A program made the translations under genes and the position numbers. A stretch of DNA of 62,077 bases, counting the filler, from Basidioascus undulatus (taxonomy: Eukaryota): NCBI GenBank assembly GCA_000826855.1. It is 15 parts of 15 records of this genome, joined end to end, with 100 filler letters (N's around TTAATTAATTAA, not from the genome) between each part and the next. Parts side by side here need not be neighbours in the genome. Positions count along the whole stretch, not along the records: positions 53,920 to 56,576 come from JTLS01002682.1; 14 more parts are not named here. One strand, written 5' to 3'. Shown here piece after piece: positions 1 to 62,077 of this stretch; positions within the stretch are counted from its first letter, which is position 1; every line of letters starts with the position of its first letter. Below the pieces are notes generated by a model. The model saw only the letters and a program-made list of their open reading frames with translations. It did no database searches and had not been told where the DNA came from.

Positions 1-38
1 CGGTGAACTCATCTCGGCAACTCACCATGTTCCCCCAG

Positions 39-1986
39 CTCCACCTCTACCAACACCGACGGCATTAAGCCTACTGCTTCCCCGACCCAAGGCGGTCAAC
101 CCGGCGGCGGCAGCCAGCCCCCGGCCACTCGTGCTCCCGGCACTACCGGCTCTCCTGGCGACGGCAGCGTGTCCATTCCGTCAAATGGCTCTGGTGAGAG
201 CGTGTACTACCCTCCTGTGCGTCGTTGTCGTTTCCAGCTCAGCTTTTTTCGGATCTTGCTAATCCCGGGCTTGCTTGATTACAGCCCAACCCGACGATTA
301 CCTACATCACGACGCCGCCTGCCGACTCTCCGTCTGCTTTTCCGTCGGCCTACTCAACGACGACTGAGGAACAACGGCGGCGTCTTCATCATCCCTCTCT
401 GGCCCACCGGAGGCGGCGGTGGCGGTGGAGGAGATGGAGGGGGTGGTGGTGGTGGCCGTGAGTCTCTTGCAGCTCACAGGGACAGCGTTCGGTGGCTGAC
501 CTCGGTATCGCATAGCTACTCCTCCCCCTCCCCCTCCTCCCGGAGGAGGCGACCCCACCTCGGCCGCTTGTTCAGGTAAGGCTGACCACCATCCAGGCCC
601 GGCGAAAAGGTGCCCATCATCCACATCTTCACAGAGAGCAGCTCTTCTTCTTCCGTTGCGCCGCCTGACGTGGTCCCGGACGGTGACTGGGATGGTGAGA
701 GCAAGTCTTATGCCCCCTAACGAAGGCACTAAAGTTTCGTCTCTCGTCGGTGTTGGTCAAGGCTGCGAGTCCAGCGACCTGTCACGGCGCGACTTCATGC
801 CGATTGGTGACGATGAGCCATTCCCTGGTGCGTCGAACCTATGGGGCTTTATGCACGAAAACCACTGACGGTGTGCGCGTAGACTTTGTCGGAAACGACG
901 GTGTCTGTGCGTACTCGCACCAACGCTGATACGGGTTAACAACTGCTGACAGCAGCGTGGACAAGGGTGGGAGGTCAGCATGGGCGGGGAGTCATCCAAG
1001 AACCTCAACGATTGTGAGTTACCCCCGTTGACTACATCACTGTGTACCACACCCGTACTAAGAGGTTTGGTGATCAGTCGGCGACTTCCGCGATGTCTTC
1101 ATGCCCATGCTTCTTGCGCACCAGAAAGGAAACGTGTCACTGCAAGCCCGGGCACCGAATCCCCCTACTCTGACCCTGCAGTTTGAGTGCGTGGGTGGCG
1201 TAGCCGTGTCGTTCTTAGAAATACTGCTGGTGCGTATCTATCAATGTATAGCTGCACCAGAATGCAGGGTACCTGCGAGGTAGGTCCTCTGCGAAGCTTG
1301 CGAGACTGAAGTACGTTGGCTGACGCGTCCTTTCGCAGAACATGGTAAGCATCTGGCCGTCTGTCAGTCAATGTGTACTAAGCAAATCACCTTGTATATG
1401 TTTAATGCTATAGCGTCTACGTGAGGCGTTCCTTCACTCCGCGTCATTTCGGATCTACTCAGCCAGCCGCCTGTCCGTTAGTGCCTCCATCAAGACTATT
1501 ACGGCTCTCAGGGTGGAGTGCTTCCCATCCCCAGGTCACCGGAGGCTTCCCCGTGGATTGTGAGTCGTGCCCAACTCACTTCTGGAAGAGCAACGTGCAC
1601 AGACGTACACTTTGTGCTCTGCAGATGACGGTCCAGCGCGACACCGCTACCTCCCGGTACAATAACAACTGTGGCGGCTCGTACAACTACTGTGCTGCGA
1701 CTTCCAAGTATATCTCTGCGTTCTTCCCCCTCTGTAGAAAGAACCGTGGTTGTTCTGTTACACTCGGGGCATTTGCAGCGGCTTCCGGTCCGACCACCTC
1801 AGCACAGGGACCCATGCTATGTCGCTCCCGGAAACCCGCGCAAGAACGCGCCGGGCTACTACCCTGTCAAGTAAGCATCCCAGGTCTTGGGTGAGGGAGT
1901 CTTCCCTGCTGACGTATCGCGACCCAGCTGCGACGAATTCCCCTTCGCCTCCACCACAGCCGGGCATGATGCCGCATACGCCTTGA
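39..1986 (+). pseudogene. Multi-exon Thr/Gly/Pro-rich then Cys-rich protein, probably secreted or cell-surface; 5'-truncated and frameshifted
   Basis: Short GT-AG introns (e.g. 217-284) link STSTNTDGIKPTASPTQGG...SVYYPP|PNPTITYITTPP. The following NGGVFIIPLWPTGGGG segment is in another frame (extra base near 369). Later exons are Cys-rich (RYNNNCGGSYNYCAAT). No family recognised; boundaries approximate. Confidence 0.35.
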
Positions 1987-2440
1987 CGCACACTACAACG
2001 TGCTGCGTTAGCACTCGCGAGAACTGCCTTCCGCATTGACTTCCTCACCTCCTGTCCTTCGCGATGGCTTACACTGCAAACGGTCACGAAACCCAGGTCA
2101 AGGCTCGGCCCTCCAAAAGCTCATTTCGCCGCGGAACCAAGCCCCCGTTCCGGACGGTGTCTCGTCCGTGCTATGCTTGTCCCTCACACTCCTAAAGAAC
2201 AGCGCGGCTGACAGACATGCATAGGTACTACATATCGCTCTGGCAGCCGGATCTCACAGAGCACTGCGCGCCGCACTCGGGCGGCCAGCAGTTCTGCTTT
2301 TTCCCACCTTACGTGCGGCCCGCAAGATGCGCCATCCCTGACGAGAAGGCAAGTCAAAGCAAGGGGAAGGACCGCACCTGAGTTCGGGAAGCAAGAAGCT
2401 GTGCATCCCAGGGACTTGCTAGAAAATATTAGTCAGAGGA

Positions 2441-2683
2441 TCAGATAGGGCTGATTCGATTTTGATCGTCGAGATCAGGCAGCCTCTTTTGCACGAATGT
2501 TACTGCTGGAAGTCGTCCCATTGAGCGGCAGAAGCTGCAGGTTTGTTGACATCGCAGCCCGTCATATGACCACTTGCGCAACGCAAGATTGGTCGCCTTC
2601 CAGATATAGTCGTTAACCTCCGTTTCTTCCGTATGTCTCTCAAACTCCCTCAGGAGACCCTGGGTCTTCACCGCTTTGCCAAC
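2441..2683 (-). CDS. Possible 3' end of a hypothetical protein gene cut by the contig edge
   Basis: The open frame reads like normal protein (GLLREFERHTEETEVNDYIWKATNLALRKW...CQQTCSFC) up to the linker. No family recognised. Confidence 0.25.
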   Translation of the reverse strand, partial: VGKAVKTQGLLREFERHTEETEVNDYIWKATNLALRKWSYDGLRCQQTCSFCRSMGRLPAVTFVQKRLPDLDDQNRISPI

Positions 2684-2783
2684 NNNNNNNNNNNNNNNNN
2701 NNNNNNNNNNNNNNNNNNNNNNNNNNNTTAATTAATTAANNNNNNNNNNNNNNNNNNNNNNNNNNNNNNNNNNNNNNNNNNNN
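2684..2783. other. Artificial contig linker
   Basis: 44 N + TTAATTAATTAA (stops in all six frames) + 44 N. Confidence 0.99.
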
Positions 2784-3745
2784 CGCCGCCCTCCTCTCCC
2801 GCCTCTCCTCCCGCTTCAAACGCTTCAAACCTACCACCACCACCACCACCACCACCTCCTCCTCCTCCTCCTCTTCCTCCTCTTCCTCCTCCGACAGCAC
2901 TCCCAGAATAGCCAATCTCCGCCGGCTGGTCGAAGTCGCCCGGCCAGAGAAGAAGACTATCGGGCGGGCGGTGGTGCTGGTGCGTGGATGGAGAGAGGGA
3001 GCGGGGAGAGGAAGTTGATGGTGTAAAGGTGCTGGGTGGTGCAGCTGTTTATCTCCAGCGCCGTGTCGCTCTCGGTCCCCCTCTGCGTAGGGAAGCTCAT
3101 CGACGTCTTCTCCGGTGCGAAGCCCGTGTGTCTCCTTCCCTCTCCTCTTCCTCGCGCCCTTTACTTACCACTTCCTTTTTCTTCCATCCGATTTCCCTTT
3201 CTCTCGCTCGCCTCGCAGGACGCCTTCTACTCCCTCCCTCTCCCAACTGTCTCCGCCCTCCTGCTCGGCATCTTCGCCCTCGGCGCGCTCGCCAACACCG
3301 GCCGCGCGATACTCATGCGCCTCGCCGGGCAGCGCATCATCGCCAGTCTGAGGAGCAGGAGCTATGCGAATTCTTTGAGACAAGGGGTGGAGGTAAGTGC
3401 TGTTCCTTTTTTCTGCTGCCTTTCTTGGCGGCTCGGGCTCGGGGTCTGGACTGGACTGGTCCGGTCTGGCTGGGGTCTGGGCTGGGTAGAGTCGGGGTTT
3501 CCGTCGAGGTTGGGTTTGGGGTTGGAGTGGGGTTGGGGTCGCATCGGCTAGGGCTTGGGTTTAGCCGGGGCAGCGGTGGGGTGGGCCGAGACGGGTCAGG
3601 AAAATTAAAGAGAGAAAGAATGAGGCTGACTGGACGCTGTGGCGCAGTTCGCCGATCGCGGTGTAGGCGACACCGTCTCGCGCCTCGTGAGCGACACGAG
3701 CATCCTAGCGGAGAGCGTCACTCAAAACCTGAGTGACGGACTGCG
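2784..3745 (+). CDS. MDL1: Mitochondrial ABC half-transporter (ABCB10/MDL1 family), N-terminal TMD exons only
   Basis: Spliced reading LRRLVEVARPEKKTIGRAVVL|LFISSAVSLSVPLCVGKLID...GIFALGALANTGRAILMRLAGQRIIASLR...|FADRGVGDTVSRLVSDTSILAESVTQNLSDGLR. No NBD follows. Confidence 0.88.
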
Positions 3746-3885
3746 GTGGGTCTTCCTCCGTCCTTCTCCCCTCTTCCTCCCCTCCTCCCCTCCTCCGGCC
3801 TCCCCCCCCCTCCTCTCCCCTCCTTCCTGCTCCCCCTTTCCGCTACGCCCTTGAATCGAAATCTGATGCCGGATGGGGAAATCAG

Positions 3886-5264
3886 CGGCCCTCGAGCTCA
3901 CCCTCGGCCGCCCGCCCCACGCGCGGCTCCAGCCCGTCAAAGTTCTCCTCAAGACGCTGAACGACGCGTCGCCCTCGCTTGACCGCGTGGGCGGCGCGCA
4001 CAAGTACAGCGAGGGGATGAAGAGGGTCGTTGATTGGTGTCTGCGGAAGGTGCGCTGCGTCGTACTGGCTTCTTTCCGGGGTCGGAGGCTGAGAAGCAAA
4101 GTGGCGCGAGTAGGATCCCGCAGAAAGACCGACGGCCAGAGAGCTCCTTGCCAGCCCCTGGTTCTCCAGCAAAGCGAAGAAGCCCAGCAACTTGATCGAC
4201 ATGATCCTGAGTGCGTCCCTGGACCCTCCGTCTTCCTTCCTTCCCATTCCCGTTATAAGGCCCTTACTTACTGCTCGCGCGGCGCCGCAGCTGGGTTACC
4301 CCCGCTCGCACAGCGCCAACAACGGCGTACGCTCTTCTCATAGCTTCTATCAATCTCGTTCAACAGCGTGGAGCTGACCGTTTCGGCACTCGAAGGCTTC
4401 GCCCCGCTCTCCATCCACTCGCGCACCTCCTCCTTCGACTGGAACTTCCAATCCACAATCCACACCTCCACGTCGCCCACGCCCTCAAAAGCAGTGTTCG
4501 ACATCTTCGCCTCACCCTCCTCATCGCCCATCGTCTCCCCTTCCCCCTCCCTCACTTCCTTCGCCGCCTCCACATCCGCCCGCCGCTCGAGCGCGAGCAG
4601 TGCGCCTGGCCGGAGACCTGCGTTCAGGCACAGTTTAAGCTACGAGGGCCATGGGCATGGGCATGGGATTGCGCGGAGCGAGAGCGCGGGGCCGGCTACG
4701 CGCGTGGGGAGGAGAGGGGCGAGCGAGGGCGGGGAGGAGCGGGCTGAGGATGCGCGGGAGCCGCAGGAGCGTCTAGAGCACCACCAACACCATCATCACC
4801 ATCACCAGCCCCACGCGCTCTCGCCCCTTCTCGAGCCGTCCGACCCGTCCCTTCCCACCCCCGCCCTGCCGTTCTCGCTCGACCCCGCACCCTCCTCCTC
4901 CACCACCTCCTCCGTGGACTCTGAACCCGCAGCAGCAGATCAGTTCACCGCCCCATCCTCACCCGCCCTCTCCTCCCACTCCCATTCCAACACGCATTCC
5001 GACCCTTTGCTCGACGCCCCGAGCACGCCCCCCGGGCTCGGCGCTCCAGCGGGGGTGGGGACGCAGGGGAGGAAGAGCAGCTGGAGGGAGACACTCCTCG
5101 GGAAGACGGGCGGGGCGCTGGATGAGGAGAGGGAGGGGAAGGAGGGGAAGAAGGCGGGCGTGAGGGGACGGTTGGGGGGGACGGGCCGGTTGGGGAGGGG
5201 GAAGAGGACGAAGAGTAGGCGAGGAGCTGGTCGGCGTAGCGCTGGAGCTCGTCGGTCGGGATGA
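3886..5264 (+). CDS. Ste20-family kinase (OSR1/SPAK/Fray-like), C-lobe and tail only
   Basis: (T)ALELTLGRPPHARLQPVKVLLKTLNDASPSLDR...HKYS...VDWCLRK|DPAERPTARELLASPWF (subdomains IX-XI), then GLPPLAQRQ and SSFDWNF tail motifs. The N-lobe is absent. Confidence 0.8.
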
Positions 5265-5337
5265 CCAGGCGGAAGTCGTTTAGGAGGAGGAAGTGCAGTT
5301 CCAGTTGGTTGAGCTCGGCGAGAGGGAGGCCGCCGAC
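4945..5337 (-). CDS. Pho80/Pcl-family cyclin, C-terminal exon (not in ORF track)
   Basis: After CTGAC...TTCAG acceptor: VGGLPLAELNQLELHFLLLNDFRLVIPTDELQRYADQLLAY, then a Ser/Pro tail. The frame stays open to a TGA at 4945-4947. Confidence 0.8.
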   Translation of the reverse strand, partial: VGGLPLAELNQLELHFLLLNDFRLVIPTDELQRYADQLLAYSSSSSPSPTGPSPPTVPSRPPSSPPSPPSPHPAPRPSSRGVSPSSCSSSPASPPPLERRARGACSGRRAKGRNACWNGSGRRGRVRMGR

Positions 5338-5463
5338 CTGAAGAAGGGAGAGGGTGTCAGTCCCGTACCGAAGGAAAGGAGAAGGAGAAGACGGAAGGAG
5401 GGGTGCAGACGGAAACGGAAGGAAGGGAAGGGAGGCAGGAGGAGGGGGGAAGATGGAGATCGG

Positions 5464-5563
5464 NNNNNNNNNNNNNNNNNNNNNNNNNNNNNNNNNNNNN
5501 NNNNNNNTTAATTAATTAANNNNNNNNNNNNNNNNNNNNNNNNNNNNNNNNNNNNNNNNNNNN
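5464..5563. other. Artificial contig linker
   Basis: 44 N + TTAATTAATTAA + 44 N. Confidence 0.99.
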
Positions 5564-5676
5564 TTCTCAACCGCGGCCGCCGATCTCGGGCACTCACCTT
5601 GCCGGACGTCTTCCTCCTCCATCCCATCCTCCTCCATCCCATCTCCCCGTCCCGCCCTTCATCCTCCCCATCGGCC

Positions 5677-7630
5677 ATGGCAACCCTGCACCTCCCGCAC
5701 ACCTCCGCCCCGCCGCTCTTGCCCATCTCGCTCCTCAAGAAGCACGTCCCCTCGCTGTTCAAGCCGTTCGAGCCTACTTGTGCGTGGGTTCAAGGTTAAG
5801 GACGCTCGCAAATACCCATGGCTGATGTTGGGACTGTGATGGTATTTTGTAGGGTGGTTGCCTGGAGGGCATATGCAGACAATCTTTTGTACGGTTGGCG
5901 ATTTCACTCAGGTGGATCGGGTCCGCTGGGAGAGGCGGGTCGTGGAGACGCGGGATGGTGGGAGACTGTGAGTGCCCCTCCTCCGATTCCTCTCGTTCGG
6001 AGACGCTGAAATTTAGAGGATGGCAGGGCGCTGGACATCCACCCCCCGCCGAGCGAGGAGCCCCTCCCCGAGGGCGCGCCGACCGTCGTAGTCTGCCATG
6101 TGCGTGTTCTCTCCTTCCTTCCCCTTCTTCCATCCCCGCCAGCTGAACCCATAGCAGGGCCTCACAGGCGGGTCGCACGAGTCCTACGTCCGCGCAGTTG
6201 TCTCGCGCCTGCCGAAGGGGTACCGCAGCGTAGTGGTAACGTTCCGTGGCTGTACGTGCAGCATTCACCCTCTCCATCTTCCGCTCGAACCCGACTGATG
6301 GAATGCAGGGGGACGCACACAGGCGCTGGCTCCCCTGTCACCTCCCCGTATATGTACTCCGGCGGATCAACGCACGACCTCCGCACGGCTATCCTCTACC
6401 TCCGGCACCACTTCCCGTTCGCCCCTCTGGCCGGCGTGGGGTTCTCCCTGGGCGCGAACGTGCTTTCCAAATGTGCGTTTCCATCACCTCCCTTACCTTC
6501 CCTTTATTTTCCGGCTCGCACACCGGTCCTGAACCGCGTTGGGCGACCGAACAGACCTCGGCGAAGAAGGCGCGGATACGCCCCTCCGCGGCGGAGTCGC
6601 CATTGGGTGCCCGTACGACATGATCGAGGGCGACCGCGCGCTGGAATCGAGTTTCTTGGGGAAGTATGTCTACAGTCGAGCGATGGCAAAGAACCTCACG
6701 TCCGTCTCATTCCCTCCCATCCCGTCCTCTTCCATCCTCCTCCCCCTTCACGCCTCCGCCTTCCCGCTTCCTTCCCATCACCTTCCCTTCAACACCTCCT
6801 CCCCTCCAAAGCGAGCCCTCATCCCTGACATAACCCGCACCCCACAGCCGTCTAATGACCCTCCACTCCTCAGCGCTCTCCCCCAAATGGGGTGGGCAGC
6901 TTGACTTCCTCCGCTCGCTGCGCTTCCCACGGCTGAAAGAATTCGACGACGCGGTGACGTGCAAGCTGGGGGGCACGCACCGCGAGTTCCCCTTCCCTAG
7001 TGCGGAGGCTTATTATACCTGGTGCGTTTCTGTTCCCTCCCCTGCCTTCATCCAACACAGTAACGGCTAATGCAGGGCAATCGGAATAGGGCGGGGTCGA
7101 TCCATTACCTGGGCGGTGAGCTTCGGAGACGGGAGGGCATGGGGGATGGGAACTGAAGTGGGTGATGCGACGGACAGGTGTAAGAGTTCCGCTGCTCGGC
7201 TTGTCGTCCTCCGACGACCCAGTAGTGTCCATCTCGTCCTGGCCCGCGCAAGGGCGTAACACGAACCCGTGCATCACGCTCGCGTCCACAGCGCACGGTG
7301 GACACTTGGGGTGGTGCGTCCCCCTCTCCTTCTCCCCCCCTTCCCTCCTCCGCTCACACTTTACTTCCCCGACGCAGGTTCACATCCGGCTCCCCTCTCT
7401 CCCTGCTCCACCGCGCCCCCCCACCCCAGCGCTGGTTCGCCCAACCCGTCTCCGAAGCGCTCCAGCTGCTGCTCTCCGCCTTAGACGAGACGAACATCCC
7501 CGTCGCGCCTGGCGCGTCGCGGCAAGCGGTGCAGGAGGACGGATGGTGGGTCAGCGATCGGGAGGGGGAGAGGCAGTGGGTCGGGTGGAGGGAGACGGGG
7601 GAGAAGGGGACTCGGGAGGCGGGAGATTGA
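5677..7630 (+). CDS. Alpha/beta hydrolase of the EHT1/EEB1/ABHD1-3 family (acyltransferase/esterase), apparently complete and multi-exon
   Basis: [28 protein letters not shown], nucleophile elbow GFSLGAN, EFDD, SDDP (Asp) and HGGHLGWF (His); canonical introns. Confidence 0.9.
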
Positions 7631-7733
7631 CACGGTGGACGGGGTAAGGAGGTAGATGGGAGAGGGAGGAGCGGAGAGACGGAGGAGGGAGTCAGGGAAA
7701 CGAAATGGAGGAGGGAGGGGACGGAAGACGCAC

Positions 7734-8225
7734 TGCAGATAGCCTTGATGTCCGCGCCCGACAGGTCGTCCTTGGCCATCACGTACTCCTCGAGGTCGAC
7801 GTCGTCCGCTAGGCTCATCCGGGAGGAGTGAAGCCTGTTCGCCACTCCCGCACACAATCAGCTATCGACCCTCCTTCCCCCCTCGCCAGCGCCCTTAGAA
7901 ACAAGCCCACAGAAACCAACGCAAGAAGGCGAAGGAGAAGGGAAAGGGGAAGAGGGGGAGAAGGAAATAAAGAGAGGGGGAGGGGAAAGAGAATGAGAGC
8001 GAAACGCACTTGAAGATATGTCTCTTTGTCTTCACATCGGGGAGCGGGAACTCGATCTTGCGGTCAATTCGCCCGGGGCGGATGAGCGCCGGGTCGAGGG
8101 ACTCGATCTTGTTCGTCGCCATGATGACCTTGACGTCCCCGCGCGTGTCGAAGCCGTCAAGCTGGTTGAGGAGCTCGAGCATCGTGCGCTGAATCTCGCG
8201 CTCGCCACCGGAGGTCGACTCGTAG
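7734..8225 (-). CDS. RPT2: 26S proteasome AAA-ATPase subunit 4, internal exons
   Basis: [105 protein letters not shown]. The last exon is missing. Confidence 0.95.
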
Positions 8226-8237
8226 CTGGGGGGGGGG

Positions 8238-8337
8238 NNNNNNNNNNNNNNNNNNNNNNNNNNNNNNNNNNNNNNNNNNNNTTAATTAATTAANNNNNNN
8301 NNNNNNNNNNNNNNNNNNNNNNNNNNNNNNNNNNNNN
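8238..8337. other. Artificial contig linker
   Basis: 44 N + TTAATTAATTAA + 44 N. Confidence 0.99.
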
Positions 8338-8493
8338 TTACTGAGTACTGGGGGGGTTGGAGCGTTAAGAGGGGGGATGAGGGAAAGGGTTAAGGGAGAG
8401 GGAGGAGGGACAGACGTTGAAGAACTCGGTTACAATCTTTGTGCTCCCCTTGAGCGAGATCCGGTTTCGCGTGGGGGCTTGGGCGGTGGCCAT
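8338..8493 (-). CDS. MAD2: Spindle checkpoint HORMA protein Mad2, 5' end
   Basis: MATAQAPTRNRISLKGSTKIVTEFFN|YSV (intron 8415-8349) matches the Mad2 N-terminus. Confidence 0.88.
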
Positions 8494-9303
8494 CGTGCTT
8501 CTCTTGGTGTGTGTTGAGATTGTGAACGGCAGGTTGGATGTGGGAGAGGAGAGGAGAGGAGAGCGAAGGAGGAAGGCAGGCACGATGGATGGAAGAGGTT
8601 GCGGACGCGCGGGTAAGACGCGTTTGACTTTTGGGAGGAACGTGACTTTAGGCCGGGTGGACCGCGGATGGTTCGGCTGCCTGCTGTGGCGATGGCTGTG
8701 ACTTTTGGCATGGGAGTTATGATGGTTTATGAGGTTGTTTAAATGTTTGTATCTGATTATGAAGCCATGCTTCTCTCGCCTGACGAGGTAGTAGCTGCTG
8801 CCGCTGCTGTGTGGACGCGGGCTAGTCGCTGTGGAAATGGCAGTGGTCAAAAGTTACAGGAGCTCGAATCGTTAGCAGAAGGTCTTTCTTGTAAAGAGCA
8901 ACTGTGCAGCCAGTTTCTGGCTCAGAGCCCTTCGAGCAGGCTCGAGGACTGCGTTGCCACTTTCCATTTGGCGACTTGGGAAGACGCGTCGTCTTTGTCT
9001 AGCGTACAGTGCCACTCTCAAACCTCGCTCGCAACTTATTTCTTCCACACTCAAAATGTCTTTCATGAATCCTGCTGATAGCATTCTGACACCCTCACTC
9101 AAAAGCGTCTAAGCCTGTAACCCTGTGCGAAACCGGCTCGAATCCTCCCCGACCCCTTGCCTAACCAAGCCCGACGCGCGAAAGCACGCCTTGTCGCGCC
9201 TTGTCCCTGCTCGCCATTTACTCACACGCTCACCTCCAGCCTTCACGCTCATCACACCGCCTGCTTATTCCCCCTGCGCTGCCCGTCGTCGCGCGCGCAC
9301 TGC

Positions 9304-11011
9304 ATGTCCGACGCTGGCTTCTCCCCCGCCGGCTCGCCCACTCACTCCACTGCCGAGACGCCTGCCCCCCCCCCGAGAGTGGGCAAGATCAAGCTGCGCG
9401 TCAAAGCGCTTCCCTCGCCCGACCCCGACGCAGACGACGACGACACAAAGCCGATGGTTTCCACCCGCCGCCGCTCGACGATCGAGCCCTCTCCTCCCCT
9501 TGCACCGAAGATCCAGTCCGGCTCCGAGTTTGGCGGGGAGGAGGAGGACGCGGAGGGGGAGGATGAGGAGGTAGAGGATGCCGCGTCGGATTATAGTGCG
9601 CCGGTGAAACGGCGGGGCGGCGGCGGCGGGAGGAGGAGGAGCAGCGAGTGGGAGGAGGACGAGGATGAGGAGGAGGGGGCGTTTACGAGCGATTCGGATG
9701 AGGCAAGGGAGGGTGCGTTCTTCCCTCTCCCTTCTTCTTCCTTTCTAGAAAGCGTGGAGGTACTGATCCTGCTGGTGGGGGAACAGCCGAGCGCGAAGAG
9801 CGCCGCAAGATGAAAGCCTTCGTCGAGGACGACGAGGACCCGACCGAAGGCGACCTCGCCTTCGGGCAGCGTCGGCGTCTGCGCCCTCGCCCTCAGAAGG
9901 AGCGCGCCGGCTCCGCTACGACCACGCGCTCCGGCCGCACGAGCAAGCCCGCGCGCACGTTCCTGGAGGAGGAGGCCGAGCGGAAAGAGCGCGCGGCGGC
10001 GCTCGCGAATGACCGGGCTGCGCGGGCGGCACGGCGCGGGCGCATTATTTCAGACGACGACGAGGATGGTGAGGGGGAGGAGCTGGACGTGGGCGAGGAG
10101 GGAGATGGAGGGAGGCCTAGGCGCGCGGTGGCGCGCCGGCAGCCCCCCAAAGAGGACAAGCCGCGCGAGTACTCGCTCAGGAGGAGGAAGGAGGGCGTCA
10201 ACTACTTCATACCTGCGCCGGAGCCGTCGTCGGGGACACGGGAGCGCGGGGGGGGAGGGGCGAGGGCGGAGATCATCGCGAGGGGCGAGAGGAGGGGCGC
10301 GAGCGGGATTAATGCGCTCCCGTGGAATATGGGCGGGGCGGCGCTGGGACGGCATTTGGGGATTAGGGATGAGGACGACTCGTCGGTGTGTCTTCTCGTT
10401 CCGTCCCTCTGCTTCGCTTGCTCCTCGCACACGCGTCTTCCTTTCCCCCTTCTTCTCTCCCATTCTTTCCCCCTCTCTCTTCCCCATCTGCACCTTCGTC
10501 TTCCTCTTAGCCCTCCCAGGTCGCAGTGTGCTCACCCCGAGTCCCGCACCCGCGCCCACAGGACGACGACTTCTCCACCTCGCGAAAGCGCTCCACTGCG
10601 GCCTTTTCCTCCCTCGCCGGCGCCGGCGGGCCGGCCTCGAGCGCCGCGACGGGCGGGGGCGGCGGGATGTTTGCGGGCGGGGCGTCCGCGTTCGACGGGC
10701 TCGCTGCGGGGACGCCGAGCAACTTGGGGAAGGTCGGTGATGCTGGTACGTCTCCGAGGGGGGAGGGGGGTGGAGAAGAGTGGGAAAGTGGAGGAGTGGG
10801 ATGCTGATGAGTGGGGAACGGGGTGGAATGGGGGAACAGCACTCGCCGATGCCGACCCACTGGGGACGAACGTGAATGTGTCTTTTGACAGTGTGGGAGG
10901 GCTGGACGACCGTGCGTGTTCTTCATCTCCCTCCACCGCATCCCTCGCCTACCTTTCTTCCGCTTGCTGACCCGCCAACTCGAACCATTCGATCAAACCC
11001 AGCACACGCTC
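9304..11011 (+). CDS. YTA7: AAA-ATPase/bromodomain chromatin protein (Yta7/Abo1/ATAD2), N-terminal part
   Basis: Acidic/Arg-rich N-terminus, YSLRRRKEGVNY motif, then LADADPLGTNVNVSFDSVGGLDD immediately before the AAA domain, which is cut by the linker. Confidence 0.85.
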
Positions 11012-11111
11012 NNNNNNNNNNNNNNNNNNNNNNNNNNNNNNNNNNNNNNNNNNNNTTAATTAATTAANNNNNNNNNNNNNNNNNNNNNNNNNNNNNNNNN
11101 NNNNNNNNNNN
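11012..11111. other. Artificial contig linker
   Basis: 44 N + TTAATTAATTAA + 44 N. Confidence 0.99.
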
Positions 11112-11147
11112 CCCCCAACCTAATCTCCTTCCCCTCCTCCCCGGTAG

Positions 11148-11414
11148 TTCGAGCCCACCGCCCTCCCCAGCGCCTCCACCGAAGCCGCCCAAAACCGGGC
11201 CATCCTCTCCTCCCTCTCCGCGTCCTCTTCGTCCGCCGCGACCAAGCGCGCCAAGGCCGCGCACGGCGGGCAGAAGTACACAGCGGGCGAGGGGAAGGAC
11301 GACGTCGTTAACTCCCGCCGGGCGGTGCGGTTCGCTAGCAAGGGCCAGGGGGCGAGGGCTATGGTGGAGGGGAAGAAGGGGGGGAAGGCCGGGAAGGGGA
11401 AGGGGAGGCGGTGA
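11148..11414 (+). CDS. RRS1: Ribosome biogenesis protein Rrs1, terminal exon (continuation of 58215-59292)
   Basis: CTAAT branch and TAG acceptor, then FEPTALPSASTEAAQNRAILSSL...DVVNSRRAVRFASKG...KGKGRR*. Phase 0 matches the KRK| donor at 59292. Confidence 0.8.
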   Translation, partial: FEPTALPSASTEAAQNRAILSSLSASSSSAATKRAKAAHGGQKYTAGEGKDDVVNSRRAVRFASKGQGARAMVEGKKGGKAGKGKGRR

Positions 11415-11723
11415 GCGGGTTAGGATGTGGGGGTCATTCGCTCGCTTTCGATTGCATTCTGGGTTATTGGCGATTTGCTACGTTCGAGGTGAGGACTTGC
11501 GTGCGTGTTGATGGGGCTGATCTGGGAGCGCGCGCCGCTAGAAGCGGCACGCTCGCCATCAAGCAAAGCGCACTGCCTCGGGACACTGTCAGCTCAGCTT
11601 CGAACGAAAGCATGCCCGAATATCGCTCTAAGTAGTGTTGCCCCCTGGATCCTCGTCTTCGTCCTCGGCTGCCCGGTCTGCGCGCGGACGAGTGGTTGCT
11701 TGTCGGACCTTCAGGCTTGCGCT

Positions 11724-12613
11724 TCATTTCCGGACGAGATGCGCTTCATGTACTTTCGTGCTAGTGCAGAACTCGGAGGCGTAACGGAGATGAGATGCAG
11801 GGCCTTCAGGCGTGACCGCTTGTTCAACATATTGTACATCAACTACGTGCGTCAGAACCCATAGCATCACCTCCAAAACCTCTACCCTCTGGAGCAATGC
11901 CTCTCTCGCGTTCTCCCAATGCTGATCCCCATAATGCTGCAAGCACGAGTCCGTGAGCAACCTTCCGCCCTGCCCGCGTACAATCTCGAGCGTGGTGATG
12001 CGGGGGCTGCGCATGAGGCTTGCCCCGAGCGGCAACATTGCGAGAGGCGCAGCGTCGAGATGGGGAGGGACGCCCACTCCGGCGCGTCGGACCCGACATA
12101 GCCGCCGAGCGAAAGACAGTGCAGAGTGCGCTGGTCCAGGTGTTGAGCAGACAACCTCCTCCGTGCTCGCATCGACGCCCTAGTACCAAGGAAGCCGATT
12201 CCGGCCGAAGGGCCTTTAAGGCATCACAGAGCGTCCGAGCGCTCGAAAACGAAGGCAAACCATGAACGCGGAGCTTGAGCGTTATCACCCCCGAGCACGA
12301 GCGCAGGACGGCGTGAGAGCCGCCTCGTCGTACGGGGGCAGATCGAGGACGATAACTAGAGTCTGCCCGTGCCGCCGCCGCACGCTCGTTCTTGGAAAGA
12401 TAAGCCAGAAACGAGCTGCACTGCCCCCGTTTCCGGAGGCGCACGCTGCGCTCGAGATGATCGAGTGCGAGAGGCTTGAGATGTTTGCAGATGAAGAGCG
12501 AGAAGGGCGAGGTTCCAGGTACGGGCACGACCGGCACTGCACCCGAGTGGTCGGTAAAGTATGCCTCGAAGATGAACGATCTCATTCGGAAGGTCAAGGA
12601 TGTGTGTCATCAT
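11724..12613 (-). pseudogene. F-box-like protein, frameshifted
   Basis: The N-terminal ILDLPNEI F-box-like motif continues in a different frame (FIFEAYF...). Three overlapping frames are needed, with no intron signals at the switches. Confidence 0.55.
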
Positions 12614-13093
12614 GAGGGAAGCGAGGTTGAACGATGTCGTTGGTCGGTGAAGAGGAAGATGGTGGTGGTAAGAAGCGAGGAGAGGGCCGGGGGAGGAACC
12701 TCAGAGCTTGAGTGGTTTCAATTTACTCGTCTCTAGGCCCCCTTATTCTCAACCAACAACAACCCGTTTCTTCCAAAGTGGTACTCGTAGAGGTCGAACT
12801 CGCGGCCTTCAGGCTGACAGCATGCAGCCAGCACCCCACCCAACCTCGGCTGCGACCTCACGCCGCGGCGCGCTCACGCGTCCAGTCACTCTGTCCAAGT
12901 GCTGTCTGTGGCTTTCGTCGTATAAACGTCGCTTCGTGCCCGCTCTTTGCGGCTTATCATCGCACTCGCCTCACTTCGCCGCATCACTACGCCCTTCCAT
13001 CCGGTACATAGCCTCACCTTCTGTGCTGCGTGCCTGGTTTCGTCCGCGCGCTAGCAGCTCACACGACCGTGTCGTTCCAGCAGCTAGCTCACC

Positions 13094-13782
13094 ATGGTCC
13101 ACTTCCCCGCTTTCGCCGTCGAGCAGTGGTAAGCAAGTATAAACTTGTCTCAGCTGATAGAACGAGCGTTGACGGTATCTTGTTCAGGATGGACCGCTAC
13201 GAGACCAAGTGCACTCACAACCTCGCCGAGACCTGGTCCGCACCAGCTACTCTCTTGCGTCTGCTTTGTTATCGCGTCCGACTGACATATGGCCCGGCGT
13301 GCATAGTGCCGACTCCATCTCTCTCAAGCAGCTCCTTTCATACGCCGCCGCTGATGGCGCAGGCGACCTGGAGAAGACGGACTTCATGACCCGTCGAATG
13401 ACATACCTCGACATCCGAGGCTCAACTGAGCTCCGCGGTAACGTCGCTTCGCTCTACGCGCCCGAGGCCAACATCTCCCCCGAGAATGTGTTGATCACGG
13501 TGCGTCCAGCAATCCTCAACCAGCGCTGCGCACCTCAAGCTCAAGTCATGAACACTCATGTTCCTTGCAGCAAGCCGCGATTGGCGCCAATTTCCTCGCG
13601 CTGCTCACGCTTACCGGGCCAGGCGACCACGTCGTCTGCGTGCACCCTACCTACCTACCAGCAGCTGCACGACGTGCCGTTGAGCTTCGGCGTGAAGGTC
13701 TCGCTGTGGAAGTTGCGTCCGGACAACGGCGGGCGGCACGATGTTTCCTTCGACGTCCCGGCTGGAGCGAAGGTGTGTCCGG
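13094..13782 (+). pseudogene. PLP-dependent aminotransferase class I/II, 5' part, with a 4-nt frameshift
   Basis: MVHFPAFAVEQW|MDRYE...NLAETC|ADSISL...IRGSTELRGNVASLY...ENVLIT|QAAIGANFL...GPGDHVVCVHPTY-QQL. A (CTAC)3 run at 13647-13658 breaks PTYQQL. Confidence 0.8.
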
Positions 13783-13882
13783 NNNNNNNNNNNNNNNNNN
13801 NNNNNNNNNNNNNNNNNNNNNNNNNNTTAATTAATTAANNNNNNNNNNNNNNNNNNNNNNNNNNNNNNNNNNNNNNNNNNNN
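13783..13882. other. Artificial contig linker
   Basis: 44 N + TTAATTAATTAA + 44 N. Confidence 0.99.
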
Positions 13883-13937
13883 CCCCCCCCATCCTCACTT
13901 GATCCCACAGCAGCCCTCTGCTTACGCTTCAGCCACC

Positions 13938-14800
13938 ATGTCCCCCCCTGCCGCCTCCCCGCACCTCTCCGACCTGCCCGCAACGCTCTCTTCCCTAACC
14001 GCGCTCCTGCACTCGCTCGCCTCCTCCGATCCGACCACCTCCCCGCCGCCCCCGCTCGCAATGCTCACGGCACACCTGTCCACGCTCAAGCGCGTCAACC
14101 GCGCCTCGTCCGTAAAAACGCGCGAGTGCAAGGCCCGCGCGCTCCAGCTCGTGCACGACACGGACGCGGAGCACCTCGAGATGCAGCGCTTGCTGTACGA
14201 GCGGCGGCATCTAGAGCAGGAGATTGCGAGGTGCAAGGAGTTTGAGTGCGTCTTTTCCCCTCTCTGTCCGAATTCCCTCCTGACATGCGGGGGACATTTC
14301 GCTTCAGCTCGATCTACACCTCCGTCCCCCTCCAACCGCTCGACGAGTTCCGGGCGTCAAACGCGGGCGCCCCCGAGGCAGACGCGCACGAACTGATGCT
14401 CGCTCGCCTGCGCTTCGAGCTGTCCGAGCGGCAGCGGCTCGATGCGCGCCGCAAGGCGCTCCAGGCGGAGAAGGCCGCGCTCGCGCAGGCGAACAAGGGG
14501 ACCAAGGCGGACCTGGAGGAGATCGATGCGCTGCTGGAGGACTACGTGAAGGTGCGCTTCACCCTTCCATGGGAAGCTGGGCGTCGGGCGTGTGGCTGAC
14601 TTGGATGATGTTGTGCGGCTCAGGCGGCATACCCGATCAAGGACCGGTTGATGCAGATGAAAAACAACTGGGATGCGGAGGCGCGGCGGCACCGGGAGGG
14701 AGAGGGAGGCGCGGAGAAGAAAGAGGGGAGCGCGGCGCCGGTGGCAGATGGGACGAAGATGGACGAGAGCGGGGATACAAAGATGGAGGAGGCTTCATGA
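13938..14800 (+). CDS. THOC5: THO complex subunit 5 / Fms-interacting protein (short fungal form), 3 exons
   Basis: LKRVNR...HLEMQRLLYERRHLEQEIARCKEF|SIY..VPL.PLDEF...HELMLARLRFELSERQRL. Confidence 0.85.
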
Positions 14801-15428
14801 AAGCCCGGCTTTTCCGTTTCTCTGCACCATGTGAGTGTGGGCAATGCAATGACCGCTGCTATGCAAAGGGCTCTTTCCGTCAGCGGGAACGTGCGCGCTG
14901 GCAGAGTGGAGATCAAAGGTGGGGCAGGGATGCGCGGGTAAGCTTCATGGGACACGCCTGCTTACTTGTCGTGCATAGAGAAAGAATCATGCAAGGCCTT
15001 CAAAGCTAATTTCCCATGTCCCTTTGCGCCTGCCTTGCTGACATCTCGAAGAGGCCATGGTGGGTCAAACTGCGGAGGAGGAAACCCGAAAGAAGGACAT
15101 CCAGCCGTCAGCGTGAGCCGCTTGTTTGGCTTTGCATCCCCCTTCAGTGAGCAGTTTGTGTTTTGAGAAAAGCAAGTTTTCGAAGAAATCTTGATGTTCA
15201 AGAGATCTTGAGGGACTTAATGACAGACCCACTTATAGGACCCATGCACCTAGGCAAGGGTGCCAACCATCACCATGCACTCAGTTTATGGTATCATGAC
15301 AAAACAGCAATACAGTAAAAGAACAAGAAGCGAAAGAAAAGCAACAACAGCAGCAGCACCAGCACCAGCAGCAACAGCAGCCCCAGGCCCCGCCTCGCCC
15401 ACTCTCCTCTCCCGCACTGCCAGCTCGC

Positions 15429-15920
15429 TCACCCTCTCCCCCTCACACTCCTCCTCCTCCCGCCCTCCTCCTCCCTTTTCACCTTCTCCTTCTTCACCCT
15501 TGCTGCCGCCTTCTTCCCCTCCACCATGCCCTTGCTCTTCACCCCACTTGCAGCTGCCTTCTCCCTCTTCACTTTGTCCTTGGAGCAGGGTGCGGCGGGG
15601 GCCTTGGCCACCTGCGCCTGCTTCTTCTTGATGTTCGCATGGTAGCGCCTGATGGCAGCACAGGCATTGGAGAGGTTTGACTTGGGCTCCCAGGTCTGGG
15701 CGGAGGGGGGGTAGCCTGGGCAAGCTGAGGGCATCAGCAAAGTGGGCAGAGTGGGGAGAAGAAGAAGGGGAAGGAGGGGTTTGTAGGTACCCTTCCAGGC
15801 TACAAAGTACCACCTCCCGGTACTCTCATCCGAGTGATCAATGATGGACTCGACCTCATACTCCAGGTGCTTGCCGACCTTGAATGGGCCGGGAAGCTTG
15901 GTCTTGGTGGATGGAGCCAT
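15429..15920 (-). CDS. Stand-alone chromodomain protein with Lys/Ala-rich basic tail (138 aa after splicing)
   Basis: EYEVESIIDH...YFVAWKG|YPPSAQTWEPKSNL; 75-nt GT-AG intron 15790-15716; aromatic cage Y/W/Y intact. Confidence 0.85.
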   Translation of the reverse strand: MAPSTKTKLPGPFKVGKHLEYEVESIIDHSDESTGRWYFVAWKGTYKPLLPLLLLPTLPTLLMPSACPGYPPSAQTWEPKSNLSNACAAIRRYHANIKKKQAQVAKAPAAPCSKDKVKREKAAASGVKSKGMVEGKKAAARVKKEKVKREEEGGRRRSVRGRG

Positions 15921-16552
15921 AGGGAGTAGGGTTATGTTGAGGGGTTGTGGGGGATTTTGGGGCTGGGTATAAATGAACTGGAAGGTGGTGCTAGGAGGTC
16001 AAGGTGACTTTGTTATGTGTTGTGCGGGTTTATAGTCTTAGGGTTATGGAGGGAAGCACAGATTTGGGTCAGATTCTGACGGTGAAACATTTTGGCTTCC
16101 GGTCAGACATGGCTGAGTTTGCATTAAGCAGGGGGAGCGCACAAAGAAGGGCGGGAGCGCACAAAGAACGCAGATGTGTGTTGTTGATCACATCCACACT
16201 CCACTTGATGGCACATGGCCGGCTGAATCAGCACTGGGGAGGCACCCGGAGGGCACCTGCTGGGTGCTGACCGGAATTCCCATGAAGTCACCAGTCAGGC
16301 ACCTCCTTGAGCTTGCCCGACTTCGCTGCCCACTGCACTGCAGGATGGCGGAGACAGAAGCCTGTGAGTCTCAACGCAGTAGCCTTTGATGCGAGCTCAG
16401 GTACCGGAGGGGCCCTTAGGACTCTACCTTGTAGTGCTCTCAGCTTGGGCACTGAGAACTTCGACAGTGTCATGAATACCCTCCCTCCCTTCACCAAGGA
16501 CATCTACACCCTCCCCTACCCTCTCCCTATTGTCACCTTCCTTTCCCTCTCC

Positions 16553-16652
16553 NNNNNNNNNNNNNNNNNNNNNNNNNNNNNNNNNNNNNNNNNNNNTTAA
16601 TTAATTAANNNNNNNNNNNNNNNNNNNNNNNNNNNNNNNNNNNNNNNNNNNN
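16553..16652. other. Artificial contig linker
   Basis: 44 N + TTAATTAATTAA + 44 N. Confidence 0.99.
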
Positions 16653-18083
16653 GGGGGAGGAGGCGCTGGGAAGGGGGGACCGGATCCCAGCGCCCCAGGA
16701 GATGAATGGCGTGCGAGTCGCGTCGGGGTCCCCGTCCCCGTGGTTCCCTATGTTGCTCATCTGTCCTCCCACCCTCAATAAGCCGCCCCCTCCCTCTCAC
16801 CAGGCAATCCACGCACCCCATGATCCGCCGTAAACACCCACGCCGTCCTTCCATCCCCGCCGTAAAACTCGTCCAGCGCCTGCTCCGCCCCGCGAACCAC
16901 CTCGTCCACCACGCGAACGTTCGCATGGTACTCGGGCGAGTGCGGGCGGTACGCGTGCCCCGTCGAGTCGCACCCGAGGAGGTGAAGGAAGAAGACTGTT
17001 TGCGGGGCGCGGAGGCGCGCATCGAGCGCGAGATCGGTAGACGCGTTGGAGAGGAGGTGTTGGAGAGTATGCAGGACCCAGTGGTCGAGGGCGGTTGCGT
17101 CTGTGTTTCGCCGAGCGAGAACATTAGGCTCTCTATGACCGGGAGGGAAAGGTACAGGAGAGAGAGGGTGGAAGAGGGAAGGTGGGAAGAGGGGTGGAGA
17201 CGAACCTTTAGCGAAGTCCTCCTCGTCCTCCGCATAAGTGTACGCAGACACCTTGGCGTTGTCAGCCGCAAACATGTCGATCACGTCTGGCGAGCCGATC
17301 GCGAAGGTGGAGGAAGAGTGGTTGAACACGGAGTCGTGCGAGATCGGGTTGAGCTTCCACCCTTTGCTTCTTCATCAATTGTCCATCCCCCCACACACCC
17401 CCCGAAGGAAGAAGAGAGAGGGGAGTGGGGACAACGTACCTGTCGTCACGGCCGAGACGTCCTCGTACATCCCTCCAAGGATAGCGACGTCTGGGGGCGG
17501 GGAGGGTGGAAGGGAAGGCGGGACAGGACATGAGCTGTGGGGAGGACAGTAGGGGCTGGGAGAGGGACGCACGACCCGGCCTGGACTCAGTGGGCACGCG
17601 CGTATGGCTCACGCCGTACACGCCGCGGTGCTCGATGACCTCGCGGAGGTGGGGTGCGAGAGGCTCGAGGGTTTCCGGGTTCTCAGCGCAGGGGAAGAGC
17701 GAGAGCGCCTTGTCCGCCCTCAGACCATCGCCTGCACGCGCAAGGTGGGGTTAAGTCTTAAAAGAAGGGTGGGGGGAGATGGCGGGGGGAGGGGAAGACC
17801 CACCGACGACTAGGACGACCCGCTTCGCGGGCGCCTCGTAGCCCTCCGCATCCGCCTGCCCGTGGATCCCAAAGTGCTTGTCGACGTGCACGACGGGTGA
17901 GACGAAGTAGACGTCGAAAATCTGCCCCCCAGCCCCGGGGTTTCAGTACTGAGATGGTGGGTGTGGGCGGAGGGGGGCTAATTGCCGCAAGCTGCGCACG
18001 GAGGGGAGGTAGAGGAGGTGGAAGAGTGTTCCGAGGAGGAGGAGCCGGAGGGGGGTGAGGTGGCGCGTTAGGGAGGGGCCCAT
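16653..18083 (-). CDS. MCD4: GPI ethanolamine phosphate transferase 1 (PIG-N), 5' half
   Basis: [97 protein letters not shown]. Confidence 0.96.
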
Positions 18084-19222
18084 TCGGGCTGAATGGGAGG
18101 AAAAAGAGCGTGTTGAAATGGTGGTAAAGGTAAGAAGAAGGCGGGGGAGATGGACGTCTTCAAGACTCGACGCACGTGGACTGCGTCTTCTCGCAGCGCC
18201 AAATAGCGATCGATTGAAGCACCAATGCATCCGCCTCGCACCGCTCTCGCTCGCACTCATCGACTTTCATGTGCTTCCCCTCCCCCTCGGCTTATCTTGA
18301 TCTCGCACACCCTTTCTATCTACTGATGCAAACCCAACTCAACTCGCACCATTTCCGATCCCCATCATCCATCCCCTCCATCAATACCCCTTCGTTCCCT
18401 ATCGCCTCGCTCTGATAACCCCTCCCCCTCCGGATCTCTCTCCACGCTAGCTCAAGTTAGCAAAGCCCAGTCTCGGTCAGCGGGATGCTGATCCATATCT
18501 TCATCCTGATCCATGTTTCCACTTCTGCTTCCTGATCTGCCCAGCAGCAGCGCGGGTACTTGAACTTTTCTTATCCTACTCGACCGCTGCCCGCGTCAGC
18601 CCACTCACGCTTCCGCTGCGGCTGCTGCTGCTGCTGCTGCTCGCTGTGCGACCTCCCTCCTGCTCTCGTCGCAGACGATGGCTGCTCGTCACCTACCTTT
18701 ACCCTTTACCCCTCACTCTTACCCTCATCGCTGTACCTGCGCGCCCCTTCAAGGTCACTGAGCGTCATCCCTCCCCTCTTCTCCTCCTTACCAGGTACGT
18801 ACCCCTGCACGCTCTCCAATAACCCTACATTTCCACACCACAACTTATTGGACAACCCAGGCAGATTTCGAAGCCCTTCAGCTCGCGTCGAAGGACTGCA
18901 TTGTCCTCCGTCTCGGGAGCGGTGGAACATCCGTCCTTGTCGACCAGAGTTTGGGGCTACCGACGCGGGCCGACTCCCTCTCCCGTCGAACCTCCTACGC
19001 TTGCCTACGCCTCCCGTCGGCACATCCAAATCGCCGGCACGCGTGGGTAGGTAATTCGTAAATTTAAGCTCATTCGCTTGCCCCGTCGCGCTTGCGCGTT
19101 CAAAAGCGCTCAGCCCTCACCTTCTCTGCTCTTTTGCTCCTTTCGCTGACCCCTCGCTCTCCTATTTCTCTCTCAAAAGATCCAGCAGGATCCCAGGACA
19201 CCCTCCTTGGCCTCATACCAGC

Positions 19223-19320
19223 ATGTCGCCCCTCACCGCCTCCGCCCCGCCCTTCCGGCCCTCCCAGCCTCCTCCATCCCCTTCCCAATCTTCCCAAGCG
19301 CAACCGCCCCTCCCCATACG
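19223..19320 (+). CDS. 5' start of a gene with a PAM2-like motif, preceded by probable 5'-UTR introns
   Basis: MSPLTASAPPFRPSQPPP runs into the linker; it resembles the PAM2 consensus (LxxxAxxFxP). Confidence 0.3.
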
Positions 19321-19420
19321 NNNNNNNNNNNNNNNNNNNNNNNNNNNNNNNNNNNNNNNNNNNNTTAATTAATTAANNNNNNNNNNNNNNNNNNNNNNNN
19401 NNNNNNNNNNNNNNNNNNNN
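19321..19420. other. Artificial contig linker
   Basis: 44 N + TTAATTAATTAA + 44 N. Confidence 0.99.
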
Positions 19421-21996
19421 TGCCCTCTCCTTCGAGTCTGAGGATGCTCGCTCCTTCCCCACGCCCACCCCCGACTCCTTCGACGCCTACCAATCTCTCC
19501 TGCAGCAGCACGTCCTGGCCCCCACGCGCGCGGCGCTATGCCTCCCCGCCTCCGACGACCTCGCGTTCCATCGCTCGCTCGACCGCGCCTTCGCGCGCGA
19601 CCTCGACGCCGGGTCCGCGCGCATCTTGGGGCTCGCCAACTCGCTCGTCTCCCTCGCCAGCGGGGTGCATGCCGATCGCGGGAAGCCCAGGAAGCTCAGG
19701 GAGGAGGAGGATGTCTTGGATCGGAGTAAGGAGTTGGTGGGCGAGGTCGTGGACTGGTTGTTGGAGGATGCGGTGAGTGCACTGTCTTCCTCTGGCTCCC
19801 TGTGTGTGTGGTTGATTTACTCTGCGAGACTTTGCAGGACACCCACCTCGACGCGTTCACCGGGAAGTCCGGCCAGCCGCCTCAAATAGCGATCAACCCT
19901 TCCACCTCACACCGAGTGCGTCCCATTGCCCACCTTCCCCCGTCTCTATCCCTAACCATCCCACCAATCCCCACCCACCGCAGGACAAGCCCCGTCTCGA
20001 CTCGGCGCTCCGCGACGCGCGGCACCTCCCGCGGCCACAGCTGCGCTTCAAGACGCGGCTCGACAACTCGAGCGACAGCGCGTGGGTGCCGCTGCTCACG
20101 CACAAGCCGCACGGCCAGGTCCCGCTCGACTGGTCTGCCCCGCCGATGGACGTTGATGGAGAAGCGTCTGATGTCGCTCGGTGCGTTGTACCTTCCCCCG
20201 ACCTTCCCTCTCTACTTTGTTTGGCTGACAACCCCCGACCAGCCTCCCCCACCCCTATTACCACGAAATAACGCACCTCACCTACCCCTCCGGGCTCTTC
20301 TCCTCCTCCGCGCCCATCCCCGCGCGCTCCTTCGAGTCCACCCCGTTCACGTGGGTGTCCACCCCCGCCGAGCTCGCGGTGCTCCTCGCGAAGCTGCGCG
20401 AGGCCAAGGAGATCGCGGTCGACTTGGAGCACCACAGCTACCGGTCCTTCCAGGGATTCGTGTGCTTGATGCAGGTTTCGACGAGGGAGGAGGACTGGGT
20501 CGTCGACACGCTTGAGCTCAGGGAGGAGCTCCAGGTGCTTAATGAGGTGTTTGCGGATCCGGGGATCGTCAAGGTGCGTGGCTCCACCCCTCCCTCTCCT
20601 GCCCTTCCCGTCCTTTGTGTTTTCCTGGGAGGGAAGAGACTAACGGGGCGAGAAAACAGGTCCTCCACGGGGCGGAGAGCGACGTCGTCTGGCTCCAGCG
20701 CGACTTCGGGCTGTACCTCGTCAACCTGTTCGACACGTACCACGCAACGAAAGTGCTCGGTCCGTCCTTTTCCCTCTTCCCTCCCCTCTTCCATCCTCTC
20801 CTCCCCTTTTCCCCTCCCTCCTCTTCCCCTTCTTCCCCTCCTAACGCGCCCACCGCATGGACGACAGAGTACCCCTCCCACTCGCTCGCCTCCCTCCTCT
20901 CCCTCTACTGCGACTTCCAAGCCGATAAGCGGTACCAGCTCGCGGACTGGCGGATCCGCCCGCTCCCGACCGAGATGCTGCACTATGCGCGCGCAGACAC
21001 GCACTTCCTCCTCTACGTTTACGACCATCTTCGGAACGCGCTCCTGGACCGGGCCTCCACTTCCCCCTCCCCCACCTCCCCTACCTCCCCTTCTTCCACC
21101 CTCCCGCCTTCCTCCGGCCACGCGCCCAGGGAGAGCCTGGTGCGCGAGGTGCTGAGGAGGAGCGAGATTACGGCCCTGAGGACGTACGAGAAGGAGCGGT
21201 ATGATTTTGAGGGTGGGGAGGGGCCCGGCGGGTGGAGGTCCCTCGCGAGGAAGTGGAATAGGAGTGTCGTGGGGAGGGTTGCCGAGGTGTTTAGGTGGGT
21301 GCATCGGTGGAGGGACACGGTTGCGAGGGAGGAGGACGAGAGCACGCGGTTTGTCTTTCCCCTTCCCCCGCTTTCTTGCCTTGTTCTTTGTACTGACGGG
21401 AAGGTATCTGTCATCGGCAACCAGCTACATCCTCCCGAACCACCAGCTCTTCACCCTTGCGATCTCGCAGCCCACGTCCGCATCCGCCCTCCTCTCCGCC
21501 CTCTCCCCAGCGATCCCGCCCCTCGTCCGCGCGCGCGCGGAGAAGCTCGCGCAGGTCGTGCGCGACGCGATGGACGCTGCGGATGCGGGCAAGGGGGGCG
21601 CGATCGAGGTCGCGCCTGCTGTGGAGGAGACGGTGCGCACGGCGCAGGCGGAGGAGGGGATGGGCGGGCTGGTGCTGGACGTTTGGAGCGCGAGAGACGG
21701 TGCGGGGGGAGGGAGGTTGGTCGCGAGGGGGTCGAGCCTTTTGGGAAGCGGTGTGGGGAGGCAGGAGGGGAAGGAGGGGAAGCTGGTGGCGGGTGGGTCG
21801 GCACTGTTTGGCTCTGCATCGGCAGGGAAGGCAAACGTGAGTCCTTCCAGGTGATGGAGCCGATGGGATGCGAAGCCCAGACTTACTCGCTGGAGGATGG
21901 GGACAGTCCACCACGAAGACAAAGCCCAAGACGGCGGCAGAGGAAGTCTTAGCGCGCGTGAAGGCGAGCTTCACGCGCTCGGCGCTGCTGCCGAGC
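19421..21996 (+). CDS. RRP6: Nuclear exosome 3'-5' exonuclease Rrp6, partial at both ends
   Basis: PMC2NT region (DLAFHRSLD), EIAVDLEHHSYRSFQGFVCLMQVSTR, VLHGAESDVVWLQRDFGLYLVNLFDTYHA, ADKRYQLADWRIRPLP..MLHYARADTHFLLYVYD, and HRDC (WRDTVAREEDES.YILPN). Confidence 0.97.
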
Positions 21997-22056
21997 GTGA
22001 GTGTGCGTCTACCTTCCTCTCCATCCTCCTTACCTTCTTTTTCCTGCAATCTCCAT

Positions 22057-22156
22057 NNNNNNNNNNNNNNNNNNNNNNNNNNNNNNNNNNNNNNNNNNNN
22101 TTAATTAATTAANNNNNNNNNNNNNNNNNNNNNNNNNNNNNNNNNNNNNNNNNNNN
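22057..22156. other. Artificial contig linker
   Basis: 44 N + TTAATTAATTAA + 44 N. Confidence 0.99.
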
Positions 22157-22281
22157 GGCGGGTGGGCGAAGAAGAAGCGGGCAGAGGAGGACGGCGGGGC
22201 GTGGCGGAAGGCTGGGAGAACGTGTGCGATGGGCGAGGAGCGTAGCGCGGGCCGCATGGCTTGCAAGCCGGGCCTGAACAT
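22157..22281 (-). CDS. N-terminus of a probably mitochondrial protein (presequence only)
   Basis: MFRPGLQAMRPALRSSPIAHVLPAFRHAPPSSSARFFF is Arg/Ser/Ala-rich with no acidic residues, in an ACCATG context. Confidence 0.5.
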
Positions 22282-22631
22282 GGTGATCTGGATCTGGAAT
22301 AAGGAGCTGGTAGGCAGTGAGATGGTGGTTGGAAGACAAGATGAAGGGTGGAGAAGACGCTCCGGTCTGGAGGAGTTGGCTTGCCGGAGATGACGTCGCA
22401 GTTGTGCTGAACGACTTCGACGCGTTTGCTCGCAACTTCTGGCGCCGTCCGACACCTTTGACATATCTTCAACTCGAAACCCACTCGATATTCTCTACTG
22501 TTGGTGTTTCAACCATATGCATTCCATCGTAGAAAGTCCTTCAAACAACGCAACAATGCTTCAAGTCTGGATAACCGGTACACGCGTTCCCTCATCGAGA
22601 AACGCAATGCCCTTCTTGTCCAGCTCAGCTG

Positions 22632-23700
22632 TCATGCGCATGATACAGAGCAGCGCCGGGCCCTTCTCAGGAGCATCGGTACGAATGATCTCCGGCAAGC
22701 AAAACCCGTACGCGCAAAGAGCCTGGATTTGCCGCAAGGCCGGGAGCTGGTTCTGTCTATCGAACGTAGCAAGATCCCGGCGCCCTCACGAGAGTCGACA
22801 TGAAAAGGCCAGATATCGAGACCCAGGAAGGAGAGGGATGGATTTTGGATTCCGCGCAAGTCAGCGTAAACATCTAGGCGAGCTAGTCTCCAAGAGAGGA
22901 GAGGAATTTCCTCAATCCCTGTGGAACTCCGAGGCTCAGCTCTTCGAGACGAGGGAGACAAGCCTGGGCCAGGAAGGGAACCACAGCGTCCGCTGATCCC
23001 TCGTCGTGTGAGAGGAAGTTGAAGACTCGCAGCTGGGGCAGACTCAAGCATTAACCGAGTCTAGCCTTTATTATATGCTCTGGTGGAGGATTGATAAGAG
23101 TGACCTGGAGATGAAGATCTTCGACAAGGGTAAACTGCGACAGATAGAAAACACGGTGCCGGCAGTGCCGTCGCAGACGAGGTCGAGTCTCAGACAGCGC
23201 AGTGAAGTGGCCGAAATCAGGAGAGCGGGAAGAACCATTGAAAAGCTGTGCTTTCGAGTGCGAGACGTTGTCCTCGTAATAGTGAGCTGACGCCAGCCTG
23301 AAGCCAAGGTAAGAACATCGGTAAGCTCCTCTTTGCAGCTGGAGGGTCCGTGTCGTCAATGTGGGCGGTCAGCCAACGGAAGCCTTGTATGCGGATTTCA
23401 CCGCCCGGTAAGCGCTGGAGGAGGTGGTTGTAGAGGTTGCGGATGTGAGCGGGTTTGCGCAGGTCAATGGTGCGAAGCATCAGTGGGGAGGCGAGGTCCT
23501 GGAAGCAGAGCGGTCAAAGCTGTGTCAGCCTAGTCGTAGTAATCAAAGATATGAAGTTCTCTCCCTTACCTTCCACGCTTTACAGACAAGCATCATGTTG
23601 GGCGTCGGGCTGGAGTGCCTTGCGCGGAAAGGGTAGTTCGAGTCCGCGTCGGCGAACGCGAAGATCCGGGACCACACTTCGTTCGGCAGGCGGAATTGAG
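22632..23700 (-). pseudogene. Degenerate F-box-like gene
   Basis: RLPNEVWSRIFAFA...MMLVCKAWK followed by a GTAAGG donor; downstream LRTIDL/LHLQV segments are split over several frames with stops. Confidence 0.6.
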
Positions 23701-24821
23701 GGTTGATCGACCTGGTACTCCATTGTGAGGGGATTACTCCATTGTGAGGGAAGTCTCGCGATGCTTGCGAGGCCAGATCCAGGTAGTCAGATCCAGGTAG
23801 CTGAGCGGGGCGAGAGAGTGGGCTGTAACTCGTGATCGGGAGGATGGAGGAGAGCATAAGGAGGCTGACAGGGAGGCTGACAGGGCAACCCGTAACGCTG
23901 AACCTTCAAAGACGTCTCTGGCCCGATTGGGGAGGTATGTAGGTAGGTCCCTGCACCATTCCCAAGAGGCCTGGCTGCGTTGGGCCCGAGTACTCAGCCA
24001 CCTTTCGTCTCGCCCGCATACCTGCCAAAAAGCACACAAAGCTGCTCTTCTATCTTGATACAGCGGGTTATTTGGTGCATTGCCGAATCGTGTTTGGGAA
24101 TTAGTGAAGGAACTCACAGCCTGGGACGCAACGCATGCGATATCGTTCACATTCCGCCCATCCGCCCCGCGTTCCGTCCTTCCCAGAACGCTCCTTCAGC
24201 CTGCCTTCCTTCAAGACGCCGGTCGCTCCGCGTGACATAAGAGCATAGTAATGACAACGTGTGCGTCCCTTCTGTGTGTTTCAACTCGACTGGTACGCTG
24301 GTTGGGAACTGTCATGAGGCCCTTCGACAACACTGCTCAGACTGCGTTGTGTTTAGCTGAAATTTTGTGCACTGAGAAGCATGTTTTCCCTGGCACCGCC
24401 ATTTCTGGCTCTTCAGAGCGAGGCTTGTTCAGGCAGTCGTCCGATCTTTATGCGCATGCACTGTCCTCGGGAGCGGAACGGCAAACGTCTTCCTAGCCCG
24501 GTTGCTGTGTTTCGCACTGCACTGTGGCGGACCCTATTGTTCTTCTTTCTTCCTTTTTGCGCGTAGTCCACAATCATGTGCCAAAACTATCCCCATACTC
24601 ATGCGGTGCCTGGATCAATTACTTGCCTTGCACGCCGCGTCTCCGTCCGTTGCACCGGGTTTGAGTAAACATACACAGCAGGCGCAGACTTCTCCTTGCC
24701 CTCCTACTTTTCCCTCTTTCCAAACGAGTTTTTTTACGTCCTTGAACATGCAATATGACTCGCACCAAAATTATTCCCTCGCCGTCCAAGCGGTCGTCGC
24801 CGACGCCATAGACACCGGCTC

Positions 24822-24921
24822 NNNNNNNNNNNNNNNNNNNNNNNNNNNNNNNNNNNNNNNNNNNNTTAATTAATTAANNNNNNNNNNNNNNNNNNNNNNN
24901 NNNNNNNNNNNNNNNNNNNNN
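24822..24921. other. Artificial contig linker
   Basis: 44 N + TTAATTAATTAA + 44 N. Confidence 0.99.
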
Positions 24922-25583
24922 AACGTCCTTGCCGTTCGACCATCAACCCCACCTCAACCTTTCTCCTCCTCGACCCCCTCGCTCCCCTCCACGCTGCACC
25001 ACCACCACACCACCTCCGCCCGACCCCCCTCCTCCATCCAAATCGCCGACCACTCCACGCGCGAGGCGAATACCTTTGCCAAGGATGTCCGCATCCCGAG
25101 CTGGACAGAGGTGAGGGGGAAGGGGCGCGCGCAGCGGGGGAGGGGTTGGGTCGTTTATGCGTGTGAGATTATGACGGGGGAGGTACGTCCGTGCGCTGCG
25201 TGGGGTGGGGAAGGGAGAAGGCTGATTGTGTGGGGTGGTGAGGGTAGGGTGCGGTAGTTAGGTGCTTGAAGCGGTATAGCGCCTTTGAGCAGCTCAGGAC
25301 GGATCTGTGTCGGTCGATTCCTGTGCGCCTTGTTTTCCTTCTCCATGCCATCCTACTTCCTCATTCCCCTTCCCCTCGTCCTTCCACTTATCCCCCCGCC
25401 TCCAACCCACAGCGACTCAAACCAACCATCCCCCCTCTCCCACCCAAGAACCAGCTGGCCAAGTACCGGCCCTCCTTTCTCGCGCACCGCGCGCACGCGC
25501 TGCAGCACTGGCTTGCGACGGTCCTGCTCCATCCGGAGCTCGGGGGGTGCGGTGTTGTGCGGGACTGGGTGATGGCTGGCTGA
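24922..25583 (+). CDS. YPT35: PX-domain protein (Ypt35-like), 5'-truncated
   Basis: FAKDVRIPSWTEV...GWVVYACEI|...LKRYSAFEQLR...|IPPLPPKNQLAKYRPSFL..R...LQHWLATVLLHPELGG. Confidence 0.8.
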
Positions 25584-25797
25584 GGTTGGGGTACGGGCGT
25601 GGGGTTGCGGAGAGTGATTGGCGGACATGTTGTATGAGACGAGACGAGATCAGACGAGATCAGACGAGATGCTCTGCGTCTGACGACGCAGCGTGCGCGG
25701 CTGCAGTATTCCCTTCTACTTATCGCACTGTCGTCCACCCCACGCCACTCGCACACCTCTTTCCATTTCACAATCGATCCATGCACGACCCTCCGGC

Positions 25798-26607
25798 TCA
25801 ATAACCTGACTCCCGGCGACACCCACACCCACCAACCCCACAGCCAATCAGCGGCGTCTCCCTCCAGAGAAAGCGAGAGTGTGAAGGGAGATGGGTCGAA
25901 CGCACAGCAATCGCAGTCGAACGGACACAACGGCGTGTCCCCGCCCTCCTCGGAGATCTTGAGCTCGTCGTAGTAGTAGACGTTGTACCCCTCCTCGGTC
26001 TTCTTGCCTGGTCACCCCCACACCCAGCCGTTTTAATCAGCCTCCTTCCTCCTCTCTCCCTCTTCCATTCCCCTTTCCACCTTTCCTCCCTCCCGGGATC
26101 TTCATCCCCCGGAGAATGAGAAAAATACAAAGAGGACGCACGGTTCCCGCTCCCCCTCGAATCCGCGAACCCATCATCCTCCTGCGCTGCCACATATGCG
26201 CGCCCCGCAGACCCGCCGGCCTCCCCCGCCGCGGTGCTGTTCTTCCCCTTCTTCTTCTCCCCCGCCGCTGGGGCGGCGCTCAGCGCCGCAGACGTGTCCT
26301 CCACGACCATCACCTTCTTCCCCTTCCCCTCCGCCTTCCCTTCTTGCTTCTCCTCCGTATCCGCCTCACCCGCAGGTGCGTCCGCTTCCGCTTTGCCCTT
26401 CCCCTTCTTTTTCTTCTTCCTCTGCTCCTTCACCTCCTTCACAGCCTCCGCCACCGCAGAAGGCTTAGCGAAGATATCGTCGATCTCGGAGGACTTCTTC
26501 GGCTGGGAGGGGGCGGCGGCGGTGGAGGAAGCGGGGGGTTTGGGCTTTTTGGAGGAGGTGGGAGCCGGTTTGGGGGGCTTGGAGAAGGCGGAGATTGATT
26601 TGGGCAT
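25798..26607 (-). CDS. DUF1764 family protein, 3 exons
   Basis: SEIDDIFA, Lys-rich linker, DDGFADSRGSG|RKKTEEGYNVYYYDELKI..EGGDTPLCPFDCDC|CY*. Confidence 0.9.
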   Translation of the reverse strand: MPKSISAFSKPPKPAPTSSKKPKPPASSTAAAPSQPKKSSEIDDIFAKPSAVAEAVKEVKEQRKKKKKGKGKAEADAPAGEADTEEKQEGKAEGKGKKVMVVEDTSAALSAAPAAGEKKKGKNSTAAGEAGGSAGRAYVAAQEDDGFADSRGSGNRASSLYFSHSPGDEDPGREERWKGEWKRERGGRRLIKTAGCGGDQARRPRRGTTSTTTTSSRSPRRAGTRRCVRSTAIAVRSTHLPSHSRFLWRETPLIGCGVGGCGCRRESGY

Positions 26608-27112
26608 GGTGGGTGGAATGGGTGGGGGAAGAGGGAAGGAGGGTGATGGGAGAGGACGCGAAGTTGGAAAGTCGAGGGCAGGAAGAGGAAGGCGGTTGCA
26701 CATTGCACGTGATGCACTCGAGCGAGGGTTCGATTCTCGATTGGAGAGTTCCTTACACTTATTGGAGCGGGAGCTATCTGTTCAGTCTTTTTTCTGTTTG
26801 TACCAGCAATATCGAGCCTTTCAAGAAAAATCTTTACCGTTGACGTTGTCATCGGGCTACGGACGCAGCCGTCCAGCCTGACGTTTCCGAAGGCTCGCAA
26901 GCAAGAAAACAGGCCCGTTTATGTGCGCATTCAAAACGATTGCATGGGATCAGGCAGATAGCAAACAACATTTGGTTACAGATATAGAGCGGCGACAACA
27001 GAACAGCAGCCGGCGGCCATCGGAGCTTGCCAGGGGATGTGAACAATCACACAAGGCAACATGTCCGCCTCCCCAGCTCATGCAGATCCATTACTGTAGA
27101 CCCACGCCAGCG

Positions 27113-28514
27113 TCAGCTTTCCGCGTCCGCTTGCACAAAAAACCAGGGACCAAGAACGGACCTTCCCTGCACGCCCACATACTTGACAGTCTTCCACCGA
27201 TACGGTGGATCAAAGTACTTCACCGCGTGGCGATGGTACGGTTTAGCGAACGCATTGACCTTGTGGCGCGCCTCGATGTCGTCGTCAAGCATCGAGTACC
27301 TCAAGCTCCACGTGGCGAACTTGCTGTGCGATGCGATCTCCACAAGCGGGCGCAGCACCGTCTTGCGCACGGATGGGACGTAGAGGCGGTAGAACTTCCT
27401 AGACGACGCGAGCAAGACTACCTCCGGGAAGTGCGGCACGTCAAGGTGGATCGCGTGGAGGAAGAGCGTGATGGAGCGCTTGATCGAGGACAGGGTGGGG
27501 GTGATCTCCGCGAGTGCGGAGGCGGGCAGGCGGAGAGTGAGCCGGTCAAGCAGCAGGACACCCAGAGCGGGAGGACGTTGTTGAGGCACTCCAGCGTGAG
27601 CTCGTCGACGGGTGGGATCTGCACCTCGTTCGAAAGGTTGATCGTATCGCCGCTTTTGTAGGAAGCGCTAGGCTGGAGATGGAGGAAGAACGGGGGCGCG
27701 GGAAGCGGGGAGATCGAGATCTGAGCGTGTGTGGGCTTGACGAAGGTGAGCGAGTGGAGCGCGGCCCGCGTTAGGGGCAGGCACTTCGGATCGATCGAGA
27801 TGTAAAGCGCTTGGAGGTTGATGCAGAGGCGCAGGAGCTCGAATGCAGCGGTGTAGGGGATCCGCTCGGAGACGACGATGGCGAGTGCGGATAAGCGGCG
27901 CCAGATCCGGGTCTGCACAGTGTTGCCGGAAGACCGCCCCGCCCCCCTCGCGGTCTACGACGACCGTGCGGAGGGCCGCACGCTTCGCAGCGGCGGCCCA
28001 CCGCCGCGAGACGCGAGAGAAGGCGGTCAGAGGACGCCGGTTGAGAGGGAGGTGCTCGTAGATCAGCCGAGAGGGGTCGCGGATGGGTATGACTGCGTCG
28101 GGGAAGGGCGAGGACGCGAGATCGAGAATGTACTTCAGAAGCTCGAAGGGCAGCTCCTCGCACTCGCTAGGGAGGACGAGCGGGCTGCGGCCGTGACGAG
28201 AAGGGTCAGGATGAAGGGGTGTAGCGCCCCGGGAAGGACGTACGGCGCAGCCGGAGGCGGGTCAATGTCCATATCTGCACCGGGATGAGTTGCTTCGGGA
28301 CTCCGCCTGGCCATGGAGGAGACTCGCCAGCATCGCTCTCCCCAAGCCCCTGCGTCGCCCTCGCATCTTGACAATGTCGAGCGAAGCACTCTCGGCATCT
28401 CGCGCGAGCTTCTCGCACAGCTGCTCGGCGTCCGCGAACGCGGAGGGGTTCAGCTGGAAGGTGAGCAGCGCGATAAGCGGCGGGGGCCTGGGGGAGGATG
28501 CTGGGTGTCAGCAT
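27113..28514 (-). pseudogene. F-box-like / LRR-like gene with several frameshifts
   Basis: EELPFELLKYILDLA motif near 28100-28160 and LLRLCINLQALYI; coding-like sequence is spread over at least three frames. Confidence 0.55.
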
Positions 28515-29138
28515 CGTACGGCAGGAAGCTGGAATCGATCAAGCTTACATGGTAAGACTGAAATCACAGACAGAGAGAGGCTGCGGGTGCTGGCTCGAAG
28601 ATGGTGGCAAGGGGGAAAGAGCGGAGCTGGGACGCGGTTGCTGCTGTACTCGCAAGGGGTAACGCGTGCACACCCGTGACTCAACCATGGAATCAATCCG
28701 CCAACGCTGGTGCTTCCCTCCAAACCAAGCCTTTGGTGTGAGGCTGCATCCTGATCGGATGGTCTTTGGTGGTCCTCTTCAGTGTGAAGGCCTCGCCACC
28801 TCAGCAGGGACTCCGTTACAGTTGCACAGCCTTCCCCGGCCGCCCGGACCCATAGGTAACATACCCCGTTCCCCATAACTTACTTGGCCTCATGCAAAGG
28901 CCTCAGCCTTTGCATATTAATTGCAGCCAAGGAAATACCTTTCATACCTCTCAAACTTAGTGGCAGTCGAGCTGTGCAACGTGTCCCGAGCGGCCTGGTG
29001 CGTTCGCGGCGGGGCGCAGCCCGGCCAAGAATCTCGTCCAGCTTCATTACTATTGCGGACAGCACAGCTCGCAGCAGTCTCTCTCTTTATAAACACACCA
29101 AGTTTACACCTCTCTTCCTCTGCTTCCAACAATTCGCC

Positions 29139-29682
29139 ATGTCCATCCGCACCCCCATCCGCCGCCTCTCGCAGCGCATGTCGACCGTAGACTCGCCCCA
29201 AGCCCGCCGGCCCTTGCCCCCCCTTCCGCCGAAGTCCGCACGTCGGCCGAGCACATTCGCATATACGGGCCCCATTCTTCGACCTGAACACAAGGTCGTC
29301 GAGTCCCCTACGTCCAGACGACTGAGGCTCGCGCTCCCCCGACTTGTAACGACCGGGTTGCCACCGAGCATAGCCACCCTACAGCCCCCGCCGCCGCAAA
29401 AGGCGGTGAAGCGCCCGACGGTTGTACCCAAATTTGTTAGATTGCCAGTCTACGAGATAGAGGTGAGCAGAATTTCAATTCTTGTCTATTCCCAAGAGCC
29501 TGCCACTGACACGTGCAACCCGACAGTCTGAATACCGTCCTTGGCTATCGCCCTCATTCCTGCGCGACATACTTGAGGACTTTTCTTGGGGAGAGCTAGG
29601 TCGGGTTAAGCACCAGGACGTTAAGCAGCTTAGGGGTGTTTTGGACCAACTTGTGGATGAGGTTCGGAGTACAGTTGCATAG
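29139..29682 (+). CDS. Hypothetical 159-aa basic Pro-rich protein, 2 exons
   Basis: TATAAA about 50 nt upstream and GCCATG start. A phase-0 intron 29463-29526 (GTGAGC...CTGAC...CAG) joins ...LPVYEIE|SEYRPWLSPSFLRDILEDF...RSTVA*. Confidence 0.6.
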
Positions 29683-30304
29683 CGCATCAGTAGATTTGTT
29701 CCGAGTTTATCAAGCCTTCGCCGGGGACTTAACCAAAAATCACATCCAGGGGGGAAGGTCAAAGATATTTCTCATAGTGTGACCCCCGATATTGCAAGAG
29801 CGGTGTTGAATGGAGTGTTACACATTCTGTGTTACACATGCTGCGGGGACGGTGCACAGACGGATGAGCTCGAGGATCGGACCCACAGCAGTGTCGCTGT
29901 TAAGGTCTTCCTGGAATAGATTTTGAAATAGACTGCCGTTTATTTGCGCTCTTGTGGTATTATTTGCTTGAGCAAGCTTAACTGCAAAGGATCTATTCCC
30001 AAATGACAGCGACTCTCGTGCCAAACTTCGCCTAGACACTTAAGGTGGGAAGTTGGTGGTGCTGCGGTCAAGCGCGTCGAGAAGTAGAGCATAAATATAT
30101 GTATGCATGTTAAAGGGCAAAAAACCCTGGTAAACTTCAAAGCTATGAGGCTCATGATGATGAAAACAGCCAGGTGCAGCACACCTAAGCCGGATAGCGA
30201 CTGCAGGGCACCCTCCCGGTGAACTGCAAAAGGGCACATTGGGGTTGTTCAATTTAGAAAGAATTTCAAAGAGTGTGCATAATTCTCTGCTCTGCTGCCT
30301 TGAC

Positions 30305-32119
30305 ATGTACAACTTCGACGGAAGAGGCACCGCCGCGGAGGCCGTCCGCCTGCCCGTCGACTTCCGCGTTTTTCGACCACGGACGTTGTCCATCGACCAC
30401 CACGACCACCTACCGTCCCCCGCATCTCCTCGCAAACGTACCTAAAATGACTACAAGCCCGCTCACATGAGTCGCAGAAGGACCGGTACGCCGGCGAGAA
30501 CGTAAAGCAATGGCATTGCTCCCTCCACGCGACCGTGCGTCTCCCCTTCCCTCGTCAGTACCTTCCCTGCCCTGACCTTTCTGTCGCGGTCAGGCCAAGA
30601 TCCCGCCAATGATCACTCTCGCATCGCGTTCGTCCATGTGCATATCCTCTCAAGACTGCCCATTCTTCCGCGAAAATCGGCTCGAGTCGTTCGACCGCGC
30701 CGAGATAGGGCCGACGGACGAGCTGCTCGAGATTGGCGTCGAGATTTTCGCAAACAGGGACGTTCTACATGCGGTCCCCGTTATCCAGAAGGGCCCGATC
30801 ATCCACATCAGCTTCGTCGAGGTCGCGAAGGAGCACCGCCACCGCGGGCTCGGAACGAGGATGGTCTACGCGCTGCTGAAGAAGTGGGAGGGTGTTTGGG
30901 AATGGGCGACGTGTGCGTCCTTTCGTCCAAGGAGGAATTTCCGGGGAGTTATTTGACATCAGGTCTGCAGTTCTTCCCGAGGTCCTGGTCGCCGGTCAGA
31001 GCGAGGGCATCACGTCGGCGGAGTACGCTGGTGCTCAAGGGAAGCCTGATTTCTCACTTCCAGGCTCTCGGCTTCGACTTCATCCAAGGTGCGCTTGCTC
31101 AGCCGAAGAACGTAAGGCTATAAAATATAACAGAAGTTCTTTTTCTGGGCTCCACAGGCTGGCAGTTCCTGCTTGTGCGCGCCGCGACGTTCGATGTGAA
31201 GCTCGCCGTCTCTTTCGTTCGACATCGCCCCTCCCAAGTGCAGCTGCACTCACGGGTACCTCTCTCCGCGCATGCTCTACCGCCTCACGACCTGTTCAGA
31301 GATCGGGTGTGTCTCCTTTTGCTCGGCCTGTTCCGGCGACGTCCTCCCGAAGTTGACTGTTTCAATGCGGTACACAGGAACGACACGCTGGACTATTGAC
31401 TCGCGTGGTCCCTACCTCTACTTGTCAGTCGGTTCGTGCTGCTCCTGGGTGGCTGACCTCAGCTTATCCTGAGGGATTTCACCTAACTACTCCTCGATCG
31501 TTCATTCCCGTCCCTCTCCGCACGGGCAAACCTGTCATCTGCTCTTTCAACCATCTCCTCGCTGTCATTGCCGAGCTGCTGCCCAAGAAGCGCGCTCCGA
31601 CCGCCCCCGATATCCTCTTCTACCTGTCGCAGAAGCCTGAGTACAGCCACGCCTTCTCGAACACGTTCTTCGCCTCGCGTAGCGTGTAGTCGTCCCTCCT
31701 CGCCAAGGGCGCCTCGCCCGCTCATCGCACTCGACTACGTCTTGAACCGCAGCGCCGAGGAGAGCGCGTCGTCGGGTGTGGGTGAGGGCTCGTTCGAGGA
31801 GACCTTTGACAAGGCCGTCAAGGCGCTCCCCGGCTGCCGTGAGCACGACAACAACTGTGAGCAGCTATATGCTTTTTGGTTCCCCCGCAGCTTCATGAGG
31901 GGCCCCTTCCGCGTTCCCCCTCCCCCTCCCCCTTCCCCCACTGGCGAAGAAGCGGAGGCCGAGAGGGCCAGAAATGCGGCGTTCGAAGATCGAAGAAGTC
32001 ATGGTGCAGGCGCGCGCCAGCGGCTTCAGCTTCTCGCGCTCGGACTTCGTATGAGAGTCGTCGGAAAGCGAGGGAGAGGAGAAGGGGGAGGTCGAGGAGA
32101 GCTTCGAGGAGGAAAGTGA
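30305..32119 (+). pseudogene. GNAT acetyltransferase-domain gene (fungal GNAT plus Cys-containing C-terminal type), multiply disrupted
   Basis: IIHISFVEVAKEHRHRGLGTRMVYALL (motif A), FQALGF, and C-terminal ALDYVL...GEGSFEETF....LPGC..HDNN; in-frame stops and frame switches. Confidence 0.65.
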
Positions 32120-32966
32120 GTAGTCGGAAGACTCGGAGGAAGACGAGACCGATGAGAGTGAGGAGGAGGAGAGTACTCCGATGGGGACGATAGACAGGGA
32201 TCGAGAGGAGGAGGAGCAAGTGACCGTTACGCGCTGACATTGGGAGGTATTAGACGGGCACAAGCTGAGAAGAGGGACATGAACGGGTGTGGCTTTCCTG
32301 CCAGCGAGCTGCGAATGTGTATTCGAACTCGACATTGCAGAGCCTCCCCATGCGCTGCAAATGGCGTGCTGTCCCTTCAATTTTGGGTTAGATCGAACGC
32401 CCATCAAAACGCTTTAATGGTCGTTGGGCCGGCGTGGCGGACCGAGGGAAGTCGACGCCGTGCATGCACGGCTCACGCAACGAAGACTCCAGTCTTGAAG
32501 CACATCCATAGCAACAAAACCGCAGACAAGCAAAAGCAGAGCGCAAAACAAATGCAAGTCGCACTTTTTTAGTTTAAAGTAAGCGAGGTCCGATGCAAGC
32601 AACAGTTGCAATAGGTGCAAGACGAAGGGTGGCGTATGGTAATGTAGGGTAAGCACGCCAAATGTGGCGAGGAATGTACGAGAGCGGGAGCTTTTGTATG
32701 GGATGGAGGGGTAAAATGCAAATAGGATGTGGGGTGGGAATGGGCAAATATGAGTGGGTATGAAACAAAGGACGGCCATTACGGGAGAGCGAGTGGACCG
32801 TGAGCGTGAGCTTGAAGGAGCAAAGAGCAAGTGCAATAAGAGGACGAAACTGAAGACGGATAGAGATAGAACAAAGAGCAGATTGTTATGTAGTGTCATG
32901 AAAGAGAGAATAAAAGGTAGGTGATGCACATCCCTGCCTGCTCCGCCCCGCCTTCGCACTGTCCCC

Positions 32967-35648
32967 TTACTGCCTTCCCCGGCCCTCAACGACGGTCGGC
33001 GTGATGTGCACATGCAGCGTCCCGCCGCTCCGCTCCGTCTTCTCCATCAGCGCCTCCCACGCGCGCTCCTTGTCCTCTTCGCTCCTCGTCCCACGTCCCA
33101 GCGCCGCTCCGGCAGACCCACCCACGCTCGCAGACGGGCGGTGGCCGAGTACCTCGCCAGCCGGCGGACTGGGCGGGCTGAAGAGGTCTTCCCATCGCCC
33201 CGCGCTGGCGCCGCGGAGCGCAGGGCGCTTGCCTCTCATCCCCCCGCCGGAGGACGAGCGGGAGGCGGAGGACGAGGTGGACCCGCTGAAGGCCATGCGC
33301 TGCGAGAGTCTGCTGCGCGCGGAGCCGGTGGTAGAAGTGTCGATGGAGTGGGTGAGGGATGCGCGTTTGAAGGAGTGCGGGCGGGAGGACGCAGATGCCC
33401 ATTCGGGGGTCGAGGGCGAGGGCGAGGACGACGCGGTCTCGAGGGGAGGGGACTTTGGGCCGGAGGAGAGGGAGAGACTGTCAAGCCCGATCACGCTGAG
33501 GAGGGGGTGCGAGATGCTGCGCCGGATGCGCTGCTGCCTCGACTCGGGCGTGGAAGGGGCCGGACACGTCGCGGTGGCGGTGGAAGTCAGCGTTGTTGAA
33601 GACCGGCGGGAGGCGTCGTGGTCCTCTCTCCCGACCTCCCTCGCAGCAGTTGCCTCCCGTTCCGCAGTCCCCCACCGCCGCAAACTCGCGCTGTGGTGCA
33701 GCGGGCTCGTGCTGTGGGTCGAGTACCTCAGCGTAGGCGGCAGTGTAAGCCCGCCACCCGTGCTCGGCTCTGCCTCAGAGGGATGCCCGCTCGCGCTCGC
33801 GCTGCTCCCGCTGATGCGGTGATGGCGTGCACCTCGGGGCGGAGCGGGCAGGCTTGATGCGAGGAAGTCGTTGAATGTGGGATCGGAGGGAAAGGACATG
33901 GGAGGGAGGGTCGGCGGCGCGCTTGAGTCCTGCATCCGCTGGAACAGGTCCTCGGGCGCGACGATCGGTTGGCCGACGCCTGCTGCGCGCGAGGCGACGT
34001 CGTCGGCAGGCGGAGCGCCGGAGAATCCGAGGTCCGCGAACGAGCCAAGCGAGGAGGGCGGGGAGGGCTGGCTGAGGGACGGGCGGGAGAAGAAGGACGA
34101 GGACTGGAAGGACGTGGGCGGGGAGGTGGAGATGACGACGGAGAGGGGCGTTGACGGCCGGCGGCCAGTTGTTGCGATGGGGGAGGACGGTTGCTGCGCG
34201 GCGGCGGCGGCGAGCTTGGACGACGACGCCGAGCGCCCGCCGGTGACCCAGGCCGAGAGCGACGGCTTGCGACGCAGCGTCATCGGGTCCGTGACGGCGC
34301 GGGGCTGCTGGTGCACGGACGGCGGCGGGGGCGGCACGGGCGGCGTCGACTCGCGCTCCCAGCTCCTGTTGCCCTTGCTGCCCGTGCTCCCAACCGTGCC
34401 CGCGCGCTTGCGCCGCAGCTTGTTGCTGTCCACCGGGCCTGGGCTGGCAGACACGTCCGGCATCGGCGGCGGCGGCGGTGGCAGCGGCGGGGCGTCGTAC
34501 TGCACCGACTGCTGCTTCGCGCGGTCGCGCAGCGCGCCGAGCGACTTGCGCTTGAGCAGCGCGAAGAAGCCCGTGGACTCCTTGCGGGCGTGCGTCTTCC
34601 GTGATACGGGCGACGAGGCGGCCGAGACGAGCTCGGCGGCAATGTCCACTGCCATGGGCGTGCGCAGCTGCTGGCTGCGGTGCTCAGATGACGGGGGCGT
34701 GAGGAGCGACGATGTGCCCGTCCCTGGTCGATGGGCGGGGGTGGACGATGCGCGCAAAGAGGAAACGTGGGGGACGGACGGGTGCGCGGATGTGGACTGG
34801 TGCTCGTGAGACGAGGTGGTAGACGTGCCGAAGGCAGGGTCGGAGGCGGAGGACGAGATGGAGGGGAGGGTCGAGTTGGATCCGTTGGCGCGGGTGGTCG
34901 CGAAATGGTCGACCGTCTGCAGCTGCCGCGGCGAGCCCGAGCCTGCAACGATGTTCTTTACGCGCTTGATCTTGCCCGACGCTTTGCGCCGGAGCGTGTG
35001 CAGCGCTGTACCGTTTGCGGCGGGGACGGGAAAGGAAACGGAGGTGGGGAAGACGGGCGGGGAGGCGGTGGAGAGATAGGGGAGTGTCGAATCGGGGGAG
35101 GGAGTGCGCGCGGGAGGAGGTGAAGGTGGTGAGGAGTGTGAGGATGTACGCGGTAAGCGGGTGGAGGAAGCAGCCGCTGGGTCGAGGAGTGGTGCGGGGA
35201 TGGGTGGTCGTGGTCGCTCAGAGACCGAAACGGACGAGCTCCGCCGCGGTCGTCCGCCGCTCCTGCTCCACGCTTCTGTCCATCCGCCCTCGCGCCGTAC
35301 CAAAACCCCATCCGCCGTCGTCGGCCTCCTCGACCCGCCGCCCACACGCCCCAGACTCTTGCTGCGCCCATCTGCGGCCGGCGTGCTCACTCCGCAGCCC
35401 CAGTTCGCGATCGCCTCCGAGCGCGGGGACGGCGCGGAGGGGGGGACGCAGTGTGTCAGGTCTGCTGAACCCCCGGCGGGCTTCGCGAGCAGGCGCTTGA
35501 CGTTGACTTTTGCTTGTGGGAGCGCTGCGCGCTCTGCGGGAAGAATTGATTGCGCTAGGCGGAGGGAGTCGGTTGAGGGGAAGGAGGGGTTGCGTGGGGT
35601 CGTTGGGGAGGTTATGGGGGAGTGTGGTATTCGAGGTGAATACGACAT
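32967..35648 (-). CDS. Large intronless Ser/Pro/Arg-rich disordered protein (about 890 aa)
   Basis: Long uninterrupted ORF with many RRxS motifs and a short ordered C-terminal motif AWEALMEKTERSGGTLHV. Likely start is MSYSPRIP at 35648; the ORF track extends to 35747. Confidence 0.75.
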   Translation of the reverse strand: MSYSPRIPHSPITSPTTPRNPSFPSTDSLRLAQSILPAERAALPQAKVNVKRLLAKPAGGSADLTHCVPPSAPSPRSEAIANWGCGVSTPAADGRSKSLGRVGGGSRRPTTADGVLVRREGGWTEAWSRSGGRPRRSSSVSVSERPRPPIPAPLLDPAAASSTRLPRTSSHSSPPSPPPARTPSPDSTLPYLSTASPPVFPTSVSFPVPAANGTALHTLRRKASGKIKRVKNIVAGSGSPRQLQTVDHFATTRANGSNSTLPSISSSASDPAFGTSTTSSHEHQSTSAHPSVPHVSSLRASSTPAHRPGTGTSSLLTPPSSEHRSQQLRTPMAVDIAAELVSAASSPVSRKTHARKESTGFFALLKRKSLGALRDRAKQQSVQYDAPPLPPPPPPMPDVSASPGPVDSNKLRRKRAGTVGSTGSKGNRSWERESTPPVPPPPPSVHQQPRAVTDPMTLRRKPSLSAWVTGGRSASSSKLAAAAAQQPSSPIATTGRRPSTPLSVVISTSPPTSFQSSSFFSRPSLSQPSPPSSLGSFADLGFSGAPPADDVASRAAGVGQPIVAPEDLFQRMQDSSAPPTLPPMSFPSDPTFNDFLASSLPAPPRGARHHRISGSSASASGHPSEAEPSTGGGLTLPPTLRYSTHSTSPLHHSASLRRWGTAEREATAAREVGREDHDASRRSSTTLTSTATATCPAPSTPESRQQRIRRSISHPLLSVIGLDSLSLSSGPKSPPLETASSSPSPSTPEWASASSRPHSFKRASLTHSIDTSTTGSARSRLSQRMAFSGSTSSSASRSSSGGGMRGKRPALRGASAGRWEDLFSPPSPPAGEVLGHRPSASVGGSAGAALGRGTRSEEDKERAWEALMEKTERSGGTLHVHITPTVVEGRGRQ

Positions 35649-37323
35649 GGTCTGATGGTCGAACAAGTTCGAAGCAGAGCAAAACCAGATCGCGAAGATG
35701 AGCATTGGAACTAGATCAGATGTCGGTGTGAGAGGACAGAAGCTCACCTTTGGTCCAGCGCGACGCTCTCAAAGCGTGAGAAGACCAAGAAAGACACTTC
35801 GTCTGCACATGGGTATCCAAAGGTCGTCAGCACGCAACACCACCAGGAAAGGGGTCGAGTTTCCCGGCTAGACCCAAGTCCACATCTCAGCCATCCACGG
35901 GAGAGGACGTCTTCCGGTCGCTCTTCCACTCCACGCCAGCCCTGCGGCCCCACCGGCGAAAGAGAATGGACCCATTACTCACCGAACAGAATCCCCAAGT
36001 CCCATCAATATCCAATTGTCGAATCCTGGCTCCTCCCCAAAGCTTTAGCCGCGGGACGTCTACCAGCTCGTGCAGATGGGATTTACAACTCCAATCCCGT
36101 CTGTGTTCCAGCGATTCTACGCAAAAGGGTGATCCGAAACGGTCGGCCTGTAAGCTACTATAAGATCAGTCCTGCGCTGGTCCAACCCACCCCCGGAGAG
36201 ATTCGCCGTACCAAATCTCGTTTCGGCGAGGAGACTCGAGATGAATGGAGAAGACGATTATGGATGTGAAAGAAGGGCGCTCTGCTGGAATAGTGAATGA
36301 CAGTCAGTCGCCGCGCCTGGAGCCCGCCGTTGATGTCTGCTTCTCCAGCTTCTCCACATTCTGCACAATGACGCCCGACGCACATGCCGATCGCCGCGCG
36401 ACAGCTGCTGCTGCGCCACGGCTATTTACGCCGGTCCCCTCAACGCCGGGAATCCGCTCGAGGGCAGGAAGAATGATATCGAGCGAGCTTGCGAGTGGAC
36501 GGACGGTGAGCGTAAATGGGCAAGCGGGCGAGCAGGCCCGCAGGAGCGTTCTGCCTCGGCGAGGCGGGCAACAAGAATGAGGCCAGGAGACCACGGGCGT
36601 GGAAGCAATTACGGCGGGCGTTTCGAAGAAGCGTTTCAGCTTGGCAGCCCATCGCCGGCTTCTGCTTCGGAACGCCGGCCGAGGTGAACTGCACGTTGCT
36701 GCACGCGACATGCTGTGAATATTTGGAATGCCAACAAGTGCAAGGTATCATTTCTTTGCTTTCCTGCTACTGCAAGTCGAAGCGAACAGCGAATACGTTG
36801 AAGAAATCAGAAACCTTCGCTGTATGGCACCGACATTGGCGAGCTTGTTCCTCATCAACGCCCAACCTTCTCACTCACCACCCCCGCACTCTTAAGATGA
36901 CGATGCCCCGTAGTCAGCGATAACCGCGCAGCCCTGGTATTATTCCATGGGCTTTCATTTACCGAGAGTCCAACACCGACCATGGCAACTGTATTTGGCT
37001 AGATAATCGCAGAAACAGCTGCACGCCCCTGAAGCTGAGGAAGACGCAAGAAGACGCGGCGAGAAGCATGCCAGCCCGCCCAAGGGCTGTCAAATGCCTT
37101 ATTAGCGTGAGCAGGCTACGGAATGAACTGTTGAAGCTCAAAGATCTTCATTAATCCCGATTCTCATTTCTGTTTGGACAGGTCGTGAGAATCAGTAGCA
37201 CGATATCCGATGAGGTATTTTCAGATCACCCAAATTGGGTTTCCGTTCGACACGGTTAAGAGGGAGCTGGTTAATACACAAACAAGACGGCCTCAGACAT
37301 GAACATGCGGTTATGCGTATGAT

Positions 37324-38376
37324 CTATTCCTTCTTCTTTGCAGGAACAATCCGCAGCTCCTCGTGCAGAAGCGCATGCGCAATATCTACCAGAACCGCCA
37401 TGGAAAGCCCACTCCACACATCTTTTTTGCCACTTTGACGGCGGGAGGGCAACTCCCGCACCCGGCGAAACTCGGCGCTCCATTCCGGCTTCCACCCGAG
37501 GATCTCCAGTTGATACTTTGAAAGAAATGTTGAAGGATCCTGACCACCCATTGTCCGAAACACATCAGCACCGGAAAATCCAACCAAGTTTATACAAGTC
37601 TCAAGCAAGCTTGTGCGGACCGTGGTAAAACCCGACGGCAAGTTCCTACGGGGTGTGCCTGATTTCTAACCTCGGAAACCTTGTCAGCTCTGATGACCCA
37701 CATCTCTCCTTCGAGCGAGAACAAGGGAGGCGAGACACATGAAGAAAGACAAGACACCTACCGTGGTTGCGAGTTCCGGCACCCCACTCGCAGCGATCAA
37801 GCGCATCAACTCGGGGAGGCACCATTTGACGATCTTGAATTTGACACCTGGAGTTGCCGCGGGTCGTTCACCCTCTTTCAGGGGGATGATTTCACGGGCG
37901 ACAAGCTCGTCCCGCCGCGAAATGAAGCGCTTGTTCTCCGGCGAGCCGAGGGAGACCCCGCGCATCGCAGCGGATACACGGCTGGCGCGGAGATCTCTGG
38001 TTTCCTGGAATGAGAAACGACGAGTTAGCGTGGGGAACAATACCATTACACATGAGGGGCACAGAGAAAGAGGAGGTTCACACCTCGCTCATTGTACGGT
38101 GTCGCTGGACCGCGGCCTGCGTGAGGCGAGATGAGCCAAGGTAGTCTAGTCAAGACCGACGAGTGACCAGACCCCACTTACAGCAGAGTAAGCCGACCGC
38201 TTCGCATTCTGTTCCATCGAGGGGCCCGGTCTGTTGCTGGATGATGAAGCTTCGGTCGTAGTCGACCGCGAAACGGAGGGTGAGGAGAGCGGACGAGGCA
38301 CGGCCCGGAACGAAGCGCGAAGTGATACGAGACTCGATCGGTCGAAAATGAGGGTTCGAAGTGAAGTTGGTGGCAT
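37324..38376 (-). CDS. Orphan family copy A: intact 5-exon, 243-aa protein with a mitochondrial-presequence-like N-terminus
   Basis: Exons 38376-38182, 38116-38084, 38004-37762, 37665-37621 and 37539-37324, all phase-0 GT-AG, give an open frame. The exon structure is shared with paralogs B and C. Confidence 0.75.
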
Positions 38377-38565
38377 GATGGACTGATTCTGCGGGTTAGC
38401 TGCGAGAAGTAGCGGTGCAAAGTCTACGTCCACCAAGGTGGTGGTTGTCCACACGAAGGGCTTCGGCTATTCCGCGGATGACCCGCGCACCGAATCACGA
38501 CCTCATTTCCACGCGTGGTCTTCTCCGTTCCTTCCCCTCCCTGCATCCAAGCAGCCCGCACCGTC

Positions 38566-39769
38566 ATGCCCACCGGCGTCCTAAACTTCCCAATATTCCC
38601 AAGATCCTGCACCCGCACTTTTCGGGCCTCACGCATCCGCTACACGCCGCGCCCCCAGCGCGACCTGCGCGTTCTGCCTTCTCCAGCTCTCTCCCTACGT
38701 CTGCCCGCGGTACACCGCGCCGTACTGCTCGCTCCGCTGCTTCTCGCCAGACGCGCACGGGGACTGCTCAGAGGCCTTCGTCGATCGCACCGTTCCGCGC
38801 TTCGTTTTCGCGCGTGCCTCGACGGTACTCGTCTTCATCCGTCTCGCGGTCGGCTACGACATAAGCTTCGTCACCCAACGACGGATCGCGCCCGTCAAAG
38901 GAACAGGATGCGGAACGGTTGGCTCTGTTCTGCTGTAAGTTGTGCCGGTTGCTCACTGGCCTCGACTACCTTGGCTTATCTCGCAACAAGCAGAGTCAGG
39001 GATGGCATAGAATGAGCGAGGTGTGAACTTCCCTCTTCCTTTGTGGGCCTCCTCTTTTCGTACATTTCCCTCAAACAAGTTTCTCGTGCTCGATTCCGGG
39101 AGGGGAAAAACTCCATGCCAGCTGTACGCCTGCAGTCAGGCGTGGTCTTTTGATTCGCCCGAGAACAAGCGATTCATCTTGCAGCGGGATGAGCTCGTTG
39201 CTCGTGGGATTCTCTCCCGTGAATATGGAAAAAGCCCAGGGTCAAAAACGAAGATCGGGACATGCTTGTGGCCTGGTGCGTCCCTGAGTTGATGCGCTTA
39301 ATCACTACAAGCAGGGTGCGGGGACTCGCGACGACGGTGAGGGTCCTTTCTTTTCATGCGTTTCCCTGCGTAATCGTTTCGCGGTCCGTGAGAGCGTACA
39401 GCAGTTCTGTAGAGCAGAAAGCAGGCACGCCCCGTAAAAGATTACCAGATGCCTTTATGAAGGTCCGCAGAAGTTTGCCGTATTTCTTTTTGGCACCGAT
39501 TGCTGCTCTACATCGGTCTTTCCGGTATTGCTTTCTGGTACTGATCTCAATTGCGGAACGAGCAGGACCCTCCAGCGTATCTTGCGATGCACAAGCTGGA
39601 GATCGTCGGGTGGAAGCCGGAGTGCAGCGCCGAGCTTCAGCGAGTGTCCTTGTCTCGCGGTAGTAGATCTGTGTGGAGTGGGCTTTCCAGGGGGATCTTG
39701 GTAGATCTTGGGCATGCGTTGCTGCACAAGGAGGTCCGAATTGTTCATCCGAAGCGGGAGAAGCCGTAG
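38566..39769 (+). pseudogene. Orphan family copy B, head-to-head with copy A
   Basis: Same exon layout (exon 4 39418-39462, exon 5 39566-39769; SPENKRF..RDELVA, WC.PELMRLI, LEI.GWKPE, VWSGLS). Disrupted by TAA at 38862-38864, an acceptor mutated to ATTCCGG (about 39099) and a frameshift in exon 3. Confidence 0.75.
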
Positions 39770-40390
39770 ATCGTGCGCACCCAGAATAATGTATGCATTG
39801 CGAGCTTGTTTTCAATCGGTAGGTTTGTCACTTGCTGTTTGCTGCAGTGAGAAATTCGAGGTGAACCTACAGATCTGAAAGTCAACGGTTGAAAGCGGTG
39901 TCGTCGATTTTCAACAAATAACACCACCAATCACACATGTACCACTATGGCAAGCTCAATGGCCGGATCTAGCTCTCATTTTTGCACGATAAGACACACG
40001 CAGGGTATGCGACCAAAAGAGTGCGATGCGTCTGCTCATTAAAGTGTCGTACTATTTTGTCTGAGACATAGGGGGTCTCAGGACTTCATTGCAATTGCGT
40101 CCCAGCGCCGAACTACTTTCCTTCCTGTTGATTTTGGTTCAAGTTGCGTAGAATGCTATGATTCAGAGCACTTGATGGAAATGTTTCAATGCCTTGGCCA
40201 ATATGCTCCCATGTGGACACTCCAGCATCTTTTGTTGCCGTCGGCCAAGTTGCCTGGCGCGATGGCGTAGCCTTCACAGCACGCCTGGACCAGCACAGAT
40301 AGTCATCTCCGTAGGCTTTTTCTGCATTTCCGCTATACATATGGACATGACAGTTCCATAACCAGACCAATCCAAATATGCCTTTCTGGG

Positions 40391-40700
40391 ATCATTCCCA
40401 GTTCTCGATATGTACTTCCAGATGTCGCCATCCTGCATCCCCACCTGCTCCGGCGTGCTCTCTGCAAAAACATGACTCCCATCGAAGAAATTGTAGTAAC
40501 GCCATCTCCGAAGCCAATCAAGCTGCATCGGACCACAAAAATCCGCCATGCACTTGCAGACATGGGCTTGGAGCGGCTGGTCCGACCACACAACCGACCA
40601 CACAACTGCAATTAGCGTGCCGTCAGCGCCCATAAGGAAGGGGGGCAGCGCCAGAATCAAAGAGTAACGCTTACCGCAGGCCACAAGGCAGCAATGGATC
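40391..40700 (-). pseudogene. SUMO-like (Rad60/Esc2 SLD-type) domain, degenerate
   Basis: CMADFC...FFDGSHVFAESTPEQVGMQDGDI then, shifted, LEVHIENWE*. This matches the SUMO-fold FxFDGxxxxxxxTPxxLxMEDGDxIxV pattern, has no di-Gly, and has an upstream GTAAGC...CTAATTGCAG intron. Confidence 0.6.
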
Positions 40701-42046
40701 ACAAAGACATGTCAGTTGCGACACTATGCGGTCAATGTGAACGTGATGTAAGAATTTAAATGGACTTGAATGCAGCACTTCACCTAATGTAAGGCGCGGG
40801 TTTACCAGCAGCCTCTTGTTGAGCTAGCTTCGACGTCGGCGGCCACAGCCGTGACTTGACTCCGATGCTGAGGCCGGCAGAGAGCGTGATCTTCATGAGT
40901 GTCGCATAGAGGGACGACGAAAATATTGGCGATAGGTTTCACTCGACTGAGAAATCGACTGTGAAAGTTCGTTTCGACACGGCCCGTTTGGTCCTTGGGG
41001 AGGGAACGGACAGGTTGACGAGCATCGAGCGCACCGCCTATGGATGTGGCTCCTTTTCACTGTTAGTCTTCCTCACCGAGCCAATATCTTCTCCAAGATG
41101 GTTCAGGCCCACCTCTCAATCGGCTGAAAGCATGGCCCGAAGGACTGCCTCCGCAAAGTCCTTTTACACGACGGCCACGAGCGCTCCTGCGTCGTCCTTT
41201 CTGGTCGGAGGGGTGGTGTAATCGGTAGGCTGGGAGAGCTGTAATGCTTGATAGAAGTCGAAGCAAATGATGGAAGTCCTTGTGAATTTGGTTTTGATGC
41301 AATCGATCGTCAATCAATATGGTGACGATGCCTGGATGGGGATGAAGACGGTGGAACGCACCAAAGATCTGACACTAGAAGACTCAAATCAACACGGGTG
41401 AATCCTTAGCCTTGTCAGACGGTGCCGGTTCGCCTGTAAGCTAATCCAACATAATACCAGTCTCTCATAGTGCAACTGTGTGCTCATATAAAAGATTACA
41501 CATCACTCCGGCCCTGTGGTCGGTCGACGCAATTCCAAGAGGGCAGACAACCGGCCCGGCGTCAGCACTGTTAGAGAGCAGTTCGCCATCCCGACTTCAC
41601 TGTGAACCTTACCAGCAATGTTTATTGCCAATATACCAGAGGTGGATGCGATTGGGACTTTCGGGGAGCATACCACACATGTAGAGAAAGTGGCCAAGCA
41701 CGTTGTTCGTCGTATCCTTGCGAATGCTACGCGGCATGCCGCATGCTCGGCTTCATTGCACATTCTCCTTCCCAGGTTGCCTTCGTTCAAGATGCCCTAA
41801 GCGGAATGTACAGTTGTAAGACTGAATGACCGTCGTCCATATCACAGCGCGACAGCGCGACACGCGCAACAGTGTGCAGTACGATCGATGCATGCTTGCA
41901 GGTAATCGAGCGCAGAATAAAGAACGAAGATCCACGCAGACGCATTGGCGCGCGCGCACAAGCAAAATGAAAGAAGAAGAAACTAAACGCGAAAGAAGGG
42001 TCCTCAAGAAGACAAGCAGCGAGCGGGATGCGACGGATGCGATCCC

Positions 42047-45000
42047 TCAGTCGATGACCTCGAGGTTCCGGCTCCACGCGGTGACCTTCGGGTGGGCGAG
42101 GACCTGCACGACAAGCGGTGGGTGAGTGAGAATGCTGGAGTGAAGAGTGGGGGTGGAAAAAGAGGCGGACTTTGGACGGGTCGAAGCCCTTGCACTCGAG
42201 TCCCTCGAGGCTTGTCGCACGCGAGAGGGCGACGTAGGCTTGGCCTGGCATGACGGGGAGTGCGCATCTCTTCAGTCACGGTACGAGAAGGGAGAAGAAG
42301 GGGGTCGAGAGGAATTAAGCGCGAGGGGAGTGGGAGTACGTACCCTTCTCGAAGATGCGGGTCAGGTCAACCTTGACGCGGTCGAGCGTCTGGCCTTGGC
42401 TCTTGTGGATGCTCTGGCATCCCCGGTCCGCATCGTCGGCAATGTGACAGAGGAAAGTAGGGAAGGGAGGAAGGGGAAAAGGAGGAAGGCGTAAAGGGGA
42501 GACGCACCATCGCCCAAGAAAGCAGCAGCGGGACCTGCGACCTGGACGCGTCGACGCCTCCGCTGGGGTTCTCGACCTTCCATGACTCAGGCTTGCACAA
42601 GAGCTCCTTCGTCCCGCCGCCCGCGACGCGGAAGCGGACGAGGGGGTACTTGTCCCCGCGGACGTTCGGCGGGGGCGGGGGGATGACGCGCTTCGGCTTC
42701 GCGCCCGGCTCGGTCTTGACCTCGACGCCGCGCTCGACCTTGACCGTGCCCTGGTCCGTGTACTTCTTGCGCACTTCGATCTCGCCGTCGAAGAACTCGT
42801 CGTCGGACGAGAGCTCGATCTCGTGGTACTTCCCGTCGTCTCCCAGGCCCGTCATCCCGCGCGCGGCCCACGTCTGCTCGTCGATGAACGCGATGACGTG
42901 CCCGAGCGAGCCGTTGACGAGCACGCCGTCGTCCATGTTCTTGATGAGCCTGCGCGCCAACAAGTGCCCTGTCCCGTCAGCACCTCGCACCCAGAGGGGA
43001 TGCTTGGAAATTGCGATGGCTCACATGACCTGGCAGTTGAGCTTGAGCTCGAGCTTCTTGGGCGCCATGAAGTTGGCGAGGATCTTGTCGCGCTGCTCAG
43101 CTGGCATCTGGCCGCCGTCGATAGCGGTGAAGGCTGCAATACCGGAGCGGAAGAGCCCGGTCAGTGCCATCCCAGCCTCAACCCGCACGACAAGCCTGAC
43201 GTACTGCGAACTGCGCCCTGCAAGCCATCCATCTTTTGGCGGTTCGACCGCTCGACCTGGTCGCGGTGGGTGAAGCTACAGCACGCACGGACGACCCAGT
43301 TAGCCGAGCCCGGTGCTGCGGAGAAAGAAGACGACACGACACGCACAGCTCTGTCGGCTCCAGCCCGTCGTCGAACTGGAGCGGCCTCTGCAGCTTCCGG
43401 AACTCGGTGATCGAGTGCTGAGAGAGCTTGCCGAAGCGCATCTCGTTCAGCATGTCGACGAACTCTACACATCTCAACACCTGATCAGCTTCCAAGGCCC
43501 TCAAGCGTTGATAAAGGGCGGAAGAGAGGGAGCCACGCACTCTGGTCCTTCTGACGGAAGACCTGGCGGAGGTTGACCGTGTGGTCGATCTTCTCCTTCC
43601 ACGCCTTGGCTTCGAAGCAGAAGTTCGGCTGGCCGTTCTTCGAGACGGGCGGAAGCTGGAAGAAGTCGCCCGTGACAACGAGCTGTTGACGCGTGTTCAG
43701 GGAGACTAAGAAAGAAGTGGTTTGAGATACGGATGTGACGAAATGAACGCACCTGGAGCCCGCCGAAGGGTTCTGCGCTCTTACGGATGTTCTTGCCCAC
43801 GTCGGACAGCTTCTGGAAAAAGTCGCCATCGACCATCGACACTGTCCGGCACCAGCTCGCCCACGCATCAGCTCTGCGTTGCACCGCGATCTCAAAGCCG
43901 GAAGGCGGTTCACACACCTTCGTCGATGATGAGGACCTTCGTGCGCAGCCAGCGCGCACTCGCCTTGCGGTTCTTGCGGACCTTGGCCGCGAGCTTATGC
44001 GCGTCCTCCGAGGCGATGCCGCAGCCGCTGAAGCTGTGCAGCGTGCACCCGCCGACGTTGCACGCGGCGATGCCTGTGCTCGCTGTCACGGCGACGGCGT
44101 CCGAGCTGCGCTTGTACTTCTCGCGCAGCGCCTTAATGATCTCCCTCAGGAGGACCGACTTGCCGGTACCTGGTCAACCGTATTGCGCCTCATATCAGCC
44201 TGTCTCATCGCGGGAGATAGAGCGGAGAAGACGACGCACCGGCCGAGCCCGTGAAGAAGATGCTCTTGCCCTCCTTAGCCATCTCTAGCACGCGCTGCTG
44301 CTCGTTGCTGAGGATGACCTTCTGGCGGATGGTGAGGTCTCTCTTCTTGAGATTCGCGCCCGTCGCGGTGCTGCGGGCCGACGCGAACGCCGGCTTCTTA
44401 TCCTCCTCCATGCGCGCCTTGGACGAGGACGCCGCGGCGCTCGCATTCCAGGGCATGTCCGAGCGCGCCTTCTTGGTCGGCGGCTCGGAGGTCGAGGTGG
44501 ACGCGAATGCGGACACGAACGTGGATGCGGCACACGCGGACGTGGAGGAGGACGCCATGGCCGCCATGGCCGCGGCGATGGCGGCGCGGCGCTTGGCCGC
44601 GCCCTCCGCGGTGGGAACTGTGCGCGGGGTGGGACGGGCGGACGATGAGGTGGAGGAGGTCGATGGGCGGGGAGGAGCAGGAGCAGCGGCGGCGGCGGCG
44701 GGCTGGGCAGAGGCGCGAGGGAGCCGGGGCGTAGGGGGCGGGGAAGGCGACCAGGGGATTTCGAAGCTGTCCCGAGAAGAGTTGTTTGAGGTGTTCCAGT
44801 CGCGCTTGAAGGACTGCAATAGAAGCAAAGGGAGATTGTCAGCTCGCGGCGGCGGCAGGGCTTCGGGGAGGCAGGACGACCTCAGCAAGCGAGACGGCGC
44901 ATACACCCAGCGCTTCGTATTCCTCGCCGCAGTTTGATCAGCTCGACGGAATGTACCTCCATCTAAGGACTGTAAACCCATTAAAAACTCTCTTCGAATC

Positions 45001-45240
45001 CCCTGCCTCGCACACTCTTACTCAACCGAGCGCCCAGGTAGGAACTACGGCCCAGCGCCGCTCGCCCACATCCAATCAACTCTCCAGCGCGTCCAACTGT
45101 CCCAGCGGCCACATCCGTTCCGTGCGACATCCATGCCCTCGGGCGCCGCTCAGAAATGCAGACCCCCAACTCACATTGATCCTCGACAGCGGCCTCCCGT
45201 TGCTGCCCTCCGGCGCGTTCCGCTCGCTAAGCGGTGCCAT
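42047..45240 (-). CDS. PIF1: ATP-dependent 5'-3' DNA helicase Pif1, complete multi-exon gene
   Basis: [120 protein letters not shown]. First exon 45240-45175 is inferred. Confidence 0.96.
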
Positions 45241-45374
45241 GCTTTTTGTCGGGACTGATTGAAGCCCGCACGGGTCTATGGATAATGTATGCGCTGTAGA
45301 CTGTCTAAAATTGAAAATTGGATTGCCGTTAAACTGAGCGAGAGGAGCGAGAGTGATGAGGGCAAAAAGGGAGG

Positions 45375-45407
45375 ACGCGTTGTGTGAACGCGTCTGAGGC
45401 AGACGCG
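45375..45407. promoter_or_regulatory. Clustered MCB-like (ACGCGT) boxes upstream of PIF1
   Basis: ACGCGT at 45375-45380 and 45388-45393, plus ACGCG at 45403-45407, 135-170 nt upstream of the inferred ATG. Confidence 0.5.
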
Positions 45408-45699
45408 CCAGGGCGCCATCAGAGGCCGGTTTAAGGCGGTAAGGGGGAACGGCAAATAGTACGTTCTCTCACTCTCACCAGAATGCCCACTACGACTGCA
45501 GCTGCAACTTTTCCTATTTCACAGTGTTATTTATAGTGCTTCCTTCAAAGAAACAGGAGTCTATTCGGAGATAACCAGCCAGGCGATGGAACACAAACCG
45601 CAACCTGTCGTCGCGGCGCCGTCTTCTCTTCTCACCACCATCACTGATCCTCGCTGCAGTGCACTCACTTCTTGCTCATCTCGTCAAAGCCTCCTCACC

Positions 45700-46307
45700 A
45701 TGCTCACCTCGCTTCGATGCTTCATTTCCGATAGAGCGGGTCTCGCACCGCTCCACGCCTCACTCGGAAGCTTGCCTCGACCTTTCTCGTCTTCCCCCGT
45801 CTCGCGGTGACTACGACCGCTTCCTCGCCCGAACGACGGATCGCGCGCGCCAACCGAACAGGACACAAAGCCAGCGGCTCATCCTGCGGTAAGTTATGAT
45901 TTTGGGTTACCCGCTCGTCTCAACTACGTTGGCTCATCTCGCCTCACGCAGGGCACACTTCGGCGTCGGTATACAATGAACGAGGTAGGGAATCACCTTC
46001 CTCTCATAGACCTCCTTTTACTTGACTCTAGTCCTCACAATTTGCCGTTTTGGTCCCATTCTAGAAGACCAAGAGCCTCCGCTCCCGCCCCATATGCGCA
46101 GGGAAGCGCGGCGTTGCGCTAGACTCGCCAGAGCACCAGCGGTTCATTTCGCAGCGGGACGAACTCGTTGCCGGCGGATTTCTCCCGCACAAATTCGGAG
46201 AAAGGGGCAGAGTCAGAAACAACGATTACTGCACGCTCAGGGACTGGTGTATCCCAGAGCTGATGCGCTTGATCACTACGACCGGGGTACCTGGACTTGC
46301 GATCACG
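45700..46307 (+). pseudogene. Orphan family copy C: exons 1-3 only, premature TGA
   Basis: Exons 45700-45888, 45952-45984 (33 nt as in A) and 46065-46307 (243 nt as in A; DSPEHQRFISQRDELVA, DWCIPELMRLI). TGA at 45808-45810; exons 4-5 not recognisable. Confidence 0.75.
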
Positions 46308-47467
46308 GTACGTGTCCTTCAATTACATGCGTGCTCGCTCTGGTTTAGTTGAGGGACCATAGTTCAAAGTAAGCAATCTCAGCCACGTACAAACCCAAGT
46401 TTCCTACAGATCGACAAATTCTTGTTCTTTTAAGGCAAGCTTTTGGGTGAAACGCACAGGCTGCAGTGCAAGCCGGCAGCCCCCCCTGTTCCTTGCACCA
46501 AGGTCGGGAAAAATGTATAAAGCGGTCTGGATAGTAATGCACAAACTTAAAAAAGACGCAAACGACCGCTATCAGATGTGCAGGGGCAGGCCGGTCTGTT
46601 GAGCAGCCTTGTCAATTGTGATGGGCTATTGTACCACGGGGACAGCGTGAGCAGGACTAACTTGACGAATCTCGTCTTTCGAGTGCCCCCGTCTCGACGG
46701 TGATCGATAGTCTTCTATCAAACGACGTCTGCTTGTGGAGATAAGTAGGTCCCCACCACGCGTTGACTAGAAACTTGTTGGGCTGGCGCAGCTGTTCAGG
46801 CAGCACCATCCAGCTTATATCCGCAACGCCCATTTAACCCGCCTCATTCTTCGACATTCTTGCCTTCCCTCAACGAAGATCCCGAGCACATTGTAAGAGA
46901 TACAGATTCAGCTGGCCAAGATACACTCCTACCAATCCCTGTGCAGCAAGAAAACGGTTCGCCGGCCCAACACAACACCCTGCTGCGCTGCGCCGAAAAA
47001 AGGAAGTCGCAGCACTGACGGTTCTCGAACGTCGTCTCTCGTCGATCAAAGCCGCCCCAGCTCCAACGTCGACCCTTGGCAGCCGCTACCGCCGTTTATC
47101 TTCACATCCTCCAGAGCTTTTCCCTTCGTCGACCAAAGCCCCGTACGACACCCCCACCGTTCTCGAGCGAGGAAAAAAAATGCATTCCTCACTAATTTGA
47201 TAAGGCACCGGGTGGGTTGCATGCGTCACTCGCCCATCGTTAGCGCAAGGGCCAGAAGCCCGCCGAACCGAAAGTCAACTACTCCGCCCGCGCTCCGCTG
47301 CTCCTCAACCGTCAGCGCGCAGCACTCGTGAAGCCGCCGACGGAAACAGAACTGCCCGCAGCTCTGCGCACAGCCAGGTCATCCACAACAATGTTTTCGC
47401 TTTCTCCCTGTTCCTGTTCCTCTCCATCAACCTTCTCATCCTCCCCATCCACACCGACACCGACATA

Positions 47468-48202
47468 ATGACCGCCCCCGCCGACCACGCAGCCTCACCT
47501 CCCAGCGCGCCCGCAGCGTCTTCCTCCGTTCCCTCTTCCCGCTCCGCCTCCCCGTCACCAAAGTACGCGGTGCATCTGCACTCGCCCAAGGGCCGGCGGC
47601 TCTCCCTCCCCTCCCTCTCCCAGCCGTCTTCAGCCCCTCGCCCACTCCAGCGCTTGACACGGAAACTGCTGCTCCTCCTCGCCCTCGCGCTCCTCGCGAG
47701 CTTTGCGCTCTATGCACGACACCAGACGCATTCCCCGTTCCTCGCCCGCCTAGTACGCCCCCCCTCCCCTTCTGCCCTGCCTCCCCAGCCCTCTGAGCAC
47801 CTTTCCTCCCGCAGGCCGGCCGACCCGCCCCCAGAACACTAGACATCGTCGTAGCGTACTACGACCTCTCGCCCGAGGGGGTGTCCCACCTCCAGTCGCA
47901 CCTCGCGAACCTGCGCAGCTACTTCGAGGAGGACAAGACGGAGTGGGAGGTCAGCGCGATAATCTACCAGAAGGGGGACGTTCCCGGCGCGGGCGTGCTG
48001 CTCCGCGAGACGGGCGCGAAGGCCGTTGTGGGGCTGGAGAATGTCGGGAGGGAGGGTGAGTGGTTGAGCGGGAGAATGCGAGAGAATGCGAGGGATGCTG
48101 ATAAGTTGGAGGGGCGGGGAACAGGAGGGACGTATTTGCACCATATCATCGATAACTATAACCACCTCGCAGACCTGACGCTCTTCGTTCAACATCATCT
48201 CG
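47468..48202 (+). CDS. DUF3431 family type II membrane protein, 3'-truncated
   Basis: TM segment LLLLLALALLASFALY, LDIVVAYY, IIYQKG, LENVGRE|GGTYLHHIIDNYNHLADLTLFVQHH. Confidence 0.85.
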
Positions 48203-48299
48203 GTGCGTTCCTTCCTTCCCCCCTCCCCCCTTCCCCCTTCTTCCCCTCCTTCTCCCGCCCAAGCCTCCACCAAGCCTCCCACTAACTCCACCCCTCACA

Positions 48300-48399
48300 N
48301 NNNNNNNNNNNNNNNNNNNNNNNNNNNNNNNNNNNNNNNNNNNTTAATTAATTAANNNNNNNNNNNNNNNNNNNNNNNNNNNNNNNNNNNNNNNNNNNN
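48300..48399. other. Artificial contig linker
   Basis: 44 N + TTAATTAATTAA + 44 N. Confidence 0.99.
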
Positions 48400-48439
48400 T
48401 GGCTTCTCAAGAAGGCCCCCCCCCCTCTCCCTTCTGTCC

Positions 48440-48837
48440 CTACTCATCCTCCTCGAAGAAGGGAACCTTTTGGTCCGCGGACCCACGGAGTGTAACACCA
48501 AGGCGTTGGAGTTTGATGCTTAGCCCTAGCGCCCATCCCAAGAATGCCTCGTTGTCCATGCCAGAGAAAGCGAAGGCAGGTTCTATGAGCAGTGGACAGG
48601 GGTGACCGTCGAGATCCTCAGTTCCGTCAAGCGACCGAGCCTTTTCAGGTAGGGCAGCCCGTCGCGCGCGCCGTCGTCCGAAAACTCCACGTAAAAAAAC
48701 GAGGGATTCGAGCGCGGGACAGGACTCGGCGAGGGCACGTAGGAGGTTTTCCCCGGACACGATACGAATGAGCGCGCCGCCCCAGCCTGTCAGCCTGTGG
48801 GAAGTGAGGTTCGGGAGGCGCTCAACGACCGCGGGCC
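48440..48837 (-). pseudogene. LRR/F-box-associated-like fragment
   Basis: VVERLPNLTS and LLRALAESCPALESLVF are LRR-like repeats; upstream frames are broken by stops. Confidence 0.35.
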
Positions 48838-49590
48838 ATCAAAAACGCGTCGAGCCGGTTATGACTGCACGATGAGGAGAACGAACGGTTCGCGAGTTAG
48901 GTGTTTGCCACGAACTTTTCAGGTCTCCTAGGCCTGTTTGCGCAGTCTCCAGTGTCCGTCGTGTGTGACCTACTGTTCGCGAGCAGTTCGTTTTGTTAGT
49001 CTCTCTCACTATAAATACACGAGCTGTTTGACGCTGTTCGTAAACAGCGCCTTCCCAGACGAAGCCGCTCTGAGAAGATGCCTGACAAGCCTGTCGGGCA
49101 CTTGTGATCCAGCCTTTGCTGCTTCCAACCACAATTTTAGACAAGATAAGCTGCTTTAAGCAGATATTGGACAGCCTCGAGAAAAGCTTTCGACGGGAAT
49201 GCGTCGTTTAGGTCGGCCAACGGTGGCCCGGGGTTCACGAACTGTGTGGAACACGCCCATTTCATACTTCTGCCCTGTTTGCACATCTTCGCCAGCTGTT
49301 CATGAGAAGCTGTTTGCGAACAGCTCGGGGTGGTGTTGTCTTACAGTTCGTGTTCTCGTGCTTCAAACAGTTCGGCGAGCTGCTCACGACCAAGGTGTTC
49401 GTCCTACTCCCTAAGCTGCGTACGAAGACACGAAACGCCAGGACATCGATATGCGAGACGATGTGATGTTTAGTGATGGCTTGGATAGTACAGGAAATGG
49501 AACGGCGGGACAACGACTGTGTAATGCGGGAAGCGAAACTTAAAAGTACAGAACGGAGTGGCAGAGAAGCGAAGGATCAAAGCAAAGCAA

Positions 49591-50322
49591 TCACAGCACC
49601 TCCCCGCGCTGCCCCGCGCTCGACAAGCACTGCTGTACGACCTCCAATAAATGCTGGTTCTCGAGCGCCGCGGCAACACGCTCCTTATCGTTGAGCTGCT
49701 TGTTCACTGTCCGCGTCCCCCACCCTCATCAGCATCCCCTCCTCTCCCTTCCCCTTCCTCTGTCTCATCAACGTACCAGCATTCTCGCTCTGATGGCTCC
49801 CCTCCTTAACCTTGATGTCCACCTTAAACCGCTCCGGCAGGGCGCGCAGCAAGCGCACGCGCAGACTCAGCCCAATGAGCGTCGCCATGCTGCAGTGCGG
49901 GATGGTGGGCGTGAACTCGACGTGCACACGCGAGCGCACGTCGTCCACCGCGATTTGCGGGGCGGATACGACGGCGAGCTGCTCGAGCGTGAGCGGGTGC
50001 TCGGGGTCCGTTATGGAGCGGAGGAGATCTGCGGGGTGGGGTTTCTTTAGTTGCGTCTCGTGGCGGGAGAAGGTAAGGTATGGGGAGGAACACCAGACGC
50101 ACCGAACACCTCCGTCTGATCGATCGCCTCCACGTCCGCTAGGTCCGGCTCCACGGTCTCCTGGTCCTCCTCGCCCTCGTCTGATGAGCCCGACCCCGAG
50201 GCGGACCCGGAGGGGTAAAGAAAGTCAGTCGACCAGGGCGAGTCCACCACGCGGCGGGCGCGCCCGGTCGGCGCGGTCGGAGCGTGGATCGTCGGGTTCG
50301 CGTTGATGAGCTCAGTGGGCAT
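49591..50322 (-). CDS. CIA2: Cytosolic Fe-S assembly component Cia2 (FAM96B/MIP18), 3 exons, complete
   Basis: LINANPTI...[24 protein letters not shown]...[18 protein letters not shown]...FKVDI...[25 protein letters not shown]. Confidence 0.96.
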
Positions 50323-50822
50323 AATGAGTTGGGTGTGAGGGGATGAGGATGGGGGAAGATGGTGGAATGGTGGCGAGTGGGAACAAGTGGGAAAGAGTCG
50401 GAAGGTCGCTTGCTCAGCGTGATGGGTCTGCGCTTACGTGTCGCCAAATAACTCACGATGTTCGGGACGATAAGCCGATTGTTACTCGATTCTCGTGCCA
50501 GCCCCTTCGCTACGCCTTTACGCTGCTTTCACCCATCCTCAGCGTATGAGGGAAAGCTCCCAAAGTACATGGATAATTGTCTTAACCCCCGATTATGCGC
50601 GATGGACTCGGGAAGCATCGCGATGATGAGCTCGAGCGAGAATCGACTGACGCCACCCTCCGGCAGCCGAGCGCCCGATAGCGCAGCGCACTCAGCGAGC
50701 TCGTGCGACGAGCCAGCTGGCTTTCTTCCTCTCCTCCCACCATCAACTGCATTGACGAGTCCAGAGCACAAGCACAGACGAATTCCTCCTCCTCACCCCC
50801 CTTTACGATCCCCCATCGCACG

Positions 50823-51059
50823 ATGCTCCTCCGCCCTCCGCACAGCGCTCTCCGACCCCACGCCACGCTCCGGCGCACCCTCCCTTCCTCCTTCTGCCTC
50901 TCCATCCGGCAAGTCCACCCCGCCCCTTGCACGTCCTACGCCCAGCCGCTCGACAGCCGGCGTTCGCTCGACCCCGCGCTCTGCCGGACCCCACCGCCCC
51001 CCACGCCGACGTCCGTCCTGCGCTCGCTCTCCCCTAGCTCCTCCTCCACCCGCCGCGCA
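50823..51059 (+). CDS. N-terminus of a probably mitochondrial protein, divergent from CIA2
   Basis: MLLRPPHSALRPHATLRRTLPSSFCLSIRQVH is presequence-like and the frame is open to the linker. Confidence 0.4.
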
Positions 51060-51159
51060 NNNNNNNNNNNNNNNNNNNNNNNNNNNNNNNNNNNNNNNNN
51101 NNNTTAATTAATTAANNNNNNNNNNNNNNNNNNNNNNNNNNNNNNNNNNNNNNNNNNNN
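51060..51159. other. Artificial contig linker
   Basis: 44 N + TTAATTAATTAA + 44 N. Confidence 0.99.
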
Positions 51160-53689
51160 AAGCAGGCAAAAGAACAGAACGCAATGCGACAGCGGAAAAC
51201 GTAAGGAACTAAAAGGCTATGGGAGGGAGGGGGCGGGGGTCAGGATCTGTGCAGGAAGGGAGGGGGGTTAGCGGGCCGGTGTGCAGGGGTGGGCGGACTG
51301 GGACGCACGAGACGCAGATCCCGCGAACTGTCGATGCGCCACAGCTCATGAAAGAGGAGGTGCCTCGGCGATTTCAGTCGTTCCCTGCACGGTCCATCCA
51401 AGACACAAATCAGCTTCCCTCATCTCGCACAACCCATGACCACCGAATGGAACGCACAGCAACACTTCCTCCCACGCCGTCCCGACGTTCTCCAAAAACC
51501 GCACAAACTCGGGCGACCGCTTCGGCCTCCGCGGCGTCTCCCCCTCTTCCGCCGCCGCCGCGGCCTCCTCGAACGCATACAGCTCCGCCACGTCCCGCGC
51601 GATGTCGTCGATGAACGCCTGCTCGGGGTGACGCGCGGAGGTGGGGAGCGCCTCTAGGTACTCTGACGCGCGCGAAAGGAAGGTGGACAGCTCGGTGACG
51701 CTCAGCTTGCTGTTCGTTTTCATCAGCTCGGGAAGAGAGCCGGAAAGGGTGGGAGTAGAAGAGTTACACACCTGAACGCAGTCATCACAGCGTTCACGCG
51801 CTTGGCCAGTGTCCCGCGGAGGCCCTCAAGCATGAGTGTCCCCCGTGCAACAGCATAGCTGTTGCTCGCCGCGGGGTTCTCGCGGACGACGTCGTACAAG
51901 ATCTGCAGCAGGCGGAAAGCGACTGCGAAGCGGCGTGCCCAAGCGCGGAAGGCCGCGTGCGCGTCTTGCACGAGCGTCATGAGCTGGGGTGCCGTGGGCG
52001 CGCCGGAGAGGAGTGCTTGTTGTGTGGAGAGGGGGAGGGAAGGCAGCGCGGAAGAGACGGAGGGGAGGGGGAGGAGGTAGTGCGCTGGTGACGCGGAGGG
52101 GAGGGTCGACGGAGGGGAGGAGAGAGTGCCGTAGGGCTGGAAGAAGTGGGCGATGTGCAGCAGCTGTGGTGGGGAGGGAGGGATTGAGATGGAGGTGCGG
52201 AAGAGGAGAGTGCGGGGCGGCGCACGTGGAGAGCGGATAGGAGAGTGGCGGAGGAGTTGTCCGTCCCGCGGGAGATGTCGCTCAAAGCGTCGAAGACGGA
52301 CGGGCCGATGTAAACGTCGGGCAGCCAGTCAGCGCTAAAGAACAGCTGCACATCCCTCCCCCTCATCAGCCCCGTTCGCGTCCCCCCGCCGGCGGAAGAA
52401 GCAGAAGCACGCACCGCCTGGACGAGTTCGTCGAACGTCTCCCTCGCGTGGGGCGCTGCGACCTGCGCAATCTCTAGCTCGGCGAGGGTGGAGCGCGGGA
52501 GGACGTCGTGAAGCGCTGTGCTGCTTGTAGACACGCCCAGGAGGAGCACGAAGGGCAGCTGCGGCTGGTAGAACGAGAGGAGGTGGATGAGGTCCGCGAG
52601 GAGGGAGGGGTCGAACGCGTCGGCGTCAGAGAGGGTGATGACGAGCTTGTTATGTTCTGCGGAGCGAAGGGTGTGCTTAGGCGATCTTCGCGGGAGAGAA
52701 GCGGGGAGAGGAGGGGTGGGGCGAACCTCGACTGCCCGAGATGTGCTCGTACCACGCGACTAGCCCTTCAAAGTCGTAGTTGGCTAGGATGGTCGTGCCT
52801 GGCTTCTTGGGAACGTTCCACCCGCCCTTTACACCATCCTATCGTGAGCCCACACCTCCTCAACTCTGGAGCGCGATGTCAACTCACCGGCGGTCCGTCC
52901 AGAAACGCCTCGTACGCCTCCACCAAGCGTGCGATGAGCGTGCGCATCCCGCTCTGCAGGTCCTTGAAGTCCTTGCTCGCGAGCTCGCAGCAGACATGGG
53001 CGGAGGTGGATGCTATACGGTCGCACGCGGCGCGGAGGAGGAGGGCGGTGTCGGAGGAGTTCGAGCCTGTGGGCCGCTCCTCCCCTTCAGCAGACGTTCC
53101 TTCCTAGTGGAGCGGTGTGCCCAGACTCACCGATAACGATGCATGCCGGCACCTCGTTATACGGCGAGAGAAACGGTTTAGGGGAGTACGCATCGGCGAC
53201 GAAGGAGGAGATGCGGTCGAGGGTGGGCGCGTGCAGGCGGTCGAGGGTGTCCTATGGGCGCAAGACGCGCTTCAGCACATAGAGGACGCGCCTGAGAGGG
53301 ATGAGGCGCACCTGTAACCGAGCTCTGCACCTGTTCCATGCGTGAGAGAACGCCCTGCCGCGGATCTCGGGCCCGTCCGCTAGGTCGTGCTCGTAGATGG
53401 GGAACCCGGGCGCGTCGTCTTCGAGGCTGAAGGGCAGCTCGTCCTCGCTGTCTTCAGGGTCGCCGTCATCTGAATATGTGACTCTCAGCTCTAATGATCC
53501 TGAGCTCAAAGGTCCTTCAGAACGTACCGCTCGCGTACAGCTCGACAAACACGCCCTGAAGAACGAACCCCACGCGTCAGCTTAAGCACCTCCAGCGCGA
53601 GCCGGGATGGGGCCGCGTACCTGGGTGACCGATGTCCACACGTCGATATCGTCCTCATGGCGTGCCTTCTTTGCTTGTCTTGGTGGCAT
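51160..53689 (-). CDS. ORC3: Origin recognition complex subunit 3, 3'-truncated
   Basis: KLVITLSDADAFDPSLLADLIHLLSFYQPQLPFVLLLGVSTSSTALHDVLPRSTL, R..AF..AW near the N-terminus, and LLFHELW...ILTPAP before the missing winged helix. Start MPPRQAKKAR at 53689. Confidence 0.8.
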
Positions 53690-53819
53690 CGAAGCTGGCT
53701 CTGATTTGAATGTCAAAAGTGTAAAGAATGCCAAACGCGAAGAGCGTGAAGCGAGAAGGCAGCCCTCCGCCGAACCGGGTTCGGTGCCCGAGACCCCGCC
53801 CGCCGTCCAGCGGCTCCCC

Positions 53820-53919
53820 NNNNNNNNNNNNNNNNNNNNNNNNNNNNNNNNNNNNNNNNNNNNTTAATTAATTAANNNNNNNNNNNNNNNNNNNNNNNNN
53901 NNNNNNNNNNNNNNNNNNN
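53820..53919. other. Artificial contig linker
   Basis: 44 N + TTAATTAATTAA + 44 N. Confidence 0.99.
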
Positions 53920-54061
53920 CTTGCTCTTGCTCTTGGACTCTTTACACTTGATTCCTACATCCCACCCTCCGCCCGCTGGTCGTCTCTTCCACCTGTACCA
54001 ACACACCCTTCAACCGCCCGCCCGCACGCACCCCTGACCACCACTGCCTCCGCATCGCACA

Positions 54062-55755
54062 ATGTCCGTCTCGCATCTCGTGCTCCGCTTCCCTTCACCT
54101 CGCGCACTCACACCAACATCTCCCCTCTGGTGCAGGGCAACCGACGCTTCATACGACTATCTCTTCAAGATTAGTTCTTCCCCCTTTGTCCCCTCCCTCC
54201 CTTCCCGCCGCCCGCGCCCGCGCCCGCACCTCCGGCCCGGCGGCGGGAGGGCTGCTGATGATGATGGACAGACAAGGCTGACATGGGCTTGGATGGCGGG
54301 GGTTGATGCTGGGTGTTGGGCGTGTCTACGTCGTGCTCATTGGTGGTGCGTCCCCCGTCTCCACGCCTTCCACTCGCCCGTGTGCGTTGATCGGGACACG
54401 CTAATCTCCCTCCCATCCCCGTTTCACCAGACTCCGGCGTCGGGAAATCGTCCGTCTCTCACCCACCTACCCGCGCATCTCTCTCCCTCTCCCCCTCCTT
54501 GCTAACCTCCCACCTCCTGCGCCCTTCCCGATCCCACACAGCAACCGTCCGTCCCCATTCCCCCTCCCCATCTACGCACCTCCCCTTCGCCCGAGGCTCA
54601 CGCCGCGTTCGTGCCCCTCACAGTCCTCTCTCGATTCACCCGCGACGAGTTCAACCTCGAGAGCAAGTCCACTATCGGCGTCGAGTTTGCGACGCGCAGC
54701 ATCAAGGTCGAGGACAAGACGATCAAGGCGCAGATCTGGGACACGGGTGCGTTGCGCGTCTTCCCTGCATCTGGGGGTATCTCAGGGGATGAGTCAGCGG
54801 AGGATATTCGGAAGGTGTTCTATCTTGGTTGCTGACTCTTCCTCTTTCTCCCCACGCGCTCAGCCGGCCAAGAGCGCTACCGCGCCATCACGTCCGCGTG
54901 CGTCTTCCCTCTCACCCAGCATCTCCCCTTCCCTCGCCTCCCCCTGCCTCAATCTGACTCCCCACGCCCACGCAGGTACTACCGTGGGGCCGTCGGCGCG
55001 CTGCTGGTGTACGACATTGCGAAGCGGGCGTCGTACGACAACGTGCAGCGCTGGCTCAAGGAGCTCCTCGACCACGCCGACACAAACATCGTCATCATGC
55101 TCGTCGGCAACAAGTCGGACCTCAAGCACCTTCGCGCCGTGCCGACGCAGGAGGCGGAGGACTTTGCGCGTGCGTTGGACGCCCCCTTTCTCTCTTTTCC
55201 CCTCCCCCTTCCCGTGTCTCTCCCACCTCCCAGCGCTCTGCCTCTCCCCTGCCCGCCTGCTCCTCCCTGCTTTCTCTCCCTCTCCGCCCTGCCTTTTCTC
55301 CCTCCCCCGTCCGACAAGGTGATCTGACAGGGAAAATGGGACCGATGTGGATGGATGGCGTGGGTGTGGGGTATACAGGCGCAGAGGACCATCCGTCACA
55401 CCCCGACAAAAAGCTCCACTTTATCGAGACGTCCGCGCTAGACGCGTCAAACGTCGAGAAGGCGTTCCAGGACATCTTGAAGGGTGCGTTTTCGTCTCCT
55501 CTCCCCGATCCCTCCCTCTCCCGTCCCGCCCTTCTGCTCTTTCCCGACTACCATCCTTCCCTTCCTTCCCTCCTTGCCCTTTCCTTCCGAGCTGACTTTT
55601 CGTGCCTTGGGATGGGTGTTGCAGAGATCTACGACCAAGTGGCCAAGAAGGCGCTCGAGTCGGACGACGCGCAGATCAAGCCCTCGGGCGGGGAGACGAT
55701 CACCGTCACCCCCACGGCCGATAACGACGCGGCCAAGAAGGGCGGGTGCTGCTGA
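54062..55755 (+). CDS. YPT3: Rab11-family GTPase (Ypt3/Ypt31), complete, 10 exons
   Basis: [49 protein letters not shown]...[24 protein letters not shown]...LVGNKSDL...FIETSA...GGCC*. Confidence 0.97.
54170..54329 (+). other. Non-canonical AT-AC intron (160 nt) in Rab11
   Basis: TTCAAG|ATTAGTTC...GCTGAC...GTCTAC|GTCGTGCTC. Removal gives exactly YLFK-VVLIG, and no GT-AG solution exists. Confidence 0.85.
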
Positions 55756-56576
55756 GCTATCCACATCCCCCTCTCTCCCCTCCCTTCCTCCCGACATTTC
55801 ACTTTCTTCACCGTGCATACCCCCTCGACTCCACTCGGCCCCTCGGACTGCCAGCGTTCCCTCTAGTGCACCTCCCCTCCCCTCTCACCGCCGCCGCAAC
55901 CCCTCGGTTTCCTAGCGTCTCTCCTCTCGGCCCCTCCGCTCGCGCTCCACCCCGGCTCCAAGTCCCACCCCACCCTTGTACAGCGCCTCCTTTTTTTTCT
56001 TTTTCCTTGATCCGGCTTTCGTGAAGCTGCTGGTTTTCCTTTTTTTTTCTTTTTCCTTGATGTGCCTTTTCTTTCTGTTTTTCAGATGACAGCTCTTACG
56101 ATAACTGCATGAGACGAATGCGTGATCGGGTGCGGGTGCGGCTGTGAATGGGGAGCGTTTGAGGAAAGGGGGTGAAATCGGGAGGGGCGGGGTGATGGAA
56201 GCGTTTGCCAGAGTTGGGGGTTGCTCGGAGTTGGGATGGGAAGTGAAGAGAAGTACTGGGTCCGAGTGCAGTGTCGGGTGTCAACGCCAGGCGTTTCCTG
56301 TGAATGTGAATGCGAAAGGTCAACTAACGCGCGAGGATGCAGGAGACACTGGGCTGGTCTCGCGACGAACTTGATGTGATGAGGGGTTTCGGACAAGCGT
56401 TTATTCATGTGGCCATCTTTTCCGATGCTTATCGGGCAATGCAAGCTTGATACAGTTTTTGCAGGGACCCAGTGTGTAAGCGCGTTAAAATTCTAACCGC
56501 ATCCGTGCTTCGCGTACATGAGCTGTATCGTTAATGGCGTCAACACGTGTACTCGCTGTGTTTCGGAAGGCTTACC

Positions 56577-56676
56577 NNNNNNNNNNNNNNNNNNNNNNNN
56601 NNNNNNNNNNNNNNNNNNNNTTAATTAATTAANNNNNNNNNNNNNNNNNNNNNNNNNNNNNNNNNNNNNNNNNNNN
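56577..56676. other. Artificial contig linker
   Basis: 44 N + TTAATTAATTAA + 44 N. Confidence 0.99.
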
Positions 56677-57163
56677 CGCGGCTCGGACTCCACGGCGGGG
56701 AGGTCGGGGGCGAGGGCGTGGGCGCGGGCGAGGTTTCCCGCATTCCCAACCGCGAACTCGACACGCTCGGCCCCGCCTCCGCCTCAGGCGACGTAGCGCG
56801 CGCGACCTTGCTGCTGCTCCCCCCGCTGGACGAGCCAGCCGCCTCGCTCAAGCGCCGCTTCTTATCGCTCCTCCCCAAGAGCGGGATCGCCCCAAGCACA
56901 GAGCGGCGCGTGGGGATGCGCAAGGAGGAGGAGGAGGAGGCGGAGGACTCGCCCGCGCGGGAGGAGGCGCGCTTGCGGGAGGACTTTGAGCCCTGTGGAG
57001 AGGGGTCGACGTCCATTGGCTCGGGGCCGGCGGGGGCGGCGGAGGTGGATGGTTGAAGGGGAGGGGAACGAGGAGGCTGGGGTGGACCGGGCTGGGGCTG
57101 GGCGGGTAAGGGTGTGGCGAACGATGTACGGCGCGAGCGCCGTGTAGAGGACGACTGGCCCAT
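56677..57163 (-). CDS. N-terminus of a hypothetical protein with an N-myristoylation motif
   Basis: MGQSSS start (MGxxxS), Ser/Pro-rich and open to the linker; divergent from RRS1. Confidence 0.6.
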
Positions 57164-58214
57164 CGTCGGCTTCGGGTCGTTGGCGGTCGGGGGAAGAGCC
57201 AGCGGAGCGGTTCGTGCTGGGGGTCGCTGAGTGTGGAGTGCGGAGAACTGCGGGTGGTAGAAGCAAGAGGAGAGCGGTTAGTCAGTAGGGAAGGCCAAGG
57301 CACGGGCGATTGATTGCACGTGAGTGAGGCTCAGCGGCGCTCAGGCTCAAGCTCGTGCAGCTACGACAACCGTGAGGGGCCGGGGGTGCGCCGGGAAGGC
57401 TCGTAGGATGCCTAGCTCCATGGCAATCTCCTCGAGGAGACCGCAAGTCGATGCCGTTCGGCGTGGAAACCCGCTCATAGACCCACACCGCCCACAGCCC
57501 CGCCGCTCGACCTGATCCCAGCCTCGGGGCTGCACGCCAGCATCGGCAAGAGGAATACAACTCACAGTATTCTATCAGTCAGTCAAGATCGGCGTCGTTG
57601 AGCTGCGAGTAAGGGCAAGAAGATGAGCATTCAAGGAACGCACTGAGGACAACGCCCAGTCCTCCACCGGCACCGGCCGCACTGCTCGACGCCTGCCCCG
57701 CGGGACACGGCGGTGGAGCTGGGGTGGCAGAATAACGGCTCACATAATGGGAATTCGGAACAGTACTTTGGAGACCATGTACTTGGGTCGGAGGAGGTGC
57801 GGTAGATTGTGGTCGACGGTGATGGTCAAAGGGGCTGCCCAAGGCTGCAGGCACGCGCCGAGCCCAGTCAAGCAAGTCACAGTCAGCGTCCTCCGCTCGC
57901 TATCGATTCCCTTCGCTTCCCCAGCCACTCACCGCTTGTACTCTAAGTGCAATCCAACACCGATATGCGCGGAGCTGTTGAGGTGAAGGTGAGCTAAGTA
58001 AGAGCGGTGATGGCGACGTGGAGACTGGGCAGCAGCAGCCTCATCTCGAGGTGGAGAGCTCGGAAGCTCGTTCGATCCGCGGATAAGCCGCGGAAGAAAG
58101 CGTGGGAATCGCACGTAAGCAAAAGTTCAAGTTCTGCCTCTTGCCGCCGCCTTGTGCTTGCCGCTCGTCTTCTCCCTCGATTCCGTAACGATAAATCTCT
58201 CGACTGCTGCTAGG

Positions 58215-59292
58215 ATGGCCACTCCCGGACCGAGCACCGTCGTCGACGCCAGTGCGATCCTCGCCGGCGCAGCGTCCAAATTGTGCGTCCCGCTCCCGCA
58301 CCCGGTGGCTTCTATCGTGCTCACGCTTGCTTCCTTCTCGCCGCGCAACAGCCCCTCGATCGCCATCGAGCGCGAGGAGGCGATCCAGGTGGACCTGCAC
58401 TACCTCGCAGCGTACGACCCGAACCCGATCGACGTGGCCCAGCTCTCGTTCGTCCTTCCCCAACCCTGCTCCTGTCCTCCCACTAACCACCTCCCCCGCA
58501 GCACCTCCCCCTCTCCCTACCTCCTCTCCCTCGCGCGGGACTCCACCCAATCGCTCATCGCCGCCCTCTTCGCGCAGCCCATCACACGCACACACGATGG
58601 GCCCGTCGCCACGCTCCCTTCCGACCCGAACCCGGAGCTGCTCGCCCTCCCGCGCGAGAAGCCGCTGCCCAAGAAGCGGGAGGCGACCAAGTGGGAGAAG
58701 TTTGCGAACGCAAAGGGCATCCAGCATCGCAAGCGCGATCGGTATGAGTTCGATGAGGAGCGCCAGGAGTGGGTGCCGCGCTGGGGGAGGGGCGGGAGCA
58801 ATAAGAAGGAGGAGGAACAGTGGATTCATGAGGTCAAGGCGGGTGCGGGTGAGTTGTCCTTCCTTCTTCCCTTCCCTCCTCTCCCTCCGCCATGCTCCCT
58901 TTCCCCCCTCCGCTCTCCCCTTCCCGTCTCACCCCATCTCCTCCCCACGCAGACGCCGACTTCGACCCCGTCCTCTCCGCGCGCGAAGCGCGCAAGTCGC
59001 GCACGCTCAAGAACACCAAAGCCGCGCTGAAGAATGCGGGCGTGACGAAGGCTGCGCAAGCCGCCGAGCAGAAAGCCGCGGCCGAGCGGCGCTCGCAGCA
59101 GACTGCAACGAAGGCGGAGCTTGAGAAGGGGCTGGTCCGCTCGCGGGGGGCGACGGCAAGTATGGGCAAGTACGTCTGAGCGTGGGTGCGAAGCTGGATA
59201 GGGATGGAGCGCGGTTCTAACGGGGTCTGGTGCGTTGTAGGTTCGACAAGAAGCTCGAAGGCGAGCCCAAAGTCCGCGGTCAAAAGCGGAAG
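58215..59292 (+). CDS. RRS1: Ribosome biogenesis regulatory protein Rrs1 (all but the last exon)
   Basis: DLHYLAAYDPNP, ARDSTQSLIAALF, LPREKPLPK...TKWEKFANAKGI, FDEERQEWVPRWG, ATASMGK|FDKKLEGE..VRGQKRK. Confidence 0.95.
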
Positions 59293-59331
59293 GTGCGTCC
59301 CCTTGCACTCCTCACCATCTCCCCCACCCTC

Positions 59332-59431
59332 NNNNNNNNNNNNNNNNNNNNNNNNNNNNNNNNNNNNNNNNNNNNTTAATTAATTAANNNNNNNNNNNNN
59401 NNNNNNNNNNNNNNNNNNNNNNNNNNNNNNN
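59332..59431. other. Artificial contig linker
   Basis: 44 N + TTAATTAATTAA + 44 N. Confidence 0.99.
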
Positions 59432-59605
59432 TCCCCAAACTACCCTCGCAACCGAACGCCAGTGGCGCACCACCCACCCCTCGCCCCCCGCTCCTCTCCC
59501 TCTCCTCCCCGCCACCACGCTCAGTCGTCGCTCCCACTTCGCGCGCCGCTCCTTCGAGCGTTCGGCGCGGTGCATCTCCGCCTCGATGGCGGGCTCGCTC
59601 GACAT
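59432..59605 (-). CDS. Possible 5' start of an unidentified gene
   Basis: GCCATG start, MSSEPAIEAEMHRAERSKERRAKWERRLS, open to the linker. Confidence 0.3.
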
Positions 59606-62077
59606 GGCGCGGGGAGCTGGAAAGAGGGCAGCACCGGGTTGTCCGATTGAGAGGGTGCGCGGCAGACCCGGAACGTGCGGGAAGAGTGCACGAGAGGTGA
59701 GCGAGAGGAAGAGAAGAAGGGAGTTTGGATGAGGCATTGGCTTGGTGTGAGGCTCTGGATATGTGCAGATGTGGAATTATTCTGATGAAGAGCGGAGTAT
59801 TTTTGTCAATTCCTTCAGTGCTTGGTAGTTGTTGTCCAAGCCGCCCTGTCGGGGCGCGCTGACGAGTGCCCGATGCCCGGAACAATAAAAGAAGGAAGGC
59901 TGTGGACTGTGGAAGATGTGAACCTTGCACCACGTGCAAGTGAGGCGCGCCTCGTATGCAGCGACCAATCTACGTTTTTATTTTTTTAAAAAAGGGTTGA
60001 TCCTCACCGTCACATCCGCCACAGGACGTGACTGAGTGAGCGTGACAGCGAGCCTTCGACGTCGTCGAAGCTTTGACGGCATGGAGACAGGTGCCCGACG
60101 TCAGTCGGTGGACGGTGTCCGGCTGCACCTCATCGTCAACCCATTCCTCAGTTCAAATTCGACAAATTTTACTTAAAAAATCCCTGACATTGAACGGAGG
60201 GTTAGAATGAGTAAACGGCCCCTGTTCGTAAAGCTGCTAAGCTGTGACAAGGTCTGGAGTTTTCCCCGAAGTGGCGGGCCCAATCGCCCAACAGAAGGCG
60301 CCTTGTAATCAAGACCTCCTTAATCTTGAATTTATCTGGAGTTCAGATACGGAGACCTTGAACAGCTTGATTTTTCTATCCTCATCCCCCCGGCCGGACG
60401 GTGTACTGTCGCGAAGACGCGTTTCGTGCCGCGGTGTCCTGTTTTCTGGATATACTGGGCTCTAACGCAGGAAATTCAATAGAGCACATGCTCCAGCTCA
60501 GGGAAGAGCGCCATGGCCAGCTAGACTAGGAATTTCCTACGAGTGTGGACAAGCTAGCAAGCGGTTCAGAGCACGTCAACTACGGCGGCCTACAAACATT
60601 CTGGGATAATTCAGACTAATTTTTTTTTGTTTATTTCCATGATCTTGCATAGGAACTTGGTGCGTAACCCGTGGCTCCTTTGCTGTGCTCGTCGACCACT
60701 GCACATTGAAACAGACTAAATGAATGCGTCGAAACTTGAGCACCGCCAGTCTACAAGCTCCCTCAAGCACGTACAAAGCAAGCAGGTGTGAATCAAGCAG
60801 ATATAAAACCGCACATTTGGGGTACGGCATATCGTGGGGAGTTGAAGCCGGAAGATGCCTATGAGAGGGTAAAGAGGCGGTAAAGAGCCTCGTAGGGGCC
60901 GCTTGTTGAACAAGAAGTTGTGTTCGCTCGATTGAAAAAGAAACTTCTATTCACACAGACCCTAATGGAATGTTGCGAATCACCTAATCAATGAGTTTCA
61001 CAGGCTTTACGAAAGTGCAGTATGAGTGTGGAACATTGGCAGAAAAAATACAGCTCGTCTACCGCACATCTAGACCTTACTACGCTGAGCTGCGCGTCTG
61101 CCATCATGACCCCACTGACCTAGTCAAGAGACATGTCTTGAGCTCTTCAATCCAAAGACTCAGTAAAGACGTCGCTGCCGAGTAAGCCACAGGATACCTT
61201 CGAGCGAACGGATTCAAGTTATGCAGCGTGCAGCAGAGAGACGGCGCCTCTGGCCAAGACCACCTTTTTTTATCATTATCGCAGATACTAGTACTGGTAG
61301 TTTTGGCTGTTAACGCCCTCCCATATGCCACGAAACCCCCTCTCTTCGGCCCTAGAACGAGCGAAACAAAACGCCGGAAGTCTCGTATGTCGAACGTTCC
61401 GTGGGAAACGCTGACCTCTTCCGACCGGTCCGGTCTTCTCGCTTCCCCTTACACCGCCCTAATTTCCACCATACCACCATCACCTCTTCATCTTTTCACC
61501 AGTCCATGCGCAGCAGCTGCTGCATCAGCGCGCAGGCGCTCTCGGAGGCGTTTTTCCGCTCGCTGCGCGTCGCGGGATCGTGCCCTGCCCATCGGGCACG
61601 GACACTGGGGGCGGGGGAATGGAGGAGGATGCACGGTGAAGCGGGGATGGGAAGCTCAACAGAACAGGTGAGGCATTCTTTGGTCTACAAGAAATGAGGC
61701 CAAGAGACAATCTAAATCTGATGTTCCTTATTCGCAGACTCCCCCTCACCCCGAGCCATCCACCCCCCGACCCGACCCGCCGCACTTCCGCCCTCGACCG
61801 CGACCGTCCCCACCCCAATTCCCCTCTCCAGCGCACAATCCACGTCCCCCGCGCTCGGCAGCTTCCCGCCCTTGGACGCGCTTCCGCCGGCGAGCGCGGC
61901 CTGAGACGGGGGAGGACGACCGGGCGTGGGCGGCGGTGCTCAAGCAGCTGAACAGTGCGTTGAGGTCTATTTTCCCTCGCTGAGAAATATTGAAGTTTAA
62001 GTGTGACTCTGCACTACTCTTTCCCAGCTGCCTCCCCGCGCAACTTGCACCGCCCACCCTCATTCTCGGACTTGCCG

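Follow-up and report, generated by a model that had tools for sequence, protein, structure and literature searches.

The window, the whole 62,077-base stretch of DNA analysed here, contains a gene for a Rab11/Ypt31-type GTPase whose second intron begins with AT and ends with AC. We consider that intron 2 is probably a genuine U2-type AT-AC intron, which would have arisen from an ancient GT-AG intron at the K/V codon junction through paired changes, G to A at its first base and G to C at its last. Read in this way, it is a member of the already known U2-type (type II) AT-AC class, a rare one and not a new kind.

The region 53400-55800 was read and the exons were joined by their coordinates, which gave a gene of ten exons and a product of 220 residues (Table 1). 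The whole gene lies inside one contig (53920-56576). The spliced translation has the character of a Rab11/Ypt31 small GTPase, with an N-terminal YDYLFK, the P-loop GDSGVGKS, the switch motifs, WDTAGQE, NKSD, ETSAL and a C-terminal double cysteine. The yeast counterparts of the gene, YPT31/32, are jointly essential. Protein searches with exon 8 returned Rab11 proteins only, named Rab11, Ypt3 or Ypt31, at 81 to 89% identity and none above 89%; a search with the 42-residue C-terminal exon gave zero matches at E values up to 10. Five introns interrupt the first 27 codons. Eight of the nine introns are uniform, opening with GT[G/C]CGT and closing with CAG, and in seven of these eight canonical introns a CT[A/G/C]A[C/T] motif lies 18 to 51 nt from the 3' end. 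Splicing of intron 1 rebuilds the start codon (AT/GTCCGT...GTGCAG/G) in the context acaAT/G, with A at -3 and G at +4. The length of this intron is a multiple of three and it holds no in-frame stop, so that its retention would add 24 residues in frame.

Table 1. Exons, introns and other features of the Rab11 gene, in window coordinates.
Feature	Position	Strand	Remarks or basis
Exon 1, last two bases (AT of start codon)	54062..54063	+	G from exon 2 after splicing
Intron 1, 72 nt, GTCCGT...GCAG, splits start codon	54064..54135	+	CTCAC 25 nt from 3' end
Exon 2, 34 nt, YDYLFK codons at end	54136..54169	+	sequence reading
Intron 2, AT-AC, 160 nt	54170..54329	+	ATTAGT...GTCTAC, phase 0; sequence reading and exon assembly
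CTGAC, candidate branch site	54278..54282	+	A at 54281
Intronic ATG in VVLIG frame, start of rival truncated-protein model	54306..54308	+	context ggttgATGc, T at -3
Exon 3, 16 nt, VVLIG and first base of D codon	54330..54345	+	exon assembly
Intron 3, 85 nt, GTGCGT...CCAG	54346..54430	+	absent from 11/12 related phase-0 loci
Exon 4, 19 nt, P-loop codons DSGVGK and TC	54431..54449	+	exon assembly
Intron 4, 92 nt, GTCCGT...ACAG	54450..54541	+	exon assembly
Exon 5, 5-nt micro-exon CAACC	54542..54546	+	5-nt exon at same place in relatives
Intron 5, 77 nt, GTCCGT...ACAG	54547..54623	+	exon assembly
Exon 6, 123 nt, switch I and start of switch II	54624..54746	+	exon assembly
Intron 6, 117 nt, GTGCGT...TCAG	54747..54863	+	CTGAC motif
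Exon 7, 34 nt	54864..54897	+	exon assembly
Intron 7, 78 nt, GTGCGT...GCAG	54898..54975	+	CTGAC motif
Exon 8, 194 nt	54976..55169	+	Pfam Ras PF00071 on covering ORF, E 1.5e-24
Intron 8, 209 nt, GTGCGT...ACAG	55170..55378	+	CTGAC 51 nt from 3' end
Exon 9, 105 nt	55379..55483	+	exon assembly
Intron 9, 141 nt, GTGCGT...GCAG	55484..55624	+	CTGAC motif
Exon 10, two-cysteine prenylation end, TGA	55625..55755	+	exon assembly

Two further observations concern the second half of the gene. Two acceptors of intron 8 are in frame, ACAG at 55375-55378 and GCAG at 55381-55384, which lie 6 nt apart, and two isoforms are possible. The loop before ...FIETSAL (window 55170-55440) exceeds that of the closest related locus (L075, see below) by about 7 or 8 residues; in L075 the intron sits at a different codon.

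The window itself is a series of 15 contigs, roughly sorted by length, of which one measures 23.4 kb and the others about 2.65 kb each; they are joined by 14 identical linkers of the form N44-TTAATTAATTAA-N44 (for example at 2684-2783, 53820-53919 and 56577-56676). Genes that are adjacent in the window do not, therefore, adjoin each other in the genome, and the contigs of about 2.66 kb with their linkers mark the sequence as coming from a fragmented draft. The host phylum was read from an RRS1 open reading frame at 58119-59027 (+; Pfam PF04939), which has 83 relatives with identities of 33 to 64%. Those with names include Tremellales sp., Tulasnella, Tilletia, Cryptococcus, Boletales, Sporobolomyces and others, as well as one Jimgerdemannia; all of them but the last are basidiomycetes. 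Judged by these RRS1 homologues, the assembly clearly belongs in Basidiomycota. On other contigs, two adjacent frames (20229-21949, +) with a 3'-5' exonuclease domain correspond to an Rrp6-like gene that has either an intron or a frameshift, and Pfam matches were found to the N-terminus of ORC3 (51980-52759, -), an Fe-S assembly domain (49688-50224, -), a chromo domain (15432-15998, -) and a fragment of a PIF1-like helicase (43488-43994, -). The chromo domain and the helicase fragment may come from a mobile element. An open reading frame of 933 residues (32970-35768) is of low complexity, had zero Pfam matches and was uninformative on the placement of the host.

The borders of intron 2 follow from the protein on both sides. 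The upstream exon closes with ...YDYLFK, its final codon being AAG, and the downstream exon opens with GTC and encodes VVLIG. When alternatives were tried by hand, the conserved YDYLFK-VVLIG was obtained from the AT..AC borders only, and none of the GT-AG models tried produced the conserved Rab11 protein. Homology sets the borders to the base, as in 12 other Rab11 loci an intron separates these two codons. In the VVLIG frame the intron contains a TGA at 54279-54281, and its final AG is at 54275-54276, 53 nt before exon 3, with no AG in the last 53 nt. AG acceptors are therefore unusable for reaching exon 3 in frame. Since the length of the intron is not a multiple of three, its retention would shift the frame, and its removal is required for a protein made from the upstream start. 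An earlier, sequence-only reading had called the AT-AC intron obligatory in Rab11 and had pointed to the same TGA with no AG between it and the exon; both statements hold on the fuller gene model.

Several other ways of joining the two exons were considered and rejected. From the donor GT at 54174, any in-frame join would require GT..CG ends. Joins yielding FKIVLIG or FKIVVLIG would require AG..TC or AG..AC ends. The donor GT at 54188 combined with the AG at 54275 reads into the TGA. A nested ('stwintron') arrangement fails because the base directly after AAG remains A, and A-to-I editing of the first A would leave the C at the 3' end unmended. The intron contains short tandem repeats, namely three GCCCGC units (54207-54228) and a GAT run (54255-54266); like intron 8, it is C-rich 5' of the branch motif and G-rich 3' of it. 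A hairpin joining its ends is unsupported: compared with shuffled sequences, the predicted folds of intron 2 (z = +1.48) and intron 8 (z = -0.18) were not more stable.

The signals of intron 2, in so far as sequence tells, are of the major-spliceosome kind and unlike those of U12-type introns. Its 5' end, ATTAGTTC, differs from the U12-type donor ATATCCTT at five of eight positions and does not have the form [A/G]TATCCTT. U12-type AT-AC introns combine this donor with a TCCTTAAC box near the 3' end; intron 2 lacks both and has in common with them the terminal dinucleotides. Its best matches to TCCTTAAC, with three mismatches, are over 120 nt away from the 3' end, and in the last 40 nt the best 7-mer has mismatches at 4 of 7 positions. 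The sole branch-like motif in range is CTGAC, a candidate U2-type branch site 48 nt from the 3' end. This distance is typical of the gene, the same motif occurring 18 to 51 nt from the 3' end of introns 6 to 9, with the largest distance in intron 8. Between CTGAC and the terminal AC there is neither an AG nor another AC. These results bear out the sequence-only reading in its choice of branch candidate and in its placing of the signals with U2 and not with U12. Its likening of ATTAGT to the U2-type GTRAGT stands in part: T2, G5 and T6 are the same as in all eight other donors of the gene, and the preceding exon ends in AAG, whereas T at +3 and A at +4 stand against G or C and then C in the rest of the gene. 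Because +3 and +4 differ as well as +1, ATTAGT is more than one change away from the local consensus. Among donor-like hexamers in the window, GTGCGT (72 seen against 28.7 expected) and GTACGT (23 against 9.6) are enriched, and GTTAGT is not (9 against 9.3). By our count, AAG/ATTAGT would form at least as many base pairs as the CGC/GTGCGT-type donors of the gene with the 5' end of U1.

The history of the position was read from Rab11 loci in metagenomes. Contigs were scanned with the 64-residue exon, which gave 80 loci whose classes were assigned by script. In 12 loci the K and V codons are separated exactly by a phase-0 intron, all of them GT-AG and 43 to 91 nt long; in 29 loci the intron, again always GT-AG, comes one base later, after AAR G, and is in phase 1. 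The K/V junction is uninterrupted in 26 loci, many of which resemble transcripts; in a further 10 the VVLIG exon lies outside the fetched piece and in 3 the upstream exon was not found. AT-AC ends at the K/V junction occur in none of the 80 loci, and none of the 41 introns at or one base from the junction has a GTATCC or ATATCC donor. The 5-nt micro-exon comes after GVGKS and covers the N codon together with one base on either side, the third of the S codon and the first of the L codon. Of the 12 phase-0 loci, 11 have a 5-nt exon at this place, as does L012 (in full, L004, L005, L009, L012, L014, L019, L040, L056, L064, L069, L075 and L078), so that the gene architecture is common to them and the window. 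The closest locus, L075, has a GC content of 66% and a protein core 84% identical to that of the window, and it carries the CAACC micro-exon and a GTCCGT...GCAG intron at the K/V junction. Its intron directly after the ATG lies one base later than intron 1 of the window.

The comparison also brought out differences between groups of loci. The phase-0 introns (12 loci, L004-L078) and the phase-1 introns (29 loci, L013-L062) are offset by one base, and the phase-1 group has few other introns. From gene architecture, the phase-0 group would be basidiomycete and the phase-1 group ascomycete. The offset may reflect either a one-base slide of the intron or two independent insertions. In the window, intron 3 (85 nt, GT-AG) cuts a 35-nt VVLIGDSGVGKS exon into 16 and 19 nt. 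As this exon is whole in 11 of the 12 phase-0 loci, intron 3 looks lineage-specific and has the appearance of an intron gain.

With all 41 introns at or one base from the junction being GT-AG, the ancestor of intron 2 was by this evidence an ordinary U2-type GT-AG intron, and the absence of AT-AC ends from the same 41 points to a lineage-specific conversion and not to an old conserved AT-AC intron. The survey of termini across Rab11 genes that the sequence-only reading had proposed thus speaks against one of its own suggestions, that of a converted minor-intron relic; its other suggestion, a rate-limiting control point, finds evidence neither for nor against it. What is observed is the anatomy of the gene, the homologous position of the intron in other loci and the GT-AG ends that relatives have there; that intron 2 is excised, by which spliceosome, and which end changed first are what we infer. 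On our preferred reading, an old GT-AG intron between the K and V codons of YDYLFK/VVLIG, kept by related fungi, would have changed its first base from G to A and its last base from G to C in the lineage of the window, and the resulting intron would be removed by the ordinary major spliceosome. For recognition, the donor would pair with U1 and U6 through the final AAG of the exon and A4-G5-T6, the branch site would be CTGAC, and the 3' site the first AC downstream of CTGAC. A and C at the intron ends are the only pair of changes known to preserve the contact between first and last base that the second splicing step needs.

Precedents for such an intron exist. Sheth et al. 2006 (PMC1557818) list 24 type II AT-AC introns among about 610,000 introns of five species, with a position weight matrix score of at least 75 as the donor criterion, and name SCN4A/SCN5A and TAF2 as human examples; they also mention that U2-type AT-AC introns had earlier been hypothesised for xylanase genes of filamentous fungi. 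Intron 2 is like these in its AT...AC ends and in a branch motif of the major kind, and its 5' splice site may be of that kind as well; it differs in its host, a basidiomycete, in its gene, Rab11, and in that its ends recur in none of the 41 comparable loci. The same paper describes how, in U2-type introns of yeast and human, a first-base G-to-A change was rescued, less efficiently, by a G-to-C change of the last base. This agrees with the earlier proposition that terminal A...C can replace G...G, and the two substitutions are identical to those of intron 2 in a former GT-AG intron, although the engineered mutants splice less efficiently and the double change of intron 2 is fixed in nature. 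In fungi, AT-AC is less frequent in annotations than in those of animals or plants (PMC7072748). RNA-seq-guided models of A. niger, P. chrysosporium (a basidiomycete) and T. lanuginosus contained 0.03% AT-AC junctions (PMC4084796), and the annotation of Coprinopsis and Malassezia accepts AT-AC as a splice type (PMC12230235, PMC5389616). These junctions are, as in intron 2, AT-AC in Dikarya; the AT-AC passages of the three papers give frequencies only, with no Rab11 case in them. As for the minor spliceosome, which the sequence-only reading took to be lacking in Dikarya, convincing minor introns are reported to be found in neither Ascomycota nor Basidiomycota and to be completely absent from Dikarya, and loss of U11, U12, U4atac and U6atac is reported in Basidiomycota (PMC10639083).

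Other explanations of the AT-AC ends were weighed against this reading. Intron 2 could be unspliceable, in which case the gene would use the ATG at 54306 as its start and yield a Rab11 shortened at the N-terminus, or would be a young pseudogene or redundant paralogue; we regard this as unlikely, though it deserves more weight than the accounts that follow. The shortened protein would have 17 former-intron codons in place of YDYLFK, and exon 2 would be a relic that has not yet decayed. The ATG at 54306 is indeed in frame and open into VVLIG; by our estimate, however, an in-frame ATG would occur by chance within 17 codons in about one case in four, and this one has T at -3, whereas exon 2 has a canonical upstream intron that rebuilds a start in good context (aca-ATG-G). 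Divergence also speaks for this account. The protein core of the window is 78.5 to 84% identical to those of 22 other full-length Rab11 proteins. Its median identity to 21 of them is 80.8%, against 88% among these 21, a difference that is due in part to the longer loop before ...FIETSAL. As it is somewhat more diverged than its peers, the Rab11 of the window could be a relaxed paralogue. On the other hand, the nine codons D-A-S-YDYLFK of exon 2 differ from L075 by four synonymous and zero non-synonymous codon differences (six bases), and exon 2 looks selected. The remaining eight introns and all GTPase motifs are intact, and the two end changes are not arbitrary and make up precisely the functional A...C pair.

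A set of more speculative readings, which we hold to be improbable, keeps the conversion and the major spliceosome and gives the intron further consequences. Its splicing may be inefficient and throttle the dosage of Rab11; the fixed natural double substitution of the first G to A and the last G to C would then act within an ancient intron of a core trafficking GTPase. Alternatively, the lineage may have relaxed its fidelity for end nucleotides and may hold many such introns, or the in-frame ATG at 54306 may have served as a bridge while intron 2, with one end changed, was spliced poorly.

A sequencing or assembly error hiding a true GT-AG intron 2 is slightly less probable still. The draft is fragmented, with contigs of about 2.66 kb, and the homologous introns elsewhere are GT-AG without exception (41 of 41). 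An error would nevertheless have to have produced two independent wrong bases 160 nt apart, both exactly terminal and together exactly the known compatible pair; moreover, the departures at +3 and +4 from the local donor pattern suggest real divergence. Hardly credible, finally, is a U12-type AT-AC intron in a basidiomycete that has retained the minor spliceosome, for which one may cite that AT-AC ends in animals and plants are mostly U12-type (PMC7072748), but which is at odds with the donor and branch signals of intron 2, with the U2-type GT-AG introns of relatives at this position and with the reported lack of minor introns in the phylum, while the result that Rfam found zero families above threshold in the window, snRNAs included, says little for a stretch of 62 kb.

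In summary, we retain the reading of intron 2 as a probable U2-type AT-AC intron converted from a GT-AG ancestor. It does not open a new question. Such introns are expected: with 0.03% AT-AC junctions (PMC4084796) and an assumed 40,000 to 50,000 introns, we estimate about a dozen per intron-rich fungal genome. For annotation, gene finders limited to GT-AG and GC-AG introns will mis-annotate the N-terminus of this Rab11, an outcome made likelier by the split start codon, the exons of 16 and 19 nt and the 5-nt micro-exon, the last of which is itself a likely trap. If spliced as read, intron 2 would be a clean natural conversion of a GT-AG to an AT-AC intron, in a fungal phylum that lacks the minor spliceosome and at a position whose ancestry dozens of relatives reveal. 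It would then support the view that terminal dinucleotides do not define the type of spliceosome, and would provide a natural counterpart to the classic yeast suppressor experiments.
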